A stretch of 64,000 nucleotides of DNA from assembly GCA_030605095.1 (NCBI GenBank), contig JAUWBJ010000002.1, positions 2,355 to 66,354 of the forward strand. Direction: 5' to 3'. Source of the DNA: Candidatus Omnitrophota bacterium. GTDB lineage: Bacteria > Omnitrophota > Gorgyraeia > JABMRN01 > RBG-13-46-9. Under the pieces are notes generated by a model. That model searched no databases, was not told where the DNA came from, and worked only from the letters and a program-made list of their open reading frames with translations. This document shows, piece after piece, positions 1-64,000 of this stretch; positions within the stretch are counted from its first letter, which is position 1; the number at the start of each line of letters is the position of its first letter. Made by a program: the position numbers and the translations under genes.

Positions 1-221
1 AAGCGCTTATCGGGGCCATAGTTAAAATGAAGGATGTAGACTCGGGAGAAGAGCTTCGGTATACCCTGGTATCGGAGCTGGAAGCGGATTATTCACAGGG
101 CAAGATTTCCGTGGATTCACCCATAGGTAAGGGATTGTTGGGCCATAAGAAAAACGAAATAGTTGAGATTGAAGTTCCCGCAGGTATCCTGAAGTATAAA
201 ATACTAAAGATATCGAGATAA
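1..221 (+). CDS. greA: Transcription elongation factor GreA, C-terminal part (gene starts upstream of window)
   Basis: ORF tail '...SPIGKGLLGHKKNEIVEIEVPAGILKYKILKI' matches the GreA C-terminal FKBP-like domain; the reading frame is open to position 1. Confidence 0.8.
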   Translation, partial: ALIGAIVKMKDVDSGEELRYTLVSELEADYSQGKISVDSPIGKGLLGHKKNEIVEIEVPAGILKYKILKISR

Positions 222-256
222 AGAAACGATTCTCACGAAAAATTTGGTTTATAGTT

Positions 257-285
257 TTGACTTACATCGCTAATTGATGTATAAT
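257..285 (+). promoter_or_regulatory. Consensus sigma70-type promoter (TTGACT, 17-bp spacer, TATAAT)
   Basis: TTGACT at 257-262 and TATAAT at 280-285 with exactly 17 nt between them, about 45 nt upstream of the small ORF at 330. Confidence 0.5.
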
Positions 286-329
286 ACTGAATAATAGTTC
301 CAGAGAAACAAACTTAAAAAGGAGGTAAC

Positions 330-497
330 ATGGGATATCAACAAGGTGGCGGTGGATTTGACAGAGGACCGCGAGAGATGCACAAGGCGATTTGCGCAGA
401 CTGTAAGAAAGAATGCGAAGTTCCCTTCAAACCTAGCGGAGACCGTCCGGTATATTGCAGGGAGTGCTTTTCAAAGCGCAGGAACGAAGGTCGTTAA
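330..497 (+). CDS. Small zinc-ribbon protein with CxxC-x17-CxxC motif (55 aa; absent from the ORF track because it is under 60 aa)
   Basis: ATG at 330 preceded by AAAAAGGAGGT. Translation MGYQQGGGGFDRGPREMHKAICADCKKECEVPFKPSGDRPVYCRECFSKRRNEGR contains CADC-x17-CREC. A terminator hairpin follows at 532-566. Confidence 0.6.
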   Translation: MGYQQGGGGFDRGPREMHKAICADCKKECEVPFKPSGDRPVYCRECFSKRRNEGR

Positions 498-531
498 AAG
501 TAAGTGATTGAGGTTTTGGGACTTTTATTTA

Positions 532-566
532 AATGCCCTCTTTTTAACAGAGGGCATTTTGCTTTT
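532..566 (+). terminator. Rho-independent terminator hairpin
   Basis: aatgccctct-ttttaac-agagggcatt followed by ttgctttt. Confidence 0.55.
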
Positions 567-649
567 CCCGGACAATGTGTTTCCTGGAGGGTATAATCCG
601 AATTATAGGATATCCCGCGCGGGATGGCCAAAGATAAAAGGAGGGTATA

Positions 650-829
650 TTGGCAAGAGATAATTATTCGTATCGAAAGCGTCAGAAAGAATTGGCAAAG
701 AAAAAGAAGAAAGAAGAAAAAAGACAACGCAAACTGGATAGAAAAAACATGCAGTCAAAAGAGAGCGAAGCGCAAGTTCCGAATGAGGAAAGAGAGCAGG
801 GTCCGAACGAGAATATCGCTCCTATCTAA
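650..829 (+). CDS. Small Lys/Arg-rich basic protein (frame uncertain; alternative ORF 624-848 in another frame)
   Basis: TTG at 650 lies 5 nt after AAAGGAGGG and gives LARDNYSYRKRQKELAKKKKKEEKRQRK... (59 aa). The tracked ORF 624-848 is in a different frame and is equally basic. Neither frame is recognisable. Confidence 0.25.
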   Translation: MARDNYSYRKRQKELAKKKKKEEKRQRKLDRKNMQSKESEAQVPNEEREQGPNENIAPI

Positions 830-854
830 TACCATACTCCAAAAATGAACGTAG

Positions 855-1133
855 ATGTGGTATCTTTACATATTAAAGTGTGCCGATAATACCCTCTACA
901 CCGGCACAACAACCAACGTTTCTCGACGAGTAAACGAGCACAACCGCAAGAAAGGCGGCGCTTGCACTAGAGCCCGCTTGCCTGTTAAGCTAGTCCATAA
1001 AGAACCCTACAAAACCAGATCCAAAGCCCTCAAACGCGAAGCCCAAATCAAACGCTGGTCCCGTCAGAAGAAGCTCGCCTTCATATCCAGCGACAAACCC
1101 ACTCCTAAACACCTCAGCCGGTCACGCGACTAA
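855..1133 (+). CDS. GIY-YIG nuclease superfamily protein (UPF0213/YhbQ-like)
   Basis: MWYLYILKCADNTLYTGTTTNVSRRVNEHN... is a canonical GIY-YIG N-terminus. Confidence 0.8.
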   Translation: MWYLYILKCADNTLYTGTTTNVSRRVNEHNRKKGGACTRARLPVKLVHKEPYKTRSKALKREAQIKRWSRQKKLAFISSDKPTPKHLSRSRD

Positions 1134-1240
1134 CGCTTATCTCCCTATCTCTGAATCGGTCAATATTTAGCAGGTATTCTCGAATTTTTTATCTCTCTTT
1201 ATCTCTACAGCGCAAGTTCTTCTGTTTTTATACTAAAGAT

Positions 1241-1249
1241 GGTATAATG
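1241..1249 (+). promoter_or_regulatory. Extended -10 element (TGgTATAAT) upstream of acpP
   Basis: tggtataat at 1241-1249. RBS AAAAAGGAG lies before the acpP ATG at 1321. Confidence 0.35.
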
Positions 1250-1320
1250 TAGTAGAAGAAAGACACACAAAAAAGCATAGTTGACAACGCTATAGAGCAA
1301 ATGGAAAAAGGAGCTGATAA

Positions 1321-1563
1321 ATGTCAGATATAGCAGAAAAGGTTAAATCGGTTATTGCCGAACAGATGAAAATAAAACTGGAAAAAATTACGAAAAACGC
1401 AAAATTTGCCACCGACTTAGGTTTAGATTCCTTAGATATGGTTGAGTTGGTTATAGAATTAGAGGAAGGGTGGGATATTGAAATACCTGACGAAGAAGCC
1501 AAAAAATTAACAACGGTTAACGAAGCAATAAAATACATAGAAGAAAAAATGGCTTCAAAATAG
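1321..1563 (+). CDS. acpP: Acyl carrier protein
   Basis: 80 aa with the DSLD phosphopantetheine-attachment motif ([12 protein letters not shown]). Confidence 0.9.
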
Positions 1564-1609
1564 ATTTAAAGATGAATAATAAGTTATTACGATTTGAAAG
1601 GTTGCATTT

Positions 1610-1828
1610 ATGACAAAGGAAGAAGGTATAAAAGTCTCCGGCAAAATTACAGAAACCTTGCCCAATGCCATGTTCCGCGTGGAACTGGAAAACGGACATA
1701 AAGTACTGGCTTATCCCTGCGGCAAAATGAGAAGGCATTTTATAAGAATTTTACCCGGCGACACAGTTACGCTTGAGCTATCCCCCTACGATTTAACTAG
1801 AGGAAGAATTCTTTTTAGGCAGAGGTAA
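1610..1828 (+). CDS. infA: Translation initiation factor IF-1
   Basis: ...[52 protein letters not shown] is near-identical to the IF-1 S1-fold consensus. Confidence 0.9.
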
Positions 1829-1896
1829 GATACGAAAAATGAAGATGCCTTATGCTAATAAGAAATACGTCAAAGAATTGAGAAAAGGTAGATGTT

Positions 1897-3006
1897 ATGT
1901 CTGATAAGTTAAAACCGCTTATAATAGGAGATTTAAAGATAAAAATACCTATCATTCAAGGCGGCATGGGAGTTAAGGTATCTACGGCTTCTTTGGCCAG
2001 CGCAGTCGCGAATTGCGGCGGTGCGGGAACCATAGCCAGTGTTGGGCTTGGTTACGGCACAGAGGAAAACGAAACGAATTTTGTTAAGGCCTCGAGAGAA
2101 GGGCTCCAAAAAGAAATACGTCAGGCTAAGGAATTAACTCAAGGGGTTGTAGGCGTAAACGTAATGGTGGCTCTCAGCAATTACGAGGATTTGGTGCGGA
2201 CTGCGGTAAAAGAGAAGGCGGATTTTATTGTTTCAGGAGCAGGTTTGCCTTTGAGCCTACCGGCATTTACCGAGGGTACTTCAATAAAGCTTATACCGAT
2301 CGTTTCATCAACGAGGGCAGCCGATATTATTATCAAAACATGGAAGAGGCGTTATAATCGTCTACCGGACGCTATTGTTGTTGAAGGCCCAATGGCAGGT
2401 GGACATTTAGGATTTAAATTCGAAGATTTGAAGCTACATAAAGGCGATAGCTTGGAGAGTTTAGTAGTGGCTGTTTTGAAGATGGTTAAAGAATACAAAA
2501 GTGAGCTAGGGGGAGATATCCCGGTTATAGCAGCGGGAGGGATATTTGATGGAAAAGACGTTGCTAAGTTCCTTGGATTGGGAGCGAAGGGTGTCCAAAT
2601 GGCGACCAGATTTGCTGTTACCTTTGAATGTTCCGTCGGGGATGGATTTAAAAAATTATATATTGCGGCCAAGGAAAAAGATGTCATTATCATAAAGAGC
2701 CCCGTTGGCATGCCGGGAAGAGCGATAAAGACCAAGCTTATTGATAGAGTGCTGCATGGCGAAAGAATGCCGTTTAAGTGTAACTATAAGTGCCTTAAAA
2801 CCTGTGATCCTACGACTGTTCCCTATTGCATAGCCAAAGCCTTATTTAACGCTGTAAGCGGTGACCTGGCTAACGCGGTTGTATTTGCGGGAAGTAACGT
2901 TGTAAAAGTGAAAAAGATCGTATCCGTGAAAGAGTTAATGAATGACCTTGTTAGCGAGGCCATCGAAGAGTTAAGGAATAGAGGTATAATCTCACAAAAG
3001 AAGTAG
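1897..3006 (+). CDS. Nitronate monooxygenase-family flavoprotein, putative enoyl-ACP reductase FabK
   Basis: NPD/FabK signature (IIQGGMGV..., TIM barrel) in a 369-aa protein. It sits two genes downstream of acpP. Confidence 0.65.
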   Translation: MSDKLKPLIIGDLKIKIPIIQGGMGVKVSTASLASAVANCGGAGTIASVGLGYGTEENETNFVKASREGLQKEIRQAKELTQGVVGVNVMVALSNYEDLVRTAVKEKADFIVSGAGLPLSLPAFTEGTSIKLIPIVSSTRAADIIIKTWKRRYNRLPDAIVVEGPMAGGHLGFKFEDLKLHKGDSLESLVVAVLKMVKEYKSELGGDIPVIAAGGIFDGKDVAKFLGLGAKGVQMATRFAVTFECSVGDGFKKLYIAAKEKDVIIIKSPVGMPGRAIKTKLIDRVLHGERMPFKCNYKCLKTCDPTTVPYCIAKALFNAVSGDLANAVVFAGSNVVKVKKIVSVKELMNDLVSEAIEELRNRGIISQKK

Positions 3007-3014
3007 GCCATGAC

Positions 3015-3425
3015 ATGAGATTCAGCGTAGGGATAGGCAAAGAGAGGGCCTTAAAGGCAAAGATGGATTCGTTGGGAATAAAAGAAACGGATTTAGAGGA
3101 AAAATTCATACGCTCGAGTAAGCCGGGCGGACAAAATGTCAACAAGACGTCCACATGCGTTTATCTCAAATACAAACCTACAGGCATCGAGGTCAAGTGT
3201 CAAAAAGAACGTTCTCAAGCTTTGAACCGGTTTCTTGCAAGAAGAATACTCGTTAATAAAATTGAATCACTCGTACTGGGTAGAAAGTCAGAGGAACGGA
3301 GGAGAATAGAAAAGATACGCCGTCAGAAACGAAAGCGTTCCCGTAGGGCCAAAGAGAAAATGCTCAGGTATAAAAAAATGCGTTCCGAAAAGAAAAAACT
3401 GCGCAAATTTCCCACCGCAGAATGA
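3015..3425 (+). CDS. arfB: Alternative ribosome-rescue factor ArfB (RF-1 domain peptidyl-tRNA hydrolase)
   Basis: GGQ motif (SSKPGGQNVNKTST) plus a long basic C-terminal tail in a 136-aa protein. Confidence 0.8.
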   Translation: MRFSVGIGKERALKAKMDSLGIKETDLEEKFIRSSKPGGQNVNKTSTCVYLKYKPTGIEVKCQKERSQALNRFLARRILVNKIESLVLGRKSEERRRIEKIRRQKRKRSRRAKEKMLRYKKMRSEKKKLRKFPTAE

Positions 3426-3444
3426 CAAAAGAAGGGATAGACAT

Positions 3445-4077
3445 ATGGGATTGCTGTCGCTCTTATTTAGAGATCCAATAGCATTTCTTTTATTAGTTCC
3501 ACTGCTTCTTTATTCGGTTATCGCTCACGAAATGGCGCATGGTTGGGTTGCTTCACTGTTTGGCGATAATACGGCGAAATACTCCGGTAGATTATCACTC
3601 AACCCGAAATCTCATCTTGACCCAATGGGGACGCTTGCGCTTTTTCTTATAGGGTTTGGATGGGCAAAGCCGGTGCCTGTTAACTATAGAAACTTGAGCA
3701 ATTCCCGTCGAGCCTTTATTGCTGTCTCGCTGGCGGGGTGCGCAATAAATATACTTATCGCAATGATCGCATTATTTTTACTGCATTTTCACACCTTTCG
3801 CACAAACCATCTCTTTGCATCGGCACTTCTCATTACAGCAAGGATAAATATTATACTGGGATCTTTCAACCTGATCCCTATACCTCCCCTGGATGGATCC
3901 CGAGTTCTTATGGAATTTCTGCCCAATAATGCCAAGTATAAACTTGCCGGACTAGAACGATATGGTTTTTTCATAATTATTATCTTGCTGTGGACGGGAA
4001 TTTTGAGCCCGATAATTACATTTGTTCAAAGCTTGATCATTGGGTTAATCGGGATACTATTGAGTTTCCTCGGGTAA
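3445..4077 (+). CDS. Site-2 protease family (peptidase M50) membrane metalloprotease
   Basis: HEMAH zinc motif and NLIPIPPLDGS motif in a polytopic membrane protein. Confidence 0.8.
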   Translation: MGLLSLLFRDPIAFLLLVPLLLYSVIAHEMAHGWVASLFGDNTAKYSGRLSLNPKSHLDPMGTLALFLIGFGWAKPVPVNYRNLSNSRRAFIAVSLAGCAINILIAMIALFLLHFHTFRTNHLFASALLITARINIILGSFNLIPIPPLDGSRVLMEFLPNNAKYKLAGLERYGFFIIIILLWTGILSPIITFVQSLIIGLIGILLSFLG

Positions 4078-4154
4078 TCAAAAATAGAGCCGTAGCCGAG
4101 TCTCAAAATAAATCTTGAGGCTCGTTGCTTTTAGGATTACAATATTGGTGAAAA

Positions 4155-5390
4155 ATGGAGAAGTTTGATGCGATTATAATCGGGGCGGGGCCGGCCGGCA
4201 TGATGGCCGCGATCCGCGCCGGTGAAAGAAACAGAAATATCCTCCTCGTTGAGCGGAACAATACCCCCGGCAAGAAACTCCTCATCTCGGGAAAAGGCAG
4301 GTGTAACCTTACCAATTCTTGCGATATCGAAGACTTTCTCGGGAAATTCTCCCGGTCGCGGCATTTCTTAAGAAATGCCTTCGCAAAGTTTTTTAACACC
4401 GATCTTATGTCATTTTTTGAAAATAACCGCCTTGAACTTAAGAAAGAACATGGCGGCCGCGTATTTCCGGAAAGCGATAAATCAGGCGATATCCTGAATG
4501 TCTTAAAAGCAAAGTTAAAAAATAAGAACATTAAAGTCCTCTCAGGCGAACGTGCCCGCGAGATCATTGTAAAGGATAAAAAAATAGAAGGCATTCTGAC
4601 GTATTCCAATAAGCGTTTTTTAGCGCCGCGCATTGCTATCGCCACAGGCGGCCTATCCTATCCCGGAACAGGTTCGACAGGCGATGGGTATAGGATCGCT
4701 CGAAATCTCGGCCATAAGATCATGCCTTTAAGGCCGGCTCTCTCGCCTATCCTCATTAAAGAAAGATTTATAAGAGACTGGCAGGGCATATCGCTTAAGA
4801 ATGCGCGTTTAACACTTTTTGCCGGCGGTAAAAGAATAGATGAAAGATTCGGCGAGATGCTATTCACCCACTTTGGTTTATCGGGCCCTGTTGTCCTTGA
4901 TATAAGCGCCGATCTCTACGATGCCTTAAAACTCAAAAGTGACGTAACGATATCCATTAACTTCAAGCCCGCCCTGGACTACAAAAAACTGGATGCCAGA
5001 TTACTGCGTGAATTTAAGACAAATTCCGGGAAAAGTATAAAAAATATATTTAAGAATCTTCTGCCCCGGGGTATAATAAGGCGATTTCTTGAATACTGTG
5101 GCGTAAGCGGAAATAAAGGCGCAAGCCAGATCCCAGCAGAGGAAAGAAAGCGTCTTATCAAGGGCTTATTTGATTTAAGATTGACCGTCAAGGGTGTGAT
5201 GCCGGTCAAAGACGGTATCGTTACGAGGGGCGGTGTGAATACAAAAGAGATAAATCCGAAGACCATGGAATCGAGACTTGTAAAGGGGCTTTTTTTCGCG
5301 GGTGAGATTATAGATATAGACGCCAAGACAGGCGGATACAACATGCAGGCAGCATTTTCTACGGGATGGGTTTGCGGTGATAATCTATGA
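4155..5390 (+). CDS. NAD(P)/FAD-dependent oxidoreductase, HI0933/BaiN family
   Basis: N-terminal GxGxxG dinucleotide fold (IIGAGPAGMMAA) and HI0933-like architecture in a 411-aa protein. Confidence 0.8.
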   Translation: MEKFDAIIIGAGPAGMMAAIRAGERNRNILLVERNNTPGKKLLISGKGRCNLTNSCDIEDFLGKFSRSRHFLRNAFAKFFNTDLMSFFENNRLELKKEHGGRVFPESDKSGDILNVLKAKLKNKNIKVLSGERAREIIVKDKKIEGILTYSNKRFLAPRIAIATGGLSYPGTGSTGDGYRIARNLGHKIMPLRPALSPILIKERFIRDWQGISLKNARLTLFAGGKRIDERFGEMLFTHFGLSGPVVLDISADLYDALKLKSDVTISINFKPALDYKKLDARLLREFKTNSGKSIKNIFKNLLPRGIIRRFLEYCGVSGNKGASQIPAEERKRLIKGLFDLRLTVKGVMPVKDGIVTRGGVNTKEINPKTMESRLVKGLFFAGEIIDIDAKTGGYNMQAAFSTGWVCGDNL

Positions 5391-6061
5391 ACCCCGTTAG
5401 AAATTTTGATATACCAGGGAGAAAAAAGGATATTTCTAACGGGGTGAAATATAAAATAATATTAGCGTCGGCGTCAAAGAGGCGCTCGAAGATACTTGAA
5501 GAATGCGGGATACCGCACAGCGTCGTCATAAGTAATGTCCCCGAGAAGATGGACCATAAAAGGGGCGCGAGGTTCAATGTCCTGCATAATGCCCGACTCA
5601 AGACCGAAAAGGTAGCGGGTAGATATAAGGAAGGCTTTGTTATCGGCGTTGATACCGTTGTTTTATTAGGAAAGCGCCTAATCGGAAAACCAAAAACAAG
5701 AAAAGAGGCAAGATCCCTTCTCAACGCATTCTCGGGAAAGACAATCCTTGTCTGTACCGGGCTTTGCGTAATAGACGCTAAAAGAGCAAAATCAAAATGC
5801 GCAGTCGATATATCAAAGGTGCATGTCAAAAAGCTTTCGCGCAAAAAAATAGATAAATTCTTAAGAGTAGCAGGCCCTCATGACAAGGCAGGCGGTTTTT
5901 CGATAGAAGGCCCCGGAACATTCATATTCGATAATATAGAAGGTTCATTCTATAACATACTGGGCCTGCCCATGATGAAACTCTATGGGCTTTTTGAAGA
6001 ATTAGGCGTGGATCTTTTGGGCATGGCGGCATTATCAAATAGAGGAGGAGTTAGCATATGA
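5387..6061 (+). CDS. maf: Maf-like nucleoside triphosphate pyrophosphatase (septum formation protein Maf)
   Basis: KIILASASKRR...GKPKTRKEA...SFYNILGLP is typical of Maf. The real start may be the in-frame GTG at 5444. Confidence 0.8.
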   Translation: MNPVRNFDIPGRKKDISNGVKYKIILASASKRRSKILEECGIPHSVVISNVPEKMDHKRGARFNVLHNARLKTEKVAGRYKEGFVIGVDTVVLLGKRLIGKPKTRKEARSLLNAFSGKTILVCTGLCVIDAKRAKSKCAVDISKVHVKKLSRKKIDKFLRVAGPHDKAGGFSIEGPGTFIFDNIEGSFYNILGLPMMKLYGLFEELGVDLLGMAALSNRGGVSI

Positions 6062-6708
6062 GCCGGATAAAGACAAGATCGATCGAGAATATCGAACGCA
6101 GGATGGACGGAATCGATTCCAAATCCCTAAGATACCAGGTGCTTCAGAACGTTAAAGATTTCAAGACCTCGTGGATAGGCCTGGGGCAGGCGCTTTGCAC
6201 GGTATGGAAGGATAAGCTTTACAAGGAATGGGGCTATAACCAGTTCGATACATATACGTCAAAAGAAATAGGCATAAGGAAACAAACAGCGATGAAACTC
6301 CTCAAATCCTATTATTTTCTCGAAAAGGAAGAGCCGAAGTATCTCGGAAAGAATCCTGAGGATATTACCCCGGCGAAAGTTCCCTCCTATGAGACTGTGG
6401 ATGCATTGCGTCTGGCAAGCAGGAGAAAAGACATAGACAGGGCCGATTACGTGCGCATGAAAGAGAATGTTCTTGAATCAGGCAAGGATACCCGGGATGT
6501 CAGAGCCGCGCTTACACAACTAATAAAAAAGCGTGAAGAGCTCGAACCCGAAGAGGCGCGCGCCAAAAGAAGAATGGCGGTAATTAAGCGATTGATTAGT
6601 CTTTTAAAATCAGTGCGGCAGGAGATTAAGATAACAAAGCTCCTTCCGGTCGAGATAATAAAAGATGCCGATAGGTTGATAAACAAGCTAGAGTCAGAAA
6701 TCTCGTAA
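6058..6708 (+). CDS. Hypothetical protein
   Basis: 216-aa ORF that overlaps maf by 4 bp, so it is probably co-transcribed. No motif recognised. Confidence 0.4.
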   Translation: MSRIKTRSIENIERRMDGIDSKSLRYQVLQNVKDFKTSWIGLGQALCTVWKDKLYKEWGYNQFDTYTSKEIGIRKQTAMKLLKSYYFLEKEEPKYLGKNPEDITPAKVPSYETVDALRLASRRKDIDRADYVRMKENVLESGKDTRDVRAALTQLIKKREELEPEEARAKRRMAVIKRLISLLKSVRQEIKITKLLPVEIIKDADRLINKLESEIS

Positions 6709-6755
6709 AAAATTACATATGAAGCGGCGCTAAAGTTTAATTTCTGGAGAAAAAT

Positions 6756-7790
6756 ATGGTTAAAACAAAAATTATATGTACAGTAGGACCTTCAAGTGAA
6801 AATACTACCGTGCTTCGAAAAATGATGCTAGCGGGAATGGACGTAGCCCGGCTCAATTTTTCACACGCGAGTCATAAAGAACATCTAAGCCGCATAAACT
6901 TAATAAGAAAATTAAATAAAGAATACAGACGCCGTATAAAGATTCTGCAAGACCTCGAGGGTTACCGGATAAGGATAGGAACATTCAGAAATAGAAGTAA
7001 ATCCATAGAGTTAAAAAAAAGACAAACAGTCTATTTAAGCAATCAAAAGAAGGCCAATGATAGGACGACTATACCGTTTGATTATGAGGGCTCTCTCCGC
7101 GATATAAAAAGAGGCGTTTTCATATATATAGACGATGGCAATATCGCACTCAGGGTAAAATCCACATCAAAAAATCATGTACAAGCAGAAGTAGTTACAC
7201 CCGGAATCTTAAAGGAAAACAAAGGCGTTAATATCCCCGGTATTAAGCTTATCTTCAAGGATCTAACCGAAAAAGACAAGAAAGATTTGCAATTCGGCCT
7301 AAAGAACAAAGTGGATTTTATCGCGCAGTCATTTGTGAGGAATAAAAAGGACGTCCTTAACGTAAAGGAATTTGTAAATTATAGTAACGTAAAACCCCGG
7401 ATTATCGCAAAAATCGAAAACCGGGAAGGCATTAAAAATATTGATGGAATACTCGAAGTTGCAGACGGCATTATGATAGCGCGCGGTGATATGGGGGTAT
7501 CTTTACCCATATATGAGGTTCCTATGATGCAGAAAATGATTATAAAGAAGTGCATTAAGCGAAAGAAGATGGTGATTACCGCTACTCAAATGCTCGAAAG
7601 CATGACCGAGCATAAGAGGCCGACACGCGCTGAAGTAAGCGACATTGCAAATGCTATCCTTGATGGCTCCGGCTATTTGATGCTTTCCGGAGAAACCGCG
7701 ATAGGCGCATACCCTGCCCTGGCGGTAAAAATGATGAATGATATTATAAAATTTACAGAATATGCCTTGAAGAGACGGTCTAACAATTAA
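6756..7790 (+). CDS. pyk: Pyruvate kinase, short form (A/B domains only, no C-terminal allosteric domain)
   Basis: KIICTVGPSS...LNFSH...MIARGDMGV motifs are present. The 344-aa length is well below the ~470 aa typical of bacterial Pyk. Confidence 0.75.
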   Translation: MVKTKIICTVGPSSENTTVLRKMMLAGMDVARLNFSHASHKEHLSRINLIRKLNKEYRRRIKILQDLEGYRIRIGTFRNRSKSIELKKRQTVYLSNQKKANDRTTIPFDYEGSLRDIKRGVFIYIDDGNIALRVKSTSKNHVQAEVVTPGILKENKGVNIPGIKLIFKDLTEKDKKDLQFGLKNKVDFIAQSFVRNKKDVLNVKEFVNYSNVKPRIIAKIENREGIKNIDGILEVADGIMIARGDMGVSLPIYEVPMMQKMIIKKCIKRKKMVITATQMLESMTEHKRPTRAEVSDIANAILDGSGYLMLSGETAIGAYPALAVKMMNDIIKFTEYALKRRSNN

Positions 7791-7804
7791 GGGCAATTCT
7801 CACG

Positions 7805-8254
7805 TTGCAGGGGGTTTTGCATTTTTGCGGTTTTACGTATATACTTATAAAAAAGGAGCGAGATATGGAAACATCTGTATTTATCGCCAGGATTTTTGGC
7901 ATATTTTATTTGGTTGCAGCGGCAGGCATGATGTTTAACCGGCAATTCTATCAGAAGTTCATGGAAGACTATTGCAAGAACACTGCGCTGGTTTTTTTCA
8001 GCGGGATGTTTGCACTTATTATCGGCATTGTTATAGTGTTAATTCATAATGTGTGGGTGGCCAACTGGACTGTGATGATTACAATCATAGGTTGGATTGC
8101 GCTCATCAAAGGTATATGGATAATTGTCTTTCCGAATACGGTGCCCAAGTTCATGCAAGCTTACCAGAAAAATGAAAACCTGCTGATAGTTCATTCAATT
8201 GGTGCGCTTATCTTTGGCGCTGTTTTGACTTTTTTTGGATTTTTTGCGGGATAG
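7805..8254 (+). CDS. Hypothetical membrane protein
   Basis: 149 aa with several hydrophobic segments. Confidence 0.4.
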   Translation: MQGVLHFCGFTYILIKKERDMETSVFIARIFGIFYLVAAAGMMFNRQFYQKFMEDYCKNTALVFFSGMFALIIGIVIVLIHNVWVANWTVMITIIGWIALIKGIWIIVFPNTVPKFMQAYQKNENLLIVHSIGALIFGAVLTFFGFFAG

Positions 8255-8362
8255 GACGCTTTACGCAATAGGCTCATCGCAGCAAACCAAAGACGTGAAG
8301 CTTCTGTAAGCACAATGATATATATTATCCGCTGCTCTTAAGTTTTTAGAAGGGGGGTCTGG

Positions 8363-10336
8363 ATGAGAACTCAAAAAAATATAGTTTCTAGTTTTAAAAA
8401 AATAAGGAAGGTTAATTTCGGGGCCAGATTCTATAAAGTGGACTTGCATTTTCATACACCGGCATCCGAAGACGCAAGAGGAAAAAACCGCTATAATTTC
8501 AATCCCTACAAAGCTAAGTATCCTACCCATGATTGCGATTTCGAAAAACATTGCGACAAGGTTAAAAAGATTCAGGAAAAAATATTGGCTAATGCAAGAG
8601 AAGTTGCCGCGAAGATAGTCAAGAGATTTGTCGAAGAGAAACTTTCCTTAGTTGCCATAACTGACCATAACGCCATAGGGACATTGTGGCTCGATGCAGG
8701 TTCCAAAGCCGGCATAATGGATTTAAAGGCGCCTACATGGTACGAAATAATTGATGACGAGGCCGAGAAGATAAATGCACAAACAGGCAAAAAGGTTGTA
8801 ACCATACTGCCGGGCGTGGAGATAAGCTGCACAGGGATTCATATTCTGGCGGTTTTTCCGCCACATGAACCTCGGCGGGCGATTCATTTTGTAATATGCG
8901 ACCTTTTGGAAGAAATGGGTTTTGCCATTAAGGAGTGGGGGAAAAATCCTAAGGTCGGTAAAAGAAGCGTAATAGATGCCGTGGATTTAATCCAGCGAAA
9001 AGGCGGAATCGCCATAATCGCACACATAGACGGAAGCGATCAGGCCTTATTGAAACTTTACAAACTTAACAGCGGTGCGATGAAAAACGTGTTTTGTAAC
9101 CAGAAGTTATCGGCCGTTGAGATCGTGAATCCCTCAAAGTTTAGCAGGCAGAATAAAAAGCTCAAAATGACAATAAAGAACTGGATTAAATCGTTAAGGG
9201 TCAAGAGGGAAATTGCCCCAATTGCATATCTTCAGGGTTCGGATGCGCACGATTTAAAATCGATAGGCAAAAGGTTTACTTTTTTAAAGATGACGGTCCC
9301 CTCTTTTACCGGGTTAAAAATCGCGGTGTGGATTCCTGCCTCAAGGGCCAGAATATCTGAACTTCACAAGAGAGTGACAAAAGGTCTCTACATATACGGC
9401 GTGGAGATAAAAAATAAATATTTCGGCAGGCGTTTCATAAGGTTTAACCGTCACCTCAACTGCGTTGCCGGAGAGAAGGAGTCGGGCAAATCGTCCATTT
9501 TCCAATTGATGCAGAAGGCCGTAAGGCCCGATTCCACAAAAATCAAAGGGGACGTTAAACTGTTCGTTGAAAAGGTAATTGATTCAAGACCGCATCATTA
9601 CGCTTTTTGCAATGATAATAAGAGCGATTTTGTAGATTTATATTCAATAAACAAGGATAAAGGAACGGTAGCCAGAATCAATGCGAGCCGGATGAAGGAA
9701 TTGATGATAGAACCCAAATTTTATCATTCGGGTAAAATCGAGAAATTGATTTCCTCCAAGAATGATTTAAACGCATTTTTAATAAAACATTTCGGAAAGC
9801 CCACAAGACGGAATGTCGCTAATTTTAACAGGATGTTTTCTATTCCGAATTTTCTTGAAACAAAAGAAGAACGGCTTCTTTATGCGGAAGGAGATAACGG
9901 CAGATACAAGCTGCACGTAAATATTAACTGGCATACCGGAAAAGCGAAGATGATGGATTTTTTCAAGTTGCGTAATAGTTTGAGAAGAATTGCCATAATT
10001 TCTATGATAGTTATAAGCGGTAGTTTCGGGCCGTTAATAATTGACGCGCCTGAAAGTAATTTTGATAACGAGGATATTGCACATTTTCTCGTTCCTATCA
10101 TCAAGAAGTATAAAGATTTACGGCAAATTATATTATTTACGGGCAATCCAATTTTAGTCGTAAATTCGGACCCGGAAAATTACGTTTTATTAAGCACAAA
10201 AGGTAAAAAATTTGCCGGTATTAACTCGGGTTTTTCCATTGATGAGAAGGATCAGAAGGAGCACCTTATTAACCTGATGGAAGGCGGGTTAAAGTCGTTT
10301 AAAAAGAGGGCAATTAGATATGGAACTAAGAAATGA
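8363..10336 (+). CDS. PHP-domain phosphoesterase fused to a RecF/OLD-type ABC ATPase (candidate defence or repair nuclease-ATPase)
   Basis: PHP motifs HFH (29-31), DH (101-102), H221 and GSDAH (292-296). N-terminal ABC strand plus Walker A (369-377), a signature-like motif (537-549), Walker B and D-loop (IIDAPESNFD, 559-568). The H-loop is altered to LFTGNP. Confidence 0.6.
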   Translation: MRTQKNIVSSFKKIRKVNFGARFYKVDLHFHTPASEDARGKNRYNFNPYKAKYPTHDCDFEKHCDKVKKIQEKILANAREVAAKIVKRFVEEKLSLVAITDHNAIGTLWLDAGSKAGIMDLKAPTWYEIIDDEAEKINAQTGKKVVTILPGVEISCTGIHILAVFPPHEPRRAIHFVICDLLEEMGFAIKEWGKNPKVGKRSVIDAVDLIQRKGGIAIIAHIDGSDQALLKLYKLNSGAMKNVFCNQKLSAVEIVNPSKFSRQNKKLKMTIKNWIKSLRVKREIAPIAYLQGSDAHDLKSIGKRFTFLKMTVPSFTGLKIAVWIPASRARISELHKRVTKGLYIYGVEIKNKYFGRRFIRFNRHLNCVAGEKESGKSSIFQLMQKAVRPDSTKIKGDVKLFVEKVIDSRPHHYAFCNDNKSDFVDLYSINKDKGTVARINASRMKELMIEPKFYHSGKIEKLISSKNDLNAFLIKHFGKPTRRNVANFNRMFSIPNFLETKEERLLYAEGDNGRYKLHVNINWHTGKAKMMDFFKLRNSLRRIAIISMIVISGSFGPLIIDAPESNFDNEDIAHFLVPIIKKYKDLRQIILFTGNPILVVNSDPENYVLLSTKGKKFAGINSGFSIDEKDQKEHLINLMEGGLKSFKKRAIRYGTKK

Positions 10337-10395
10337 GCTTCAGGACTCCGTAGAATGTGGCTTGGATTGGTTGATACGCCGTCAAAAGCTAGATG

Positions 10396-10457
10396 ACAGG
10401 ACACTGTCTCCTGTGTGAATCGAAGACACTGTCCGGTGTGTTCGGACAATGTCTCTG
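10396..10457 (+). promoter_or_regulatory. Three spaced copies of the palindrome GACANTGTC (putative operator array)
   Basis: ggacactgtctcc (10396-10408), agacactgtccgg (10423-10435) and ggacaatgtctct (10445-10457). They sit 70-130 nt upstream of the ORF at 10527. Confidence 0.35.
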
Positions 10458-10526
10458 TATATGTGTGATTGAGGTCTCTAAGAAGAAAAGGTATTTAAAG
10501 AGTAAGGTAGATTAAGGAGGTGCATT

Positions 10527-10883
10527 ATGAAACAAAGGTTGATACAAATTGCGGAAGATTGCCCTGTTGACAGAGGAATAGTTCAAAAAATTCCTGTACA
10601 TGTCATTCAATACGAAGAATTGTCGAAGCACCCATATAAATACGATGAGAAGAATTTCCATGAACAAGTTAACTTAATTCGCAGAGGGAAAAAGCCAGGA
10701 GAATTGAAATTAAAAAAATATACCATTCGTCGAAATCCCCTTCCCAAAAAATATGGTTGGGGTATTCATGTAAATGAAGATGGAAAACTCGCACTTGTTG
10801 GATGTGAGACGAAAAAATACAAGGAATTAGAAAAAGATCCTAATGTCAAAAAAACAAGGGTAAGCAGAAACAAGAAAATTTGA
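10527..10883 (+). CDS. Hypothetical protein (118 aa, Lys-rich)
   Basis: ATG preceded by TAAGGAGGTG. No recognised domain. Confidence 0.4.
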   Translation: MKQRLIQIAEDCPVDRGIVQKIPVHVIQYEELSKHPYKYDEKNFHEQVNLIRRGKKPGELKLKKYTIRRNPLPKKYGWGIHVNEDGKLALVGCETKKYKELEKDPNVKKTRVSRNKKI

Positions 10884-10905
10884 GGCATAATATTATCAGT
10901 TAAAA

Positions 10906-11100
10906 TTGATGATAACGAAAAGGAAATATTTAATGGCATACGGTTACAATAATAGAGATTTTGAAGAAATGTCTTGGGGGTTCGCCATACTCAACTTTAT
11001 TGTAATTGCAGTTTTGATGGGCGGAATAATCACTATTCCGCTGGCATTGATTTGGATATTTTTTATTGCCCCGGCAATTCTTAAGAATTGGAAGAATTAA
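10906..11100 (+). CDS. Small hydrophobic membrane peptide
   Basis: WGFAILNFIVIAVLMGGIITIPLALIWIFFIAPAIL gives 1-2 predicted TM helices. The start may be the internal Met. Confidence 0.3.
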   Translation: MMITKRKYLMAYGYNNRDFEEMSWGFAILNFIVIAVLMGGIITIPLALIWIFFIAPAILKNWKN

Positions 11101-11217
11101 AACAAAAATGAGTCGAGTCTTAACTTTTAATTTGAACCCCACACCCCATTTTCTCTGCCTTCGCTGAATTGCTTTCGCGTTCAGCTTCGGCGGATCAGCC
11201 TCCGGCTGAAAAAATAA

Positions 11218-11240
11218 CCTGTCGGCAGGCAGGGATGTGT
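11218..11240 (+). repeat. Left copy of a 21-bp direct repeat (TGTCGGCAGGCAGGGATGTGT)
   Basis: 20 of 21 positions match 12118-12138. It ends 14 bp before the ATG at 11254. Confidence 0.5.
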
Positions 11241-11253
11241 ATGATAAAAATAT

Positions 11254-12111
11254 ATGAATGCATTTGAATATATTCTTTCAAAACAAATTCTTTGGGCACA
11301 CAATAACAAAATAAAGCTTGTTGGTAGCAAAGGCAAACGAGGTCGACCAGCCTATACACCAAGACTGGAGAATAATTTATTCGAACCTTTAAAACCATCT
11401 GTGAGGAGAGACTTCGAAAGTGGCGATGGAGGGGAATTAACAGGAAATCCTTCAAAGATGAGTGCGCTCCATTCTTCATCAGCATTAGGAGTAAATATCT
11501 TCCAATATTGGTTAAAAACAGAACAAATTCCAAAGATTGCAGCCGCGTGTGGTTTCTGTAACAAAAATAACAACAGGTCCTGGAATATTAAGTTTGAACA
11601 GAAATACCCTATAAGTAAGAAATTCAGGTACAGTCCAAACATCGATGTTGTCATAGAGAATTCGTTGGAAACAAAGTTTAGAGTATTTGCAATCGAATGT
11701 AAATTCTCAGAAGCGTATTCTTCGCATAAGCACTCAGGGCTTAAACAAAAATATATCAAATTGGATGAAGCATGGGATAAAGTGTCACACCTACGCACTT
11801 TTGCAAAATCAATAAGTCCAGAAGATCGCAAGTTTAATTACCTCCACCCGGCGCAACTAGTTAAACATATCCTGGGATTGACGAAAAAGTTTGGCAAGAA
11901 TAAATTCCGTCTTCTTTATCTCTGGTACGATTGTTTGGGCCATGAGGGAGCAAGGCACAAGGATGAAATAGACGAATTCACAAAGATTACCAGGAGAGAC
12001 GGCATTCGTTTTCATGCTTTGAGCTACCAAGAGCTCATTATTAGATTGTCCTCTGAATACAGTAACAAGCATGAAAGTTATATTAAATACATATCTGAAC
12101 GTTATCTATAA
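11254..12111 (+). CDS. Hypothetical protein with a PD-(D/E)xK-like nuclease motif
   Basis: NIDVVIE...FAIECKF fits the D...(E)xK core of restriction-endonuclease-like folds. The gene is exactly flanked by the 21-bp direct repeats. Confidence 0.4.
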   Translation: MNAFEYILSKQILWAHNNKIKLVGSKGKRGRPAYTPRLENNLFEPLKPSVRRDFESGDGGELTGNPSKMSALHSSSALGVNIFQYWLKTEQIPKIAAACGFCNKNNNRSWNIKFEQKYPISKKFRYSPNIDVVIENSLETKFRVFAIECKFSEAYSSHKHSGLKQKYIKLDEAWDKVSHLRTFAKSISPEDRKFNYLHPAQLVKHILGLTKKFGKNKFRLLYLWYDCLGHEGARHKDEIDEFTKITRRDGIRFHALSYQELIIRLSSEYSNKHESYIKYISERYL

Positions 12112-12117
12112 AAGGCC

Positions 12118-12138
12118 TGCCGGCAGGCAGGGATGTGT
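12118..12138 (+). repeat. Right copy of the 21-bp direct repeat (TGCCGGCAGGCAGGGATGTGT); contains the perfect palindrome CCTGCCGGCAGG
   Basis: Starts 7 bp after the stop codon of the 11254-12111 gene. The palindrome lies at 12116-12127. Confidence 0.5.
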
Positions 12139-12157
12139 TCATATTTAAAAGAAAACC

Positions 12158-12955
12158 ATGAAAATATCTAAACCATTAGTAGTGTTTGACCTTGAGACAA
12201 CAGGTACATGGATAGAGAAAGACAAAATAGTAGAAATCGGAATGATTAAGTGTCTCCCTGACGGTTCAAAGAAAGATTACGTAAAGCGCGTGAATCCCGG
12301 CATGCCGATTCCTTCGAGTGTCAGCAAGGTTACAGGAATCACAAACGAAGATGTCAAAAATGCCCCACCATTTAAAAGTATAGCTGCGGAAATATTATTT
12401 TTCATAGACAAATACGATCTGGCAGGCTTTGGCATAGAGCGTTTTGACCTACCTATCCTCGAAAGAGAAATGGTAGAGGCTGGCTTAAAATTTGAGCGCG
12501 GCGACAGAGTGGTTTATGACGCACAGAAAATATATCACATACACGAGAAAAGAACGCTAGTAGCTGCTTACCAGTTTTACTGCAATAAGGATCTTGTTAA
12601 GGCTCATTCGGCGATGGGCGATGTGGAGGCGACCATCGAAATACTTGATGATCAGGTTAGAAGATATGGTACGGAAAAGGAAGGAATAGAATCCCTAAAA
12701 GAACTTGACTATACCCGCTCCACGGAATATTTCGACAAAGAGAGGAAATTCCGTTGGTGGAACGGAGAGCTTTACCCGGTATTCGGAAAGTTTGCACGAA
12801 GACATAGCATAAAGGAGATCGCACAAAAAGAACCCTCATATCTAGAATGGATATTGAACCAGGATTTCACCAAAGATGTTAAGCTGATGGTAAAAGGAGC
12901 CCTCGAAGGCAAATTCCCCGAACCATCGGCAAAATCGGATATAGGAATAGGGTGA
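12158..12955 (+). CDS. DEDDh 3'-5' exonuclease (DnaQ/epsilon-like) with C-terminal extension
   Basis: Exo I VVFDLETTG, Exo II and Exo III HSAMGDVEAT motifs. Confidence 0.75.
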   Translation: MKISKPLVVFDLETTGTWIEKDKIVEIGMIKCLPDGSKKDYVKRVNPGMPIPSSVSKVTGITNEDVKNAPPFKSIAAEILFFIDKYDLAGFGIERFDLPILEREMVEAGLKFERGDRVVYDAQKIYHIHEKRTLVAAYQFYCNKDLVKAHSAMGDVEATIEILDDQVRRYGTEKEGIESLKELDYTRSTEYFDKERKFRWWNGELYPVFGKFARRHSIKEIAQKEPSYLEWILNQDFTKDVKLMVKGALEGKFPEPSAKSDIGIG

Positions 12956-13054
12956 ATAAAAATTGCAAACAATACAAAACCTACATGCTAGTTTTTCAAA
13001 CGTCTGCGATTTTGAAAACGGAAAATCGCAGACATTACAGAAACTTACCTAACT

Positions 13055-13585
13055 ATGAAGAATATTTTAACGAAATTGGCTGGTGGCGATCTTCGTTCTA
13101 TTGGAAATGTAAATAGTGTCGTGAGGGAGGTATTGAATAATCCTTCATTATTTAAGGATGTTTTCAATGGCTTATCTAATAATGATCCCGTTATAAAGAT
13201 GCGCTCTGCTGATGCTATTGAAAAGATTACCTCAAAGCACCCGGAATATCTTCATCCATTCAAGAAAAGATTAATTTGCCAAATAGCGAAGATTGAGCAA
13301 CAAGAGGTTCGTTGGCACCTAGCCCAAATTTTCCCTCGCCTTAGAATTACCCCCAAAGAAAAAGGTGAAGTAGTAAGAATTCTCTTTGATTACCTTGAAG
13401 ACAAAAGCAAAATTGTTAAAACATTCTCAATGCAGGCACTTTCTGACTTAGCTGAAAAAGATATTGTTTTGCGATCTAGAGTAATTAACTCGCTTAAAAA
13501 ATTAATTAAAACTGGCAGTCCGGCTATGAAAAGCAGAGGCAAAAAGTTACTGATTAAATTAAATAAAGTCAATGAAATGACATAA
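13055..13585 (+). CDS. Hypothetical alpha-helical (HEAT/ARM-like) protein
   Basis: 176 aa with repeated helical segments. Weak resemblance to AlkD-like HEAT-repeat proteins; not reliable. Confidence 0.3.
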   Translation: MKNILTKLAGGDLRSIGNVNSVVREVLNNPSLFKDVFNGLSNNDPVIKMRSADAIEKITSKHPEYLHPFKKRLICQIAKIEQQEVRWHLAQIFPRLRITPKEKGEVVRILFDYLEDKSKIVKTFSMQALSDLAEKDIVLRSRVINSLKKLIKTGSPAMKSRGKKLLIKLNKVNEMT

Positions 13586-13752
13586 CAAAGACCAGCCCGG
13601 GGGGGGTCATACCGGACAAAGCTCGAACCGCCTAAATGATTTTCTAACTTGGTTAGCTTTGCCGAGTTAGGATACACAAAAGGTATATTATATAACTTGT
13701 TTTTATTCGATAAGTAAGGTATATTTATATATACAGAAAAAGGAGGTAAATT

Positions 13753-14232
13753 ATGAAAAGAAAATTGATGCTTATCGCGCTTTTAGTCTCTGTGTTAACC
13801 CTTAGTGTTATGCCGCTTGAGGTTTATGCACTTGACCATGGTAAAACAAAAGGGCAAAAAGGGCACCAGTGGGATCTTGAAAAAAAGTTCTCCTTCAAGG
13901 CGCATTTAATACTCGCGAAGAAAGAAGAACTTGGCCTTTCGGACGCACAGGTGGCTAAAATCAAAGAATTGAAAATGAAGACCACAAAGGATTTAATCAG
14001 AAAAGATGCCGAAATCAAGATACTCGCCCTCGATATAAAAGCCGCGATGTGGGAAGATCCGATAAACACAAGCGCTGTAAACAAATTAATCGATAAAAAA
14101 TACGACCTTAAGAAGGAAAAAACCAAATCTTCGATAGGAGCTTATACTGCATTAAAGGGCATTTTGACAAAAGGGCAAAAAGAGAAGATGAAAGGGTTCC
14201 TGAAGAAGTGCAAAAAACAAAAGATGCAGTAA
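13753..14232 (+). CDS. Periplasmic Spy/CpxP-family (LTXXQ-motif) protein
   Basis: Signal peptide plus LSDAQVAKIKEL and LTKGQKEKMKGF motifs. Confidence 0.5.
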   Translation: MKRKLMLIALLVSVLTLSVMPLEVYALDHGKTKGQKGHQWDLEKKFSFKAHLILAKKEELGLSDAQVAKIKELKMKTTKDLIRKDAEIKILALDIKAAMWEDPINTSAVNKLIDKKYDLKKEKTKSSIGAYTALKGILTKGQKEKMKGFLKKCKKQKMQ

Positions 14233-14241
14233 CGCCTCCGC

Positions 14242-15177
14242 ATGCATACGAATTGGCCTAAATTATTAAGGCGAAAATTTACGAATTCATTCCCGGCCTG
14301 GTACTTCGTCGAATACATACTTCTGCACACAACAATGGCATTGATTAATTTCTTCCCCATCAAGGTTTCTACCTGGATAACCAGAAGGATCGGGGAAATC
14401 ATGTTTTTGATATTGCCAGAGAGGAGAAGAGTCGCCCTCAATAATCTTACCATCGCGTTCGGTAATTCCAAATCAGATTCTGAAAAAACAAAAATTGCCT
14501 TAGAATCCTTCCGTAATTTAATGACTTCTTTTATGGAATTTTTCAGACTGCCCAAGTTTGTAAATTCATCGGCAAAACACATATTCTTTAAAGGGGCCGA
14601 GCATTTTGACGGCGCTTTTGCCAGAGGTAATGGGGTAATTGTTGCCCTGTCCCATCTGGGACCGTGGGAATACCTGGGGGTTTTTACATATCTAAAAAAA
14701 TACCCGTCTGCTATCATAGGCAAGGCCTTAAGAAATCCTTATATCTACAGGCGGATCAGAGCGTTGAGGGAAACAGTCAAGCTGGACCATATCGATAAAG
14801 ATGCAGGGTTAAAAGCGGTCTTTTCAAAGCTCAGGCAAAACTACGGGGTAGCTATTGCGATCGACCAGTGGGCAGGTAACGAGGGAATATGGATTGATTT
14901 TTTTGGCACACCAACCTCAACAACTTCCCTTCCGGCACGTCTTGCAAAAAAAACAGGTTGTGCCATTATCCCCATGTATTGTATTAGAATAGCCAGCGGT
15001 GAATATGAAATTCATCTAGAGCCTGAGATAACCTTCAAAGAAAACGAAAATAATTGGGTAGAAAACACAACGAAGAAACTTAACCTTCTCCTGGAACAGA
15101 AAATTCGCGCCTATCCCGGACAGTGGTCATGGACACACAAACGCTGGAAAAATAAAAGACATATAAAGAGAAGTTAG
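14242..15177 (+). CDS. Lipid A biosynthesis lauroyl/myristoyl acyltransferase (LpxL/HtrB family)
   Basis: HLGPWE motif (ALSHLGPWEYLG) and the right length for a Kdo2-lipid IVA acyltransferase. Confidence 0.7.
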   Translation: MHTNWPKLLRRKFTNSFPAWYFVEYILLHTTMALINFFPIKVSTWITRRIGEIMFLILPERRRVALNNLTIAFGNSKSDSEKTKIALESFRNLMTSFMEFFRLPKFVNSSAKHIFFKGAEHFDGAFARGNGVIVALSHLGPWEYLGVFTYLKKYPSAIIGKALRNPYIYRRIRALRETVKLDHIDKDAGLKAVFSKLRQNYGVAIAIDQWAGNEGIWIDFFGTPTSTTSLPARLAKKTGCAIIPMYCIRIASGEYEIHLEPEITFKENENNWVENTTKKLNLLLEQKIRAYPGQWSWTHKRWKNKRHIKRS

Positions 15178-15204
15178 CGGACTTGTGTTTAATTTAAAAA
15201 AGTT

Positions 15205-17130
15205 TTACTTTCGTAGCTGTTTCTCCGCGTCTATTATGTCGCGGTTTATCAAACGGAGGGCTTTTTTTACTTTGTCCTTAAGCTGGCTAGATGCGGGGGT
15301 ATCGAGAATTTCGCGAAGAATCTGAATCGCCATTCTGAAATAGCGTATCACTTCGCCTTCATCCGCGTCCGAGTAGCTTAAGGTTTTATCAAACGTCTCC
15401 CCTTCCATCCAGGCCCCAAGGGCGGGTGAAAGATGATAAAAATAGTTTTTGCTTAGAGGTATTATACCGAATCTTTTCTCCATTCTTTGAATATCTCCCA
15501 CCATGCCTTCTGTAATATTCTGCAAAGACCTTGTTTTCTTACTCAATCTCGGCCTGGCAGAACCCTTGCGGGGTTCGAAAACGAGCGCGAGGGAAAGCGC
15601 GCCTAGTTCCTTTTCCGAAAGATGCTCCAGCGTGCCTTTTTCGTAAAGTTCGGAAAGCGAAAGTTCGTATCCGTAGATTTTACTCGCGAAAACGCCTTTT
15701 CCCGTAAGACGCTCTTTTCCTATATAACCGAGTTCCTTTAAGATTTTTACCTTTGAACGCAAAAGTTCAAGCGCTCTATTCTGTAACTTTTTCTTCTCCC
15801 GGAAACAATGAAAAGAGTAAGGGTATATGTCATAGAGCTTCTCGCTGTATTTGTCGTAAAGGTTGAGTACGGTTGCGTAAGAAGCGTTGAATCTTGAGCG
15901 CACTTTTTCAGGTTCGCCGTATATTATCCGTTTTAATTCATGATACGGAATAAAACGGGGGTTGACCCGGGAATAGACAAAACCTTCAACATCTATTCCG
16001 CGGCGTCCGGCCCTTCCTGCCATCTGGTAAAAATCCCGCGTCTTGAGGTTCGCGTGAAAACGGCCGTAAAACTTTCTTAGCTCGTCAAACACGACCGTGC
16101 GCGCCGGCATGTTTATGCCGAGAGCAAAGGTCTCCGTCGTAAATATAACCTTCATGAGCCGGCTTGTAAAAAGCCGCTCGACTACCTCCTTTAAAGTAGG
16201 AAGCATCCCGGCGTGGTGATAGGCAATCCCTCTTTCGATAAGCGGTTCTAACTTTGCGGCTGATTTCTCGCCGGCAAGGTCGAACCTTTCGCAAAGCTCG
16301 TGAAAAAGTGCGCGTATCTTTATCTTCTCCTCAGCGTTCAGAAAATCGAACTGGCGCATCTCCTCCGCCAGGTATTCGCAACGGCGCCTCCCAAAAGAAA
16401 AGTATATGCAGGGAAGGCGGTTATTTTTAAAGAGATGATCTACTAACGCGGTTGGTTTATTCGGCTTCAGGTGTTCTTTACCAGGAAATCTCCTGCCGCG
16501 GTAATAATAGAATTTTTTTATACCGGCCTCTAATCGCCTCACCTTATCAAGATTATCGAGAATCTCCCCCTGGCACTGGTAAAAGAAATGAAGCGGAACA
16601 GGCCTCTTATCTTCCTTTACTATCTTAAGCGGTTTATTGTGAATCGAGTGTATCCAATTCGAAAATTCATCTATATTCGGTATGGTGGCCGATAAAGCGA
16701 GTATCTTCATATGCTTCGGCAAAAAGATAAGGGACTCTTCCCATACGGTTCCGCGCTCGTAATCGTCGAGATAATGTATTTCATCAAATATTATCCATGA
16801 ATATTCCTCAAGGCTTCCGGTTTCCTCGAGAACCTTGTTTCTGAATATCTCGGTTGTCATTATAAGAATGGGCGCGTGAGGGTTTATACTAACGTCGCCT
16901 GTCAGTATTCCTATTTTATCGGGGAAACCTTTCTGAAATTCGCGGAATTTCTGGTTTGAGAGGGCTTTTATGGGAGCGGTGTAAACGGCTCTTTTGTTTT
17001 TCTCGAGGCAGTCGTTTATAACGTATTCGGCGATAACGGTTTTTCCCGCTCCCGTAGGCGCGGCAACTATAACCGAATGGCCTTCTTTAACATAGCCGAT
17101 TGCTTTTTCCTGGAATGGGTCATAAATCAT
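15205..17130 (-). CDS. Superfamily-2 DEAD/DEAH-box helicase (Ski2-like)
   Basis: Walker A APTGAGKT, DEIH box (IFDEIHYLDD), and the QMAGRAGRRG motif VI. Confidence 0.75.
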   Translation of the reverse strand: MIYDPFQEKAIGYVKEGHSVIVAAPTGAGKTVIAEYVINDCLEKNKRAVYTAPIKALSNQKFREFQKGFPDKIGILTGDVSINPHAPILIMTTEIFRNKVLEETGSLEEYSWIIFDEIHYLDDYERGTVWEESLIFLPKHMKILALSATIPNIDEFSNWIHSIHNKPLKIVKEDKRPVPLHFFYQCQGEILDNLDKVRRLEAGIKKFYYYRGRRFPGKEHLKPNKPTALVDHLFKNNRLPCIYFSFGRRRCEYLAEEMRQFDFLNAEEKIKIRALFHELCERFDLAGEKSAAKLEPLIERGIAYHHAGMLPTLKEVVERLFTSRLMKVIFTTETFALGINMPARTVVFDELRKFYGRFHANLKTRDFYQMAGRAGRRGIDVEGFVYSRVNPRFIPYHELKRIIYGEPEKVRSRFNASYATVLNLYDKYSEKLYDIYPYSFHCFREKKKLQNRALELLRSKVKILKELGYIGKERLTGKGVFASKIYGYELSLSELYEKGTLEHLSEKELGALSLALVFEPRKGSARPRLSKKTRSLQNITEGMVGDIQRMEKRFGIIPLSKNYFYHLSPALGAWMEGETFDKTLSYSDADEGEVIRYFRMAIQILREILDTPASSQLKDKVKKALRLINRDIIDAEKQLRK

Positions 17131-18212
17131 GTAGATTTATTCACATATAGCGTCTGGGTGGGATAGGCGAATTCAATGCCACGTTTTTCAAATTCTTCCT
17201 TTACGGCAAAATTAATCTCTTGCTGAATATCCATATATTTATTGTAATCCCTGCTCATAACGTAGTAAACAACTTCAATAACGAGGTTGAAATCGCCGTA
17301 TGAAGAGAAATGCGCGCGGTCAAAAGTCGTATCCTTAACGTTTTTTATCACTTTCTCGATTACGCCTGGTATCTCTTTTAACTTTTTAAGGGGCGTCTGG
17401 TATGTAACGCCAAGCCTGAAAACAACTCTCCTTTTTCCCATCCTTTTATAGTTGCGCACCCTGGATGAGGTAAGGTCTTTGTTGGAAAAAACAACCTGCT
17501 CTCCGCCGAGTGAGCGTATGCGCGTGGTCTTAATTCCGATATGCTCGATGGTTCCTAAATAGTCCCCTATTATGATAAAATCTCCGATTTCAAACGGCTT
17601 GTCAAAAAGAATCGCGAAATAACTGAATAAATCGCCCAGAATCGCCTGGGCCGCTAAAGCTATTGCCACGCCTCCTATACCCAGCCCTGCGATAACGGCT
17701 GATATTTTGAATCCCAGATTGTCCAGGAAAAACGTAATCGCCAGACCCCATACAACTACCTTTACGACTTTTAAAATTCCGGTCAGACTGCGCTCTAAAG
17801 TTTTATCTTTTCCTCTTTTTGCCGAATAAATATCAAACCCGTAATCCGTAAGGGCTATGGCTAAACGCGCTATAAACATCACCAGAATAGCCATCATTAC
17901 AGTGTTGATGCCTTTTAAGAGCAGCGGATTTAAAGTCAGGGTATTTACGCTTATATATAAAACGCCGAAATACGCTAAAGGAAGGGCTATATTTTGAACA
18001 ATTCCAATCAGAAAGTCATCCAGGGTGGTAACGGTTTTCTCCGCCCATTTTTTTAAGCGTTTTAGAAGAAAATGGCGGAATATTTTAATACCGACATAAC
18101 CTGCAAAAAACAGAAGAACGCATATCAAATAATCCGCGATACGGTTTCCGAGAAAAACATTTTCCATAATATCCTGAAACATTTTATCCTCCGCCGGATG
18201 TGGCCCGGACAA
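17127..18212 (-). CDS. Mechanosensitive ion channel, MscS family
   Basis: TM helices followed by the conserved MscS beta-domain (...GDLFSYFAILFDKPFEIGDFI...). Confidence 0.85.
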   Translation of the reverse strand: MSGPHPAEDKMFQDIMENVFLGNRIADYLICVLLFFAGYVGIKIFRHFLLKRLKKWAEKTVTTLDDFLIGIVQNIALPLAYFGVLYISVNTLTLNPLLLKGINTVMMAILVMFIARLAIALTDYGFDIYSAKRGKDKTLERSLTGILKVVKVVVWGLAITFFLDNLGFKISAVIAGLGIGGVAIALAAQAILGDLFSYFAILFDKPFEIGDFIIIGDYLGTIEHIGIKTTRIRSLGGEQVVFSNKDLTSSRVRNYKRMGKRRVVFRLGVTYQTPLKKLKEIPGVIEKVIKNVKDTTFDRAHFSSYGDFNLVIEVVYYVMSRDYNKYMDIQQEINFAVKEEFEKRGIEFAYPTQTLYVNKST

Positions 18213-20148
18213 GTTTTTCGAGCCGCAGCCACTGGTTGTCGATGTCTCTTTGTATTTCTTCTAAGACGTGCTTGTTTCCTTCTTTAAAGAGATGCTTGAA
18301 ACGGCCTTGTGTTCTTAAAAATTCTACAACAGGTTTTCTCTCTTTAGGCTTGTAGGTGAAATGCCAGATTCCTTTTTCAATTTCAATTAACGGCCAATAG
18401 CCTGTCTCTACGGCTAACTTGGAAATTTTCACCGTGTCTTCCTGCGGATAACGCCATCCGCGATGGCACAATGACAAGACATTTAAGAATGCGGGCCCCT
18501 CTACGGCAAACGCTTTCTGTGATTTCGTTACAAGGTCATTCCAGTGCGAAATCGAACCCTGGGCAACGTAAGGGATATTGTGCGCCGCAACAATGGCGGT
18601 GAGGTCCTTTCGTAGTTGGGGTTTGCCATAACTTGCTTTACCGGCAGGGGCTGTCGTTGTAGATGCGCCTTTTGGAGTTGCGCTGGAACGTTGTACCCCG
18701 GTATTTTCGTAGGCTTCGTTATTATAGCAGACATAGACGAAATTATGTCCGCGTTCAAATGCGCCGGACATAGACTGAAGTCCGATGTCGTAAGAATTTC
18801 CGCTTAATGATATTTTCCCGTTTCTTTTCGTAATAACAGTATGGTTCTTCTTTAATTGCGGACAATAAACGAAGCCCTTATAATCTTCTAGAAACACTTG
18901 TTGTTTGTTGCCGTAAAGCCTTCTTCTCGAATATAACTTATGATTTAAATAATTAAACCCTATACCTATTCTATAAACCCCGTCTTCTTTTCTTTGAGAA
19001 ATACTACAGTTTTTACCCAATTTTAAAACCAGCTCCACCATATTATTCATGAGTTCTTTCGAAGCTGTAATAAACTTAATGTGATAACTCCTGCGATTTT
19101 TTTGTTTAGTTATGGAGCCGTCCCCTTCTATCAGCGAACCGAATATTTCTTTAAGATAGTGCTTATTAAGTGATAATACCCATTTTGGTATTTTTTTATT
19201 TTTAAATCCCTTGCCGCATTCTCTTTCCAAATATTCGTATATTTGTTTTGATTGGAAGTCAACAGATCTGTTGCATTTAAACGGAGAAAGACCGAGATCT
19301 TTTAATAGTCTATAGATCTTTTCTTTCTTATCCTTATTTGACTGGTATATGCGTATAAGATAGCCGGATTTGCTTTTATATAAACATCCTTCAGTAATAT
19401 ACCAACCTAAAAATTTTAACCATTTTTTAGTATCAAATTTTGAAAATTCCTTTTGATATCTATATTTAGGAATCTTTGGAACTTCTATTACCATCCACAG
19501 CGTATCGTTTCCATCCCCATACCAATTGAACTTTCTCGAAAAAGCTGTTTTGTATCTTTTTAATAAATCGACGCCTTTGATAAACTCCCATTTACCCTTA
19601 TACCACATAGGCACATTATGATTCGGCGTTATTAAAAAGTCTATAAAACGGCTTTTGCCTCTTATCATTCTACCTTCATATGGATATTTATGCAGTTTTT
19701 CATTCTCCTGCAATTCCAAAATATTGGTTTCGGGATTTACCGACCAAATTTTTTCTCCTACTTTTATATTTTTTATATTTCTAAATCCGTTTTCGGTAAA
19801 TATTTCTGTATCTTCTGAATAGCAACCGCCATCGCCGCCGAAGGCAACGAACTTTATATCTTTAGTAATTTTACCTTTTTTCTTCAAAGCGCGGTAGGCT
19901 GTTTCTGCGCCACTTATTGTCGCAGCCACGTTTTCAAAAGCGTTATGTATAAAAGGAACGTTCCACGCCGTATACGGATATATAGTGGTAGCGACTTCTA
20001 AACATCCTGTCGCGGCTCCTGCTACGATAGGCGACGTTGTTCCCATAAGAATCTGCCTCACGGCGATAGAAGCTCCACAACCCGAGCAAAGCCTATGTCC
20101 CGGAGTCAATCTTTCCGGTATCTTTGATAGCTCTTTAATATTTGCCAT
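18184..20148 (-). CDS. porB: Pyruvate:ferredoxin oxidoreductase beta subunit (TPP-binding) interrupted by an in-frame intein
   Basis: N-extein ...FVAFGGDGG and C-extein SYDIGLQSMSGAFERGHNFVYVCYNNEAYENTGVQRSSATP match PorB. About 343 aa are inserted between them. Confidence 0.8.
   Translation of the reverse strand: MANIKELSKIPERLTPGHRLCSGCGASIAVRQILMGTTSPIVAGAATGCLEVATTIYPYTAWNVPFIHNAFENVAATISGAETAYRALKKKGKITKDIKFVAFGGDGGCYSEDTEIFTENGFRNIKNIKVGEKIWSVNPETNILELQENEKLHKYPYEGRMIRGKSRFIDFLITPNHNVPMWYKGKWEFIKGVDLLKRYKTAFSRKFNWYGDGNDTLWMVIEVPKIPKYRYQKEFSKFDTKKWLKFLGWYITEGCLYKSKSGYLIRIYQSNKDKKEKIYRLLKDLGLSPFKCNRSVDFQSKQIYEYLERECGKGFKNKKIPKWVLSLNKHYLKEIFGSLIEGDGSITKQKNRRSYHIKFITASKELMNNMVELVLKLGKNCSISQRKEDGVYRIGIGFNYLNHKLYSRRRLYGNKQQVFLEDYKGFVYCPQLKKNHTVITKRNGKISLSGNSYDIGLQSMSGAFERGHNFVYVCYNNEAYENTGVQRSSATPKGASTTTAPAGKASYGKPQLRKDLTAIVAAHNIPYVAQGSISHWNDLVTKSQKAFAVEGPAFLNVLSLCHRGWRYPQEDTVKISKLAVETGYWPLIEIEKGIWHFTYKPKERKPVVEFLRTQGRFKHLFKEGNKHVLEEIQRDIDNQWLRLEKLVRATSGGG
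18796..19824 (-). mobile_element. Intein with LAGLIDADG homing-endonuclease domain, inserted in porB
   Basis: Block A CYSEDTEIFT, block B TPNH, LAGLIDADG-like motifs LGWYITEGC and LIEGDGS, ends ...ISLSGN followed by +1 Ser. Confidence 0.7.
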
Positions 20149-20196
20149 TGTCCTTTAAACCTGTCCGACCGCGTAGGTCGGACAGGTTTTGTTAAT

Positions 20197-21375
20197 CTAA
20201 TTTCGAACTCCTAAATAGTTAACGAGTGCTTTAATCCTTCCTGTTTTCTTTATTTCCTCTAACTCTTTATATACCTTTTTTATGTCTTCCGGGAAGATGT
20301 CGCGGCCACCGAGGCCGAATATGTAATCTATAACCGGCGGTCTCTTTTGTGATTCATAAAGCGCTGCTTTAACTTCGCTGAACAAAGGCCCGCCTTCACC
20401 CGAGAACGAATCGCTTCTATCCAGGACAGCTACGGCTTTTAAATTCGAGAGTGCCTTTATAATTCTTTCCTTCGGGAACGGCCTGAAAAATCTCGGCTTG
20501 AGAAGGCCTGCCTTTACCCCTTTTTTTCTTAATTCATCAACCACGCCCTTCGCCGTCCCTGCCGTTGAGCTCAAGACAACAATCGCTACCTCGGCATCAC
20601 TCAGCTTGTATTCTTCAACCAGGTCGTGCGACTTATTAAATGTTTTATTAAATTCCGCCAGGACCGCCGGAATAGTTTTTAAGGCATCTTTCATCGCCTC
20701 TGCTTCCTGGCGTTTATGTTCGAAATAAAAATCCTGCAAATCCAGGGGACCGTATGTTACCGGGTTTTCCACATCGAGAAGGCTGTGTTCCAGAGTATAT
20801 TCGCCTATAAACTTTTTAACCTTGTCGTCAGGAAATGTACTTATACCTTCTACGGCGTGGCTTGTTATAAAACCATCCTGGCAGACCATAACGGGCAGGA
20901 GAATCTTTTTGTGCTCTGCTATTTTTACGGCAACAATGATATTTTCGTAAACCTCCTCGGCATTTTCGGAATAAAGCTGAATCCAGCCCGAGTCCCTTGC
21001 GCCCATTGTATCGGAGTGGTCGCAATGTATGTTTATGGGCCCTGACAAGGCTCTATTCACGACAGGCATAACAATGGGAAGGCGTAAAGACGCCGTTATA
21101 TAAACAATTTCCCACATAAGGGCAAGGCCGTTTGCCGACGTGGCGGTCATTGTCCGCGCACCGCTTGCGGCAGAGCCGACGCACGCGCTCATCGCGCTAT
21201 GTTCGGACTCAACCGGAATCATTTCTGTCTTTACCCTGCCGTCAGCCGCGAACTGGGAAAAATTCATAACAATCTCTGTCTGCGGCGTAATAGGATAAGC
21301 CGCGACGACATCCGGCTCAATCTGTCTCATTGCCTCAGCAGCAGCCTGGTCTCCCGTTAATGCGGTTAATTTCAT
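20197..21375 (-). CDS. porA: Pyruvate:ferredoxin oxidoreductase alpha subunit
   Basis: 392 aa. PorA-like N-terminus (YPITPQTEI...), in operon order with porD and porB. Confidence 0.85.
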   Translation of the reverse strand: MKLTALTGDQAAAEAMRQIEPDVVAAYPITPQTEIVMNFSQFAADGRVKTEMIPVESEHSAMSACVGSAASGARTMTATSANGLALMWEIVYITASLRLPIVMPVVNRALSGPINIHCDHSDTMGARDSGWIQLYSENAEEVYENIIVAVKIAEHKKILLPVMVCQDGFITSHAVEGISTFPDDKVKKFIGEYTLEHSLLDVENPVTYGPLDLQDFYFEHKRQEAEAMKDALKTIPAVLAEFNKTFNKSHDLVEEYKLSDAEVAIVVLSSTAGTAKGVVDELRKKGVKAGLLKPRFFRPFPKERIIKALSNLKAVAVLDRSDSFSGEGGPLFSEVKAALYESQKRPPVIDYIFGLGGRDIFPEDIKKVYKELEEIKKTGRIKALVNYLGVRN

Positions 21376-21650
21376 CCCTTCTCCATTTTAATACACTTTA
21401 CCGGGCAGATGCTCGCGCATATCCCGCAACCCTTGCAGTAGTCATAGTCAAATCCTTCCATTTTTCCGTCTTTTACAAGAACGGAGGAATCGGGGCAGTA
21501 TATCCAGCATTGAAGGCAATTTATGCATTTGGGTTTATCCACAACCGGCTTAAAAGTCCGCCATGAACCTGTCTTATATTCCCTGGCAGTACCGCCTTTA
21601 TCTATAATTCCGGCTATCGGAATCTCTTTCCAGCCTTTTTTCTTTTTCAC
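21372..21650 (-). CDS. porD: Pyruvate:ferredoxin oxidoreductase delta subunit (2x[4Fe-4S] ferredoxin)
   Basis: CINCLQCWIYCP and CKGCGICASICP cluster motifs. GTG start. Confidence 0.8.
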   Translation of the reverse strand: MKKKKGWKEIPIAGIIDKGGTAREYKTGSWRTFKPVVDKPKCINCLQCWIYCPDSSVLVKDGKMEGFDYDYCKGCGICASICPVKCIKMEKG

Positions 21651-21764
21651 CCCGCCCTTCCTTTTCTTTTGATGCCAATCATTGTCTTTATTTTTGCTAA
21701 ACTACTCCCCCTCTTCCTTATGTAATTTGTTTTAATCTTTTTATTAGGAAGGGCGGGGTTCATC
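21647..21764. repeat. Inverted-repeat intergenic element, copy A (CACCCCGCCCTTCC ... GGAAGGGCGGGGTTCATC)
   Basis: 13-bp terminal inverted repeats around about 90 bp, with homology to copy B at 28934-29047. The left arm provides AGGAAGG SD plus the GTG start of porD. The right arm overlaps the porG stop. Confidence 0.5.
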
Positions 21765-22332
21765 CTGTCTTTGTTTCCTTGAAGGCGCGTTTTATCGCTT
21801 TTATGTTCGCTTCGGTTTTTTCTTCGCCGAGCTTTTTAAGGAATTTCTTCCGCACTTTTTTTTCCAGCGCTTCAACCGGCACAATCGGTTTAATCTTCAA
21901 AAGAGCGCCCAGCATCGGCGTATTGGGCATCGGCATACCGAGTATCTCCAGTGAAATTTTTGTCGCATCGCAGGTGGCAACTTTTCCTTTTTTGTATCTC
22001 GCCTTCCAGCGCACGCTATCAACTGTCTCGGTCGTATTCACAATCAAGATACCGCTCTCGTCCAGGCCATCGGCAACATCAACAGTCTCCAGTAATGTCG
22101 GGTCTATCACAACAACAATATCGGGATTTGTTACAGGGGAATGGATATTTATCGGCCGGTCGCTGATTCTGGTATAGGCGCGAATAGGCGCGCCTGCCCT
22201 TTCAGGGCCGTATTCGGGAAAGGCCTGAATAGACTTACCTGTATCCAGGGCCGCTTCAGCCAAAAACTGGGCGGCTGTCTTGGCGCCCTGGCCTCCCCGG
22301 CCATGCCACCTTATTTCTAATAAATCCTTCAT
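21760..22332 (-). CDS. porG: Pyruvate:ferredoxin oxidoreductase gamma subunit
   Basis: RGGQGAKTAAQ motif typical of POR gamma subunits. Confidence 0.85.
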   Translation of the reverse strand: MKDLLEIRWHGRGGQGAKTAAQFLAEAALDTGKSIQAFPEYGPERAGAPIRAYTRISDRPINIHSPVTNPDIVVVIDPTLLETVDVADGLDESGILIVNTTETVDSVRWKARYKKGKVATCDATKISLEILGMPMPNTPMLGALLKIKPIVPVEALEKKVRKKFLKKLGEEKTEANIKAIKRAFKETKTG

Positions 22333-22349
22333 TTTGTCGGCTTTTAGAC

Positions 22350-23135
22350 TTAAACAGCGGGGCCTTGAGGACTTTCGCCTTCCTTAGCCAGCCCTAAGTA
22401 ATAACCCATGAAAACGAGCATCATAACAACAGGAATGTAAGATTGAACGGCGCTATTTACAATGGTTATTATTACCCGGGTTAGTATAAGTGGCAGCGGG
22501 ATAGTGATAAGTCCGATTATAAATCCGATTACTAAAGAAACAACAACGCTGATAGCAATCAAAAACAGAAATATCTTTAATACTTCCCAGAAATTATTTC
22601 GGCTTACGCTTATGCCTTTTTTAATCGCCTGTAAAACGCGGTTCTCATCGGCAACGATTGAGTAAACCGGGAATAAAAGTATAACCACGGCAACAAGCGC
22701 AACGGTTGCTGCTATAACCGTAACGATAGATCTCATGAAGGCATTATTAGCGATAAGCAAAACGCCGCTTCCGACCAAGAACAGAACTAACGCAATTCCC
22801 AGCGCTATTAATACATAAAGTGAGAGGAGGCCCAGAATTCTCAAATAGTACTTTTTTCCGTATGCGATAAAATTAGATATGTCGCAGGCGCCCGTTTTGT
22901 GAATATCCCTGGTGAGCCCTAACGCCCCGCCTTGCAAAAAGATAAAAATAGTGAAAAATATCAAGGTGAGAAGGAATGAGATCGTCGCTATGACGGGATT
23001 TCCTGTATTCTCCGGCGTTGTAAGCGGTAAACTCATCAGGCCCATAACAACGTTAAGGATAAAAAATATTAATACCACTTTAAGCAGTTTTTGGCTTAAT
23101 AAGAATCCTTTTTTTACAGATTCAACTATATTCAT
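22350..23135 (-). CDS. Hypothetical polytopic membrane protein
   Basis: 261 aa with 6 or more hydrophobic helices. Confidence 0.4.
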   Translation of the reverse strand: MNIVESVKKGFLLSQKLLKVVLIFFILNVVMGLMSLPLTTPENTGNPVIATISFLLTLIFFTIFIFLQGGALGLTRDIHKTGACDISNFIAYGKKYYLRILGLLSLYVLIALGIALVLFLVGSGVLLIANNAFMRSIVTVIAATVALVAVVILLFPVYSIVADENRVLQAIKKGISVSRNNFWEVLKIFLFLIAISVVVSLVIGFIIGLITIPLPLILTRVIITIVNSAVQSYIPVVMMLVFMGYYLGLAKEGESPQGPAV

Positions 23136-23214
23136 CTTAACCTCCCGCTCTTTTCGAGCTTTAAAATTAAAGATACACTATAAATAAAGCGCTGTCAAGA
23201 CCTTATTGCGTTTA

Positions 23215-23814
23215 TCAAGCTTCTCTTTTACCCTCGAAGGCTTTATAAAGGGTCGCTTGATCCGCGTATTCGAGATTTCCGCCCACGGGCATACCGTAAG
23301 CAATCCTGTATAGCTTTATGGCCATGGGCTTCAGCAATTTAACAAGGTAAAGGGCTGTGGCCTCGCCTTCCGTGTTGGAATCGGTCGCGATTATGACTTC
23401 TTTTATCTTTTCTTTTCTGATTCTTTTTACCAGCTCGTCGATTTTTAAGTCCTTGGGGCCCACGCCGTCTAAAGGCGATAATGCCCCCAGCAAAACGTGA
23501 TATACGCCGTTAAAGTGCCCCATCTTCTCTATCGAAATCACGTCGCTCGGTTTTTCTACGACGCACAAAGTCGCCTTATCCCTGGCGTCGTTACCGCATA
23601 TGTCGCAGAGCTCCTGATCACTCAAGTTATTACAGGTCTTGCAGAATTTCACGCTGTTTTTAAGTTTTACTATTGCATCCGAAAGCTTTTTTGCTTCTTC
23701 AGCCGGCTTTGTCAAAATGAAAAAGGCAAGCCGCTGGGCTGATTTCGGGCCTATGCCCGGCATTTTGCTAAATTCCGTTATCAACGCCTTCATCGAACCC
23801 GGCAGGCCCTTCAT
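23215..23814 (-). CDS. recR: Recombination protein RecR
   Basis: HhH motif, C4 zinc finger (CKTCNNLSDQELCDIC) and Toprim domain. Confidence 0.9.
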   Translation of the reverse strand: MKGLPGSMKALITEFSKMPGIGPKSAQRLAFFILTKPAEEAKKLSDAIVKLKNSVKFCKTCNNLSDQELCDICGNDARDKATLCVVEKPSDVISIEKMGHFNGVYHVLLGALSPLDGVGPKDLKIDELVKRIRKEKIKEVIIATDSNTEGEATALYLVKLLKPMAIKLYRIAYGMPVGGNLEYADQATLYKAFEGKREA

Positions 23815-25514
23815 GCTTTCTCCTTATTCCTATTCTCTCTTATATCCACAACCCTTCCCTCAAATATGTCAACCGCTGACTCTACTATCGGGTCTACCCT
23901 GTTTGGCCGGTTTTTTCCGGCTTCTTCAATTTCGCTCTCTTCAATACTTGTTATCCCGGATGCGGCGGATTCTTCAATTTGCCCTTCCAGGGCCTCAATA
24001 CTTAAAGATACGTCTTCTCCTGTAATGCTTTTAATGGCTTCTTCTACGAATTTTTTGTTTGTATTGACCTCTAACGCCTCTTTATGCAATGAATTATTCT
24101 TGTTAAACCCTATCGCAAGGACATTATCTTCCACCTTGAGCAGCTTTCCTTCGGAAAGGAACGTAGCAATCGACATTTTTTTGTTCTTTACGAAATTTAA
24201 AACCTTGGCCCAGGAGCTTCTTATCTTCTGCAGGAGGAGTATGTCGCGCTCCGCAGCAACTTCTTCTTCCGGTATCGCGGGCGGTTCTGCGGATGGCTTT
24301 ACAGACGGTCTTACAATTTTTTCGGATTTCTCCGCCGTGGCATGCCTACTTTGAATTCCTCCTCTGGCGAAGGAGGATTCTATCCGTGAAAGCCTGTCCA
24401 GAATTTCTTTAATTGAAGTGAGCCTGGTTCTATCAGTCAATTTAATCAAGGAAATTTCCAGGGGAACTCGCGCCAGGTTTGTCTTCTTCATTAAATCCAT
24501 TGCGGCAGATAATGTGTAGGTGACGTATAAAATTTCATCGAGCGAGAGGAGCTTACTCTGCTCCCGTAACTTATAATAGTCCTCTTCGGAAAGCGTTATG
24601 TAGACGCTACTCGTATCCTTTGCTATTTTCGCCACCATAAGATTTCTGAAGTAGTCTATGATGCTTGAAGCTACAAAAATAGGGTCCTTTCCGCTATTTA
24701 CGAGGCCATCGATGATGTTTAACACATTTTCCTTTTTGTTATTTATTATAGAGTCGGCTAAATCAAAGAGGACATCCTGCTCTAACAAGCCCAGAACCTT
24801 CGTAACGTCATGGGCCTGCACTTTTCCTTTTGTAAAGGAGAGGAGTTGATCGAGAATTATCTCCGCGTCTCTCATGCTCCCGTCGGCCTGCCTTGCGATT
24901 AAAAAGATTGCTTCATCGTTAACGTCAAGTTTTTCCTTTTTTCTAATCTCCTCTAATTTTTTAGCTATATCCCTTTTGGGTATTTTTCTAAAGTCGAAGC
25001 GCTGGCATCTGGAAATGATTGTCGGTAATACCTTGTAGGGCCTGGTGGTCGCAAAGATAAATTTCACATGGAGCGGCGGTTCCTCCAGCGTCTTAAGTAG
25101 GGCGTTAAAGGCCTCCTGGGTGAGCATATGGACTTCGTCGATAATGTATATCCGGAATTTTCCGCGCACAGAGGCAAATTTTACATTTTCTCTTAAGTTC
25201 CTTATTTCATCGATTCCCCTGTTGGAAGCGCCGTCGATTTCTATAACATCCATGCCTATCCCCCGCAAAATTTCCTGGCAGGAAGCACATTTATTGCACG
25301 GCTCGGGACGCGGGCCCTTCTCGCAGTTTAAACTCTTGGCAAGGATTCTCGCAGTCGATGTCTTGCCGACCCCACGCGGGCCGGTAAATAGATACGCATG
25401 CGCAACCTTATCCATAGCGATAGCGTTCTTAAGCGTAGTCGCGATATGCTCCTGTCCTATAATTTCATCAAACGCCTGCGGCCTGTATTTCCTCGCAAAT
25501 GGTAGGTATGCCAT
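23811..25514 (-). CDS. dnaX: DNA polymerase III subunit gamma/tau
   Basis: ARKYRPQAFDEIIGQEHI...GPRGVGKTS... Overlaps recR by 4 bp; no ybaB lies between them. Confidence 0.9.
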   Translation of the reverse strand: MAYLPFARKYRPQAFDEIIGQEHIATTLKNAIAMDKVAHAYLFTGPRGVGKTSTARILAKSLNCEKGPRPEPCNKCASCQEILRGIGMDVIEIDGASNRGIDEIRNLRENVKFASVRGKFRIYIIDEVHMLTQEAFNALLKTLEEPPLHVKFIFATTRPYKVLPTIISRCQRFDFRKIPKRDIAKKLEEIRKKEKLDVNDEAIFLIARQADGSMRDAEIILDQLLSFTKGKVQAHDVTKVLGLLEQDVLFDLADSIINNKKENVLNIIDGLVNSGKDPIFVASSIIDYFRNLMVAKIAKDTSSVYITLSEEDYYKLREQSKLLSLDEILYVTYTLSAAMDLMKKTNLARVPLEISLIKLTDRTRLTSIKEILDRLSRIESSFARGGIQSRHATAEKSEKIVRPSVKPSAEPPAIPEEEVAAERDILLLQKIRSSWAKVLNFVKNKKMSIATFLSEGKLLKVEDNVLAIGFNKNNSLHKEALEVNTNKKFVEEAIKSITGEDVSLSIEALEGQIEESAASGITSIEESEIEEAGKNRPNRVDPIVESAVDIFEGRVVDIRENRNKEKA

Positions 25515-25720
25515 ATTGGTTTTTCCTTTTCAACAAATACCTTTATATCAAAAAATAGCCCAAAAAGCAACTCAATTACGCCTCTTGGGTATGACCTACG
25601 AACAAATCGCCAAAAGTTTAAACGTCGGTGTAATAACTGCTACTAAGGCTTGTAAATATAAAAGGAGGAACTGTTTCTAATTTGTGGCACCACGATATTC
25701 CAAGTCTGCATCGGAAGTTC

Positions 25721-26173
25721 TCAAGTCCATCTAAATATTTTCTTTAGCTTCGCCGGTGGTTTAATTATATATACAACTATAGTAACAAGAGCGATAAATA
25801 TTGTAGGAATCAATATTACTAATGGATTAACATCCGGATAAACTAATTTTTCGATATAGCGGACTATAAACGAACCGTGATACCCAATTTTAGAATTGTA
25901 TCCTCCCCTTAAAAAATTTTCCAGTATAGTTAAAGGACAATACTCTCTTAAAAGAGTCAATAGCCCAACATAGACTATACCGCAAAGATGAAGTGTCCTG
26001 AATAACCATCTGTCAAAGAATTTAGGGTTAAAGAATCCTCTTAAAGTAAGGAAGAATCCCGAAAGCATAAAGAGTATCCATAAAAAATGTATAACTACGA
26101 TTAAATCAGCAAAAATTTTGTACAGCAACTTTACCCCGTTAGAAAAGGCTCTGTCCTTCATCCCGTTAGACAA
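25721..26173 (-). CDS. Hypothetical membrane protein
   Basis: 150 aa with 3-4 TM segments. Confidence 0.35.
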   Translation of the reverse strand: MSNGMKDRAFSNGVKLLYKIFADLIVVIHFLWILFMLSGFFLTLRGFFNPKFFDRWLFRTLHLCGIVYVGLLTLLREYCPLTILENFLRGGYNSKIGYHGSFIVRYIEKLVYPDVNPLVILIPTIFIALVTIVVYIIKPPAKLKKIFRWT

Positions 26174-26188
26174 ATTTTCTAACGGGGT

Positions 26189-28936
26189 TTATATTTCTTC
26201 TTTAAGTCTCATAACCTCTTGTCTTATTCCTAAGGTTATGGCTTCATAGTCATCTTTAGCGCCTAGTCTCGATCCTTCTTTTTTAAGTTCTTCTGCGTTA
26301 TGCGGTCTTCCGAAAACAATCGTAACAGGGTGGGGTCGTCTGGGAAAACGATTTGTTCTTGGCCAGGATTCATAGGAACCTTTGATATACACAGGAACCA
26401 ATCGAATGCTCAGTTCTTTTGCCAATATCCCGACTCCTTTTTTGAATTCTTTAACTTCTCCGTCAATTGACCTTGCTCCTTCGGGAAAGATGCAAGCTGT
26501 TTTGCCATTTCTCAAAATATAAGCACAAGCCTGTATCGCATCTATTAATTGCGCGCCAGGGTCGATAGGAATTATTCTGATTAATTTTACGATATTTCTA
26601 ATTATTGGAACTTCGAAATAGGCTCTATAACCAAGGAAGAACATATGTTTTTTTAACCATCGAGGTAGGGCTGCAACAATTAGGAACCCGTCCAAATAAC
26701 TACCGTGATTGGGGCAGAGAATAAATGCTTTGTTCGAAGGTAAATTTTTTATTCCAAAAACTTTAACCTGCCAGATAAGTTTAAATATTATATATAACAT
26801 CCCAGAGACTAATAGCGTGAAAAACCGCGCTATCCAACCGGGAAATAAATCTATTTTTTCAATTATATCTTTGGCTGGATTGGTCTTTAAAATATCACTC
26901 CATAAAGATAATCGAGTCTGGATTGCTGAGACTTCCTCGGTCCTTGGTTCTTTCTTTAAAATCAATTTCTCAATTTCAAGAATAAGTTCTCTTACTATGA
27001 AAATTTTAACCATTACAGAATCCGGTATGTCAATCTTTAAAATCTTTTCTAATGCAACCATTAATTCCGCGCGCCCTAACGAATCAAGGCCAAGATCGAT
27101 TTCCAAGTGGTCGTCCAACCGGATTTGCCTCTCTAAATCCGTTTCTTTACTTAAGGTTTTTATTATTTTCTTGGCAATTCCCGAAGAGAGAATTTTAAGG
27201 TCTTCACCTGTAAGGGAAATCTCCTCATCTATCTTTCTCAACCCCACGCCCATAAGTTCATCTAAATATCTATTCTTAATTTCAAATCTTTTTAACTTCC
27301 CTAAACGTGTCTGGGGTAAATCCTCACTTGTAACAACAAAGCCCATAATCCGTTTGTAGGGAGGGTATTGTTTAGACAGATTCTCCAAATCCCACTTAAT
27401 CATTCCATAAATATTAACCTCGCCAACCTTGCGGTAATAGTCCAAATCAGGCACAATGACCGCCATAAGCTTTTCCTCTTCTCTTTTACCAGTTGCTAAT
27501 ACGCATAATCCTTTAATAAAAGGGCTCTTGGCATAATGGGATTCCACCTCTTCGGGAGATATATTCTTTCCCGAGCTTAACACAATCAACTCTTTCTTCC
27601 TTCCCGTAAGACGGAGATACCCCTCTTTGTCCAGATAACCCAAATCTCCAGAATAGAACCAATTATCCTTTAAAACCTTTCTCGTCTCTTCGACTTCTTT
27701 ATAGTAGCCTCTCATAACATTAGGGCCTTTGATTGCCACCTCGCCTACGCCGTATTCGTCAGGTTCAGCAATTCTTAAGTTCACATCTGGAATTACTTTC
27801 CCCACAGAGCCTATTTTTTGTTTTTTCAATGGATTAAAAGTTGCTACCGGCGATGTTTCAGTAAGTCCGTATCCTTCCAGGATTGTAAAACCGATTTTCA
27901 CAAGAAACCTTGCTGCCTCTTCATTTAACTTAGCACCGCCACAAGCAAAAAATCTTAAATTTTTTCCGAAGGCACGGTGAATCTTTGACAATGCCAGCTT
28001 GGCCAAGTTAATTCCCGTAAACTTTCTCACCAACCACAATATCTCTATAAACCCTAAAAGGGAGAGTCTCATCAAAAACGGGACTTTCTTTATTCCATCT
28101 ACTATATGCTTATAAAACATATAAAAAAGCTGAGGTACTCCCGTTAATATCGTCACACCTGTCTTTCTCATACACGCAAGCAATTCCTCACTCTTAAGGC
28201 TTGAAATGTAGGTAATCTTGCTTTGAGAAAAAAGTGGTATAACGAGGGTCACCATAAATGGAAATGAATGATGCAGCGGTAATATAGACAGAACATTATC
28301 TTTATCTGAAAAGAGTTTTAATTTATCAATACTTTGAGAATTGGAATAAAAATTTTCATGGGTTAACATAACACCTTTTGGCCTGCCGGTAGTGCCTGAG
28401 GTATAAAGAATAGAGGCGATATCCTGGGGAGATGCCTCTGGCATAGATGTTATGGACTTTAAATCTGATACGGCAGATATCGTTTCCGAAAAAGAAATAA
28501 TTTCTTCGGACGATTTTTCAATGTCGAGGGCTATGATTTGTTGTAATGAAGGCACGCTATTAGTGAAGCCCGTAAATAACGAAAGTAATTTACTGGAGGT
28601 AAAGGCTACCTTGCTTTCTGAATCACTTAGAAAAAATTTTATCTCTTCTTGTCCGGATTGAGGATCAAGAGGGATAGCTATGGCCCCTCGAAGCATAATG
28701 CCAAAGTAGATCATTCCCCATTCAGGCCTGTTTTCCAGAACAATAGCGACTCTATCGCCTTTTTTTATCCCCGCTTTAAGTAAAGAATGTGCAACAGATT
28801 GAGAGACCCCGTAAAGCTCTTTATAGGTATACTTGACATAGACATCTTCTTTTTTCATTTGCATAACAATTCTATCAGGAAATTGATCAACTATTTCTCT
28901 TAATTTACCATGTAGAGTATATAATTTCTTATTCAC
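26189..28936 (-). CDS. Tri-domain acyl-ACP synthetase / lysophospholipid acyltransferase (AMP-binding + PP-binding + PlsC domains; Aas-like)
   Basis: AMP-binding motifs (YTSGTTGRPKG), carrier-domain serine (LGLDSLGRAELM), and the C-terminal HX4D acyltransferase motif (NHGSYLDG). GTG start is supplied by IR element copy B. Confidence 0.7.
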   Translation of the reverse strand: MNKKLYTLHGKLREIVDQFPDRIVMQMKKEDVYVKYTYKELYGVSQSVAHSLLKAGIKKGDRVAIVLENRPEWGMIYFGIMLRGAIAIPLDPQSGQEEIKFFLSDSESKVAFTSSKLLSLFTGFTNSVPSLQQIIALDIEKSSEEIISFSETISAVSDLKSITSMPEASPQDIASILYTSGTTGRPKGVMLTHENFYSNSQSIDKLKLFSDKDNVLSILPLHHSFPFMVTLVIPLFSQSKITYISSLKSEELLACMRKTGVTILTGVPQLFYMFYKHIVDGIKKVPFLMRLSLLGFIEILWLVRKFTGINLAKLALSKIHRAFGKNLRFFACGGAKLNEEAARFLVKIGFTILEGYGLTETSPVATFNPLKKQKIGSVGKVIPDVNLRIAEPDEYGVGEVAIKGPNVMRGYYKEVEETRKVLKDNWFYSGDLGYLDKEGYLRLTGRKKELIVLSSGKNISPEEVESHYAKSPFIKGLCVLATGKREEEKLMAVIVPDLDYYRKVGEVNIYGMIKWDLENLSKQYPPYKRIMGFVVTSEDLPQTRLGKLKRFEIKNRYLDELMGVGLRKIDEEISLTGEDLKILSSGIAKKIIKTLSKETDLERQIRLDDHLEIDLGLDSLGRAELMVALEKILKIDIPDSVMVKIFIVRELILEIEKLILKKEPRTEEVSAIQTRLSLWSDILKTNPAKDIIEKIDLFPGWIARFFTLLVSGMLYIIFKLIWQVKVFGIKNLPSNKAFILCPNHGSYLDGFLIVAALPRWLKKHMFFLGYRAYFEVPIIRNIVKLIRIIPIDPGAQLIDAIQACAYILRNGKTACIFPEGARSIDGEVKEFKKGVGILAKELSIRLVPVYIKGSYESWPRTNRFPRRPHPVTIVFGRPHNAEELKKEGSRLGAKDDYEAITLGIRQEVMRLKEEI

Positions 28937-29047
28937 CCCGCCCTTCCTTTCTTTTCAATGCAATCCCTGTTTTTATCTTTTGCAATCACTTCGTTCTTCA
29001 TTATATTATTATTCATTGTAATTTTTTTAGGAAGGGCGGGGTTCATC
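28934..29047. repeat. Inverted-repeat intergenic element, copy B
   Basis: Same terminal inverted repeats and homologous interior as copy A. It encodes the last residues (DEPRPS) and stop of the MFS gene, and the SD plus GTG start of the Aas-like gene. Confidence 0.5.
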
Positions 29048-30274
29048 TCCAGCCATCGCTCCTTGTATACTATCTGGAACTTTTTGAAGTATAATAAAGC
29101 CCATGACTAAAAATGGCAATAAACTGAGGATAGCCAACCGGTACTTTAAAATCCCCAAAAAGCCGAATCCCCAGACACAAACTCCCCAGATAAGTGGCCC
29201 GATAATTGAAGCGGACTTTCCTACTAAGCCATAAAAACCAAAGACCTCTCCTACCATTTGTGGTGGAGATAAATCTACCACTAATGCCCGCGCACTTGTC
29301 CAGGTTGCACCTAAACATATTCCTACCAATGGTCCCACAACCCAGAATGCGGTTTTGCTAAAAGATATAACCACCAAAAGGATGCTTATACACCATACCC
29401 CCAAGACAATACTTAAAGTTCGCTTTGAGCCGAACCTATCTGTAATGAATCCTGTTACAAATGAACTCAGAATAGCAAAGACTGTAGATATAATATAGAA
29501 GGCGATAATCTCATGGTCTGTAAATCCCATAACTTTTTTGGTGTAAACAGACATAAATACAATAAGGGTATTAATAGCATTAAGGGTTATAAATGCAGCA
29601 ATTAAAAAATTAAAGAGCGCCGGATACTCCCTGATATGTATAAATGTCTCTTTTACTTTCCTGAAACTGTCTATTATTCGAATTCCGAATTTATCTATTC
29701 TTTTTACCAACCGATCTTTCACAAATAGAAAACAGGGAAGGGAAAATAAAAGAAAGAGAATTGCCGTAGGGACAAATGCTGCTTGCCTTCCATATCTTAA
29801 AACAAATGGTCTGACTAAAAGTAATCCGGCAATCGTGCCGCAATATCCCAGACTTACACCGTAACCGGAGACTCGACCTGTCTGACCTTTGTCGCTTATC
29901 TCGGGAAGCAAAGCATTGTAGAATATAGCAGCTGTCTGATAGCAAAAATTGGCAATGGCAAAGAACAGAAGTCCTAAAACTAATCTATTTACCAGTCCTA
30001 TTAATGCGGTAAAGGCACAACAGATTAAGGTGAAGAACATTAAAAAGGGCATCCTTCTTCCCAGTCTATCTGAAATCGCTCCCATTATCGGGGAAGAGAT
30101 AGCCGCCAATAACATCGAGCCGGACAAGGCCCAGCTGTATAAAATATCCTCTCCCTTCATATCCACAGTTACCCACAAAGCAAAGTAAAGGGAGATTACA
30201 TTCATGGCAAATATAGTATTAGCAAAGTCATACATCGACCAGGAGAAGATTGTAAGTTTTCTATTAATCTTCAT
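29027..30274 (-). CDS. MFS transporter, probable lysophospholipid transporter (LplT-like)
   Basis: 12-TM MFS fold. Adjacent to the Aas-like gene, as lplT-aas is in E. coli. Confidence 0.6.
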   Translation of the reverse strand: MKINRKLTIFSWSMYDFANTIFAMNVISLYFALWVTVDMKGEDILYSWALSGSMLLAAISSPIMGAISDRLGRRMPFLMFFTLICCAFTALIGLVNRLVLGLLFFAIANFCYQTAAIFYNALLPEISDKGQTGRVSGYGVSLGYCGTIAGLLLVRPFVLRYGRQAAFVPTAILFLLFSLPCFLFVKDRLVKRIDKFGIRIIDSFRKVKETFIHIREYPALFNFLIAAFITLNAINTLIVFMSVYTKKVMGFTDHEIIAFYIISTVFAILSSFVTGFITDRFGSKRTLSIVLGVWCISILLVVISFSKTAFWVVGPLVGICLGATWTSARALVVDLSPPQMVGEVFGFYGLVGKSASIIGPLIWGVCVWGFGFLGILKYRLAILSLLPFLVMGFIILQKVPDSIQGAMAGDEPRPS

Positions 30275-30308
30275 TGATTACTTTTTGGCTATCCTTGATT
30301 TTTTAACT

Positions 30309-30962
30309 CTACATGGGTAATACATAAAATAATATTGCAAAATAGTGACATATGCTACCGCCTAAGACAAATAAATGCCATATTGCATGGTGGAAAGGGA
30401 GCTTATCAAAAAAGTGAAAAATAACTCCCACGCTATAGAGTATTCCTCCCATAACTAACCAGCTTATTCCGCCGAACGGAATCTTTTTTACTATAGGATA
30501 TACGGCAATAAGTGCAAACCATCCCATTGTCAAATAACTAATGGTAGATAAAACTAGAAACCTATTTACAAAGAACATTTTAAGCACTATGCCTATTAGT
30601 GCTAACCCCCAAATTGCACCAAAAAAAGTCCAGCCCCACGGCCCTCTCAATGAAACAAGTGTAAAAGGAGTGTATGTGCCGGCAATCAAAAGATAAATGG
30701 CAGAATGATCGATTATTTTAAATATATAGTTTATGCGTCCAGATGAGAAATAAAAACTATGATATAAAGTAGAAGCAGCGTATAGTATAATCAAACTACC
30801 GCCATAAATGCTGAAGCTAACAATTCGCCAGGTATCTCCGTGAATCTTTGCCAATACAACAAGAATGACCAAACCTGCTATACTCAAAAAAAGACCAATA
30901 CCATGTGTGACGCTATTTGCTATCTCTTCTATTAAAGACGACTTATCTTTCTCGTTTTCCAT
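30309..30962 (-). CDS. Hemolysin III / PAQR-family membrane protein
   Basis: 7-TM protein with HxxxH (VTHGIG) and C-terminal HH motifs. Confidence 0.8.
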   Translation of the reverse strand: MENEKDKSSLIEEIANSVTHGIGLFLSIAGLVILVVLAKIHGDTWRIVSFSIYGGSLIILYAASTLYHSFYFSSGRINYIFKIIDHSAIYLLIAGTYTPFTLVSLRGPWGWTFFGAIWGLALIGIVLKMFFVNRFLVLSTISYLTMGWFALIAVYPIVKKIPFGGISWLVMGGILYSVGVIFHFFDKLPFHHAIWHLFVLGGSICHYFAILFYVLPM

Positions 30963-31808
30963 TTACTTGAGGGTCTCGTCAAACCAGCCTGTTATAAGAT
31001 CTCGCATCCTGTCCGGATGCAGCTGAATAAGCCTTTCTGCATGAAATCCTTTTTCTATTATTACAAGCTTCTTATAACCTTGATAAACATTATATAGCTT
31101 TCTGGAATGACGATCCTTAATAACCCAATCCCAACCCCCATGTATAAAGAGTATTGGCGTATGTTTTATTCTGGTTATTGTCTCGATCGGTTTCGGTGGC
31201 TGTGTAGTAAGGATATTTGTAACCCGTGCACCTTTTCCTTCCCAGACATCTACGATATTATCTATTAGATCATAGAACATACCGAGTTCCCAAAAATAAA
31301 AATCTATGGCTCTAAATTTTGACGGACAACTTATTAATACCATGCTATCTATGTCTTCTCTTAGGGCTGCGGCGTTAACTGAGGCGGCCGCAGCTAGGGA
31401 AAAGGCTACTATACCTATATGTTTATACCCTTGAGCTACTGCGTAATCTACTACCGTATTTACATCCATATGTTCCTTAGCCGACCATGAAAACTTTCCG
31501 CTGCTATCTCCGTGGCCTCTAAAATCAAAGATTATGACATCATGCTCAGGTAAGATTAAATCTACAGTTTTACGCATCCACCTATTCTTTTTGCTGTTAT
31601 AAAACCCCGGGCATATTATAACAATGGTGTCAAATCCGCTCCTATAACGTTCATAAGCGATCTTTACGTTATCTTTGGTATACAATATACCTGTTTCCGC
31701 CTTTGGAGATGACCCCGTTTTCGCATACCCAGAAGGTATAACTGCCATAAGCGAAAACACAATACAACAAAACCAAATTTTAAATACTACTATGTCGCCG
31801 AGTCTCAT
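30963..31808 (-). CDS. Secreted alpha/beta-hydrolase
   Basis: Signal peptide and a GxSxG nucleophile elbow (AFSLA). Confidence 0.6.
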   Translation of the reverse strand: MRLGDIVVFKIWFCCIVFSLMAVIPSGYAKTGSSPKAETGILYTKDNVKIAYERYRSGFDTIVIICPGFYNSKKNRWMRKTVDLILPEHDVIIFDFRGHGDSSGKFSWSAKEHMDVNTVVDYAVAQGYKHIGIVAFSLAAAASVNAAALREDIDSMVLISCPSKFRAIDFYFWELGMFYDLIDNIVDVWEGKGARVTNILTTQPPKPIETITRIKHTPILFIHGGWDWVIKDRHSRKLYNVYQGYKKLVIIEKGFHAERLIQLHPDRMRDLITGWFDETLK

Positions 31809-32005
31809 GGGATAAATACGATCTGGGCAGATAATCTTCTTACCGAATTACTATAAGTCTTGAGCCGATTTCGGATAAGGAATCGGATTTTTATCACATT
31901 ATCTCCGACGGGGAGAGAAGATTTAAGTCTTATTATGTGGCACATACAAAAATTCAAACCCTTGCATTATTAGACGATATGTATAAAGGTTCGAATTGGT
32001 ATCAC

Positions 32006-32100
32006 TGGCGGAGGAGGAGGGATTTGAACCCTCGGTACCGCGTTAAGCGGTACAACAGTTTAGCAAACTGCCGCCCTAAACCGGACTAGGCGACTCCTCC
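32006..32100 (-). tRNA. tRNA-Ser(GCU), long variable arm, CCA encoded
   Basis: Cloverleaf GGAGGAG...anticodon loop UUGCUAA...GGUUCAAAUCC...CUCCUCCGCCA. Confidence 0.85.
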
Positions 32101-32142
32101 TAACTCCTTTATTTGCAAGGACTTACGTAAATTAAGCTCTAT

Positions 32143-33216
32143 CTAAAACTGGTTTCTACGCTGCTCTTGTCTTCCTGATTTCATCGAGGAAAATTTATTA
32201 TACCTATTAAGATATCTGGGATTACTTGTTCCGATTTTTGAAAAATATTTTTTTACTTCTTCTGGTCTATTAATATATACCGTTTGATGGTTTATGTCGA
32301 TGACGGGATGATAATTAAGTTTCTCCAGCATCCTTTTAATTGACTTCACTAATGGAATAGAATAATTTCTAAAACTCATCTTTAAATAGCTATATCCTTT
32401 CCCGGCTACTTTATAGCTATGCTTATAAACACATCCGTCGGTGTCAAAAAGTCCTCGCAGGCAACTGGCTTGGTATCCCTTTTTCTCAAATATCCAATCG
32501 GGAACATCTATCTGATTCGTGACTTTATTTCCTTTTTTGATTCCCATTTTCTCCAAAAATTTCACTAGGTTTGTAGCCGAGACTACTATATTAGATCTCC
32601 CGTCTTTCTTTCCTATCTGCATTTTTGAAGATATACCAAATAAATTCTTTACCAGGCGTTAAATATAAAAAGCGTAATCTTGATCTTTCTTTCCGTTAAA
32701 TGATACAGTAATCTGATGATTGCTAGAAACCCCGCCGTCTCCTAACATGATACCGATAAATTCTGTTAATTTAAATGATTTTTCAGGCCGTTTAATTTCC
32801 TTTCTTGTAACAAATCCCAATTTTCTAATTCTCTCTAGAAAGCTGGGGTCAGAAAGAATTTTCTTTTTTGTAGACAAGCCTCCTCTTTTCCTGCTTTCAA
32901 GCGTACCCGGTGGGCCATATAGTTCAATGCGGCGTTTGCCGCCTAATTTGCTGGCTTTTTTTACACTCCAATACGGTGGTCGCACTTCTATATCTTCGGG
33001 TAATTTTGTACCTAATTTGTAACTTATTAAAAATAAGGGCCAAAATGAAATGTTATTTTTTTCTCTCTTCCAGTCCCTCAAAGTTCTATCGCAAACACAC
33101 GCAATCTTTGCAAGCTCTGAAACATCCATATTCAATGTAGAAAGAGCTCCTTCCAGGAAATCCCGTTGTTTGCCTTTTCGAAATTTAATTCTTGAATTTA
33201 GTTTTACTTCTTGCAT
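32143..33216 (-). pseudogene. HTH-LAGLIDADG endonuclease gene interrupted by a single in-frame TAA (ORFs 33216-32659 and 32622-32143 are in the same frame)
   Basis: Motif 1 GIMLGDGG is in the upstream ORF and motif 2 GLFDTDGCV in the downstream ORF. They are separated by a TAA plus 12 in-frame codons. Confidence 0.55.
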
Positions 33217-33701
33217 TTGTCCCGTTTTTTCTTAAAAAACTCCTGAATCAATGAACGTGATTCGTCTTTTAATAGGCCTCGTTTTACTTTTACTCTATGG
33301 TTTAACTTTTTATTCTGCAGAATATTTAATGCGGAACCGGAGGCGCCTGACTTCGGGTCTTCCGTAGCGTAGAAGAGATTTCGTATTCTTGCTAACACCA
33401 TCGCTCCGGCGCACATCGGACAAGGCTCTATTGTAACATACAGGCCGCAATCTTTCAATCTCTCGTTCTTCAGGTGCGACGCTGCCTGGGTGATCGCTAT
33501 CATCTCGGCATGAGCGGTCGGGTCTTTTAGGGTTTTTATTTGATTATAAGCGCGGCCGATAATCTCCCCCTTATAAACAATAACCGCTCCGACCGGAACC
33601 TCGTCCTTCTCGAACGCGGTTTGCGCCTCTTTCAGCGCCGCCTCCATGTATTTTTTGTGCTTATCAGCCATACCACACTTTTTTCGCCGAAACCAAATCA
33701 A
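33204..33701 (-). CDS. tadA: tRNA-specific adenosine deaminase
   Basis: HAEMIAI...PCPMCAGA zinc-binding motifs. The listed N-terminus (MIWFRRKKCG) is encoded by a repeat; the real start is probably the internal Met (MADKHK...). Confidence 0.85.
   Translation of the reverse strand: MIWFRRKKCGMADKHKKYMEAALKEAQTAFEKDEVPVGAVIVYKGEIIGRAYNQIKTLKDPTAHAEMIAITQAASHLKNERLKDCGLYVTIEPCPMCAGAMVLARIRNLFYATEDPKSGASGSALNILQNKKLNHRVKVKRGLLKDESRSLIQEFFKKKRDKCKK
33668..33700 (-). repeat. Half-copy of the tRNA-trailing hairpin repeat (family 1), overlapping the tadA 5' end
   Basis: ccacacttttttcgccgaaaccaaatcaatg matches the 34497-34553, 49495-49525, 49665-49712 and 53840-53875 copies. Confidence 0.4.
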
Positions 33702-33702
33702 T

Positions 33703-33790
33703 GCTAAAGCGGAGAGGGAGGGACAGGCACCCGTTCCTATTCAAAACAGCTCTTTTAACACCAATTTTAACACCAAAATTCACCTAAACT
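33703..33790 (-). repeat. Upstream-element repeat (family 2) with tandem GGTGTTAAAA motifs
   Basis: About 80% identical to 47607-47690. The minus strand reads GGTGTTAAAATTGGTGTTAAAAG...TTGAATAGGAACGGG. Confidence 0.4.
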
Positions 33791-33821
33791 ACTCCTTTGT
33801 TTTGGGGGCAGGTACCGAAAA

Positions 33822-34394
33822 CTACCAGTGATAAATAACAATCTCTAAAGGATCGGACTCAATTTGTCCTGTCCAAAAATTGTCTAGTTTTTTGTCTGGC
33901 TTATCCTTAAAATGTATAATACGGGAACTAGATGTGTTTTCATATATTGCCTTAAGCTGAACAACTTTTGATGCCTCTTCAATTTTAGGAAAATTCCATA
34001 TATCAGACGTAATATAAATATCAAAAACGTAATACTCATCTGGGAGAAGTGTCCAATAATCAGGGAAGTCCTTTTCCCACTCAATGACCGGATTCTTCTC
34101 TATAACTATTTTCCGACCATCAAGTACCATCTCAAAGGAGAGATTACTATATCCCCAAGAACATGATTCATTCCAAAGTGTTTGTGGTTCATCTGATATA
34201 TTTTTTAGTAAAACGTGAAATTCTGGTTTATTAGTGAAGCTTTTACTAATTTGTCTTTGTCTGTGTTCTAGCCTCTGGGGAATAACAAGGGTTATTTCAA
34301 AAGGTGATTCCCTATCTTCAGCATAGGCTATTACAAAAGAGATTAACAATATAACACTAATCAAGAAAAATATTACTTTTTTCTTCTTCATCAT
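33822..34394 (-). CDS. Secreted hypothetical protein
   Basis: N-terminal signal peptide (MMKKKKVIFFLISVILLISFVIAYA). No known domain recognised. Confidence 0.4.
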   Translation of the reverse strand: MMKKKKVIFFLISVILLISFVIAYAEDRESPFEITLVIPQRLEHRQRQISKSFTNKPEFHVLLKNISDEPQTLWNESCSWGYSNLSFEMVLDGRKIVIEKNPVIEWEKDFPDYWTLLPDEYYVFDIYITSDIWNFPKIEEASKVVQLKAIYENTSSSRIIHFKDKPDKKLDNFWTGQIESDPLEIVIYHW

Positions 34395-34496
34395 TCCTCC
34401 TATCTAAACATCTCCTTTACTTTGGGCGTAGTTCTTGTACCGTTTCAGAAGTTGAATTCAACCTGTCCCGCAAGCCCTTTCGCCGAAGGCGAAAAG

Positions 34497-34553
34497 CCAA
34501 GGCGAAAAAAGAGAATCCCGCACTTTTTTCGCCGAGACCAAATCAGTACAAAA
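34497..34553 (-). repeat. tRNA-trailing hairpin repeat (family 1), full copy
   Basis: Minus strand GGCGAAAAAAG-UGCGGGAUUCU-CUUUUUUCGCC, immediately 3' of tRNA-Arg. Confidence 0.45.
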
Positions 34554-34554
34554 G

Positions 34555-34628
34555 CGTGCCTGGGAGGATTCGAACCTCCGACCTTTTGCTTCGTAGGCAA
34601 ACGCTCTATCCAGCTGAGCTACAGGCAC
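34555..34628 (-). tRNA. tRNA-Arg(ACG)
   Basis: 74-nt cloverleaf with anticodon loop CUACGAA and T-arm GGUUCGAAUCC. No encoded CCA. Confidence 0.85.
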
Positions 34629-34631
34629 ACA

Positions 34632-36353
34632 TTAAAACCTTAACACCAGATTAAGCAAACCGCCGACTACTATCCCCACGCTAATCATTATAGCGGCCGA
34701 TTTCAGCATATCCTTTATGCCTAATTCCCGAATCAAAACAGCAAAAGTCGCTATGCAGGGAAAATATATAGCTAAAACCGTGCTTCCTATCACCAGTTGC
34801 TTCGTAGTCAAATTAAGCGGTCCCAGCATGCCGATAGCGACATCCTTCCTTAAAAAACCGACTATCAAAGCAGCGATGGCCTCTTTCGGAAGGCCCCATA
34901 CGTTTCGCAGGAGCGGCGAAAAAATCTTTGAAAGAGCGTCTATAACATGCAACACGTATAAAATATTGACAAAGAGAATTCCGAGAAGGACATACGGCAC
35001 CGCTTCCTTCAGGAAACTTAAAATGCGCATCCAGAGTTTCTTAAAGACAGCCAAAAGTTGCGGAATTCTATAAGGCGGCATCTCGACTAAAATCTCAGGG
35101 CTTTTCCCCTTCATTACTTTATTCAGTATTATGCCTTTAATGATCAAGAGGATAAATAATGTCAGAAATATAAGCACCACGTACGCCCCTCCTCTTTGAC
35201 CGACCAGGCCGACAATCATCGCAATCTGCGCCATGCATGGTATGGCGATTGCCATAAGGGTCGCGGCGATAAACTTTTCGCGCTTTTCCTCCAGAATCCG
35301 TATGGCCAGAACGCCGGGGACATTACAGCCCAATCCTAAAATCATGGGAATAATGGCGTATCCGTGTAGCCCCAAACGGTGCATAAAATTATCCGTCAAA
35401 ACCGCAAGCCGCGGAAGATAGCCAAAATCCTCCATGACACCCAATACGAAATAAAAGCTAATAATATAAGGTAATACCATAGCGAAGGGAACGTAAAGGC
35501 CCGTCGTAAAAAGCCCGAAGGTCTGGGAGTAGTCCAGTTCTCCTTCGATAAGTTTTCCTATAATAATATCGTGTAAAAATCCGCCCGCGCCTAAAAATGC
35601 CGATAATTTCATAATGAGGGGCGTCCATATTCTCTCAAAAAATGGATCGGCTAAATATGTAATAAGGTTTTCCGCCACGAAACGGATTACCCAGAACGCG
35701 CAAAGCACAACAAGAGCGGCAATCGGAATTCCCGTAACAGGCCTTATGCTCAAATCTTCCAGTCTTTCCAAAAAGGTATGGTGCCGATGGTGTAGCTTTT
35801 GAACATCCTCGATTATTTTTCCTATGTGCTTCCACCTTTCTTCGTCTTTAAGCGGGTTTATCTTTTTTGCCTTTGCTTTCGGGATATGCTCGACTAATTC
35901 TTTTATTCCTTCCCCTGTCAATCCACATGTCGGAATTACGGGAATGCCCAGGGCTTTCTCTAACTTTTTTACGTCTATCTCTATGCCTTTATGTTTTGTG
36001 TCATCCCACATATTAAGCGCTACTATAACGGGTATATCCTGTTCCAGCAATTCTAACGTAAGATAAAGATTTCTCTCCAGATTCGTAGCGTCCACAATAT
36101 TTATAACAAGATCCCCGTCTTTTATCATCCGGACAGCCACTTCTTCTGCCCTGGAGGTGGGGTGCAGGGTATATGTTCCGGGAACATCTATAATAGCGGG
36201 CCGGGAACTATCTATTTTAGTGTACCCTTGAGTAAATTCGACGGTTGTGCCGGGATAATTCGAAATAACCACCTTCGCGCCGGTAAGCCTCGAGAAAATA
36301 GCGCTCTTCCCGACGTTGGGATTTCCCATTAGTAAAATTTTATTTATCTTCAC
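34632..36353 (-). CDS. feoB: Ferrous iron transporter FeoB
   Basis: N-terminal G-domain (GNPNVGKS) plus polytopic membrane domain; 573 aa. Confidence 0.9.
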   Translation of the reverse strand: MKINKILLMGNPNVGKSAIFSRLTGAKVVISNYPGTTVEFTQGYTKIDSSRPAIIDVPGTYTLHPTSRAEEVAVRMIKDGDLVINIVDATNLERNLYLTLELLEQDIPVIVALNMWDDTKHKGIEIDVKKLEKALGIPVIPTCGLTGEGIKELVEHIPKAKAKKINPLKDEERWKHIGKIIEDVQKLHHRHHTFLERLEDLSIRPVTGIPIAALVVLCAFWVIRFVAENLITYLADPFFERIWTPLIMKLSAFLGAGGFLHDIIIGKLIEGELDYSQTFGLFTTGLYVPFAMVLPYIISFYFVLGVMEDFGYLPRLAVLTDNFMHRLGLHGYAIIPMILGLGCNVPGVLAIRILEEKREKFIAATLMAIAIPCMAQIAMIVGLVGQRGGAYVVLIFLTLFILLIIKGIILNKVMKGKSPEILVEMPPYRIPQLLAVFKKLWMRILSFLKEAVPYVLLGILFVNILYVLHVIDALSKIFSPLLRNVWGLPKEAIAALIVGFLRKDVAIGMLGPLNLTTKQLVIGSTVLAIYFPCIATFAVLIRELGIKDMLKSAAIMISVGIVVGGLLNLVLRF

Positions 36354-36585
36354 TTCTTTCTACCTCGACGAAAATCTTCGCCGCCATGCCAAAACCGATC
36401 GCGACCTTAAAATTATCCACTAACACGGTCTGGGGACCCCGCCAGAAACGGGCTCCCACCTTTTTTACTCTCTTTCCTATCCTTACCCCCATGCTCTGGA
36501 TTCTTCTTGTTGCGCCAAAACCCCCGTCGATCTTCATAACAATACCGGTCTCGCCGGGTTCCATATCTACTAAACTTATTAGCAT
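36340..36585 (-). CDS. feoA: FeoA family protein
   Basis: 81-aa SH3-like FeoA (GETGIVMKI...). Overlaps the feoB start. Confidence 0.8.
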   Translation of the reverse strand: MLISLVDMEPGETGIVMKIDGGFGATRRIQSMGVRIGKRVKKVGARFWRGPQTVLVDNFKVAIGFGMAAKIFVEVERSEDK

Positions 36586-36586
36586 A

Positions 36587-36796
36587 TTACCACCACTTAC
36601 CTCGTTTTTGATATGTTTTAATAAAACGTTCTATACTTCTATCATACGTTTTCTCTACATCGGAAGGAAAAAAGCACGCCGGAAACTGTCCGATTTTCCA
36701 GTGCGATGTTATACACTCACAACAAACGCCCTTCTTGCTGCAGGATTCGTACGTGCAAGTGCATCTTTTTAGATTTTGTTCCTTTTTACACTCCAT
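36587..36796 (-). CDS. Small Cys-rich protein (9 Cys in 69 aa)
   Basis: CTCTYESCSKKGVCCECITSHW. Lies between trxB and feoA with tight spacing. Function unknown. Confidence 0.35.
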   Translation of the reverse strand: MECKKEQNLKRCTCTYESCSKKGVCCECITSHWKIGQFPACFFPSDVEKTYDRSIERFIKTYQKRGKWW

Positions 36797-37733
36797 ATTT
36801 TTCTCCCTTTAACTCTTCCACATACATGCGCGCCGAAAATGCCGCAGTCGCGCCGTCGCCGCAAGCGGTAACTATCTGGCGCAAAAGTTTCTTCTTCGCG
36901 TCGCCGCAGGCAAAAATGCCTTTTTTCGATGTCTTCATGTTGCTATCCGTGATAACATGTCCATTCTTATCGAGCTTCAAGATGCCTTTCAGAAAATCGG
37001 TATTAGGTATATATCCAACCGATATAAATATGCCGTCGCATGGAATTTCTTTTTTCTCGCCGGTTTTTACGTTTTTTATCTTAACCGACTTTACTTTCTC
37101 ATCTCCCGAAATTGCGATTAAGGTAGAATTCCATATAAACTTTATTTTTTTATCCGCGAATGCTCTTTCCTGTAAAATCTTTGTTGCGCGCAAACGCTCG
37201 CGGCGGTGTATCAGCGTAACCTGCCGGCCGAATCTAGCCAAAAATAGCGCTTCTTCTACCGCTGCATCACCGCCTCCCGCAACAATTATGTCCTTATCTT
37301 TGAAAAATGCCGCGTCACATACCGCGCAATAAAAGACGCCTTTTCCCTGAAATTTTTCTTCGCCGGGAATGCCTAATTTTCTTGGGCTAGTGCCTACCGC
37401 AATAACTACTGATAGGGAAACGACGGATTCTCCGTCCAGCTTTATCTGATACGCTTTCTTGCCGCTTGATTTGGACTCTTTAATGCTTTTTACATCGTCT
37501 ATTCTAAATTCTGCTCCAAATTTTTCCGCTTGCTTTCTAAATCTATCCATCAGCTCAAATCCGTTTAATCCTTCCGGAAAGCCGGGATAATTTTCGATAT
37601 CGCTTGCCATAGCAGCCTGGCTTGCTATAGCGGCACTTTCTATCAATAAGGTCTTTAACCCTGCCCTCGAAGCATATATTGCCGCCGTAAGGCCGGCGGG
37701 GCCCGCGCCGATTATAACTACGTCGTATGTCAT
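36786..37733 (-). CDS. trxB: Thioredoxin-disulfide reductase
   Basis: GAGPAG FAD fold, redox-active CAVC, GGGDAA NADPH motif. Confidence 0.9.
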   Translation of the reverse strand: MTYDVVIIGAGPAGLTAAIYASRAGLKTLLIESAAIASQAAMASDIENYPGFPEGLNGFELMDRFRKQAEKFGAEFRIDDVKSIKESKSSGKKAYQIKLDGESVVSLSVVIAVGTSPRKLGIPGEEKFQGKGVFYCAVCDAAFFKDKDIIVAGGGDAAVEEALFLARFGRQVTLIHRRERLRATKILQERAFADKKIKFIWNSTLIAISGDEKVKSVKIKNVKTGEKKEIPCDGIFISVGYIPNTDFLKGILKLDKNGHVITDSNMKTSKKGIFACGDAKKKLLRQIVTACGDGATAAFSARMYVEELKGEKYGV

Positions 37734-38509
37734 ATTTTTCCTCTTCTTTTTAGCGTATCTTTTTCGCTTATGGCTTTTACCTTTTTTCTTCTGGCTTCGT
37801 AAATACTGACATACTTGGTATCTTTAAAAAATTTCTTTATTTTATCTAACTCTTTTCTTGGCAGGGGTTTTACCCCGCACGGCCTTAAAGGTGTGTTAAT
37901 CTGAATTTCGTCGGGTTTAAGCCTGCGGGCAAGATGAGCTATTTCTCCCGCGTAATCTTTATTTTCCTTTACGAACATTATCTGTAACGCGAATTTTCCT
38001 TTATACCGTGCCTTGAATTCTTTTAATCCTTTTAGAATATTATCAAATTTTATTGTTTTTACCGGTTTGTTAATCTTCGCGAAAAGCAGATGATTATGCG
38101 CGTCGAGTTTCGCAATAACAAAATCCGCTAACAATAAATCCTTTTGAACATCCTTTTTATATATTATGGAAGAGTTCGTCAAGATTGCTATTTTCGCCTT
38201 CCTTATCTTTCTTATCTCTTTTATGATTTCGCCCAAATTTTTAGCCAGCGTAGGTTCCCCCGCACCTGAAAATGTAATGTAGTCGAGCTTAAGCGGTGGC
38301 AAGGTTTTTATCTCTTCTATAATTTTGCGGGTGGGAACGAATGTCTTTCTTTTGTCGGTTAAAATGCGGGTTTTACCGACCTGGCAGTATATGCAATCAA
38401 AAGAACATGTCTTGCCACGTCCCCTGAAAACAGGGTCTATCCCTAAAGACCTGCCTAACCTCCAGGAAGACACCGGCCCATAGATGTATTTAAATCTTCT
38501 CTTTACCAC
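37730..38509 (-). CDS. Radical SAM protein
   Basis: CSFDCIYCQ CX3CX2C cluster motif, preceded by GPVSSWRLGRSLGI. Confidence 0.7.
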   Translation of the reverse strand: MVKRRFKYIYGPVSSWRLGRSLGIDPVFRGRGKTCSFDCIYCQVGKTRILTDKRKTFVPTRKIIEEIKTLPPLKLDYITFSGAGEPTLAKNLGEIIKEIRKIRKAKIAILTNSSIIYKKDVQKDLLLADFVIAKLDAHNHLLFAKINKPVKTIKFDNILKGLKEFKARYKGKFALQIMFVKENKDYAGEIAHLARRLKPDEIQINTPLRPCGVKPLPRKELDKIKKFFKDTKYVSIYEARRKKVKAISEKDTLKRRGKI

Positions 38510-40360
38510 TTATTTTCTTAAAAAACGCTTTCTTTCCGCGAGGAGAATAATATCTCTCAATTCTTCGATATTGCGGGCATTCAACCAGCGTTTATCAAAG
38601 TCTCCTTGCTGTGCAATCTCAGCAATAGCAGCAAGCGCTCTAAGATGGAAATTGCGTTCGTCTTTAGTCCCGACTAAAACAAAAACTACGTGAACCCGGT
38701 CTTGAGTTTCAGGAAAGGCTATTCCTTCTTTGCACCGCGCTAAGAGAATTCCGAATTTGCGTCCTCCTTCGATAATAATATGCGGTATCGCAAGACCCGG
38801 ACGAATAACCGTACTTGTCTCTTTTTCCCGTTTCATCAACAGGTCAGATATAGTGCCGGAATCGGTATCGAGTTCTGTCGCTAAAAAACCTGACGCTTCT
38901 TTAAAAAACTCCTCCATAGTTAAAGGTTTTTCCAGGTCTAGTATTTTGCAACCGCCTATCAGCCGGTCAAACCTGTCTTCGACAATATCGTCTCTTTCTC
39001 TTAGAATTTCTTTTAATTCTGTCTCAAGGTAATTTGTCGTCAGTTCTTTGGCGGTAATCCGTTCTATAACATGTATGAGCGCAAATTCTCTTTTTACCCT
39101 CGGGCGTACATATATTCTGTACCACAAAAATGCCGTCAAGACGAAAATCGCTGTTATTGTATATGTCGTAACCCCCATCTCGAAAATCAAAAACATTCCC
39201 GATATGATGCCCGCTATCTGCATCCACGGATACAGGGGAGAGCGGAATTTTGGCTGGTAATTCTGAATTTTACTCTCGCGCATTATAATAACCGCTAAGT
39301 TAACAAATATATATAATAATATCAAAAGAGTGGAAGCAACTTTGACGAGAAGCATTAAGTCAAGAAAAATAATTCCTATTATCATAAACACACCGGTAAA
39401 AAGTATGGAATAGTGAGGCGTTCCGGATCGTTTATTTATTCGTTTTAAAAATGCCGGAAGAATTCTATCTCTCGCCATTGCTATCGGATAACGCGATGCT
39501 GCCATAATTCCCGCGTTTGCCGTGGAAATAAACGCCAGTATCGCCGCGATTGCCATAACTATATTTCCAAAAATTCCCATAAAAGCGTGCGCCCCGTCTG
39601 ATATAGGCGTCAGGGAATTGTGTAATTTATCCGGTTCCAGAACACCTGTTGTTATAAATACAACCAGGGCGTAAAAAATTCCCACTATAATCAGGGAAAG
39701 AATCATTCCGAGAGGTATGTTTCGGCCCGGATTCTTCACCTCTTCGGAAAGGCTTGCTATCTTAGTAAGTCCGCCGTAGGAAATAAAAATTAATCCAGCC
39801 GTAGCAAAAACAGCGCCCTTTCCAAAAGGCGTAAACGGAACAAATCTTGTTATATGGATAGAAGGGAAACCATGAAATATATAAAATAAAAGTACGCCAA
39901 AGAGGCCAAAAACAAGAAATCTTTGAAATAGCCCTGCCCCTCTAACGCCTTTAATATTTAATCCTACAAAAAAAAGACAAAGCAAAACCGCTACAATTTT
40001 TATCGGAACATTTATAATTAACGCCGCGTACGCGCCCATACCCACAAGCGCAAAAGCGCTTTTAAGGCTCAACGAAAACCAGCTTGCCACCCCACCTATG
40101 GTGCCGATAGAAGGCCCCATAGTTCTTGTTATGAAAAAGTAATCGCCGCCCGCTTTAGGCATGGCTGTAGCAAGTTCGGCTTTGCTCAAGAGGGCGGGAA
40201 GCGCCAAAAGGCTCGCGATAATATAGGAAAGAAAAAGCGAAGGTCCTGTCTTGGCTGAAGCGATGCCCGGCAAAATAAAAAGGCCTGAGCTTATCATCGC
40301 TCCGGACGCTACGCAAAAAATATCCAGAAGGCCGAGTTCTCTTTTTAGCTTCTGTTTCAC
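38510..40360 (-). CDS. APC-family amino-acid permease fused to a C-terminal PTS EIIA(Ntr/Fru)-type regulatory domain
   Basis: 12-TM APC core, plus a C-terminal region with GLAIPHIIIE (EIIA type-2 active-site His context). Confidence 0.65.
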   Translation of the reverse strand: MKQKLKRELGLLDIFCVASGAMISSGLFILPGIASAKTGPSLFLSYIIASLLALPALLSKAELATAMPKAGGDYFFITRTMGPSIGTIGGVASWFSLSLKSAFALVGMGAYAALIINVPIKIVAVLLCLFFVGLNIKGVRGAGLFQRFLVFGLFGVLLFYIFHGFPSIHITRFVPFTPFGKGAVFATAGLIFISYGGLTKIASLSEEVKNPGRNIPLGMILSLIIVGIFYALVVFITTGVLEPDKLHNSLTPISDGAHAFMGIFGNIVMAIAAILAFISTANAGIMAASRYPIAMARDRILPAFLKRINKRSGTPHYSILFTGVFMIIGIIFLDLMLLVKVASTLLILLYIFVNLAVIIMRESKIQNYQPKFRSPLYPWMQIAGIISGMFLIFEMGVTTYTITAIFVLTAFLWYRIYVRPRVKREFALIHVIERITAKELTTNYLETELKEILRERDDIVEDRFDRLIGGCKILDLEKPLTMEEFFKEASGFLATELDTDSGTISDLLMKREKETSTVIRPGLAIPHIIIEGGRKFGILLARCKEGIAFPETQDRVHVVFVLVGTKDERNFHLRALAAIAEIAQQGDFDKRWLNARNIEELRDIILLAERKRFLRK

Positions 40361-40382
40361 GCTTACATTCTCTTAGGGAAAG

Positions 40383-41303
40383 TTAGTGCAATATAAAATC
40401 CAGTATGGCCGCCGCCCCATAGACCTTGTTTTCGGTCTGCTGCCAGATAATAGATTGAGGCCCTTCGATAACATCCTCTGTAATCTCCAATCCCTTATAG
40501 GCAGGCAGGCAATGCATGACAGAGGCTTCCTTTTTGGCGAGCTTCAAAATACCGGCGTTTATCTGGTACTCTTTAAATACCTTAAGCCTTTCCTCTCTTT
40601 CTTTTTCCTGGCCCATGCTGACCCAAACATCCGTATAAAGGATATCGGCATCTCTCGCGGCATCTCCGGGATTTTCGACAATTTTAAGCTTTGCTTTTGT
40701 CTTTTTCGCAATTTGTTCCGCGTTCTTGAAGATGTCCTCATTCGGATGATATCCTCCGGGGCACGCTGCCGTCATATTCATACCTGTCATAGCCGCGCCC
40801 ATGAATAGCGAACAGCATATATTGTTTCCGTCTCCGATATACGCCAGAGTCAGCCCTTTAAGTTCCTGTTTGATTTCCAGAATAGTGAAGAAGTCGCATA
40901 TTATCTGCGTCGGATGCGTAAGATCGGAAAGGCCGTTAATTACGGGAACGCCCGCATACCTGGCAAGTTCTTTGACGGTCTTATGACTATAGACCCTGGC
41001 AACAAGCACATCCAGGTAGCTGCCCAGTGTTTGCGCGATGTCTTTTATTGACTCTCCGCGGCTCTGCTGCAATTCGCCTGACGGAAGATAGACCGTTTTC
41101 CCCCCAAGTCTTGCAGCTGCCGTCTCAAAGCTTACTCGCGTCCTTGTGGAAGGCTTTTCAAAAAAGAGCCCCACCACTCTTCCCTGGAGCGTATTTATCA
41201 CCTTGTGCTCTTTTATTTTCGCTTTAAATGTCTTCGCCTTCTTAAAGATTTGATGTAGCTCCTTCGGCGATATGTCATTTAAAGTCAGAAGCGACTTAGC
41301 CAT
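40383..41303 (-). CDS. argF: Ornithine carbamoyltransferase
   Basis: STRTRVSFE carbamoyl-phosphate motif and HCLPA motif. Confidence 0.85.
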   Translation of the reverse strand: MAKSLLTLNDISPKELHQIFKKAKTFKAKIKEHKVINTLQGRVVGLFFEKPSTRTRVSFETAAARLGGKTVYLPSGELQQSRGESIKDIAQTLGSYLDVLVARVYSHKTVKELARYAGVPVINGLSDLTHPTQIICDFFTILEIKQELKGLTLAYIGDGNNICCSLFMGAAMTGMNMTAACPGGYHPNEDIFKNAEQIAKKTKAKLKIVENPGDAARDADILYTDVWVSMGQEKEREERLKVFKEYQINAGILKLAKKEASVMHCLPAYKGLEITEDVIEGPQSIIWQQTENKVYGAAAILDFILH

Positions 41304-41399
41304 TGTTATGTCTCCTCATGCCCCATTCAATACATCGTGGGTGGGGCAAAAAACATCTTACCTAACAAATAGGTAAAAGTCAAGTTTGTATTCTTGCGG

Positions 41400-42122
41400 T
41401 CAACGCGCCTCGTTCTCTAATTTCGCGTGCACGATGTCTCTCAGGCGGGCAAAATCGCCGGGTTGGAATTCTGTCGTATCGACTGGGGGGAGTACCTTCA
41501 GTTTGCCGCATACCTTGGTTTTAAAAATCCAGCTTCCTTTAGGAATAGCATTTCTTGTGCCCGTTATGGATACGGGGAGAATGGGTTTCTTCTCCTTTAT
41601 GGCGAGCTTAAACGCTCCGTTCTGGAACTCGTTCATTTCGTCTGTGTCGCTGCGGGTGCCTTCCGGGAAGAATAACACGGAAATATCCTTTCTAAGCCAA
41701 TCGCCGGCTTCCCGATATATCTTCTTAATGCTTCCGAATTGCCCCCGCGTAAGCTTAATGTGTTTGGTAAGCGAGAGGCACCACCCTACGAAGGGTACTT
41801 TAAAGAGGCTCTCTTTCGCTATCCATTTGAATTGCATACGGGTTTTATACATCACGGCAATGTCGCCCAGGCTCTGGTGGTTGGCGGTTATCACGTATGC
41901 CTGGCGCGGGTTTATATTCTCCAGTCCGCTTACTCGGATATCCCAGTAAGGATTTAAGCCGATAATGGCGTTTGCCCACCAGAAGCACTGCGCGTGAATG
42001 ATTCTTCTTTTCTTGTCAAAGGGAAAAAGGACTATCGTTAAAAATAGTTCCACAAAAAAAAGAAGAATCGTCAAAGCCGAAGCGACTATCCATACAGCTA
42101 TCGATAGTACAATTGAGCCCAT
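41400..42122 (-). CDS. plsC: 1-acyl-sn-glycerol-3-phosphate acyltransferase
   Basis: HX4D motif (NHQSLGDI) and FPEGTRS motif. Confidence 0.8.
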   Translation of the reverse strand: MGSIVLSIAVWIVASALTILLFFVELFLTIVLFPFDKKRRIIHAQCFWWANAIIGLNPYWDIRVSGLENINPRQAYVITANHQSLGDIAVMYKTRMQFKWIAKESLFKVPFVGWCLSLTKHIKLTRGQFGSIKKIYREAGDWLRKDISVLFFPEGTRSDTDEMNEFQNGAFKLAIKEKKPILPVSITGTRNAIPKGSWIFKTKVCGKLKVLPPVDTTEFQPGDFARLRDIVHAKLENEAR

Positions 42123-42130
42123 TAAAAATT

Positions 42131-42367
42131 CTACTCCATGTGATTCAGCGCTTCCTGGATTAAGGGAAGAATGGATTCTGCCTCTTGCTTCGTTACCCTT
42201 CCTAACTTGGCAAACATGAAACCGCCTTCTGCGTCCCTATTTTCTCTTGAGATTTGCAGTTTTTTGGCCCCTTTATTATAGGCATAGACACTTACGGTCA
42301 TTCGCCCTGATTCACTTTCCTGGGATTTTGAAAACAGACATTCGTCTAAGCTGCTGTTATACGGCAT
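42131..42367 (-). CDS. Hypothetical protein (78 aa)
   Basis: ORF only. No recognisable motif. Confidence 0.25.
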   Translation of the reverse strand: MPYNSSLDECLFSKSQESESGRMTVSVYAYNKGAKKLQISRENRDAEGGFMFAKLGRVTKQEAESILPLIQEALNHME

Positions 42368-42388
42368 ACTTAACCTCCTTTTTTCATT

Positions 42389-43420
42389 TTAGAATCTTTT
42401 ATACGGTTCAACAATTACCTTAACGCATCTTTTAGCTTCCGCGACAAGCCCGAAACCGCGACCTGTATCTTTCAAACTTAACCTGTGTGTAATCATTTTG
42501 CGCACAGGTATGGATCTCGAGCGGATTAATTCTATGGCCTCTACGGCATCCGACGGGCTATTGGCGTACGAGGTCATCAATTTCATTTCGCTACGCCAGA
42601 ACTTGTTGACAGGCACGGGAAGCTCGACATCCGGGTCTGTAGCGGCAAAGAATAAAATAGTGCCTCCGCGTTCTGCGCATTGAAGCGCCTGTTTAAAAGC
42701 CGGAAAAGCGCCTGTACACACTATTACAACATCGGCAAGCCTGTTATCGTTCATTTCGCGAAAGTTTCCGGGAACGTCTTCGTCGGCATGTATAACCGCA
42801 TCCGCGCCCAATCGCTGCGCGATTTTCAGGCGATATTCGTTAATATCGGTTGTGATTACCCGCTGAGCTCCCTTAACTCGGGCAAGCAAAAGGTGTAACA
42901 ATCCTGAAATGCCGCTGCCAAGAATAAGTACGCTCTGGCCTTTTTTTATTCCGGCGAGTCTCTGCCCGCGAATGACGCATGCCAGTGGTTCAATAAACGT
43001 TCCCTCTTCAAACGAAATTTCTCCGGGTAAAAGAAATACCCCGCGTTCAACGTTTATTTTCGGCACGCGTATATATTCGGCAAATCCACCGGGGAAATAG
43101 TTTGTGGTATGTAAGGTTTCGCAGGCTGTGTGGTGTCCCGCCAGGCAAAAGTGGCACGTATTGCAGGGCACGTGATGGGAGACGAAAACCCTGTCGCCTA
43201 CCTTGTAGCCTTTCACGTCGTCTCCTATCTCGGCGATTTCTCCGGTTATTTCATGTCCGAGAACAAGAGGCGCCTTTTTAACGCGGTACCATTCCAGAAC
43301 ATCCGTGCCACAGATGCCGCCGGCCAGTACTTTTACGAGGAGCTCTCCCGGGCCGATTTTCGGCGCTGGCATCTCCTCCAGCCGCACATCGCTGTTATTG
43401 TAATACATCGCTACACGCAC
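42389..43420 (-). CDS. Zinc-dependent alcohol dehydrogenase family (threonine/sorbitol dehydrogenase-like)
   Basis: GICGTDV, structural-Zn cysteines (CNTCHFC), GSGISG Rossmann motif. Confidence 0.8.
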   Translation of the reverse strand: MRVAMYYNNSDVRLEEMPAPKIGPGELLVKVLAGGICGTDVLEWYRVKKAPLVLGHEITGEIAEIGDDVKGYKVGDRVFVSHHVPCNTCHFCLAGHHTACETLHTTNYFPGGFAEYIRVPKINVERGVFLLPGEISFEEGTFIEPLACVIRGQRLAGIKKGQSVLILGSGISGLLHLLLARVKGAQRVITTDINEYRLKIAQRLGADAVIHADEDVPGNFREMNDNRLADVVIVCTGAFPAFKQALQCAERGGTILFFAATDPDVELPVPVNKFWRSEMKLMTSYANSPSDAVEAIELIRSRSIPVRKMITHRLSLKDTGRGFGLVAEAKRCVKVIVEPYKRF

Positions 43421-44208
43421 GCTATTTCCTTAAATAACTCATGAGCCTGTCCGGCAGTAGCGTTTTCATGGATAATGGCACGTAGAGCCCGAGCTATGGC
43501 TACAGGATGGGCGTCCTGCCAGACATTCCTTCCCAGATTTATGCCGATAGCCCCTTTTTGCATGCCGTCATAGACAAATTCTAATACTTCAAGTTCTGTT
43601 TTGCATTTGGGCCCGCCTGCCATAACCACCGGAACAGGGCATCCCTTCACAACCTTATCAAAGTCTTTCTCGCACCAGTAAGTCTTTACTACCCGCGCGC
43701 CGAGTTCGGCAGCGATACGACAGCTTAAGGCAAGATAGCGGCTGTCCCGGCTTCCCAGTTCCTTACCTACTGCCGTAACGGCCATTACAGGAATACCGTA
43801 GTTCTCGCATTTATTGACAAGCCGGGCAAGATTGAGTAGCGTCTCACGCTCATAATTACTGCCTACAAAGATAGAAATTCCGACAGCAGCGGCATTAAGG
43901 CGAATGATTTCCTCTATAGAAGTGGTAATGCTTTCGTTTGCCAGGTCTTTCCCGATCACGCTTGTGCCGCCGGACACCCTCAATATTATAGGTTTATTGT
44001 CGGCGGGATCCACGCATGAGCGCAATACCCCTCTCGTAACAAAAATGGCATCGACAAAGTCAAGAAGCGGTTTGATGGTTTCGCCAGGTTTTTCTAAACA
44101 GCGCGTTGGCCCCTGAAAATACCCATGGTCTATGGGCAAAAAGAAACAATGCCCGTCAGGTTGAATAAGCCGGTTCAGCCGATTTTTAATTCCCCAGTCC
44201 ATTTTCAT
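43411..44208 (-). CDS. Class I aldolase of the DhnA/FbaB family (fructose-bisphosphate aldolase / ADH synthase-like)
   Basis: LPIDHGYFQGP N-terminal motif and TIM-barrel length. Confidence 0.6.
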   Translation of the reverse strand: MKMDWGIKNRLNRLIQPDGHCFFLPIDHGYFQGPTRCLEKPGETIKPLLDFVDAIFVTRGVLRSCVDPADNKPIILRVSGGTSVIGKDLANESITTSIEEIIRLNAAAVGISIFVGSNYERETLLNLARLVNKCENYGIPVMAVTAVGKELGSRDSRYLALSCRIAAELGARVVKTYWCEKDFDKVVKGCPVPVVMAGGPKCKTELEVLEFVYDGMQKGAIGINLGRNVWQDAHPVAIARALRAIIHENATAGQAHELFKEIACV

Positions 44209-44542
44209 ACCTCCCTGCCTGCCGGTAGGCAGGCTCTTACTATTAATGTTTATTTGACAATATATTATGATATGCGTCTTTTGTCAAGGAATTAAAGATT
44301 TTTGGCTAAAAATTCCCCTTTATAAGAAAGCTCTTGACATTTTCCGGGAAATATGCTATTCTTACCCTCAAGATAGTGAGGTTATTGCTATTTTTGATGT
44401 TTGATTTTGTGAAAATTGTGAGTAGTTAAGCTAACCGCATGTTGGCCTCAGACAGTTGCATACCATTCATAAAGCTCGCAAGTAAGCAATTCATAATTCA
44501 TTTGTATAACCCCTTAAAGCAGTACCGCACAAGGAAGATGTT

Positions 44543-44704
44543 ATGGCAAAGATAGATATATACAATGAAAGGGATTTTGAAAGGTCGTTAAAGCGTTTTA
44601 AAATGCGCTGTTTAAAAGAAGGTATTTTTAGAGAGTGCCGCGAAAGGCGCCATTTTGTCAAACCATCACAAAAAAGGAGGGAAAAAGGAAAAAGAAAGAA
44701 ATAA
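44543..44704 (+). CDS. rpsU: 30S ribosomal protein S21 (not in ORF track, under 60 aa)
   Basis: MAKIDIYNERDFERSLKRFKMRCLKEGIFRECRERRHFVKPSQKRREKGKRKK follows the bS21 pattern. RBS AAGGAAG precedes it. Confidence 0.7.
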   Translation: MAKIDIYNERDFERSLKRFKMRCLKEGIFRECRERRHFVKPSQKRREKGKRKK

Positions 44705-44759
44705 GCGTAGAATTGTTGTTTTTAAAGAGATAATGTGAATCAAGAAGGAGAATAAAAGA

Positions 44760-45074
44760 ATGGACGTAAGTAAACTTTATATAGGCAACCTGGATTTTAA
44801 TACAACCGAAGACGAGATCAAGAGTCATTTCGAGCAAAAAGGGATACAGACCAAATCAATAACCCTGATAAAGGATAAATATACGGGTAGAGCAAAAGGT
44901 TTTGGTTTTGTTGAAGTTGAATCCGAAGACGTGCTCCAGAAAGCGATTGAGGCCCTGGATGGCCAAGAGCTTAACGGACGCAAGCTAACCGTAAACAAAG
45001 CAAGGCCACCGAGAGAAAGATCCGGCGGATCAGGCTTTGGCGGCGGCGGCGGCGGAAGACACTCAAGATTCTAA
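44760..45074 (+). CDS. RRM-type RNA-binding protein with Gly-rich tail
   Basis: RNP2 LYIGNL and RNP1 KGFGFVEV motifs. Confidence 0.85.
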   Translation: MDVSKLYIGNLDFNTTEDEIKSHFEQKGIQTKSITLIKDKYTGRAKGFGFVEVESEDVLQKAIEALDGQELNGRKLTVNKARPPRERSGGSGFGGGGGGRHSRF

Positions 45075-45094
45075 CGCATAAAATAGCCGAGGTT

Positions 45095-45152
45095 TAAACC
45101 TCGGCTATAATAATAAAAAAGGTGGGTGAAATACCCGCCTTTTTTATGTCGC
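45095..45152. terminator. Bidirectional terminator region: perfect palindrome ATAGCCGAGGTTTAAACCTCGGCTAT plus a GGTGGGT/ACCCGCC hairpin with flanking A/T runs
   Basis: Two hairpins between the convergent RRM gene (+) and the DUF481-like gene (-). The second is followed by TTTTTT. Confidence 0.5.
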
Positions 45153-45250
45153 GAAGCGGCCGTTCGACAGGCTCAGGGCCGTCCTGCGAAGTCCCGAGCG
45201 GAGCGAGGGGAGCGAGGTCAAAGGACGACACCCATGTAAAGAGGATGGAA

Positions 45251-46171
45251 TTAGAAAGAATACATAAGCGATGAAATAAAATATAAATCGTTTTTGTCAG
45301 TATCGTTAGGGGGACTCGAATTATATTCATCAATAAAGCCTAAACGAAGTGATAATATTTTATTGAGAGATACGGTAAACGCCGTTTCTGAACGTATTCT
45401 GTAAGATCCTGAATTGATTAATGTAGGATAGAAATATAAATCCTCCGAAAATGTTGCGTTCTTGAATATGGTCTGTTCGTAAAATAGTCTCGGTATCAGG
45501 ACCATCTTACTCGTATTTTTTGTCTCGTCCCTATAATCCGTATGTTCCAAACCTACAGCGATTTCGGTTATAAGTTTAGTTTTAGGTAAACCAAAAAACC
45601 AATACCCCAATCCTGTTGCGGGGATAAACCTGTAATCCACGTTGGCAAATCTGTCATGGTCGGCTTCTAACCTATAAAAATGATACCATGCCTTTCTTGG
45701 ACCAAGGCTAAACGCATAACGACCCATTCCATACCATTTCTGTGCATCCATTTTTTTATTCGACGATGAGTAGAGTATGTCTCCTTTAAAAGTCCACTCA
45801 TCAATATGTTTATTGTTTCTGTTAAGAAAGGCACTTAGAGAGAATTGTTCGGTTCTAGCATTACCCCTAGTCGCATTATAACCGACCGATATTTCCCTTT
45901 TCCACTGTATAGCTTTTTCTTCTTTGCTAATAGCTTCTCGAATATTTTTATCTGTAAGAATCTTATTTACAAATTTCTTATTCACAGTTATCGAACCCAT
46001 TGCTGCAGTTTCTATTAGTATACTATTTTCATCTTGTTTTATTATTTTTCCACTTAATCTATCTCCGTTCTTGAGATAAACTTCATCTGCATGAACATTT
46101 TGTAATGTTGGCAATAAAAATAAGACTAGTGTTGTAACTATAATTGTAAATTGAGCAAAATATTTTTTCAT
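45251..46171 (-). CDS. Outer-membrane beta-barrel protein (DUF481/YdiY-like)
   Basis: Signal peptide, alternating amphipathic beta-strand pattern, C-terminal aromatic (…LMYSF). Confidence 0.5.
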   Translation of the reverse strand: MKKYFAQFTIIVTTLVLFLLPTLQNVHADEVYLKNGDRLSGKIIKQDENSILIETAAMGSITVNKKFVNKILTDKNIREAISKEEKAIQWKREISVGYNATRGNARTEQFSLSAFLNRNNKHIDEWTFKGDILYSSSNKKMDAQKWYGMGRYAFSLGPRKAWYHFYRLEADHDRFANVDYRFIPATGLGYWFFGLPKTKLITEIAVGLEHTDYRDETKNTSKMVLIPRLFYEQTIFKNATFSEDLYFYPTLINSGSYRIRSETAFTVSLNKILSLRLGFIDEYNSSPPNDTDKNDLYFISSLMYSF

Positions 46172-46209
46172 ATTTAAGTATGCCTACTGTATCTTTCAAA
46201 CATTCCCTA

Positions 46210-47472
46210 TCAAGACTGGCGGTGGTGTTGGCGGTAGTGTTGGCGGTGTCTATGCCCGTGGAATCTCGAGTGTCTTCTTCGTCTTCCTTGGTACGGTTTT
46301 TGGCTCTGGTGATATTTTGATTCTTCAATAAATTTTTCTTTTGGAAATTCAGGGTGTTCTACTATCGGCAAGGCAGTCTTAATAAGTTTTTCAATGCTTC
46401 TGACATCCTTGCCCTGCTCAGGTGTCGCAAAAGATATAGCACGGCCTTCGTGCCCCGCGCGGCCTGTGCGGCCAATACGATGCACATAATGCTCAGTGTC
46501 ATCCGGGAGATCATAGTTTATAACAAGCTCTATGCCTGTAACATCAATGCCCCTGGCAGCAATATCAGTGGCAACAAGTATCTTATACTTTCCTGATTTA
46601 AAACCATCCAGGGCCTCTTTTCTCTGGGCAAGTGAACGGTTTGAGTGAATCTCAGCAGCTCTGTAGTTCATTCGCTGTAAGCCGCGTGCAGTCTTTTTAG
46701 CGCCCATTTTTGTCCGGGTGAAGATAAGTACCGGACCGTGATAGCGGTCAAGCAGCTTTATTAAAAGCTGACGCTTTGAGCTTTGCTTAACAATAAAGAC
46801 TTCCTGTATAATGCGCTCCGCAGTAGTTCCTGAGGGAGCGACTTCAACATGTACAGGGAGCTTCATGTGCGCGGCTGCCATTCTCACGATTTCTCCTGGT
46901 ATAGTTGCGGAAAAAAGCATGGTCTGTCTGCTTCGTGGAACAAATTTAATAATTCTTTCAATCTGCGGCAGAAATCCCATGTCAAGCATACGATCCGCCT
47001 CATCCAAAACCAGGACATTTACATCAGCCAAAAGAACTGTGCGTCGCTCCATGTGATCGACAAGACGTCCGGGAGTAGCAACCAGAACACGCGGGTTTTT
47101 TCTTAATGCTTTTAGCTGCAGATGCATGGATGCACCGCCTATAATAACAACTGTCTTTATGCCAAACGGCTGGGCAATCTTCTGAAACACCTCATTAACC
47201 TGAGTAGCAAGCTCCCTGGTAGGTACAAGAATCAGCGCGCGGCCCTTTCTCTGGGAAAGGCGCTGGATAATAGGAATGGTAAAGGCAAGTGTCTTGCCAG
47301 TGCCGGTCTGCGCAACTCCTATAATATCTTTGTCTTCTATGGCAATGGGTATGGTTTTATGTTGAATCGGCGTAGGAACCGTAAACTTCATTCGATCCAG
47401 TATGTCCAGTATTCTCGGGGCAATCCCAAGGCCGTAAAAAGAAATGTTTGTCTGGCGTTGAATTTGTGTCAT
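46210..47472 (-). CDS. DEAD-box ATP-dependent RNA helicase
   Basis: Q-motif, AQTGTGKT, DEAD (VLDEADRML), SAT, HRIGRTGRAG, plus an Arg/His-rich C-terminal tail. Confidence 0.9.
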   Translation of the reverse strand: MTQIQRQTNISFYGLGIAPRILDILDRMKFTVPTPIQHKTIPIAIEDKDIIGVAQTGTGKTLAFTIPIIQRLSQRKGRALILVPTRELATQVNEVFQKIAQPFGIKTVVIIGGASMHLQLKALRKNPRVLVATPGRLVDHMERRTVLLADVNVLVLDEADRMLDMGFLPQIERIIKFVPRSRQTMLFSATIPGEIVRMAAAHMKLPVHVEVAPSGTTAERIIQEVFIVKQSSKRQLLIKLLDRYHGPVLIFTRTKMGAKKTARGLQRMNYRAAEIHSNRSLAQRKEALDGFKSGKYKILVATDIAARGIDVTGIELVINYDLPDDTEHYVHRIGRTGRAGHEGRAISFATPEQGKDVRSIEKLIKTALPIVEHPEFPKEKFIEESKYHQSQKPYQGRRRRHSRFHGHRHRQHYRQHHRQS

Positions 47473-47606
47473 TATAGTTCATAATAACACTATTGGATGG
47501 CATTGTATACAACTATTATTTTCTTATGATGGGCGCAAGAAGTGTTTGAAATTTATCTATGTTTGTAACTATATGTAAAATAAGCAGTTAGGTAAGTCAA
47601 AAATTA

Positions 47607-47690
47607 ATGGCGGAGAGGCAGGGACAAGCCCCCGTTCCTATTCAAAACTGCCCTTTTAACAGCAATTTTAACACCAGATTTCACTTGTTG
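47607..47690 (-). repeat. Upstream-element repeat (family 2), second copy
   Basis: Homologous to 33703-33790. Lies about 130 nt upstream of the DEAD-box helicase start. Confidence 0.4.
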
Positions 47691-48370
47691 TGCTCCAATA
47701 GCTCTATTATCTCATCTTCCTCGATAGCCCTAAGATTCTCTATTACCTTCTTACGCCATTGTCTGTGTATTTTATTGAAAATACTATTTATTTCATCTTG
47801 GTAATTATGTCGCAATAGTTCTCGAAATACTCGCAGTGCACCTTCGATATCTCTATCATGTTTATCTATTTTTCTCCTTCGTTTGAATATGATGAATTTA
47901 TGTAATGCATATGCGGCAGGATGGGGCAATCTTATATGTAATCTTTCCGCATTAACGGATATAGTATTAGCGATGAGGAAATCTAAAAATCGTAACGGCT
48001 GCGCATTTATCGCAAGTTGTGGAATAGGATATGGTTTATCATGTCCGCGTCCTCTTTCTGGAACAAGAAACTCAATAGTTAAATCGGGATGTTCGAGTTT
48101 TATATAACCTTTAGAGCCTTTATATGTTTCAAGAAACCCTAAATCTTCTACTAGATTAAAAATATTGATTTCTTTATCAAACTTAAATGGTACGGGTATT
48201 AAAAAATCGATGTCTTTGGTTCTGATATATGTAGAATACTCTTTGGATTTGAAATAATATTTATAAAAATAGATAGTCCAACTGCCGATTAAAACAATGT
48301 GTCTAAGTATACCAACTTTCTCAAACCTATTTAAAACTTCTAGGCATATATTAAACGTCTTCTTTTCCAT
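47681..48370 (-). CDS. Minimal nucleotidyltransferase-fold protein (AbiEii/DUF1814-like), putative toxin
   Basis: NTase GS...D.D signature (LIGSWTIYF...RTKDIDFLI). Confidence 0.45.
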   Translation of the reverse strand: MEKKTFNICLEVLNRFEKVGILRHIVLIGSWTIYFYKYYFKSKEYSTYIRTKDIDFLIPVPFKFDKEINIFNLVEDLGFLETYKGSKGYIKLEHPDLTIEFLVPERGRGHDKPYPIPQLAINAQPLRFLDFLIANTISVNAERLHIRLPHPAAYALHKFIIFKRRRKIDKHDRDIEGALRVFRELLRHNYQDEINSIFNKIHRQWRKKVIENLRAIEEDEIIELLEHNK

Positions 48371-48671
48371 GCAATGACTTCCTTAGAAATTTTATTCTCT
48401 TGCTTAACTGGCGAATCATTTCTTTATACTTTGCTCTGAGTCGTTTTGATTTTTTGAATTCAGCAATAAATTCTTTTGATAATTTCTTACCTTTGTAAAC
48501 AAATTTAACACGTTTCCCGTCTCTATAAGCCAGATAATAATATTTATAACCTTTTATTTCTTTCTCTATTAGGCTACCACCCGGATATTTTTTAAGAGCC
48601 TTTTCGTAGTCCTTTTTTAACCTTATAGAATTCTCAAGCTCTTCCCTAAGAACCCCTTTAATAACACCCAT
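48351..48671 (-). CDS. Small basic protein upstream of and overlapping the NTase gene (putative antitoxin/partner)
   Basis: The start is probably the internal Met (MGVIKGV...); the longer tracked ORF would run into the operator array. 20-nt overlap with the NTase gene. Confidence 0.35.
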   Translation of the reverse strand: MGVIKGVLREELENSIRLKKDYEKALKKYPGGSLIEKEIKGYKYYYLAYRDGKRVKFVYKGKKLSKEFIAEFKKSKRLRAKYKEMIRQLSKRIKFLRKSLHGKEDV

Positions 48672-48688
48672 GACAATACTCCATTTTG

Positions 48689-48830
48689 TTACCAAACAAA
48701 TTACTAGATATAGTATACCTTGTTTGGCAACAAAAGTCAAGTAAAGTTACCAAACAAAATTGTAAAATGTAGGGTATTTGTTTGGTAACAAGTCTAAAAA
48801 ATTACCCAACAACATTGTTTGTTTTAGGTA
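48689..48830. promoter_or_regulatory. Array of at least four palindromic sites TTGTTTGG(T/C)AACAA (putative operator)
   Basis: gttaccaaacaaa and ttgtttgg[tc]aac occur at about 48692, 48721, 48746 and 48779, with a degenerate copy near 48815. Confidence 0.4.
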
Positions 48831-48843
48831 TTATTGGGTAATA

Positions 48844-48931
<88 letters not shown>

Positions 48932-48940
48932 AAAATCACG

Positions 48941-49026
48941 CGGAAGGAGCAGGATTCGAACCTGCGGTACTCGTTAAAGTACAGACGCTTTCGAGGCGTC
49001 CGGTTTAAACCACTCACCCATCCTTC
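48941..49026 (-). tRNA. tRNA-Ser(CGA)
   Basis: Anticodon stem GACGC/GCGUC, loop CUCGAAA, long variable arm. Confidence 0.8.
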
Positions 49027-49045
49027 CACAATTTATAAAGAACGT

Positions 49046-49525
49046 TTAAGAAGATTTTAACTTCATTATCCTGCTATTCGCAGGATCGAGTTTACATATT
49101 CTATTTTTTTTATGTTCTAAAACCTTTGGAGCGTTTACTACTTCCTCGAAGCCTCCTCTTTTAAGAAAAGCAGGTTTGTGACTAATGCTGTATATGGGTT
49201 TTTCGGGATTTTGTCTTTTTGCCTCTTCAGTCAGAAATAAAAGCATCTTTACGCCAATGCCTTTTCCTCGGTGGTAATAATCAACGCCTAAAGACGCTAT
49301 TTCAAAATATTCCTTATGGTCCTTTATTCTCCCGAATGCGACTGTTTTACCACTATTTTTTGCAACAAAAAATTGTTTCCAGTTCACGTCGGCGCTATCC
49401 AGAATATATTTTTTCAGTTTTTCTTGAATATAGGGCCAGTCTTTTTCTTTCGCTCTTTCTATTTTTATCTCTTCCATATACAATTCATATTCCGCACTTT
49501 TTTCGCCGAGACCAAATCCATTCAA
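49046..49525 (-). CDS. GNAT-family N-acetyltransferase
   Basis: Acetyl-CoA motif RGKGIG. The first 16 listed residues are encoded by a family-1 repeat; the real start is probably M17 (MEEIKI...). Confidence 0.75.
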   Translation of the reverse strand: MNGFGLGEKSAEYELYMEEIKIERAKEKDWPYIQEKLKKYILDSADVNWKQFFVAKNSGKTVAFGRIKDHKEYFEIASLGVDYYHRGKGIGVKMLLFLTEEAKRQNPEKPIYSISHKPAFLKRGGFEEVVNAPKVLEHKKNRICKLDPANSRIMKLKSS

Positions 49526-49530
49526 GAATA

Positions 49531-49712
49531 GTATTGTCTACTCCCCCTTCCTATTAGGAAGGGACACAGGCCGCCGCAGGCGGCCGTCATAAGGGAAACC
49601 TTGGGTTTCCCTTTGAAATGATTTGGCGTCAGCCTCAGCCGAAGGCTGAGGTTTCTGCCGAAAAAAGAGAATCCCACACTTTTTTCAGCAGAAACCAAAT
49701 CAGTACAAGAGC
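49531..49712 (-). repeat. Structured repeat of about 180 nt (includes the family-1 hairpin), copy 1; candidate ncRNA/leader
   Basis: About 85% identical to 53700-53875 with compensatory stem changes. It lies between tRNA-Ser(UGA) and the GNAT gene. Confidence 0.5.
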
Positions 49713-49799
49713 GGAGAGGGTGGGATTCGAACCCACGTGACTCGTGAGAGTCAAACGGTTTTCAAGACCGCCCGGTTATAGCCACTTCCGTACCTCTCC
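49713..49799 (-). tRNA. tRNA-Ser(UGA)
   Basis: Anticodon loop CUUGAAA, long variable arm, GGUUCGAAUCC. Confidence 0.8.
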
Positions 49800-49804
49800 C
49801 TCCT

Positions 49805-50467
49805 TTAAGTAAGTAACCCACTAAAAATATTTGAATAAATATCTTTTGAATAAATAAATGTCTTTTTTGCAAAAGCTACAAAAGATATATCCTTGGAGAT
49901 AAAACTCAAAGCTAAAAACGCAATAGAGATATTTGCTACATATATAAGAAGAACGGAAAATAGATACCCTGTTCTCAAGATATCGGGCTGTCGCCTTTTC
50001 ATTACTTCTACAGTCATAATAAGATGGAAACTAATCGCAAATCCTATTAAGAAAATAAACTCATTAGAAAATTTCGACATATTATAAAATCTGGACAGAA
50101 TCCAGTATAATAAAAACAAGAGCATTGCGTGAATCGGCACGAAATAAGGGCTTAACCTGATAAACAAATTGGTTTTTGTCGCCGCAACAGTCCCGCCCTC
50201 ATGCGAGATCTGAAAAGATGTTACTTTGCCGCCGCAAAGCCATATTGCTAGTACATGAACTACCTCATGGCCCCACGCGTAGATATACATGGGTTTTAAA
50301 AAAATTATATGGAAAATCGGATAGACAAAAAATCCGCCTACAAGCCAAAGGAAATTAACATTGACGAAATCCAAATGTCGCAGGCCTTGAAGGAATGCCT
50401 TTGTCGACGATATGACAACGGGGATAAAAAAAATGGCGATAAGTACTTTGAAAATCTTGCCAAACAT
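49805..50467 (-). CDS. Membrane protein with HExxH motif (putative zinc metalloprotease)
   Basis: WGHEVVHVLA within a 6-TM protein. Confidence 0.4.
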   Translation of the reverse strand: MFGKIFKVLIAIFFIPVVISSTKAFLQGLRHLDFVNVNFLWLVGGFFVYPIFHIIFLKPMYIYAWGHEVVHVLAIWLCGGKVTSFQISHEGGTVAATKTNLFIRLSPYFVPIHAMLLFLLYWILSRFYNMSKFSNEFIFLIGFAISFHLIMTVEVMKRRQPDILRTGYLFSVLLIYVANISIAFLALSFISKDISFVAFAKKTFIYSKDIYSNIFSGLLT

Positions 50468-50470
50468 ATT

Positions 50471-51748
50471 TTATGCAGGTTTTATCACTTTAAGCCTGTC
50501 TAAATAAAAACGTAACGGTCTCGGAATGTTTACGCTGCCGTCCTTATTCTGGTGAATCTCTAAAATAGCGATTACAAGCCGCGCTAAAGCAACGCCTGAA
50601 CCATTTAGCGTATGAATATATTGTAGCTTCTTCGATTCTTTAGACTTAAATTTTATGTTTATCCTGCGAGCCTGAAAATCCGTAAAGTTGGAACAACTCG
50701 ATACCTCAAGCCATTTTTTTATGCCCGGAGCCCAGAGTTCTATATCGTAACACTTGCTTGCCGCAAAACTCAAGTCACCCGTAGAAAGCGCGACAACCCT
50801 GTAAGGCAATTCCAGCGCCCGAATTACCTCTTCGGCATCATTTAAGAGTTTTTCAAGTTCGTCATAAGAGGTTTCGGGTTTTACAAATTTGACCAGTTCA
50901 ACCTTATCGAACTGGTGAACCCTCGTAAGGCCTTTTGTGTCTTTTCCGTATGAACCGGCTTCCCGCCTGAAACATGCCGTATACGCCGTATAACAGATGG
51001 GCAGGCGCTCTTCTTCTAAAACTTCATTTGCGTGAATATTCGTAACAGGAACCTCTGCTGTCGGAACTAAAAAGAGGTCCTCGTCTTTTAATCTATACAT
51101 ATCCTCCTCTAATTTTGGAAGCTGTCCTGTTCCGGTCATGCTTCTTCGGTTTACCAAGAACGGAGGAAATACCTCTGTATAACCGTGCTTTTTTGTATGT
51201 AAATCCAGCATAAAATTGAATAGGGCCCGTTCGAGCCGCGCGCCTAATCCTTTATATAAGACAAAGCCGGTTCCTGCGATTTTTGCGGCTCTTCCAAAGT
51301 CGAAAATATCCAAAATCTCGCCGATTTCCATATGTGTTCTTGGCTCAAACTTAAATTTCGGCAATTTACCACATTCTTTAACCACTTTATTTGACTCCGG
51401 GCCAAGCCCTACAGGAATAGATTTATGGGGTATATTTGGGATATTATATATAAAATCCTTGAATTTTTGCTCTATTCCCTCCACTTTAGCTTCAATTTCG
51501 CCTATTTTTTGGGATACGCCCTTCATAGAGCTGATTAACTCCTTTGGATTCTTCTTTTCCCGCATCATCTTACCGATTTTATCGGAAACTTCGTTCTTCT
51601 GACGCTTTAAGCTTTCCACTTCCGTAAGAAGTTTGCGCCTTTCTTTGTCTATTTTCAAGAATTCGTCAATATCTACCTTTTCACCCTTATCCCTTGCGGC
51701 TTTCTTTACTACTTCCGGATTCTCCCGTATAAACTTTATATCAAGCAT
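50471..51748 (-). CDS. serS: Seryl-tRNA synthetase
   Basis: N-terminal coiled coil and class II motifs (…FRREAGS…; GSGVALARL). Confidence 0.9.
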
Positions 51749-51757
51749 AACTTCCCC

Positions 51758-53224
51758 TCACCCTTTTAACACGCAAAGTGGTCGCATACGAGCTACCCGC
51801 TTCGATATACCTGCTTCATGAACGACATGAACAACTTCAGTTACATTCTTATAAGCTTCCGGTGCCTCTTCGGCTAATGTGCCGCGGCCCGCAGCCATCA
51901 CTGATATTCCTTTCTCGGCAAGTTCCCCGGAAATAGACCTTCCCCGACACGCGGAGATAGCTGCTTTTCTTGACATAAGCCGGCCTGCACCGTGGCAGGT
52001 GCTAAAAAACGTTTCTTCGGCTTTCTGGGTTCCGACTAATAAAAACGAATGCCTTCCCATATCACCCGGTATTATAACGGGCTGGCCTATTTCTTTATAC
52101 TTTGACGGTAAATCAGGATGGCCTGGAGGGAAAGCGCGTGTCGCGCCTTTTCTGTGCACGCATAAAAGTTTTTCTTTTTCGTCAATGTTATATTTTTCAA
52201 ATTTTGCTATATTATGGGCGACATCGTAAATCAAGTCCATTCCTAAATCTTTAGAGCTCCTGTTAAAAAATTTCTCAAAAACCTCACGCACAAGATGCAT
52301 AAGGCACTGTCTATTATTCCAGGCATAGTTTGCCGCGCACTTCATCGCGCCAATGTAAGCTTGCCCTTCCGGCGACCTCACCGGAGCGCAGGCAAGTTGT
52401 CTATCAGGAACAGAAATTCCATATTTACTTAGCACGCCAATCATGCCCTTTGAATACTCATCGCATATCTGATGACCAAAACCGCGCGAACCGGAATGTA
52501 TCATTATTGTAATCTGGCCTTTTTCAATATTAAAAATTTCCGCACATTTTTCGTCATAGATTTCGTCTACAAGCTGAATTTCAATAAAATGATTTCCGCT
52601 TCCGAGCGTCCCTGATTGCTTTTTTCCTCTCTGATACGCTCTATCGGAAACCTTCGACGGATCTGCGCCTTGCATTTGTCCGTTTTCTTCGGTGCACTCC
52701 AGATCTTCTTTTGTACCAAATCCTTTACTGACAGCCCATTTTGCGCCGTTTGTTAATATTTTTCTCTCTTCATTAACGTCAACTCTGATTTTTCCTTCGG
52801 AGCCGAGACCGGCTGGGACGTGGTTGTAGAGGGCAGTGACTAAATCTTTAATTCGCGGCTTTATTTCTTTTTCAGTCAGGTTTGTTTTTACAAGCCGGAC
52901 GCCACAATTGATATCGTAACCCACGCCGCCTGGCGTAATTACGCCTCCATCTTCGATATCAGTTGCCACAACGCCGCCTATGGGTAGCCCATAACCCCAG
53001 TGAATGTCAGGCATTGCCAATGAATACTTTACAATTCCCGGAAAGTGCGCCGCATTCGCGACTTGTTGCGGCGCTCTGTCGCGTTCTATACTCTCAAGCA
53101 AATTCTTGTCAGCGTAAATTACGCCAGGCACTCGCATACCCGGCATATAGCTCTTAGGTATGCACCATCTGTAATCGTCTATTTTTTCTAACCGGCCCTG
53201 CCAGATTTGCATATTACACGTCAA
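51758..53224 (-). CDS. rtcB: RNA-splicing ligase RtcB
   Basis: GGVGYDINCG, HSGSRGFGHQ, CHGAGR motifs. Confidence 0.9.
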   Translation of the reverse strand: MTCNMQIWQGRLEKIDDYRWCIPKSYMPGMRVPGVIYADKNLLESIERDRAPQQVANAAHFPGIVKYSLAMPDIHWGYGLPIGGVVATDIEDGGVITPGGVGYDINCGVRLVKTNLTEKEIKPRIKDLVTALYNHVPAGLGSEGKIRVDVNEERKILTNGAKWAVSKGFGTKEDLECTEENGQMQGADPSKVSDRAYQRGKKQSGTLGSGNHFIEIQLVDEIYDEKCAEIFNIEKGQITIMIHSGSRGFGHQICDEYSKGMIGVLSKYGISVPDRQLACAPVRSPEGQAYIGAMKCAANYAWNNRQCLMHLVREVFEKFFNRSSKDLGMDLIYDVAHNIAKFEKYNIDEKEKLLCVHRKGATRAFPPGHPDLPSKYKEIGQPVIIPGDMGRHSFLLVGTQKAEETFFSTCHGAGRLMSRKAAISACRGRSISGELAEKGISVMAAGRGTLAEEAPEAYKNVTEVVHVVHEAGISKRVARMRPLCVLKG

Positions 53225-53630
53225 ATACTATATCTACGCTACACCCTTCGTCCGACTCTCTTATATTAAGGTCGTGGTATGTAGCCGCTTTTATCTCGGT
53301 TTTTAATCTGTTTCTGTTTTCTCCGATATGCCTGCCGTAGACTTTCACCATAAGTTGCTCTTCGCTTAAGAAACTGACCTCAAATTCAAAAAATATAATG
53401 CCTTTTGTGTAGAAATTATAGAGTAGCTCGTCCAGCCAGGAAACTAAAAGCTCCTCTTTCGAAGGAGCTTTTAAATTTACGTCTATGGATACGGAACTTT
53501 TTAAGCCTTCAAGGTCGGCTATGATATCGAACATTCCATAAGCTGCGTTAATAAAAAGTTCCTTTAAATCCTTGCCGTATACTCTAATTGCTATGTCCGC
53601 CGTGTGCGGAATCTGTTCATACCGCTTCAT
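53214..53630 (-). CDS. Archease (RtcB activator)
   Basis: EQIPHTADIAIRVYG N-terminal signature. Overlaps rtcB by 11 bp. Confidence 0.8.
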   Translation of the reverse strand: MKRYEQIPHTADIAIRVYGKDLKELFINAAYGMFDIIADLEGLKSSVSIDVNLKAPSKEELLVSWLDELLYNFYTKGIIFFEFEVSFLSEEQLMVKVYGRHIGENRNRLKTEIKAATYHDLNIRESDEGCSVDIVFDV

Positions 53631-53699
53631 ATTTTTCCTCTAATGGGAAAAAGATTGTTAAGAAAAAACCGTAGGTTTTGTCTTAACTCTAGATTGCGT

Positions 53700-53875
53700 T
53701 ATTCTACTCCCCTTCCTATTAGGAGGGGGTACAGCGAGCGAAGCGAGCGTCATAGGGGGGAACCTGGGTTCCCCTTTGAAATGATTTGGCGTCAGCCTCA
53801 GCCGAAGGCTGAGGTTCCTATTGAAAAAAGAGAATCCCGCACTTTTTTCGGCAGGAACCAAATCAGTATAAGAAG
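53700..53875 (-). repeat. Structured repeat of about 180 nt, copy 2 (immediately 3' of tRNA-Lys)
   Basis: Shares ctttgaaatgatttggcgtcagcctcagccgaaggctgaggtt and the family-1 hairpin with copy 1. Differs by paired substitutions in the stems. Confidence 0.5.
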
Positions 53876-54235
53876 TACCCCGCAGAGGACTCGAACCTCT
53901 CACAATCGCCTTAAACACTATTGTTACCCTACCATAAGATAGAGGGCCAATTCGGTTATATTGGCCTCTGCATATCGCTATGCAGGTCAGACTATACAAT
54001 CTTCGCGAAATATAAAATTTCACGAAGTCCTGATTATAGTCGTTGAACCTCCCCCGTTCTTGCACGCAAGGGCGGGGTTTGGCTGCGGATTGTCTGCATC
54101 GCTGTATTTTTACCTGATACGGTAACAGCGAATACGCCAGAGTTTCCCGCAATTTACAGGATTTTCATCTATTAGTTACCTAATAGCGCCCCTTATTAAA
54201 AAAGGGCGGTGCTCTACCAGATGAGCTAGCGGGGC
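53876..54235 (-). tRNA. tRNA-Lys(UUU) interrupted by a group I intron (exon 1 54235-54203, intron 54202-53916, exon 2 53915-53876)
   Basis: Exon 1 GCCCCGCUAGCUCAUCUGGUAGAGCACCGCCCU plus exon 2 UUUAAGGCGAUUGUGAGAGGUUCGAGUCCUCUGCGGGGUA fold into a cloverleaf with loop CUUUUAA. Confidence 0.65.
53916..54202 (-). ncRNA. Group I self-splicing intron (287 nt, no ORF)
   Basis: P-like AAUUGCGGGAAA, Q-like AAUCCGCAGCC, R-like GUUCAACGACUAUAA and S-like GAUUGUAUAGUCUG elements. P1 pairs exon CGCCCU with IGS GGGGCG (U.G at the 5' splice site). Terminal G precedes exon 2. Confidence 0.7.
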
Positions 54236-54264
54236 ACGATTTAACCTTCTTCCAAAGAACAATT

Positions 54265-55125
54265 CTATTTTTTTATAGCGTAAGAAAAAATTGCTGTTCT
54301 TAAAATTTCTCTTTTCTCTATTTCTTCCTGCCATATACTATTTTTACGACAGGGGTTCATGCAAATTAATGGTGAAAAATTTATCTCTCGCATGAAAGCA
54401 ATAAGATTTTTTCTGCCACCGATTTCTATCGCCTTACTATGTATATCTACTCTTGCATTTATGCCAAATTCCTGTAACAGATCTGCTATCTCTCTTAATA
54501 TCTTATCTGACTTCTGATAACCCCTTACTCGTCTTTTATCCTCACATTTGTAATAAACATTGCCCTCGTCATCGAAAAATGCTTTCAAAAATGCTCGCTT
54601 TTCTTCCTTTGTAGCTTTTGTTTTCAAATAAGCTGATATTTCGTTTATTCTTTCTTTTATATATGCTGCAAACTCCACATTGTGAAAAGCCACGACAGTA
54701 ACTCCATTTTTCCGAACATGTATCTTTGGCTCAATTCCAAAAACTCGTTTAACCAACACTTTGAGATGCTCAATCTGATATTTTGAGCGGTTATAATATG
54801 TGCATCCGCCTTGGCGTACATGGCCATCAAACATAAAATGAGCTACTACATGGATAATTTCAGGATTCCAGCCCAATGGTTTATTTATGTTTCTACCTGG
54901 TAAACAAATACCCTTTCGGGGATTTGTTCTGTTTCTGAGTAGTAATTCAATTTTTCTCTTCAGAATCTCGTTTTTCTGATCTTGCGTTAATTCGACTCCC
55001 TCTATATAGCCGTATACCGTACTTTTAGGCAGTCTTGTCTTGGCCATTATAGAGTTCAAAGAAAAACCTTGTTCCCTAAGATTCCTACATAGTTTTTTAA
55101 TATATTTTCTACTCTTATACTTCAT
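54265..55125 (-). CDS. HTH-LAGLIDADG homing-endonuclease-like protein (free-standing, directly upstream of tRNA-Lys)
   Basis: Two LAGLIDADG-like motifs (HFMFDGHV and LKAFFDDEGNV) after an N-terminal HTH. Confidence 0.65.
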   Translation of the reverse strand: MKYKSRKYIKKLCRNLREQGFSLNSIMAKTRLPKSTVYGYIEGVELTQDQKNEILKRKIELLLRNRTNPRKGICLPGRNINKPLGWNPEIIHVVAHFMFDGHVRQGGCTYYNRSKYQIEHLKVLVKRVFGIEPKIHVRKNGVTVVAFHNVEFAAYIKERINEISAYLKTKATKEEKRAFLKAFFDDEGNVYYKCEDKRRVRGYQKSDKILREIADLLQEFGINARVDIHSKAIEIGGRKNLIAFMREINFSPLICMNPCRKNSIWQEEIEKREILRTAIFSYAIKK

Positions 55126-55135
55126 AACAACAAAA

Positions 55136-55167
55136 AAAGCGGTGCTCTACCAGATGAGCTAGCGGGG
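55136..55167 (-). repeat. 32-nt duplicate of the tRNA-Lys 5' exon (positions -2 to +30) followed by a T-run, placed just before the LAGLIDADG ATG
   Basis: ggtgctctaccagatgagctagcggggca is identical at 54208-54236 and 55138-55166. Confidence 0.5.
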
Positions 55168-55169
55168 CA

Positions 55170-55754
55170 TTAAACTTCTTGAATCTCTTTCTCTTTATTA
55201 GCTAAATGGTTATCAATCTCTTTTGAGTATTTGTCAATGAGCTTCTGAGTTTGGTCTTTATATTTAAATTTTTCGTCTTCCGTAATTACTTTATCTTTTT
55301 GTAGCTTATCGATATCTTCATTGGCAACGCGCCTTGCCGTGCGCAAGGAAATTTTTCCTTCCTCCGATATTTTTTTCAAAACCTTGGCCAGTTCATCCCT
55401 TCGTTCTTTCGTGAGGGAAGGAATGGAAATTCGAATGACCTTTCCGTCGTTATTCGGAGTAATTCCGAGCCCTGAGGCAAGAATGGCTTTCTCAACGTCT
55501 CCGAGTATGGAACGATCCCAGGGCTGGATAACAATAAGACGCGGTTCCGGAGTCGAAATGCCGGCTAATTGTTTAAGAGACATTGAGGTATCATAACAAT
55601 CGACTTTTACCCCCTCTACAAGGGCTGAATGCGCCCTACCTGTCCGTATGGTAGAAAATTCTCTTTCGGTAGCTTCAACCGTTTTTTTCATTTTATGTTC
55701 TACGTCTCCCAATACCTCTTTTGCCGTCGCAGCCAAGAAATCACCCCCTATCAA
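55170..55754 (-). CDS. frr: Ribosome recycling factor
   Basis: ...[12 protein letters not shown]...[16 protein letters not shown]... The real start may be internal. Confidence 0.9.
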
Positions 55755-56488
55755 TAAACAAGCGTTCCTATCTTCTTCCCCATAACAACTTTTTTTATAT
55801 TCCCTTTTTTATTGATATTAAATACTATGATGGGCAGGTTATTGTCCATACATAAACTTATAGCCGTTGCGTCCATAATCTTTAAACCTTTTTTCAAAAC
55901 GTCTATATATCGCACTTTTTTGTATTTTCTCGCGTCCCTGGATTTCATCGGGTCTTTTGTATAAATACCGTCGACCTTTGTGGCTTTCAGGATAATATCC
56001 GCCCCGATCTCCGTCGCCCTTAAGGCAGCTGTTGTATCGGTCGTAAAATACGGATTACCCGTCCCGCAGACAAATATAACAACTCTTTTCTTCTCCAGGT
56101 GCCTGATAGCCCTTCTTCTTATGTAAGGCTCTGCCAGGGCCTCCATCTGTATAGCTGTCTGGACACGCGTAAAAACGCCTATTCTTTCTAAAGCGTCCTG
56201 AAGAGCCAAACCGTTGAGAACCGTGGCAAGCATTCCCATATAATCTGCGATAGCGCGGTCCATTCCCTTTTGCGTTGCCGCTTCCAGCCCCCGGAAAATA
56301 TTACCTCCGCCGATGACAACGGCAACTTCACAGCCGAGGTCCTTTACCTCTTTAATCTGCCCGGCAATCGAGAGCATCACGCGAGGGTCAACGCCGTATT
56401 CCGACTTACCCTGAAGCGCTTCGCCGCTTATTTTAAGAACTATGCGTTTATACTTTGCTTTCATCTTCGCCCAATTGATAGCGGACAA
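55751..56488 (-). CDS. pyrH: UMP kinase
   Basis: [14 protein letters not shown]...[11 protein letters not shown]. The start is probably the internal Met at 56464, which removes the overlap with tsf. Confidence 0.9.
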
Positions 56489-57041
56489 ATCTTCTTATAA
56501 CGATATTTTCGCCTATCTTTGCAATTAGCGCGTGAAGTAGTTCCTTAATTTTTATTTTTGGGTCCTTAACAAAGGGCTGGTCTAAAAGACAGGTTTCTTC
56601 GTAAAATTTCTCCAGCTTACCCGCAAGAATCTTATCAAGTGCCTTTTTCGGTTTATTTTTTATAGTGGCCATGAGTATTTCTTTCTCTTTCTCCAGCGTA
56701 CTTTCGAGGACCTCTTCTCTTTTTACATATTCCGGCTTTGTGGCGGCAATTTGCATGGATATATCTTTTACAAATCTTTTAAATTCTTCATTTCGCGCCA
56801 CAAAATCTGTTTCGCAATTAACCTCAACCAAAACGCCGATTTTGCCGTTCATATGAATGTAGCTTTCTACGCGCCCGTCTTTGGCAGCGCGACCCGATTT
56901 AAGGGATGCGAGCTTTATTCCTTTTTTTCTCAATATTTCAATCGCTTTTTCTATGTTCCCGGCTGCTTCCTTAAGGGCTTTTTTACAATCCATAATGCCG
57001 GCCTGAGTCTTCTCTCTGAGCTTCTTAATAGCATCTAACAT
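56448..57041 (-). CDS. tsf: Elongation factor Ts (short form)
   Basis: N-terminal UBA-like [10 protein letters not shown] and [12 protein letters not shown] motifs. Confidence 0.85.
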
Positions 57042-57091
57042 AACAATACCCTTCCCTTACCCTTACCTATTAGGGGAGGTTTAAACCTCCC

Positions 57092-57964
57092 CTACTTACT
57101 GGTAGGCCTTTTTCGCCTTACAGGCTCATCGCCTTTTTCTTTTTCCGAGGCTTTCTCCAGGCGTATATCCCCCTCTATTAACTCTTCAGCTTCTTTTTCA
57201 TTTACCTTCTTCTCTGTCTCCTCAAAGGGTGCTTTTTTAGCTTTTTCCATATCTTTTTTACCCGCTAAAAACTGGTTTCTTCCTTCGAGCACGCTTCTGG
57301 AAACAAGCGACGCTATAAAACTTATGGATTTCATCGCATCGTCATTGCCGGGAATAACGTAATTTATTTTATCGGGATCGCAATCCGTATCCACTAACGC
57401 CACAACGGGGATGGAGAGCTTATTGGCTTCGTGTACGGCGATTTCTTCTCTTTTAGAATCAACGACAAATAATGCCCCCGGCAGCCGGTCCATCGATCTT
57501 ATACCTTGCAGGTTCTTCAGGAGATTTGTGATTTTTTTATCAATCGTGGCTCTTTCTTTTTTAGAGAGGCTTTCATAGGTGCCGTCTTCTTTCATTTTTT
57601 CGAAAGATTCCAGTTTATTCACGCTCTTTCTTATGGTAAGAAAATTCGTAAGGGTGCCGCCGAGCCATCTATGGTTTACATAAAACATATTGCATTTTTC
57701 TGCTTCTCCCTTAATAATAGACTGGCTTTGCTTTTTGGTCCCCACAAATAGAATATAACTGCCTGCCGTTGCCGCCTCATTCAAGAATCTACAGGCTTCC
57801 AGGAGAAATTTCGCGGTCTTTTCAAGGTCTATGATATATATACCTTCCTTCTCGCCAAATATAAATTTCTCCATCTTCGGATTCCACTTTTTCGTCTGAT
57901 GCCCGAAATGTACCCCTGCTTCCAACAATTGTTTGACTAAAGCCTGTTCCTTTTTTGTCGCCAT
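57092..57964 (-). CDS. rpsB: 30S ribosomal protein S2
   Basis: AGVHFGHQTKKWNPKM N-terminus with an acidic/basic C-terminal extension. Confidence 0.9.
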   Translation of the reverse strand: MATKKEQALVKQLLEAGVHFGHQTKKWNPKMEKFIFGEKEGIYIIDLEKTAKFLLEACRFLNEAATAGSYILFVGTKKQSQSIIKGEAEKCNMFYVNHRWLGGTLTNFLTIRKSVNKLESFEKMKEDGTYESLSKKERATIDKKITNLLKNLQGIRSMDRLPGALFVVDSKREEIAVHEANKLSIPVVALVDTDCDPDKINYVIPGNDDAMKSISFIASLVSRSVLEGRNQFLAGKKDMEKAKKAPFEETEKKVNEKEAEELIEGDIRLEKASEKEKGDEPVRRKRPTSK

Positions 57965-58031
57965 ATAAGTTTATCCTCCGTTTCTTAAGTTAATATTATA
58001 GTTATAAGACATATAATGTCAATATAGTATT

Positions 58032-59861
58032 CTAGTATTCATCCCTGAATTGCATATCGTATAGCCTCCTATATAATCCTCCTCTTTCCATAAGTTCCCT
58101 ATGCGTACCCGTATCGATAATTTTACCTTTGTCCAATACAACTATCCTGGTAGTGTGTTTTATAGTGCTTAATCTGTGAGCTATAACAAATACTGTCCTT
58201 CCTTTCATCAGGCGGTCTATGGCCTCTTGCACATATCGTTCGGACTCGGTGTCCAGCTGAGAGGTCGCTTCGTCAAGAATGAGGATGGGCGGGTTTTTAA
58301 ATATAGCCCTTGCGATAGCAAGCCTTTGCCTCTCGCCGCCCGATATCTTAAATCCCCTTTCCCCGACAACAGTATCATATTGCAGGGGCAAACCCATAAT
58401 AAAGTCATGGGCATTGGCGACCTTTGCGGCTTTAATAATGTTTTCCCTGGAATAATTTTTGTCGCCATAGGCAATATTGACTGTAACCGTATCGTTAAAA
58501 AGCAGCATCTCCTGGGTTACAATGCCTATCTGGTTTCTCAAGGATTCAAGTGTTACGTCTCTTAAATCTATATCGTCTATCCTGATACTCCCCTTTGACG
58601 GGTCGTAAAAACGCGGTATCAGGTTGATGAGGGTAGTTTTGCCCGTGCCGCTTAGCCCCACGATGGCTACAATCTCGCCTTTTTTTATATCTAAATTCAC
58701 GTCTTTAAGGACGTAATCTTTATCGTATTTAAACCAGATACCCTCCAATGATACATGCCGTGATAGTATGGCGAGTTCCCTTGCTCCTTCTTTCTCACTT
58801 ATGCTTTCTTCGGTATCCAGAATTTCGAAAATCCTTGTTGCCGCCGCAAGAGACTGTTGCAAGACCGCATACACCTTGCCCAATCGCTTAACAGGTTTCA
58901 GCATCAATAGAATAGAACTCAAAAATACTACAAAAGAACCCCATGAAAGGGTGCCGGCTATGATTTGCCTGTAAGCCAGGTACATAACTATCACGAAATA
59001 TATCGCGCTTGTAAATTCGTTTATCGGGCCTATGGCATTAATCCTTTTTACGGCCTTCATTGCCAGTTTATAAAAACCTATGTTTTGATTTTTAAATTTA
59101 TTGTATTCGTATTTCTGCATAGAAAAGGCTTTTACTATGCGCATTCCGGTTATTATTTCAAAAAGTGTCATGTTTATATCGCCCATTTTTTCTTGAGTCT
59201 CTGTCGTTATTTTACGGAGTCTCCTGGATATTATAACAGCCGGCAAAAGTATACATGGAAATAAAATTATACTGGTAAATATGAATCTAAGTGGTATACC
59301 AAAAAATATAACAACGCATACTACAACCGTAAAGTGACTTATAATCTCCAGCGGCCTTAAGATAAGGTCGAGTAGCCCCGTGCTTATCGAATCTCTTACA
59401 ATGCTGGCATCGTAGGTTATGCGGGACATGAGTTTTGCGGTCGGGTTCTTGCTATAGAAGTACATGGATAATCTCAGTAATTTCTCATATATAGCGTCTT
59501 TTATATCTTTTACAACTCTCTGACTGACATCGTTCATAAGATAAACGTGAAAGAAATCGAAGAGGTTGCGTAGTAAAAAGTATATCAGCGCCCCTACAAG
59601 CAGTATTGTCACCAGTCTCATCGTCGGCAAAGCATTTATTTTGTCAATGAGAAGCGTTATAAAGAGCGGCGCTTTAACGTGCGAAGGAATAGTTATTTCC
59701 GAGCCCCGCATAATGTTGTCAACTACAGGTATGAGCGCGGTCGGCGAAAGGCCGTTCAAAACGCTATATATAAGCATGAAGATAAAAGCCAACGCCAAAA
59801 CCCACAGGTGCGGCTTCACAAACCCTATCAATCTCTTATAATCTCTTATATCTTGCTTCAT
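58032..59861 (-). CDS. ABC transporter permease/ATP-binding protein, MsbA-like exporter
   Basis: 6-TM domain plus NBD with Walker A GLSGTGKTT, signature ISGGERQRLAIA, Walker B ILILDEATS. Confidence 0.8.
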   Translation of the reverse strand: MKQDIRDYKRLIGFVKPHLWVLALAFIFMLIYSVLNGLSPTALIPVVDNIMRGSEITIPSHVKAPLFITLLIDKINALPTMRLVTILLVGALIYFLLRNLFDFFHVYLMNDVSQRVVKDIKDAIYEKLLRLSMYFYSKNPTAKLMSRITYDASIVRDSISTGLLDLILRPLEIISHFTVVVCVVIFFGIPLRFIFTSIILFPCILLPAVIISRRLRKITTETQEKMGDINMTLFEIITGMRIVKAFSMQKYEYNKFKNQNIGFYKLAMKAVKRINAIGPINEFTSAIYFVIVMYLAYRQIIAGTLSWGSFVVFLSSILLMLKPVKRLGKVYAVLQQSLAAATRIFEILDTEESISEKEGARELAILSRHVSLEGIWFKYDKDYVLKDVNLDIKKGEIVAIVGLSGTGKTTLINLIPRFYDPSKGSIRIDDIDLRDVTLESLRNQIGIVTQEMLLFNDTVTVNIAYGDKNYSRENIIKAAKVANAHDFIMGLPLQYDTVVGERGFKISGGERQRLAIARAIFKNPPILILDEATSQLDTESERYVQEAIDRLMKGRTVFVIAHRLSTIKHTTRIVVLDKGKIIDTGTHRELMERGGLYRRLYDMQFRDEY

Positions 59862-59989
59862 AAATGTAATTTCACTCAGTTATTAGCATAAAATATTATC
59901 ATATATAGCGCTTTTTGTCGAGGGAAAAAACGCTTGATATAGAAAGGTGGGTGTGGTAGAATTGGGATTTACAAATTAAGGGATATAAG

Positions 59990-60919
59990 ATGGTTAAAAT
60001 TAATGTTGGCGTTGTCGGGGTAGGGTATCTCGGTTCCCGGCATGCCCGCGTGTATTCCCAGTTAAAGAGCGCTAACCTTGTCTGCGTCTGCGACATTGAT
60101 AAAAAGCGGGCTAAAAAGGTGGCTAAAAAACACAGGGTCTGGTATCTTCCGGATTACCGGACTCTCTTCGATAAGGTAGATGCCGTCAGCATTGCCGTTC
60201 CGACAAACCTTCATTATCGAATAGCAAAAGACTTCCTGAATAACGGCATCCATGTCCTAATAGAAAAACCTATCACAAATACCGTCGATGAGGCGCAAGA
60301 GCTCATTGATATCGCGGATTCTAAAAACCTCACCCTGCAGGTGGGGCACATCGAAAGATTCAATCCTGTAGTAAGAGCGGTAGAACCGCTTATTAAAAAC
60401 GCGCGTTTCATCGAGTGCCATAGGTCTGGTCCCTACAGAAAAAAGAAACGCGTCAAGGACGTGGGTGTTGTATTAGACCTTATGATACACGATATAGATA
60501 TTATCCTGTCTCTTGTAAAATCCGAGGTGGAAAGTATCGAAGCGGTCGGGATAAGCACAATATCGCCTTACGAAGATATAGCTAACGTCCGCCTTAATTT
60601 TAAGAATGGCACGATTGCCGATATCACCGCCAGCCGTGTTACAAAAGAGGAAGTACGGCAGATAAAGATATCTCAGGAAGATATATATATAACATTGAAC
60701 TACCTTCACCAGGACGCATTTATAGTCAGAAAGGCAGATAATAAAGTATTAAAGAAAAAATTAAAAATAGAGAAAAAGGAACCTCTTAAACAAGAGCTTA
60801 AATCTTTTATAGCGTCTATCCAAAACAATACAAGGCCTATTGTTTCCGGAAGGGAAGGGAAGATGGCTCTTGGCGTGGCCATGGACATCCTGGAAAAGAT
60901 TAAATCCTCTAAAAAATAA
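59990..60919 (+). CDS. Gfo/Idh/MocA-family NAD(P)-dependent oxidoreductase
   Basis: N-terminal Rossmann VGVVGVGYLGSRHA and EKP motif. Adjacent to lipid A genes, so GnnA-like is possible. Confidence 0.7.
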   Translation: MVKINVGVVGVGYLGSRHARVYSQLKSANLVCVCDIDKKRAKKVAKKHRVWYLPDYRTLFDKVDAVSIAVPTNLHYRIAKDFLNNGIHVLIEKPITNTVDEAQELIDIADSKNLTLQVGHIERFNPVVRAVEPLIKNARFIECHRSGPYRKKKRVKDVGVVLDLMIHDIDIILSLVKSEVESIEAVGISTISPYEDIANVRLNFKNGTIADITASRVTKEEVRQIKISQEDIYITLNYLHQDAFIVRKADNKVLKKKLKIEKKEPLKQELKSFIASIQNNTRPIVSGREGKMALGVAMDILEKIKSSKK

Positions 60920-61083
60920 ATGAGGCCACAACTTACGGACCACGAGCGAAGCGAAGTGGGGCATAAGTTGTATGGCCGAATTTATCCCGAGGGCACGAAG
61001 TGCCTGAGGGATCTCAAGATGAATGAGATTGCTTCGCCCTTGACGTTTTCAATGTCAAGGGCTCGCAATGACGGAAAAAAAGA

Positions 61084-62214
61084 ATGACAAAATATATCCT
61101 CGTATCCGCCGGAGAAGTTTCCGGCGACATTCACGCCGCTAACCTCATTAAGAAGCTTAAAGAATTGAATCCAAGCTTGCGCTTTTTCGGAATCGGCGGA
61201 AAAAGAATGGAGCAAGCCGGTGTAGAACTCGTCGAGAGAATGGACAAATTTTCCATCGTGGGTGTGTGGGAAGCATTAATAGAACTTGGGAATATATACA
61301 AAATTTATAAAAAAATTACGGAAAAAATCAGAATAGAGAAACCCGATATCGCGATTCTTATCGATTACCCGGGTTTCAATTTAATCCTTGCCAGAGAATT
61401 GAAAAAAAGAGGCCTTAAAATAGTCTACTATATCACGCCGCAAATCTGGGCCTGGGGCGGTTTCAGGGTACATCTATTCAAGAAATACATCGATAAGGCA
61501 ATAGTAATTTTAAAATTTGAAGAAGAGCTTTTCAAAAAATACGGTATCGACGCGGCCTTTGTGGGGCATCCTCTCCTGGACCGGGAACCGGAAATTCGCC
61601 TCGATAAAAAATCGCTGCATTTAGACGAAGAAAAATTCACTATAGCGCTTTTGCCCGGATCAAGGGAGAGAGAGGTAACAAAAATACTTTCTTTAATGTT
61701 AAAAACGGCTGAATTTATATCGGGAGAGAAACAAGTTCAGTTTGTCCTTTTAAAAAATTCAGCCGTCGATGAGAAAATTTACGATGAGGAGTTGAAAAAA
61801 TCGAATCTTCGCATCACCAAAATTTTGGATGATACCTATGGGTGCCTATCTATTTCTGATTTCGTGTTTGTTTCCTCGGGTACTGCAACGCTGGAAAGCG
61901 CTATAATGGAAAAGCCCATGCTAATTACGTATAAAACATCGCTTTTTACGGGTCTTTTTTTCAAGTTTTTTGCAAAGACACGCTGGGTTGGCCTTGTAAA
62001 TATAATAGCGGAAAGGGAAATTGCCCCTGAAATCTTACAGTATGATGCGAAACCAAAATATCTTGCCTCTCAAATACTTTCCATTATATCGTCAAAGGAA
62101 AAAATGGAAAAGCAGATTCAAGATTTAAGGCAGGTTAAATGTGCCCTCGGCACGGCCGGGGCATCGCTTCGAGCAGCTCGAATAATTAACGATTTTATTA
62201 CACTACAACGATAG
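61084..62214 (+). CDS. lpxB: Lipid-A-disaccharide synthase
   Basis: ILVSAGEVSGDIHAANLIKKLK N-terminus and GT-B length. Confidence 0.85.
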   Translation: MTKYILVSAGEVSGDIHAANLIKKLKELNPSLRFFGIGGKRMEQAGVELVERMDKFSIVGVWEALIELGNIYKIYKKITEKIRIEKPDIAILIDYPGFNLILARELKKRGLKIVYYITPQIWAWGGFRVHLFKKYIDKAIVILKFEEELFKKYGIDAAFVGHPLLDREPEIRLDKKSLHLDEEKFTIALLPGSREREVTKILSLMLKTAEFISGEKQVQFVLLKNSAVDEKIYDEELKKSNLRITKILDDTYGCLSISDFVFVSSGTATLESAIMEKPMLITYKTSLFTGLFFKFFAKTRWVGLVNIIAEREIAPEILQYDAKPKYLASQILSIISSKEKMEKQIQDLRQVKCALGTAGASLRAARIINDFITLQR

Positions 62215-62995
62215 AAATATCGTTTTTATCGGCGAGTTCTATAGAGGCCTCTTTTTCTACGAGAAACATCCTCTTCTCTTCTATGGCCAGGACCCTGCCT
62301 TTATTCTCGGCAATCAACTTAATTGTTTCCGGCCCGACTACGGGAACATCCCATCTCATATCCTGCTGAGGGCGGGAGACCTTGACGACGACAAATTCTC
62401 CGCAAAGCCTTGCGGCCCTTTCTATAGTACGGTTCGTGCCTTCCATAGCTTCAATGCTTACAACGGATTTATCTTTAACTACAATAGTCTGGCCTATGTC
62501 TCTCTGGGCAATCTCTTTGGCAATCTTAAATCCAAATGATATATCATCGTACTCTTTTTGGGTAGGCGTTCTTTTTGTTAAAATGCCTTTTGACGGAAGA
62601 AGATCCGAAAGATATTCGATACCGTTTATTACTTTTATCCCTCTTTTCTCAAATTCAGACGTAATTTTCTTTAAGACGGCATAGTCGCTTTTATTTTCTG
62701 AATTTTTTAAAGAATTCAAAACTTTATCACCTTTATTTATCTTGCCGTAAATAATCGATTTATCGACTTTACCCAGCATCACAACTTTTTTAATTCGTTC
62801 GACGACAAGTAAAAGAAAAAATTTCTTAACTTGTCTGGGGTCAAGTTGATGTATCCTGTTACAGGAATCTCCGAGATCCGACGAAGCCATTCCTTTAATG
62901 GCAAACCCTATAACTTTTACACCTTGACTTCGGGCTTTTTTCGCAAAAATAATAGGGAGTCTACCACCACCTGCTATCAGGCCGATTTTTTCCAT
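62198..62995 (-). CDS. lpxI: UDP-2,3-diacylglucosamine pyrophosphatase LpxI (DUF1009)
   Basis: KIGLIAGGGRLP N-terminus and the right length. Sits in the lpx cluster. Confidence 0.7.
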   Translation of the reverse strand: MEKIGLIAGGGRLPIIFAKKARSQGVKVIGFAIKGMASSDLGDSCNRIHQLDPRQVKKFFLLLVVERIKKVVMLGKVDKSIIYGKINKGDKVLNSLKNSENKSDYAVLKKITSEFEKRGIKVINGIEYLSDLLPSKGILTKRTPTQKEYDDISFGFKIAKEIAQRDIGQTIVVKDKSVVSIEAMEGTNRTIERAARLCGEFVVVKVSRPQQDMRWDVPVVGPETIKLIAENKGRVLAIEEKRMFLVEKEASIELADKNDISIVVV

Positions 62996-63002
62996 TTGAG
63001 GT

Positions 63003-63443
63003 TTATCTTTTCCTGTCTAATATACTAAACAAAAGGTCTGCCTCACAAACGACACTCTCGCCAACCTTAGCGACACCGTGGGCCTGGACTAATTTGGGTT
63101 TATGCCTAGTTACGGCAATCTCAAGCGTAAGGGTGTCCCCCGGAAAAACAGGTTTTCTAAATTTTGCGTTGTTTATGGAAATAAAGTAAGCAAGTTTCCC
63201 GCGGTTTTCCTCTCTCTTCAGCGCCAGCACGCCGCAGGTTTGTGCGAGCGCTTCGATGATTAATACGCCCGGCATTACGGGATGTTCGGGGAAATGCCCC
63301 TCGAAAAATGGCTCGTTTACCGTGACATTCTTAATGCCTGTTATTTTCAACTCTTCGATATCGACAATTTTATCCACCAGCAAAAATGGATACCTGTGGG
63401 GCAGATATGTCTTGATTTCGTTTATGTCCATATTTGTTTTCAT
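63003..63443 (-). CDS. fabZ: 3-hydroxyacyl-ACP dehydratase
   Basis: HFPEHPVMPGVLIIEALAQ hot-dog motif. Confidence 0.85.
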   Translation of the reverse strand: MKTNMDINEIKTYLPHRYPFLLVDKIVDIEELKITGIKNVTVNEPFFEGHFPEHPVMPGVLIIEALAQTCGVLALKREENRGKLAYFISINNAKFRKPVFPGDTLTLEIAVTRHKPKLVQAHGVAKVGESVVCEADLLFSILDRKR

Positions 63444-64000
63444 TGTGACTCCTTTATTTTTTCAACCAACTCCAGGTTCAGCTTATGGCCGCTACGTATA
63501 GCGATTACCCTGCCTTTTATCGGTTTACCCAATAAATACAGGTCTCCTATTAAATCCAATACCTTATGCCTTACCGGCTCATCGGGGAATCTCAAGATAT
63601 TATCTATCGGGCCGTTTTTCGCCATAACCAACGTGTTCTTTAAATTAGCGCCCTTGCCATAACCCTGTCTCAAAAGAGAATTTACTTCTTCTTTGAGGCA
63701 AAATGTTCTCGCCGGCGCAATCTCTTTCTGAAACACTTCAGAATCTACTATGTCACTGAAAAATTGCCTTCCTATAGCAGGGCCGGGGTATTCCAATATG
63801 TAAGAAATCTTAAAAGTTTGGCTTGGAAATATGCCTAAAAAAGACTCTTTGTCTTCCACCCAAAGCGGTTTTTTAACCTCTATAAATTCTCGCTCACGTC
63901 TTTGAGTTTTTATGCCGACCGCTTTAAGAGCTTCTAAAAAGAGAATCGCACTTCCGTCTAACCCCGGTGGTTCGGAGCTCGTCAGTTCTATCCTTATATT
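63440..64000 (-). CDS. lpxC: UDP-3-O-acyl-GlcNAc deacetylase, C-terminal part (gene continues past the window end)
   Basis: HKVLDLIGDLYLLG motif. The frame stays open from 63860 to 64000 (…DGSAILFLEALKAVGI…). Confidence 0.8.
   Translation of the reverse strand, partial: NIRIELTSSEPPGLDGSAILFLEALKAVGIKTQRREREFIEVKKPLWVEDKESFLGIFPSQTFKISYILEYPGPAIGRQFFSDIVDSEVFQKEIAPARTFCLKEEVNSLLRQGYGKGANLKNTLVMAKNGPIDNILRFPDEPVRHKVLDLIGDLYLLGKPIKGRVIAIRSGHKLNLELVEKIKESQ

What the first reader, a model, noticed from the sequence alone, without database searches (positions are those of the whole stretch)
21647..21764. Inverted-repeat intergenic element (copy A) that supplies the SD and GTG start of porD
This element of about 118 bp has 13-bp terminal inverted repeats (ACCCCGCCCTTCC / GGAAGGGCGGGGT). 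On the coding (minus) strand the right arm overlaps the porG stop. The left arm reads AGGAAGGGCGGGGTG and contributes the Shine-Dalgarno and the GTG initiation codon of porD. In the mRNA the two arms can pair and occlude that SD. A homologous copy does exactly the same job at 28934-29047. It is either a MITE-like mobile repeat exapted as a translation-initiation region or a conserved translational-control hairpin.
Basis: seen in the sequence. Interest (0 to 1): 0.55.

Follow-up and report, generated by a model that had tools for sequence, protein, structure and literature searches.

The report
Mobile repeat that replaces start codons
The hairpin between porG and porD is a roughly 110-bp mobile repeat of uncultivated Omnitrophota bacteria; it has landed exactly on the start codon of porD and of at least three other genes in this window, and it carries its own ribosome-binding site and GTG start, so the interrupted gene can still be translated.

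Summary
Two homologous elements have perfect 13-14 bp terminal inverted repeats. Each one's gene-proximal arm holds the only plausible ribosome-binding site (SD, AAGGA) and GTG start of the downstream gene.

It is not a conserved por regulator. A strain with 97%-identical PorG has the bare junction ...AGAATGAAAAAG..., where the porG TGA overlaps the porD ATG. The window has ...ATGAA[CCCC...GGGG]TGAAAAAG... at that site. Copy B, and a third copy with different arms at maf, also have empty sites in relatives.

All three are insertions at an ATGAA start codon, with TGAA present on both sides afterwards. About 40 further copies occur in about 17 Omnitrophota and allied MAGs. Nearly all sit in front of unrelated housekeeping genes such as rplD, tsaD, pdxJ and proC.

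The old ATG now opens a reading frame of about 37 codons that runs through the element and stops at the TGA of GTGA. This frame is open in 15 of 23 in-frame copies, against 1.6 expected by chance.

Best reading: a MITE-like (miniature inverted-repeat) element that does little harm because it relays ribosomes from the old start to its own. The transposase and the relay itself are not demonstrated.

Novelty: a new variant of a known kind.

The parts
21646..21758 (-). Copy A: the 113 bp present in the window but absent from the empty site in L143 (CCCC...GGGG plus the second TGAA)
   Evidence: Alignment A2: L143 reads ...AAAGACAGAATGAAAAAGAAAAAGGGCTGG; the window reads ...GGATGAA[CCCC..GGGG]TGAAAAAGAAAAAAGGCTGG.
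21747..21759 (-). Copy A, gene-distal arm ACCCCGCCCTTCC
   Evidence: It pairs with 21649-21661 in the minimum-free-energy fold.
21649..21661 (-). Copy A, gene-proximal arm GGAAGGGCGGGGT. With the two A's before it, it gives AAGGA (21659-21663). It also supplies the G and T of the porD GTG (21648-21650).
21759..21763 (-). Former porD start ATGAA. ATG is 21761-21763. TGA at 21760-21762 is the porG stop. TGAA at 21759-21762 is the distal copy of the direct repeat.
21646..21649 (-). Proximal copy of TGAA. Its TGA is the stop of the leader frame and overlaps the GTG start (GTGA).
21647..21763 (-). Leader reading frame of copy A: 38 codons plus stop (MNPALPNKKIKTNYIRKRGSSLAKIKTMIGIKRKGRAG*), from the old ATG to the TGA of GTGA
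21705..21719 (-). Internal imperfect copy of the proximal arm (AAGGAAGAGGGGGAG) that can pair with the distal arm
   Evidence: 12 of the 13 distal-arm bases are paired when the 5' part is folded alone, at -15.3 kcal/mol.
28932..29041 (-). Copy B: the 110 bp absent from the empty site in L145
   Evidence: Alignment A3: L145 reads ...AAAGATGAATAAGAGACTATAT; the window reads GGAGATGAA[CCCC..GGGG]TGAATAAGAAATTATAT.
29030..29042 (-). Copy B, distal arm. It is translated as the last codons of the MFS gene (…GDEPRPS*, stop TAA at 29027-29029).
28935..28947 (-). Copy B, proximal arm with the ribosome-binding site and the GTG (28934-28936) of the 915-aa AMP-binding/PP-binding/acyltransferase gene
28933..29046 (-). 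Leader reading frame of copy B: 37 codons plus stop, from ATG 29044-29046 to the TGA of GTGA
5387..5448 (+). Copy C (family 2): ATGAA-CCCCGTTAGAAAT...ATTTCTAACGGGG-TGAA. It lies between the HI0933-like gene (stop TGA 5388-5390) and maf (GTG 5444-5446). The 57-bp insertion is in frame with maf.
   Evidence: Covariance-model hit of 27 bits, E = 0.002. Empty site in L057.
26129..26191 (-). Copy D (family 2, rearranged): TAA-ACCCCGTTAGAAAA / GTCTAACGGGATGAAGG / TTTTCTAACGGGGTAAAG. It lies between the stop of the Aas-like gene and the DUF2784 gene (probable ATG 26159-26161).
   Evidence: Only a weak covariance-model hit (15 bits).

Best explanation
The element is a non-autonomous, MITE-like mobile repeat found in some Omnitrophota lineages.

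**Anatomy.**
- The termini are CCCCG.../...CGGGG, extended to 13-14 bp inverted repeats.
- Family 1 has CCCTTCC/GGAAGGG inside these termini. Family 2 has TTAGA(C/A).../...TCTAA.
- The A/G-rich core is 40-95 nt and encodes no transposase.

**Insertion.** It inserts at (A)TGAA. In the surviving copies this is nearly always the ATG-AAx start of a gene, often an ATGA stop/start overlap inside an operon. TGAA is left on both sides.

**Consequence for the gene.**
- The old ATG is separated from its gene.
- The last G of the element plus the duplicated TGAA make GTGA, which is a new GTG start.
- AAGGA, 8 nt upstream of that GTG, serves as the ribosome-binding site.

**Proposed mode of expression (inferred, not shown).**
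1. Ribosomes still load at the old start or arrive from the upstream gene.
2. They translate the distal arm and, in many copies, a leader frame of about 37 codons through the whole element. This melts the -32 kcal/mol stem that would otherwise bury the ribosome-binding site and the GTG.
3. They terminate at the TGA that overlaps the GTG and reinitiate there.

The insertion therefore passes the gene's original translation signals on to the new start, which would explain why it is tolerated in front of essential genes.

**Shown:** the insertion, the repeated TGAA, the GTG as the only usable start, the excess of open leader frames, and the pairing potential.
**Inferred:** the relay, the role of the hairpin, and the transposition enzyme.
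For: **Insertion polymorphism.**
- Empty sites: L143 for copy A (PorG 97% identical), L145 for copy B, L057 for copy C.
- Many other orthologous porG-porD junctions are a bare ATGA overlap (L064, L073, L069-71).
- L061 and L062 carry a family-2 element at the same junction.

**Copy number and distribution.**
- A scan of 185,579 species genomes found 56 stretches. About 37 of them lie in about 17 low-GC Omnitrophota or allied MAGs, including 13 stretches in the CP070837.1 chromosome.
- Distribution is patchy. Only L062 matched in 480 kb from relatives, and only L062 turned up in 932 kb by arm search.

**Position.**
- The GTG (or ATG) at the proximal end opens a long ORF in nearly all copies.
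- The downstream genes are unrelated housekeeping genes, and their Pfam domains start at residues 1-7.

**Flanks.**
- The left and right 4-mers are identical in 33 of 41 copies.
- Three of the four copies whose right flank is not TGAA carry the same variant on the left (TGGA, TGAG, TAAA).
- Tandem arrays joined through TGAA or TGAG occur in L032 and L046.

**Arms.** 95.5% of cells are paired, and 9 of 14 pairs show changes on both sides, including C-G to T-A exactly where the start is ATG instead of GTG.

**Leader frame.**
- The old ATG is in frame with the TGA of GTGA in 23 of 36 copies.
- 15 of those 23 are open throughout, against 1.6 expected from loop shuffles.
- Stops inside loops by frame are 32 / 68 / 85. 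Copies with no stop are 17 / 4 / 2.

**Folding.** MFE is -32 kcal/mol with z near -5. The mean over 36 copies is -37.7 kcal/mol.

**Ribosome-binding site.** Other genes in the window use canonical AAGGAGGT-type sites.
Against: - No transposase or autonomous partner with these termini was found in the sequence held. Mobility is therefore inferred from polymorphism only.
- 8 of 41 copies have unlike flanking 4-mers. L003 and L017 have TGAA on one side only. A 4-bp target duplication is therefore not proven against a model in which the element carries its own TGAA.
- 21 of 36 leader frames are shifted or interrupted. The full relay cannot be required everywhere.
- With an ATGAA target and loss of insertions inside genes, about 55% of tolerated sites would be gene starts. 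The observed share is above 90%, which is not fully explained.
- There is no expression data.
- Arm covariation is equally expected for transposase-binding ends, so it does not prove an RNA role.
- The few arm mismatches are C-A or C-T, not G-U.
Confidence: 0.75

Rival explanations
1. It is a host cis-regulatory RNA module, a two-state translational switch that has spread as a cassette. The distal arm pairs either with an internal decoy, leaving the ribosome-binding site and GTG free, or with the proximal arm, shutting them off. On this reading it is kept because it regulates the genes it precedes, not merely tolerated.
For: - The distal arm can pair with an internal imperfect copy of the proximal arm in 31 of 36 copies, against 39% of shuffled loops. 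The mean energy of the 5' part is -18.8 kcal/mol, against -12.8 for shuffles.
- The same three-part layout recurs in family 2 with co-varying sequence (L061, L062, window copy D).
- The arms are identical between species while the loops have drifted.
Against: - Downstream genes share no function.
- The element is dispensable in a 97% relative.
- No Rfam family matches, even at E <= 1.
- The decoy can be explained as a relic of tandem or nested insertion (L032, L046).
- No ligand-pocket-like conserved core exists, and the loops are specific to each genome.
Confidence: 0.15
2. It is a REP/BIME-like or IS200/IS605-derived palindromic element (PATE). A HUH tyrosine transposase or RAYT moves it as single-stranded DNA. 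It inserts 3' of a TGAA target and ends in its own TGAA, rather than being a cut-and-paste MITE with a 4-bp duplication.
For: - L003 and L017 have TGAA on one side only.
- Tandem head-to-tail arrays occur at TGAA (L032, L046).
- The empty sites are seamless.
- Omnitrophota porG-porD spacers hold many other palindromic repeats.
Against: - A phmmer search with IS608 TnpA and an E. coli RAYT sequence, both recalled from memory (a weak test), found nothing among 6,176 ORFs.
- The two ends pair with each other instead of each forming its own subterminal hairpin.
- There is no GTAG-type REP head.
- Variant right-hand 4-mers are mirrored on the left, as expected for a target duplication.
Confidence: 0.1
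3. The element is really a small gene. The 37-38 aa basic peptide (MNPALP...KGRAG) would be the selected product, and the inverted repeat would be incidental.
For: - The leader frame is open far more often than chance allows.
- A G-x-S-LAK-[IVL]-K stretch recurs in window copy A, L053 and L054.
Against: - Only the residues encoded by the arms are conserved.
- The peptides differ between subfamilies, and many copies are shifted or interrupted.
- The copy in a 97% relative is simply absent.
Confidence: 0.04

Closest known systems
Bacterial MITEs such as the Neisseria Correia element (CREE), ERIC and RUP, as summarised in PMC3184786
   Same: - About 100-150 bp, with terminal inverted repeats and no transposase.
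- Many copies, with presence/absence polymorphism between strains.
- Located next to or between co-transcribed genes.
- Fold into long hairpins in the mRNA.
   Different: - The termini and core are unrelated.
- The flanking repeat is TGAA, not TA.
- Copies sit exactly on start codons in one orientation.
- It supplies the ribosome-binding site and start codon rather than a promoter. No sense-strand sigma-70 match was found.
Neisseria REP2 and Borrelia IR-A/IR-B repeats (PMC3184786, citing Morelle 2003 and Dunn 1994)
   Same: These are repeats found immediately upstream of many genes. They carry a ribosome-binding site and the initiation codon, which is fused to the downstream ORF.
   Different: - REP2 has no terminal inverted repeats, carries a promoter, and is linked to a co-regulated gene set.
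- The element here has perfect inverted repeats, empty sites, a duplicated target, and unrelated downstream genes.
Rickettsia palindromic elements (RPE; listed in PMC3184786; their properties are from my own knowledge of Ogata et al. 2000)
   Same: These are palindromic repeats of about 100-150 bp that survive inside translated sequence because they keep a reading frame open. Copy C here (57 bp, in frame with maf) behaves this way.
   Different: - RPEs sit inside coding regions and become part of the protein.
- Family-1 copies here are 2 mod 3 in length. They end the old frame at a TGA and restart at an overlapping GTG.
Translational coupling through an unfolded hairpin, for example secM-secA, the MS2 coat-replicase pair, and ATGA/GTGA termination-reinitiation in operons (my own knowledge)
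   Same: An upstream ORF must be translated to open a stem that hides the downstream ribosome-binding site. The stop and start codons overlap.
   Different: In those systems the device is a fixed part of one operon. Here it is carried by a mobile repeat and installed at many genes. The function here is inferred only.

Membership tests
MITE (non-autonomous inverted-repeat transposable element) | Terminal inverted repeats | tested here: met
   13-14 bp perfect repeats in both copies. 95.5% of cells are paired over 41 copies.
MITE (non-autonomous inverted-repeat transposable element) | Short, with no transposase gene | tested here: met
   Elements are 57-120 bp. The only ORF is a variable leader of about 37 codons.
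MITE (non-autonomous inverted-repeat transposable element) | Multiple dispersed copies | tested here: met
   4 in the window. At least 14 exact copies in CP070837.1, plus imperfect ones.
MITE (non-autonomous inverted-repeat transposable element) | Filled and empty sites in related genomes | tested here: met
   Copies A, B and C each have an empty site.
MITE (non-autonomous inverted-repeat transposable element) | Target-site duplication | tested here: inconclusive
   TGAA occurs once in empty sites and twice in filled sites. The flanks match in 33 of 41 copies, and variants are mirrored in 3 of 4. However, 8 copies have unlike flanks, and an element-borne TGAA cannot be excluded.
MITE (non-autonomous inverted-repeat transposable element) | A cognate autonomous IS with the same termini | tested here: not met
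   No long element bounded by these arms was found in about 1.7 Mb of held sequence. Whole genomes could not be scanned.
REP / BIME (RAYT-associated) | Palindrome of about 35 nt with a conserved GTAG-type head, usually downstream of genes, with a RAYT gene in the genome | tested here: not met
   Size, ends and position all differ. No Y1/RAYT hit was found in held ORFs, although the seeds were recalled from memory, so the test is weak.
Neisseria REP2-type repeat | [quoted passage not shown] | tested here: not met
   Ribosome-binding site and start codon: yes. But the element has inverted repeats and no sense-strand promoter match.
Integron attC site | RYYYAAC at the 5' end and GTTRRRY at the 3' end of an imperfect palindrome that follows a cassette ORF | tested here: not met
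   Family-2 arms contain GTTAGAC and GTCTAAC, but in the opposite order (GTTRRRY first). Family 1 lacks them.
Known structured cis-regulatory RNA (Rfam) | Match to a curated covariance model | tested here: not met
   No match at E <= 1 over 20000-31000, apart from one chance snoRNA hit elsewhere in that range.

The most novel reading that the evidence does not exclude
These elements have evolved to be translationally transparent, which would let them colonise the start codons of essential genes. On this reading:
- the target (A)TGAA is chosen so that the duplicated TGAA plus the terminal G of the element creates a GTGA stop/start overlap;
- the core is kept free of stops in the frame of the old ATG;
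- the inverted repeat doubles as an RNA gate that ties the new start to the old initiation signals.

A stronger form is that integration is actively directed to start codons, or that hosts have recruited the distal-arm/decoy/proximal-arm layout as a portable translational switch.
Probability: 0.35. Interest if true: 0.75.

Novelty: new variant of a known kind. Interest (0 to 1): 0.55.

Why it matters
- It shows a way for selfish DNA to sit on the most sensitive base triplet of essential genes (rplD, tsaD, porD) without killing the host.
- It explains a class of odd GTG starts, spurious N-terminal extensions and roughly 37-aa "hypothetical" ORFs that gene callers will produce in Omnitrophota MAGs. 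In the window, maf is called 19 codons too long. In L057, PorD is called at 116 aa against 92 aa because of a different in-frame insert at the same junction.
- It offers a compact natural cassette (stop, hairpin, ribosome-binding site, overlapping restart) whose coupling behaviour can be tested directly.
- It is also a strain-level marker in an uncultivated phylum.

Tried and rejected
- **Rfam at a permissive threshold:** nothing.
- **por-specific regulator:** rejected by the empty orthologous junctions.
- **Regulon:** rejected, because the downstream genes are unrelated.
- **attC-like site:** the core motifs are in the wrong order.
- **Promoter carried by the element:** no consistent sense-strand match.
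- **Intrinsic terminator:** no T-run follows the stem.
- **Y1/RAYT transposase in the held ORFs:** none, but the seeds were recalled from memory, so the test is weak.
- **Autonomous IS with the same ends:** only pairs of separate short copies were found.
- **Phage carriage:** no viral contig has the arm pair.
- **Long retention at orthologous sites (L025/L029, L005/L039):** inconclusive. The upstream flanks are unrelated, so independent insertions cannot be excluded.
- **Source accession:** the exact-sequence cluster look-up returned no accession or name.
- **Literature:** searches found no description of this element.

Full report
**1. Observation**

Genes in this part of the window run on the minus strand.

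Copy A lies between porG (21760-22332) and porD (21372-21650).
- Read 5'->3' on the coding strand it is ...GGA TGA ACCCCGCCCTTCC T-(loop)-A GGAAGGGCGGGGT GAA AAA G....
- The arms are 13 nt, or 14 with the adjacent T/A. The loop is 85 nt.
- The porG stop abuts the distal arm. The porD GTG (21648-21650) shares two bases with the proximal arm.

Copy B (28932-29046) has identical ends and a 70%-similar core.
- It lies between a UMF1-type MFS gene and a 915-aa AMP-binding/PP-binding/acyltransferase gene.

The arm 13-mer occurs four times exactly. With up to two mismatches it occurs 8 times, against 0.9 expected. As RNA, both copies fold at about -32 kcal/mol, with z = -4.7 and -5.7.

**2. It is a repeat family of Omnitrophota**

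PorG and MFS homologues place the window in Candidatus Omnitrophota. I scanned one genome per species for CCCGCCCTTCC-N65-95-GGAAGGGCGGG. This returned 56 stretches.
- About 19 are high-GC chance palindromes.
- About 37 lie in about 17 low-GC Omnitrophota or allied MAGs, including 13 stretches of the 1.55-Mb chromosome CP070837.1.

Shorter and imperfect copies lie nearby. Almost all copies read [A/G]TGAA-CCCCGCCCTTCC...GGAAGGGCGGGG-TGAA. Loops are specific to each genome.

A second family shares the outer bases but has different, fully compensated inner arms (ACCCCGTTAGAcc/ggTCTAACGGGGT). It occurs in L061 and L062 and twice in the window, at 5387-5448 and 26129-26191.

Over 41 distinct copies, 95.5% of arm cells pair, and 9 of 14 pairs show changes on both sides. 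Covariance model R1 finds only these four copies in the window. It finds only L062 in 480 kb from relatives. The distribution is therefore patchy.

**3. It is an insertion on a start codon**

- **Copy A.** L143 comes from a strain with 97%-identical PorG and near-identical flanks. It reads ...AAAGACAGAATGAAAAAGAAAAAGGGCTGG, where the porG TGA overlaps the porD ATG. The window has 113 extra bases at that point...ATGAA[CCCC...GGGG]TGAAAAAG....
- **Copy B.** L145 (MFS 92% identical) reads ...GATGAATAAGAG..., against ...GATGAA[...]TGAATAAGAA... in the window.
- **Copy C.** L057 reads ...ATATGAAAATAATATTAGC.

Many other porG-porD junctions are plain ATGA overlaps. Others hold unrelated palindromes or a family-2 element.

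TGAA is single in empty sites and double in filled sites. The flanks match in 33 of 41 copies. Three of the four copies with a non-TGAA right flank carry the same variant on the left. L032 and L046 are tandem arrays joined through TGAA or TGAG.

**4. What it does to the gene**

The proximal GTG, or ATG where the outer pair is T-A, opens a long ORF in nearly all copies.

Ten downstream proteins were tested: ribosomal protein L4, TsaD, ProC, PdxJ, an XerC/D-like recombinase, RnfD, CutA, a radical-SAM enzyme, the Aas-like enzyme and Maf. Their Pfam domains start at residues 1-7. The GTG is therefore the real N-terminus, and the genes do not form a regulon.

The genome uses canonical ribosome-binding sites elsewhere. 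The element offers AAGGA 8 nt before the GTG.

**5. Leader frame**

The old ATG remains in place. In 23 of 36 family-1 copies it is in frame with the TGA of GTGA.
- 15 of those 23 are open throughout (33-41 codons), against 1.6 expected from loop shuffles.
- Stops inside loops number 32 in this frame, against 68 and 85 in the other two frames.
- Loops free of stops number 17, against 4 and 2.

Both window copies are open (38 and 37 codons). Copy C is in frame with maf.

The peptides are conserved only where the arms encode them. I therefore read the open frame as selection for ribosome passage, not for a protein.

**6. Proposed mechanism (inferred)**

Ribosomes from the old start or the upstream cistron unwind the stem. 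They terminate at the UGA of GUGA and restart.

Without that traffic, the stem hides the ribosome-binding site and the GUG. The stem averages -37.7 kcal/mol.

An internal decoy of the proximal arm can pair with the distal arm in 31 of 36 copies, against 39% of shuffles. It may be a relic of tandem insertion or a kinetic aid. This remains open.

**7. What remains unexplained**

- No transposase was found, and no viral copies.
- Gene-start occupancy is above 90%. An ATGA A target plus loss of insertions inside genes predicts about 55%.

**8. Comparison with known elements**

The element meets the MITE criteria, except that no autonomous partner is known. It resembles Neisseria REP2 and the Borrelia IR repeats in supplying a ribosome-binding site and a start codon (PMC3184786), but those repeats lack inverted repeats. 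It resembles RPEs in keeping a reading frame open. No Rfam family matches.

**Verdict.** The feature is real, the mobile-repeat reading is right, and the por-regulator reading is wrong. It is a new variant of a known kind.

Noticed in passing
window 18184-20148 (-): PorB is 654 aa here, against about 310 aa in relatives. Its TPP-binding domain is split after GGDGG by a roughly 340-aa insert with a LAGLIDADG_3 domain. This looks like an intein carrying a homing endonuclease.
   Followed up: partly
window 20158-20188 (-): The porA-porB spacer holds a perfect 13-bp hairpin, AACCTGTCCGACC-TACGC-GGTCGGACAGGTT. Palindromes with the same GTCCGACC core fill the porG-porD spacer of L063, which suggests a separate REP-like family.
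   Followed up: no
L013 5843-5944; L052 701-800 and 4318-4417; L053 916-1016: CP070837.1 carries an unrelated, fully palindromic element of about 100 bp (CCCGAACCAAAATACT...AGTATTTTGGTTCGGG). It lies in ordinary intergenic DNA, not at gene starts.
   Followed up: partly
L057/L058 10570-10650; L075 about 9850-9930: A different insert of about 70 nt (..GAAGTGAGCGGAGTCCTGAG..) sits directly after the ATGA of porD. It is in frame, so PorD is called with a 24-aa N-terminal extension.
   Followed up: no
L063, L067, L074, L092, L095, L097 (porG-porD spacers): At least six further, mutually unrelated long palindromes occupy the same junction in other lineages. The junction appears to be a hot spot for hairpin repeats.
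   Followed up: no
window 33650-34580 and 47600-53900: A tRNA-rich region has repeated units of 39-131 nt next to tRNA 3' ends (families D1-D5). Their origin is unknown.
   Followed up: no
window 54040-54090 (-): A short hairpin, AAACCCCGCCCTTGC-GT-GCAAGAACGGGGG, resembles the distal arm of the element but lacks the TGAA flanks and has no gene start next to it.
   Followed up: no
window 5387-6061 (+): An ORF caller starting at the old ATG would make Maf 19 residues too long (MNPVRNFDIPGRKKDISNG...). This is an annotation artefact caused by the in-frame element.
   Followed up: yes

What the first reader, a model, noticed from the sequence alone, without database searches (positions are those of the whole stretch)
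28934..29047. Second copy of the inverted-repeat element between the LplT-like and Aas-like genes
The terminal inverted repeats are the same and the interior is recognisably homologous (ttcttttcaatgcaatccctgtttttatcttttgc vs ttcttttgatgccaatcattgtctttatttttgc). Here the right arm encodes the last six residues (DEPRPS) and the stop of the MFS gene. The left arm again gives AGGAAGG plus a GTG start for the downstream gene. Two independent genes using the element as both a C-terminal coding tail and an initiation region argues for insertion of a mobile repeat followed by exaptation.
Basis: seen in the sequence. Interest (0 to 1): 0.5.

Follow-up and report, generated by a model that had tools for sequence, protein, structure and literature searches.

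The report
Start-codon-hijacking miniature mobile element
The 106-base inverted-repeat element is a stripped-down copy of a tiny mobile gene for a GIY-YIG nuclease; it has inserted exactly on the start codon of a bacterial gene and gives that gene a new ribosome-binding site and GTG start, an arrangement I could not find described anywhere.

Summary
Two copies lie on the minus strand at 28936-29041 and 21650-21758, with perfect 13-nt arms CCCCGCCCTTCCT / AGGAAGGGCGGGG. Both are real insertions. Close relatives have empty sites with one TGAA (…GATGAATAAG… for MFS/Aas, …GAATGAAAAAG… for porC/porD). The window has TGAA-element-TGAA.

Across 37 independent sites in Omnitrophota contigs, the 4-nt flanks match in 32. 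The base before the left flank makes ATG or GTG in 36. The GTG formed by the arm's last G plus the right-hand TG opens a long gene in 35.

The element is not an ordinary MITE. The orphaned ATG plus the 5' arm reads MNPALP, and the 3' arm reads GRAG-stop. Full-length 80-90 aa GIY-YIG nucleases with exactly these ends sit at other start codons with the same flanks. The window copies keep about 33 nt of the 5' end and 90 nt of the 3' end of that gene.

Only PRPS plus the stop of the MFS tail is element-encoded. Orthologues end in KDE.

The closest described system is Ssn with its hairpin repeats (2025). Mobility, the target duplication and start-codon targeting were not described there. That the nuclease drives mobility, and that translation is coupled through the hairpin, are inferences.

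The parts
28936..29041 (-). Copy 2 of the miniature element (106 nt, from CCCC to GGGG)
   Evidence: Absent from the orthologous MFS/Aas junctions in L044-L047, which read ...GATGAATAAGA....
29029..29041 (-). 5' arm CCCCGCCCTTCCT of copy 2. In the MFS frame it encodes P-R-P-S, and its last T starts the TAA stop (29027-29029).
   Evidence: Orthologues end ...KDE.
28936..28948 (-). 3' arm AGGAAGGGCGGGG of copy 2. AAGGA at 28945-28949 is a Shine-Dalgarno-like motif 8 nt upstream of the GTG.
   Evidence: AAGGA, AGGAA and GGAGG are among the commonest 5-mers upstream of long ORFs in this window.
29042..29045 (-). Upstream copy of the duplicated target TGAA. With A at 29046 it forms the orphaned original ATG of the Aas-like gene.
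   Evidence: The empty sites carry a single ATGAA.
28932..28935 (-). Downstream copy of the duplicated target TGAA. Its TG joins the arm's last G (28936) to form the new GTG start (28934-28936). Its TGA is the stop of the mini-ORF.
28933..29046 (-). Mini-ORF MNPALPKKITMNNNIMKNEVIAKDKNRDCIEKKGRAG*, the remnant of the GIY-YIG gene. It starts at the orphaned ATG and its stop overlaps the GTG.
   Evidence: Translation. It aligns to both ends of the full-length GIY-YIG proteins and genes.
29027..30274 (-). MFS transporter gene whose last 4 codons and stop come from the element
26189..28936 (-). Acyl-CoA ligase / acyl carrier / acyltransferase (Aas-like) gene, now starting at the element-derived GTG. 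The N-terminus VNKKLY matches the orthologues' MNKRLY.
21650..21758 (-). Copy 1 of the miniature element (109 nt), between porC and porD
   Evidence: Absent in L049 (PorC 97% identical), which reads ACAGAATGAAAAAGAAAAAGGGCTGG.
21746..21758 (-). 5' arm of copy 1
21650..21662 (-). 3' arm of copy 1, providing the SD-like AAGGA and the G of the porD GTG start (21648-21650)
21759..21762 (-). Upstream TGAA of copy 1. Its TGA (21760-21762) is the porC stop, and A21763 plus its TG is the orphaned porD ATG.
21646..21649 (-). Downstream TGAA of copy 1
21647..21763 (-). Mini-ORF MNPALPNKKIKTNYIRKRGSSLAKIKTMIGIKRKGRAG*. Its C-terminal 24 residues match the end of GIY-YIG protein P0241.
   Evidence: BLASTP gives 13/24 identical, E=1e-7. 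Alignments A4 and A5.

Best explanation
The element at 28936-29041, and its sister at 21650-21758, is a non-autonomous, internally deleted derivative of a roughly 265-bp mobile element whose only gene is an 80-90 aa single-domain GIY-YIG nuclease of the Ssn/UPF0213 size class.

Shown: the element family inserts at R-TG-A-R, that is, on a start codon followed by a purine-rich second codon, and it is flanked by a 4-nt direct repeat, usually TGAA. The element has no start or stop codon of its own. The host's ATG (upstream copy of the target) becomes the element's start, and the 5' arm then reads N-P-A-L-P. The 3' arm reads G-R-A-G, and the TGA of the downstream target copy is its stop. The last G of the 3' arm plus the TG of that copy makes a GTG in the host gene's original frame, 8 nt after an AAGGA in the arm. 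The displaced gene therefore keeps its full protein sequence. In the window, the Aas-like gene and porD were displaced in this way, and the MFS gene gained a PRPS tail.

Inferred: (a) the GIY-YIG nuclease, or a relative acting in trans, recognises the stem formed by the two arms and mobilises the element; (b) on the mRNA the 14-bp arm helix (about -32 kcal/mol) hides the new SD and GTG until ribosomes open it. Those ribosomes either finish the upstream gene or translate the mini-ORF from the orphaned ATG. Host gene expression would thus stay coupled to its original translation signals.
For: Insertion with duplication:
- Empty sites exist for copy 2 in four contigs (L044-L047) and for copy 1 in L049-L051.

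Family-wide rules, from 46 perfect-arm copies at 37 independent sites:
- The flanks are identical at 32 of 37 sites, including 7 sites with non-TGAA flanks (TGAG or TGGA) that match on both sides; 0 of 100,000 permutations reached 7.
- A or G precedes the left flank at 36 of 37 sites.
- The GTG opens an ORF of at least 80 aa, or one that runs off the contig, at 35 of 37 sites.
- Degenerate and short copies found with mismatches (L004, L016, L017, L027) also sit on ATGAR or GTGAR.

Parent gene:
- P0241-P0247 are 80-90 aa proteins that start MNPALP, end GRAG and carry Pfam GIY-YIG.
- Their DNA in L053, L054 and L055 shows the same arms and TGAA flanks. Their gene coordinates, and those reported for P0244, show 4-nt overlaps with the downstream host gene.
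- The window copies align to the 5' ~33 nt and 3' ~90 nt of these genes. The copy 1 peptide matches P0241 at E=1e-7.
- The L014 mini-ORF hits GIY-YIG at E=4e-4.
- Y, Y, G, R, H and E residues at the expected motif positions are invariant in the full-length set.
- The closest solved structures are the UPF0213 GIY-YIG proteins 1zg2 and 1ywl.

Arms change together:
- CCCAGCCC/GGGCTGGG in L054 and L017, and TCCC.../...GGGA in L053.

Structure and translation signals:
- The hairpin is predicted in RNA (-32.6 and -32.3 kcal/mol, z = -5.9 and -4.7) and in ssDNA.
- SD-like 4-mers lie upstream of 29 of 63 long ORFs, against a background of 17%.

Precedent:
- Ssn GIY-YIG nucleases bind hairpin repeats in ssDNA, cut beside them and are flanked by them (PMC11893778).
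Against: - No full-length copy with these arms lies in the 64-kb window. The GIY-YIG ORF at 855-1133 is only 36% identical and has no matching arms.
- GIY-YIG enzymes are hydrolytic nucleases with no known strand-transfer chemistry. TIRs plus a 4-bp duplication are the classical signature of DDE transposases, so another enzyme could do the moving.
- Both public scans required perfect arms 60-95 nt apart. That favours copies whose arms are under selection and may exaggerate the association with start codons.
- Copy number looks low, at a handful per genome.
- Five of 37 sites have non-matching flanks. Three of these (L002, L030, L035) have TTCA on the left.
- The frequent open mini-ORFs need no selection, because one in three internal deletions of a coding sequence stays in frame.
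- Nothing here measures translation, nuclease activity or transposition.
- Membership of the Ssn clade (CDD cd10448) could not be tested.
Confidence: 0.8

Rival explanations
1. It is a classical MITE moved in trans by a DDE transposase that recognises the 13-bp terminal inverted repeats and makes a 4-bp staggered cut. The GIY-YIG ORF in the long form would be a passenger or an unrelated selfish gene that happens to be bounded by the same repeats.
For: The element has perfect TIRs and a 4-bp target duplication that varies with the site. Short 44-68 nt copies and tandem copies sharing a TSD exist, as MITEs do. GIY-YIG nucleases have no known transposase chemistry (established knowledge).
Against: The long form encodes nothing but the GIY-YIG protein, and the arms lie inside its first and last codons. 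No arm-bounded transposase appeared in 367 kb of fetched sequence, although that is a small sample. Several other arm families show the same arrangement. The precedent of Ssn nucleases tied to their own hairpin repeats points the other way (PMC11893778).
Confidence: 0.12
2. It is a resident cis-regulatory RNA (a translational-coupling or attenuator hairpin) that evolved in place between operon genes. The two copies would resemble each other through convergence or shared function, not mobility.
For: There is a strong predicted hairpin that sequesters the SD and start codon. The element is always between co-directional genes or in front of a gene.
Against: Relatives with 92-97% identical neighbouring proteins lack it cleanly and have a single TGAA. 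The same arms occur in front of unrelated genes in many genomes. The interior is a remnant of a nuclease gene. There is no Rfam match, even at E<=1.
Confidence: 0.02
3. The copies are domesticated recognition sites for a host Ssn-type single-strand nuclease, as proposed for NTS repeats in Neisseria. They would be kept because they mark genes for control of recombination or transformation, and they would no longer move.
For: Ssn family proteins bind such hairpins and their repeats cluster around genes. A GIY-YIG gene is present in the window (855-1133). The arms are perfectly conserved while the interiors have diverged to 70%.
Against: Copy 1 is absent from a lineage with a 97% identical PorC, so insertion is recent. 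The position is fixed to the nucleotide on start codons, which a recombination mark does not require. The arms do not resemble the NTS/dRS3 sequence quoted in PMC11893778. This reading is compatible with a mobile origin and does not replace it.
Confidence: 0.06

Closest known systems
Ssn nucleases and their Ssn-related hairpin motifs (NTS/SRM; Chenal et al. 2025, PMC11893778)
   Same: Both involve a single-domain GIY-YIG protein of about 90 aa. The gene is bracketed by sequences that can pair into a GC-rich stem. Gene-less hairpin copies are scattered next to other genes. The Ssn authors themselves noted the IS-like layout NTS-ssnA-NTS.
   Different: Here the two halves of the stem are the first and last codons of the nuclease gene itself, rather than complete hairpins on each side. 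The arm sequence is unrelated to NTS. Insertion is documented by empty sites with a 4-nt duplication. Every copy sits on a start codon and regenerates SD plus GTG. None of this is in the Ssn paper: 'start codon' occurs 0 times in it and mobility is only hypothesised there. Clade membership (cd10448) was not tested.
Bacterial MITEs such as Correia/NEMIS elements of Neisseria or MITEAba12
   Same: Both are short (50-150 bp), have terminal inverted repeats and a target duplication, lack a complete gene, are co-transcribed with neighbours, can add residues to neighbouring ORFs, and show presence/absence polymorphism.
   Different: Known MITEs derive from DDE-transposase insertion sequences and land in intergenic DNA at loosely defined targets (TA for Correia). 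This one derives from a GIY-YIG gene, targets start codons and rebuilds the translation start.
REP/REPIN elements with RAYT, and IS200/IS605 'peel and paste' elements
   Same: Both are small GC-rich hairpins dispersed through the genome and tied to one small nuclease gene that is flanked by them. A tetranucleotide next to the hairpin foot is important. ssDNA intermediates are plausible.
   Different: RAYT and TnpA are HUH Y1 enzymes, not GIY-YIG. REPs carry GTAG or CGTC heads, are extragenic, and leave no duplication that varies with the site.
Rickettsia palindromic elements (RPE)
   Same: Both are short palindromic mobile repeats tolerated inside or against coding sequence, and both contribute residues to host proteins.
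   Different: RPEs insert in frame within genes. They have no known encoded enzyme and no start-codon rule.
Free-standing GIY-YIG homing endonuclease genes (T4 Seg proteins, I-TevI family)
   Same: Both are selfish GIY-YIG genes wedged between host genes.
   Different: Homing enzymes are 200+ aa with separate DNA-binding domains. They copy themselves into one cognate allele by recombination, and they have no inverted repeats, no target duplication and no miniature derivatives.

Membership tests
MITE (miniature inverted-repeat transposable element) | Terminal inverted repeats | tested here: met
   13-nt perfect arms (14 with the A:T pair) in both copies.
MITE (miniature inverted-repeat transposable element) | Target-site duplication flanking the element | tested here: met
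   TGAA on both sides, single in the empty sites. Flanks match at 32 of 37 sites, including the TGAG and TGGA variants.
MITE (miniature inverted-repeat transposable element) | Presence/absence polymorphism at orthologous sites | tested here: met
   L044-L047 lack copy 2 and L049-L051 lack copy 1.
MITE (miniature inverted-repeat transposable element) | Derived from, and sharing ends with, an autonomous element that encodes a transposase | tested here: inconclusive
   A longer form with the same ends exists (L053-L055), but its product is a GIY-YIG nuclease, not a recognised transposase. No DDE element with these ends was seen in 367 kb.
Ssn / SRM system (PMC11893778) | Single-domain GIY-YIG protein of about 90-100 aa | tested here: met
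   This applies to the parent form. P0241-P0247 are 80-90 aa, carry Pfam PF01541 and have no other domain. The best PDB matches are UPF0213 1zg2 and 1ywl. The window copies have lost the catalytic core.
Ssn / SRM system (PMC11893778) | Membership of the CDD cd10448 clade | not testable with these tools
   No CDD models or SsnA sequence were available. NCBIfam gave only weak GIY-YIG-type hits.
Ssn / SRM system (PMC11893778) | Nuclease gene flanked on both sides by its cognate hairpin-forming repeat, with further copies elsewhere in the genome | tested here: inconclusive
   The gene is bracketed by the two halves of one stem, not by two hairpins. Gene-less copies that do form hairpins are dispersed.
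Ssn / SRM system (PMC11893778) | Repeat resembles the NTS/SRM consensus (ATTCCC-N8-GGGAAT core with a CGTC head) | tested here: not met
   The arms are CCCCGCCCTTCCT / AGGAAGGGCGGGG, against the consensus quoted.
Ssn / SRM system (PMC11893778) | Site-specific cleavage of ssDNA next to the hairpin | not testable with these tools
   This needs purified protein and oligonucleotides.
REP/REPIN with RAYT; IS200/IS605 | HUH Y1 transposase; GTAG/CGTC-headed palindromes; no target duplication | tested here: not met
   The associated gene is GIY-YIG. The arms lack a GTAG or CGTC head. The flanking 4-mers vary with the site and match each other.
Integron attC site | R''/L''...L'/R' organisation with a GTTRRRY core at the cassette boundary | tested here: not met
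   The ends are CCCC.../...GGGG flanked by TGAA, with no GTTRRRY.
Known structured RNA family (Rfam) | Match to a curated covariance model | tested here: not met
   No hit on either copy at gathering thresholds or at E<=1 over 21500-29200.
Free-standing GIY-YIG homing endonuclease | GIY-YIG domain plus a DNA-binding domain, with one cognate homing site | tested here: not met
   The proteins are 80-90 aa with no second domain. Insertions lie in front of at least 37 unrelated genes.

The most novel reading that the evidence does not exclude
These elements define an unrecognised class of prokaryotic transposable element. Its full-length form is about 265 bp, which would be the smallest autonomous one known. 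Its sole product is a single-domain GIY-YIG (Ssn-like) nuclease. It targets start codons and borrows both its start and its stop codon from the duplicated 4-nt target. It compensates the host with a built-in Shine-Dalgarno sequence and a regenerated GTG, so it can colonise essential genes and operon junctions at little cost. Sister families with other arm sequences, and GIY-YIG domains fused in place of prepilin leader peptides, suggest the strategy is widespread.
Probability: 0.45. Interest if true: 0.9.

Novelty: new variant of a known kind. Interest (0 to 1): 0.8.

Why it matters
Mobility of Ssn-type GIY-YIG genes and their hairpin repeats has so far only been hypothesised. Here it is documented by clean filled and empty sites, which gives that enzyme family a concrete biological role to test.

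The architecture is also unusual for any mobile element. Insertion is exact to the nucleotide on start codons. The element uses the host's ATG and a duplicated TGA as its own start and stop. It rebuilds a ribosome-binding site and start for the displaced gene. This would explain how it sits in front of core metabolic genes such as porD in small, gene-dense genomes.

In practice, such copies mislead gene callers, producing false C-terminal tails such as PRPS, N-terminal extensions such as MNPVRN, and wrong starts. The 13-nt arms with their nuclease could also become sequence-specific ssDNA tools like those proposed for Ssn.

Tried and rejected
- Rfam at gathering and permissive thresholds gave nothing on the element.
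- I first read the element as a DDE-type MITE and looked for solitary or distant arms that could bound an IS, in the window and in 367 kb of loci. Only more short copies turned up.
- The arm-like hit at L003 1534-1639 is a false positive: it is the coding sequence of a Rossmann GGAGF motif.
- I first took the many end-to-end open mini-ORFs (14 of the 18 elements whose length is 1 mod 3) as evidence of selection for translational coupling. I dropped this once the parent gene was found, because in-frame internal deletions of a coding sequence explain it. The length bias of 18/37 against an expected 1/3 is marginal.
- I first read the internal GGAAGAG..GGGG motifs as decayed inner arms of tandem dimers. 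In copy 1 they align instead to the YGSGLAK codons of the nuclease gene. True tandem dimers do exist elsewhere (L010, L013, L041, L042).
- The GIY-YIG ORF at window 855-1133 was tested as a possible parent. It is 36% identical with no matching arms, so I rejected it.
- The contig of the closest MFS relative (P0002, L056) has a different downstream gene, so it says nothing about the junction.
- L048 (P0019) shows only an arm-like AGGGCGGGGT at a rearranged junction, and I left it unexplained.
I used a 51-aa composite of the L014 and L011 mini-ORFs instead.
- Seven literature searches found no description of start-codon-targeting GIY-YIG elements. A 2026 Omnitrophota genome preprint does not mention them.
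Full report
**Observation.** The region 28934-29047 contains a perfect inverted repeat. The arms are ACCCCGCCCTTCCT (28935-28948) and AGGAAGGGCGGGGT (29029-29042), 80 nt apart. The same arms occur at 21649-21662 / 21746-21759, 83 nt apart. The 13-mer with up to two mismatches is found 8 times in the window, against 1.2 expected, and no shuffle reached 8. The two interiors share 62 of 88 aligned columns; shuffled interiors give 50 +/- 3 with a maximum of 60. All flanking genes are on the minus strand, so I describe the element in that sense.

Copy 2 lies between an MFS transporter gene (29027-30274) and a 915-aa gene with acyl-CoA ligase, carrier and acyltransferase domains (26189-28936). Copy 1 lies between porC (21760-22332) and porD (21372-21650) of a four-subunit pyruvate:ferredoxin oxidoreductase operon.

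**It is an insertion.** I fetched orthologous loci through the neighbouring proteins. Where the MFS protein is 92% or 86% identical (L044-L047), the MFS/Aas junction reads ...AAAGATGAATAAGA.... The MFS gene ends K-D-E-stop, and the next gene starts at an ATG that overlaps it by 8 nt. The window reads ...GGAGATGAA[106 nt]TGAATAAGA....

Where PorC is 97% identical (L049), the porC/porD junction reads ACAGAATGAAAAAGAAAAAGGG. The window reads ACAGGATGAA[109 nt]TGAAAAAGAAAAAAGG. L050 and L051 are also empty.

Each copy is therefore a clean insertion with a 4-nt duplication of TGAA. The closest MFS orthologues end in KDE. Only P-R-P-S and the stop are contributed by the arm. An unrelated ORF next to another copy (L041 4589-5104) also ends LDEPRPS.

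**The family and its rules.** One scan of GTDB genomes and one of JGI metagenomes asked for both arms 60-95 nt apart. They returned 43 loci, almost all from Omnitrophota. Together with the window, that gives 46 copies at 37 independent sites.
- In the sense orientation they read R-TGAR | CCCCGCCCTTCCT ... AGGAAGGGCGGGG | TGAR.
- The two 4-mers are identical at 32 of 37 sites. Seven of those sites have TGAG or TGGA on both sides, and 0 of 100,000 permutations reached 7.
- The base before the left 4-mer is A at 30 sites and G at 6, which makes a start codon.
- The GTG made from the arm's last G and the right-hand TG opens an ORF of at least 80 aa, or one that runs off the contig, at 35 of 37 sites. 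Several of these show recognisable N-termini, such as the Rossmann-type VYLVTGGAGFIGS (L003) and VLAYSGGLDTS (L040).
- Copies found by allowing mismatches, including short ones of 44-68 nt, obey the same rule.
- Tandem copies that share a 4-mer occur in L010, L013, L041 and L042.

The scans required perfect arms. The strength of the start-codon association may therefore be inflated by selection on arms that now serve as translation signals.

**What the element is.** Read from the orphaned ATG, the 5' arm encodes M-N-P-A-L-P. The 3' arm encodes G-R-A-G, followed by the TGA of the right-hand 4-mer, and that TGA overlaps the GTG. In the window both copies are open from end to end, at 37 and 38 codons.

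In L014 and L023 this mini-ORF reads MNPALPKNWYYVYLLKSNTRSWIYIGCTNDLEKKGRAG. It matches positions 2-25 of the Pfam GIY-YIG domain at E=4e-4. A protein search with a composite of two such mini-ORFs found 80-90 aa proteins that begin MNPALP, end GRAG and carry a complete GIY-YIG domain (P0241-P0247).

Their genes sit between unrelated host genes: SHMT/NrdR, AlaRS/unknown, and a sugar epimerase/nucleotidyltransferase pair. In the three contigs whose DNA I read (L053, L054, L055) the arms and TGAA flanks are the same. The gene coordinates, and those reported for P0244, show 4-nt overlaps with the downstream host gene.

In L053 the arm termini have changed together (TCCC.../...GGGA), which turns the host start into ATG. 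In L054 and in a short copy in L017, both arms carry the matching change CCCAGCCC/GGGCTGGG.

The window copies align with the first ~33 nt and the last ~90 nt of these genes. The copy 1 peptide ...RGSSLAKIKTMIGIKRKGRAG matches the end of P0241...YGSGLAKLKSRLGIETKGRAG, at E=1e-7. The two window copies share the same deletion layout. That points to a single deleted ancestor that was mobilised afterwards. The window elements are therefore gutted, non-autonomous derivatives of a ~265-bp GIY-YIG element.

**How it most likely works.** The following is shown by sequence.
- The element has no start or stop codon of its own. It uses the host's ATG as its start and the duplicated TGA as its stop.
- It returns to the host gene a GTG in the original frame, with AAGGA 8 nt upstream. 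AAGGA, AGGAA and GGAGG are among the commonest 5-mers upstream of long ORFs here. SD-like 4-mers precede 29 of 63 long ORFs, against a background of 17%.
- The 5' arm also carries stops in the two other frames: TGA just before it and TAA at its end. These terminate porC and the MFS gene respectively.

The following is inferred.
- On the mRNA the arms form a 14-bp helix (-32.6 and -32.3 kcal/mol, z = -5.9 and -4.7) that buries the new SD and GTG. Ribosomes that terminate in or beside the 5' arm, or that translate the mini-ORF from the orphaned ATG, would melt the helix. The host gene would then remain coupled to its native signals.
- For mobility, the arms also pair in ssDNA. That brings the two TGAA copies to the foot of one stem. 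Ssn GIY-YIG nucleases bind this kind of substrate and cut beside it, even when the stem is assembled from two strands (PMC11893778).
- I therefore think the encoded nuclease, or a relative acting in trans, mobilises both long and short forms. This step is not demonstrated. A separate DDE transposase remains a live rival, because GIY-YIG enzymes are not known to join DNA.

**Comparison with what is known.** The protein is a single-domain GIY-YIG. Its nearest solved structures are the UPF0213 proteins 1zg2 and 1ywl. A profile search finds 11,802 cluster representatives at E<=1e-3.

The closest described system is Ssn with its hairpin repeats. Its authors noted an IS-like layout but did not show mobility, a target duplication or any link to start codons; 'start codon' does not occur in the paper. 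The arms here do not resemble NTS, and I could not test cd10448 membership.

Classical MITEs, REP/RAYT, IS200/IS605, integron attC sites, Rickettsia palindromic elements and free-standing homing endonuclease genes each share some features. Each also fails at least one defining feature (see the membership table). Seven literature searches and one Omnitrophota genome preprint gave no prior description.

**Breadth.** The same layout recurs with other arm sequences.
- CCCCGTTAGAAAW occurs twice in this window, at 5392-5444 on the start of a maf-like gene and at 26134-26187 straight after the Aas-like stop.
- CCCCACCACCTCT occurs three times in L052.
- CCCCGCACCTTCT and CCCCCACACCAAC occur in other loci.
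- Relatives of the nuclease start MNPAPP, MSPALP or MNPAPS and end GEAG, GGAG or EGAG, as expected if their arms are also encoded in the termini.

**Verdict.** I rate it a new variant of a known kind (the Ssn/hairpin-repeat type of system in MITE-like form). There is a substantial chance that it represents a new class of transposable element. Confidence is very high for the insertion and its rules, high for derivation from the GIY-YIG gene, and moderate for nuclease-driven mobility and hairpin-mediated coupling.

Noticed in passing
window 5392-5444 (+ sense) and 26134-26187 (- sense): A second family of short elements has arms CCCCGTTAGAAAW / WTTTCTAACGGGG (53-54 nt). The first copy sits on the start of a maf-like gene (ATGAA|...|TGAA) and is in frame, giving MNPVRNFDIPGRKKDISNG+VKYKIILASASKRR. 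The second has TAAA on both sides, straight after the stop of the Aas-like gene. An MFS orthologue (P0049) starts MNPVRN, which is this arm read in frame.
   Followed up: partly
L052 479-591, 1062-1196, 1670-1737; L028 1460-1530; L039 7224-7317; L027 8797-8846; L021 2890-2942: Further arm families (CCCCACCACCTCT, CCCCGCACCTTCT, CCCCCACACCAAC, CCCCGCCCTCTCC) share the CCCC...GGGG ends. Most have ATGA/TGAR or TAAA flanks. This suggests a superfamily of such elements.
   Followed up: partly
window 855-1133 (+): A 92-aa single-domain GIY-YIG ORF (MWYLYILKCADNTLYTG...) is 36% identical to the MNPALP-type nuclease. It looks more G+C-rich by eye than its surroundings and has no matching inverted arms. 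It could conceivably act in trans on the miniature copies.
   Followed up: partly
L041 5106-5510 (-): Another GIY-YIG ORF is bracketed by a different perfect 16-nt inverted repeat (CCCTTGACATTTTTCC / GGAAAAATGTCAAGGG), about 0.6 kb from two MNPALP-type miniature copies.
   Followed up: no
proteins P0262-P0401: 41 of the 149 best cluster representatives of the nuclease profile are fusions of the GIY-YIG domain to a prepilin-type N-terminus (...KSGAG|FTLIELLVV...). The nuclease domain sits where the prepilin leader peptide would be, so prepilin peptidase might separate the two.
   Followed up: no
L020, L021, L024, L025, L032 versus L037: One orthologous insertion, in front of the same gene and with a nearly identical interior, has TGAG on both sides in five contigs and TGAA on both sides in a sixth. 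The two flanks differ together, which implies independent insertion at the same start codon, co-conversion, or a constraint that keeps them identical.
   Followed up: no
L002, L030, L035: Three copies have TTCA (the reverse complement of TGAA) on the left instead of TGAA. The palindrome then extends into the flank. This is unexplained.
   Followed up: no
window 53968-54212 (-): A group I intron (Rfam RF00028, 101.7 bits) lies next to a 286-aa ORF (54265-55125) that I judged LAGLIDADG-like by eye. The host gene was not identified, and ARAGORN calls no tRNA there.
   Followed up: partly
window 18184-20148 (-): The PorB subunit ORF is 654 aa and appears to carry an intein-like insert (CYSEDTEIF...HN with a homing-endonuclease-like middle).
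   Followed up: no
L048 1625-1650: In one relative the MFS gene ends ...KDRAG-stop through an arm-like AGGGCGGGGT, and the Aas-like gene is missing. This may be a solo arm left by a deletion.
   Followed up: no

What the first reader, a model, noticed from the sequence alone, without database searches (positions are those of the whole stretch)
49531..49712. Structured repeat of about 180 nt with compensatory stem substitutions (copy 1 of 2)
Copies at 49531-49712 and 53700-53875 share long identical blocks (ctttgaaatgatttggcgtcagcctcagccgaaggctgaggtt). Where they differ, hairpins stay paired (GGGAAACC/GGTTTCCC vs GGGGAACC/GGTTCCCC; CCTTCC-TATTA-GGAAGG vs CCTTCC-TATTA-GGAGGG). On the minus strand one hairpin carries a UUCG tetraloop (CAGCCUUCGGCUG). 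Both follow a tRNA and its family-1 hairpin and come before the next protein gene. Covariation at this scale points to a functional RNA (leader, sRNA, or processing platform) rather than neutral repeat DNA.
Basis: seen in the sequence. Interest (0 to 1): 0.55.

Follow-up and report, generated by a model that had tools for sequence, protein, structure and literature searches.

The report
tRNA-trailing structured repeat family, Omnitrophota
The two ~180-nt repeats are real copies of an undescribed, six-helix structured element that sits directly behind tRNA genes in a small group of uncultivated Omnitrophota bacteria. Its base pairs are kept by compensating mutations across genomes, so it is under selection, most likely as RNA made with the tRNA, though its job is unknown.

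Summary
Copies at 49531-49710 and 53696-53875 (minus strand) share a 43-nt identical block and fold alike. I found nine more instances in relatives (Omnitrophota MAGs, one complete genome, one metagenome contig). Every one starts about 1-10 nt after a tRNA gene on the tRNA's strand, behind six different tRNAs (Ser-UGA, Lys-UUU, Arg-ACG, Met-CAU, Val-CAC, Glu-CUC).

On 11 sequences, 93.8% of pair cells are standard pairs and 27 of 55 pairs change on both sides. Slid controls give 5-15 pairs, and 0 of 500 shuffles reach the observed values.

No Rfam family matches and no relevant paper turned up. The element is not a leader for one gene, since downstream partners differ and two are tRNAs. It is patchy among close relatives, multi-copy and mosaic, and it leaves 5' fragments and duplicated tRNA 3' ends, so it also behaves as a duplicating cassette.

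Best reading: a tRNA-trailer structured RNA, co-transcribed and released by tRNA processing. Function is unknown, and base pairing cannot tell the strand or rule out a DNA-level role.

The parts
49531..49710 (-). Element copy 1 (the finding), behind tRNA-Ser(UGA). Leader CUCUUGUAC. P1 49702-49694 / 49627-49619. P2 49693-49679 / 49667-49653. P3 49651-49644 / 49640-49633. P4 49612-49604 / 49600-49592, extended by UCAA / UAUGA. P5 49585-49580 / 49574-49569. P6 49564-49557 / 49551-49544.
   Evidence: cmsearch 219 bits. Fold -91.6 kcal/mol, z = -8.6. Helix coordinates; pair counts.
53696..53875 (-). Element copy 2, behind tRNA-Lys(UUU) and in front of archease-rtcB. P1 53865-53857 / 53790-53782. 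P2 53856-53842 / 53830-53816. P3 53814-53807 / 53803-53796. P4 53775-53767 / 53763-53755. P5 53748-53743 / 53739-53734 (U.C/C.U internal mismatch). P6 53729-53722 / 53716-53709.
   Evidence: cmsearch 215 bits; helix coordinates. Orthologous copies at the same site in L083, L087 and L004.
49711..49799 (-). tRNA-Ser(UGA). Its 3' end abuts copy 1, and CCA is not encoded here, whereas it is in the relatives whose site is empty.
   Evidence: ARAGORN and Rfam tRNA. Empty orthologous sites in L083 and L085.
53876..54235 (-). tRNA-Lys(UUU) interrupted by a group I intron. Exon 1 is 54235-54203, the intron about 54202-53916, exon 2 53915-53876. Copy 2 starts at the next base.
   Evidence: Rfam Intron_gpI 101.7 bits. 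Exon mapping against intron-less tRNA-Lys of relatives.
49490..49518 (-). 5' fragment of a second unit (P1 5' strand plus P2 5' arm: GATTTGGTCTCGGCGAAAAAAGTGCGG). It lies between copy 1 and the GNAT start codon.
   Evidence: Repeat family D1, pattern scan, nhmmer.
34432..34555 (-). Partial copy behind tRNA-Arg(ACG) (34555-34628). It has the leader, the P1 5' strand, P2 and a P3-like hairpin. The P1 3' strand and P4-P6 are missing. The orthologous site in the complete genome CP070780.1 holds a full copy (L098 11845-12026).
   Evidence: cmsearch 44.9 bits; sequence; L098 and L099.
33670..33699 (-). Another 5' fragment (GATTTGGTTTCGGCGAAAAAAGTGTGG). It directly abuts the ATG of a tadA-like deaminase gene and is preceded by a tRNA-Ser-like 3' end fragment.
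53214..53630 (-). Archease gene, followed by rtcB (51758-53224). This is the cistron downstream of copy 2.
   Evidence: Pfam annotation on the identical Logan contig; ORFs.
49046..49480 (-). GNAT acetyltransferase gene, the cistron downstream of copy 1.
   Evidence: Pfam.

Best explanation
The finding is one copy of an undescribed family of structured elements, about 175-240 nt with six helices, that occupies the 3' flank of tRNA genes in a clade of Candidatus Omnitrophota.

Most likely mechanism. These genomes are compact and interleave tRNAs and protein genes on one strand with spacers as short as 10 nt. The element is therefore transcribed as the tRNA's 3' trailer (inferred). tRNA 3'-end processing (RNase Z or exonucleases, then CCA addition) separates it from the tRNA (inferred). 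It then folds into a P1/P2/P3 three-way junction followed by hairpins P4, P5 and P6 (shown by covariation). It stays on as a stable structured RNA, either as a free spacer RNA when another tRNA follows or as the 5' module of the next mRNA. Its conserved purine-rich GGA / Shine-Dalgarno-like motifs lie in the P2 loop and the P6 3' arm. They may bind a protein or the ribosome, and in some copies they have become the downstream gene's ribosome-binding site (partly shown).

New copies arise by duplication and recombination between tRNA flanks (shown by mosaic identities and filled/empty sites). The molecular function is not established.
For: 1. Real repeat: identical 43-mer, 2 matches against 0 expected.
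2. Eleven instances, all starting about 1-10 nt behind a tRNA on the tRNA's strand, behind six tRNA identities.
3. Structure is selected. On A7, 93.8% of cells are paired and 27 of 55 pairs (67 cells) change on both sides. Slid controls give 46-63% paired and 5-15 pairs, and 0 of 500 shuffles reach the observed values. The 7-sequence set gives the same picture. P5 has unrelated sequences in different copies but always pairs.
4. An independent MAFFT + RNAalifold run recovers P1, P2, P3, P4 and P6. It adds a covarying extension of P4 in which UCAA/UAUGA becomes CCAA/UAUGG.
5. A U.G pair closing P1 is kept in 9 of 11 copies (C-G in the other two). On the other strand it would be C.A.
6. Not coding. 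Reading from the conserved AUG gives different frames, and a stop codon right after the AUG in L087 (sequences).
7. Co-transcription is plausible. All neighbouring genes share the strand, relatives have only 10 nt between tRNA-Ser and the GNAT ATG, and no promoter-like or terminator-like site lies in or next to the copies on that strand.
8. In L098 the P6 3' arm GGAGGG sits 5-6 nt before the tadA ATG.
9. No known family matches.
Against: - There is no expression data, so no transcript ends are known.
- The antisense strand folds as well or better: alifold -64.2 versus -58.3 kcal/mol, and 7 of 9 single sequences are more stable antisense.
- On the tRNA strand there are 16 G.U pairs against 10 A.C juxtapositions. 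That is not the strong excess expected of a pure sense-strand RNA.
- The element is dispensable. Close relatives lack it at the same sites: L085, L088, L089 and L090 for the tRNA-Lys site, L083 and L085 for the tRNA-Ser site.
- Patchiness, 5' fragments and duplicated tRNA 3' ends (L083, L087, L092) are as expected of a selfish cassette.
- The alignments used for counting were fitted to a covariance model, which leans towards the structure.
Confidence: 0.5

Rival explanations
1. A selfish, non-autonomous cassette acting at the DNA level. The hairpins would be recognition structures, double- or single-stranded, for a recombinase that targets tRNA 3' ends. Alternatively the element is the end-remnant of tRNA-integrating islands, and any transcription is incidental.
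For: - Filled and empty sites occur among genomes whose archease is 83-93% identical.
- In L083 the body is flanked by a ~57-nt direct repeat made of the tRNA-Lys 3' end from the T-loop, the leader and the P1/P2 5' strands.
- L087 and L092 also carry duplicated tRNA 3' ends.
- A tyrosine integrase gene sits next to the tRNA-Ser cluster in L085 and L086.
- The 5' domain clusters by genome while the 3' domain is mosaic across genomes.
- Assemblies break at the element (L001, L084, L099-L102).
- Both strands fold equally well.
Against: - The window copies have no duplicated tRNA 3' end.
- No integrase, transposase or reverse transcriptase was found among the ten ORFs scanned around the copies.
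- There are no terminal inverted repeats.
- The body between repeats is only about 135 nt, too small for a classical integrative element.
- Six different tRNAs are used, which argues against one att specificity.
- Orientation is strictly that of transcription.
- Six helices with conserved junction nucleotides exceed what known recombination sites need.
Confidence: 0.27
2. A cis-regulatory leader (riboswitch or attenuator) of the archease-rtcB RNA-repair operon. The tRNA-Ser copy would be a secondary duplicate.
For: The copy between tRNA-Lys and archease-rtcB is the one shared by the most lineages: window, L083, L087 and L004. In L098, P6 occludes a ribosome-binding site.
Against: - Other copies precede GNAT, tadA, a zinc-ribbon gene or another tRNA.
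- Several close relatives keep archease-rtcB without it.
- There is no terminator or anti-terminator alternative, and the archease ribosome-binding site lies 50-70 nt beyond P6.
Confidence: 0.08
3. A new self-cleaving ribozyme or processing platform that cuts at the tRNA/trailer boundary. It would produce 2',3'-cyclic phosphate and 5'-OH ends, which are the substrates of RtcB.
For: Fixed position at the tRNA 3' end, multi-helix junctions with conserved unpaired nucleotides, multi-copy and patchy distribution like many small ribozymes, and frequent adjacency to archease-rtcB.
Against: No match to any ribozyme family in Rfam. Most of the conserved 'linkers' turn out to be paired. There is no biochemical evidence, and RNase Z alone suffices to explain processing.
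Confidence: 0.05
4. A chance or recent neutral duplication whose hairpins are incidental, for example stacked terminators.
For: The two window copies alone give only two or three compensatory changes.
Against: Homologues in at least five other genomes show extensive covariation. None of the hairpins has a U-tract.
Confidence: 0.02

Closest known systems
RtT RNA of Escherichia coli (tyrT operon trailer repeats; Rfam RF00391). Recalled from memory; only the Rfam comparison was tested.
   Same: It is a small RNA of about 170 nt encoded in repeated units in the 3' trailer of a tRNA operon, released by processing of the tRNA transcript, and of unclear function.
   Different: There is no sequence or structure match: no RtT hit at E <= 10 in the copy 1 region. 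The phylum differs. Here there is one unit per tRNA behind many different tRNAs, with a six-helix architecture.
Structured intergenic repeats of bacteria (ERIC/IRU, REP/BIME, Correia, RUP, BOX). Recalled from memory.
   Same: They are multi-copy, non-coding, lie in transcribed intergenic DNA, have secondary structure kept by compensatory changes, are patchy between strains, and sometimes supply or mask expression signals.
   Different: Those are single imperfect palindromes or MITEs with terminal inverted repeats, and they occur in both orientations at many kinds of site. This element has no TIRs, has six helices including a three-way junction, and in all 11 cases sits behind a tRNA in one orientation.
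tRNA-gene 3'-end integration sites of genomic islands (attL/attR with a duplicated tRNA 3' end). Recalled from memory.
   Same: Duplicated tRNA 3' ends starting in the T-loop flank or adjoin the element in L083, L087 and L092.
   Different: The window copies have no such duplication and no integrase nearby, and the unit is only about 180 nt. The covariation pattern is that of a folded single strand.
tRNA external transcribed spacer sRNAs (for example 3'ETS-leuZ). Recalled from memory.
   Same: They are functional RNAs derived from tRNA precursor spacers by RNase processing.
   Different: Those are short, poorly structured sponge sequences specific to one operon. This one is long, highly structured and repeated.

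Membership tests
Any Rfam 15 family | Covariance-model score at or above the family's gathering threshold | tested here: not met
   The window at gathering thresholds gives only tRNAs and Intron_gpI. The copy 1 region at E <= 10 gives only weak miRNA-type noise. L082 and L004 at E <= 1 give nothing on the element.
RtT RNA (RF00391) | Located in the 3' trailer of a tRNA gene or operon | tested here: met
   All 11 instances start about 1-10 nt after a tRNA.
RtT RNA (RF00391) | Sequence and structure homology to the RtT model | tested here: not met
   RF00391 is not among the hits at E <= 10.
RtT RNA (RF00391) | A discrete processed transcript | not testable with these tools
   No expression data are available.
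MITE | Terminal inverted repeats | tested here: not met
   Best local match between the first 30 nt and the reverse complement of the last 30 nt is no better than shuffles in all 10 copies.
MITE | Short target-site duplication at every copy | tested here: not met
   Copy 2, L004 and L082 have no flanking direct repeat. Copy 1 and L083 have long repeats of 28 and about 57 nt that are part of the element or tRNA.
REP/ERIC-type structured repeat | Multi-copy, intergenic, non-coding | tested here: met
   The 64-kb window holds 2 full copies, 1 partial copy and 2 fragments. About 42 kb of CP070780.1 holds 3 full copies.
REP/ERIC-type structured repeat | Single imperfect palindrome, found in either orientation at varied sites | tested here: not met
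   There are six helices, always in one orientation behind a tRNA.
tRNA-targeting integrative element (att remnant) | Direct repeat of the tRNA 3' end bounding the insert | tested here: inconclusive
   Present in L083, L087 and L092. Absent at both window copies, L004 and L082.
tRNA-targeting integrative element (att remnant) | Integrase gene within or next to the insert | tested here: not met
   Pfam scan of the ten neighbouring ORFs tested finds none. An integrase lies near the tRNA-Ser cluster only in L085 and L086.
Gene-specific cis-regulatory leader / riboswitch | Conserved association with one downstream gene family | tested here: not met
   Downstream partners are archease-rtcB, GNAT, tadA, a zinc-ribbon gene, tRNA-Val (twice) and non-coding DNA.
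Intrinsic terminator | GC-rich hairpin followed by a U-tract on the transcribed strand | tested here: not met
   No minus-strand terminator-like site lies within either copy.
Known self-cleaving ribozyme classes | Match to a ribozyme covariance model; site-specific cleavage | tested here: not met
   No Rfam ribozyme hit. Cleavage itself cannot be tested here.

The most novel reading that the evidence does not exclude
The element is an RNA-level mobile or catalytic module specific to tRNA 3' ends. One form would be a new self-cleaving ribozyme or processing platform whose 5'-OH and 2',3'-cyclic-phosphate products are handled by the adjacent archease-RtcB ligase. The other would be a SINE-like cassette that copies itself behind new tRNA genes. 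That would explain the identical junction one base after the discriminator behind unrelated tRNAs.
Probability: 0.08. Interest if true: 0.85.

Novelty: new variant of a known kind. Interest (0 to 1): 0.55.

Why it matters
It adds a well-supported, previously uncatalogued structured element to an uncultivated phylum of ultra-small bacteria. The element has six helices and strong covariation.

Its strict linkage to tRNA 3' ends, its multi-copy mosaic evolution and its frequent position in front of the RNA-repair operon archease-rtcB make it a concrete candidate for studying three things. These are how tRNA-punctuated transcripts are processed in streamlined genomes, how trailer-derived RNAs arise, and how small non-autonomous repeats spread.

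Practically, it breaks assemblies at tRNA loci and can be mis-called as ORFs, for example 53658-54152.

Tried and rejected
- Rfam at gathering and E-value thresholds found no family.
- Exact-pattern scans with window-specific 23-mer and 27-mer patterns found nothing in GTDB representative genomes or JGI metagenomes. A degenerate P4...P6 pattern then found L082. A similar pattern found nothing in viral contigs.
- A look-up of the GNAT protein found no record.
- Coding potential: the conserved AUG in UAUGAC opens no conserved frame. That AUG is in fact part of the P4 extension.
- Sigma-70 promoter and intrinsic terminator scans found nothing on the relevant strand.
- MITE-type terminal repeats: none.
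- A long-range helix between the leader and the tail, and a P2-loop/linker pseudoknot, were checked by eye. Neither is consistent across copies.
- Deciding the strand from G.U versus A.C counts and from fold energies was inconclusive.
A MAFFT alignment of the 3' domain was too shifted around P5 to use. I therefore used model R1 and nhmmer profiles.
- Literature searches on Omnitrophota/Omnitrophica with RNA motifs and tRNA found nothing relevant.
- The 14 kb between the 75-nt D4 repeats (33709-33783 and 47610-47684) showed no integrase among the ORFs I scanned.

Full report
**Observation.** The two copies are real. On the minus strand, 49531-49712 and 53696-53875 align over their whole length. 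They share the exact 43-mer CCTCAGCCTTCGGCTGAGGCTGACGCCAAATCATTTCAAAGGG, with 2 matches in the window and 0 in 100 shuffles. Copy 1 folds at -91.6 kcal/mol (z = -8.6) and copy 2 at -62.8 kcal/mol (z = -3.2). Between the two copies, two pairs change on both sides: A-U to G-C in P4 and U-A to C-G in P2. The 'UUCG tetraloop' is out of register, and copy 2 has an internal U.C/C.U mismatch in P5.

**Context.** All genes near both copies are on the minus strand. In transcription order they are:
- pyrH, frr
- a stray 5' half of tRNA-Lys
- a LAGLIDADG ORF
- tRNA-Lys(UUU) split by a group I intron (Rfam 101.7 bits; exons mapped)
- copy 2
- archease, rtcB, serS, a membrane protein
- tRNA-Ser(UGA)
- copy 1
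- a 28-nt 5' fragment of a further unit
- a GNAT gene
- tRNA-Ser(CGA) and tRNA-Ser(GGA)

RtcB relatives place the organism in Candidatus Omnitrophota.

**Homologues.** A covariance model built from the two copies (R1), together with protein-guided retrieval of related contigs, gave nine more instances:
- L004, behind an intron-less tRNA-Lys and in front of archease-rtcB (77 bits)
- L082, two units in tandem: tRNA-Met, element, tRNA-Val, element
- L087 and L083, behind tRNA-Lys (126 and 106 bits)
- L098, from the same complete genome as L083 (CP070780.1): one behind tRNA-Arg abutting tadA, one between tRNA-Met and tRNA-Val
- L092, behind tRNA-Glu, with the 5' domain replaced by a single hairpin
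- a partial copy in the window behind tRNA-Arg(ACG)

L099 carries a further copy cut off by the contig end. Every instance starts about 1-10 nt after the tRNA, on its strand.

**Structure.** The order is a leader of about 9 nt, then P1 (9 bp) closing a three-way junction with P2 and P3. Then come P4 (GGGGAAACC-UAA-GGUUUCCCC), P5 and P6 (CCCCUUCC-UAAUA-GGAAGGGG).

On the 11-sequence alignment, 93.8% of cells are standard pairs, and 27 of 55 pairs (67 cells) change on both sides. Partners slid by 1-3 columns give 46-63% paired and 5-15 such pairs, and 0 of 500 shuffles reach the observed values. The 7-sequence set gives 94% and 21 of 55. P5 has unrelated sequences in different copies yet pairs in all of them.

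Those alignments were fitted to model R1. An independent MAFFT + RNAalifold run recovers P1, P2, P3, P4 and P6. It also shows that the 'conserved linkers' UCAA and UAUGA pair with each other, with a covarying U-A to C-G change in L083 and L004. P4 is therefore a longer helix with a bulged A.

**What it is not.**
- No Rfam family matches, and no relevant literature was found.
- It is not coding. Frames differ between copies, and L087 has a stop codon right after the AUG (sequence).
- It is not a terminator or promoter by consensus scans.
- It is not a MITE.
- It is not a leader for one gene. Downstream partners include archease-rtcB, GNAT, tadA, a zinc-ribbon gene and, twice, tRNA-Val.

**Dynamics.**
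- The tRNA-Ser site of copy 1 is empty in L083 and L085, with 10 nt between the tRNA and the GNAT ATG.
- The tRNA-Lys site is empty or differently occupied in L085, L088, L089 and L090, although their archease is 86-93% identical to the window's.
- The 5' domain clusters by genome: 92% between the window copies, 92-95% in CP070780.1 and 88% in L082. The 3' domain is mosaic: copy 1 is 92% identical to the tRNA-Arg copy of CP070780.1 but only 76% to copy 2, and copy 2 is 88% identical to L092.
- 5' fragments (leader, P1 5' strand, P2 5' arm) lie downstream of full copies or right in front of start codons.
- In L083 a ~57-nt repeat that includes the tRNA-Lys 3' end flanks the body. L087 and L092 also carry duplicated tRNA 3' ends.
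- Assemblies often end at the element.

**Strand.** Context favours the tRNA strand. A U.G pair closing P1 is kept in 9 of 11 copies, with C-G in the other two. Overall, though, there are 16 G.U pairs against 10 A.C juxtapositions, and the antisense strand folds slightly better. Pairing therefore cannot decide the strand or exclude a single-stranded-DNA role.

**Interpretation.** Best supported, at about 0.5, is a tRNA-trailer structured RNA. It would be co-transcribed with the tRNA, released by tRNA 3' processing, and kept as a stable RNA or as the 5' module of the next cistron. It has purine-rich GGA / Shine-Dalgarno-like motifs in the P2 loop and P6. In L098 the P6 3' arm GGAGGG is the tadA ribosome-binding site.

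The family also propagates among tRNA flanks by recombination. The main rival, at about 0.27, is a DNA-level selfish or att-related cassette. Minor rivals are an archease-rtcB leader, a new ribozyme, and chance.

The closest analogues I can recall are the RtT RNA of the E. coli tyrT trailer and ERIC/REP-type structured repeats. Homology to RtT was tested through Rfam and not found.

**Verdict.** A genuine, undescribed structured element family of unknown function. Interest is moderate to high (0.55).

Noticed in passing
window 53876-54235 (-): tRNA-Lys(UUU) carries a group I intron of about 287 nt in the anticodon loop, with the splice site apparently after U33. ARAGORN missed the gene. The tRNA-Lys of relatives (L004, L085, L088-L090) has no intron.
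   Followed up: partly
window 55139-55168 (-) and 54265-55125 (-): A 30-nt copy of the tRNA-Lys 5' half lies just after frr. It is followed by a 286-aa LAGLIDADG homing-endonuclease-like ORF (Pfam LAGLIDADG_3, 4.9e-14), and only then by the complete intron-containing tRNA-Lys. This looks like a homing-endonuclease insertion with duplication of the 5' exon.
   Followed up: partly
window 33709-33783 and 47610-47684: A 75-nt direct repeat (89% identical) contains GGTGTTAAAA motifs and ends in a tRNA-Ser-like 3' end (CCCTCTCCGC). The copies are 13.9 kb apart. No integrase was found among the ORFs I scanned between them, so its origin is unexplained.
   Followed up: partly
L087 9300-9512; L088 3625-3781; L089 1489-1645; L098 14314-14194 (-): A second kind of tRNA-trailing insert ('type 2', about 150-190 nt). 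In L087, L088 and L089 it ends in CGTAGTAGG followed by a duplicate of the tRNA's last 19-20 nt, starting in the T-loop. In L098 the right end is masked by N. The right end of the L092 insert has the same CGTAGTAGGC junction.
   Followed up: no
L083 10419-14642: The rtcB gene of the complete genome CP070780.1 encodes 1407 aa with intein-splicing and LAGLIDADG domains. The window's RtcB (488 aa) has none.
   Followed up: no
L098 11990-12018: In the tRNA-Arg copy of CP070780.1 the P6 3' arm (GGAGGG) lies 5-6 nt before the tadA ATG. The hairpin would therefore sequester that gene's ribosome-binding site.
   Followed up: partly
L082 602-947 (-): Bacterial RNase P RNA class A (214 bits) lies on the same short metagenome contig as the two tandem tRNA-element units.
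   Followed up: no
window 53658-54152 (-): A 164-aa mechanical ORF runs through copy 2 and the group I intron. It is almost certainly spurious and could be mis-annotated as a gene.
   Followed up: yes
L092 4842-5772; L087 14352-14627: Free-standing LAGLIDADG and GIY-YIG endonuclease genes lie next to tRNA genes in relatives as well. tRNA loci in this clade seem to be hot spots for selfish elements.
   Followed up: no
window 53680-53650 (-); L087 9727-9755: A short conserved A/U-rich hairpin with a U-run (GACAAAACCUACGGUUUUUUCUUA) follows the element in copy 2 and in L087. It could be a weak terminator.
   Followed up: no
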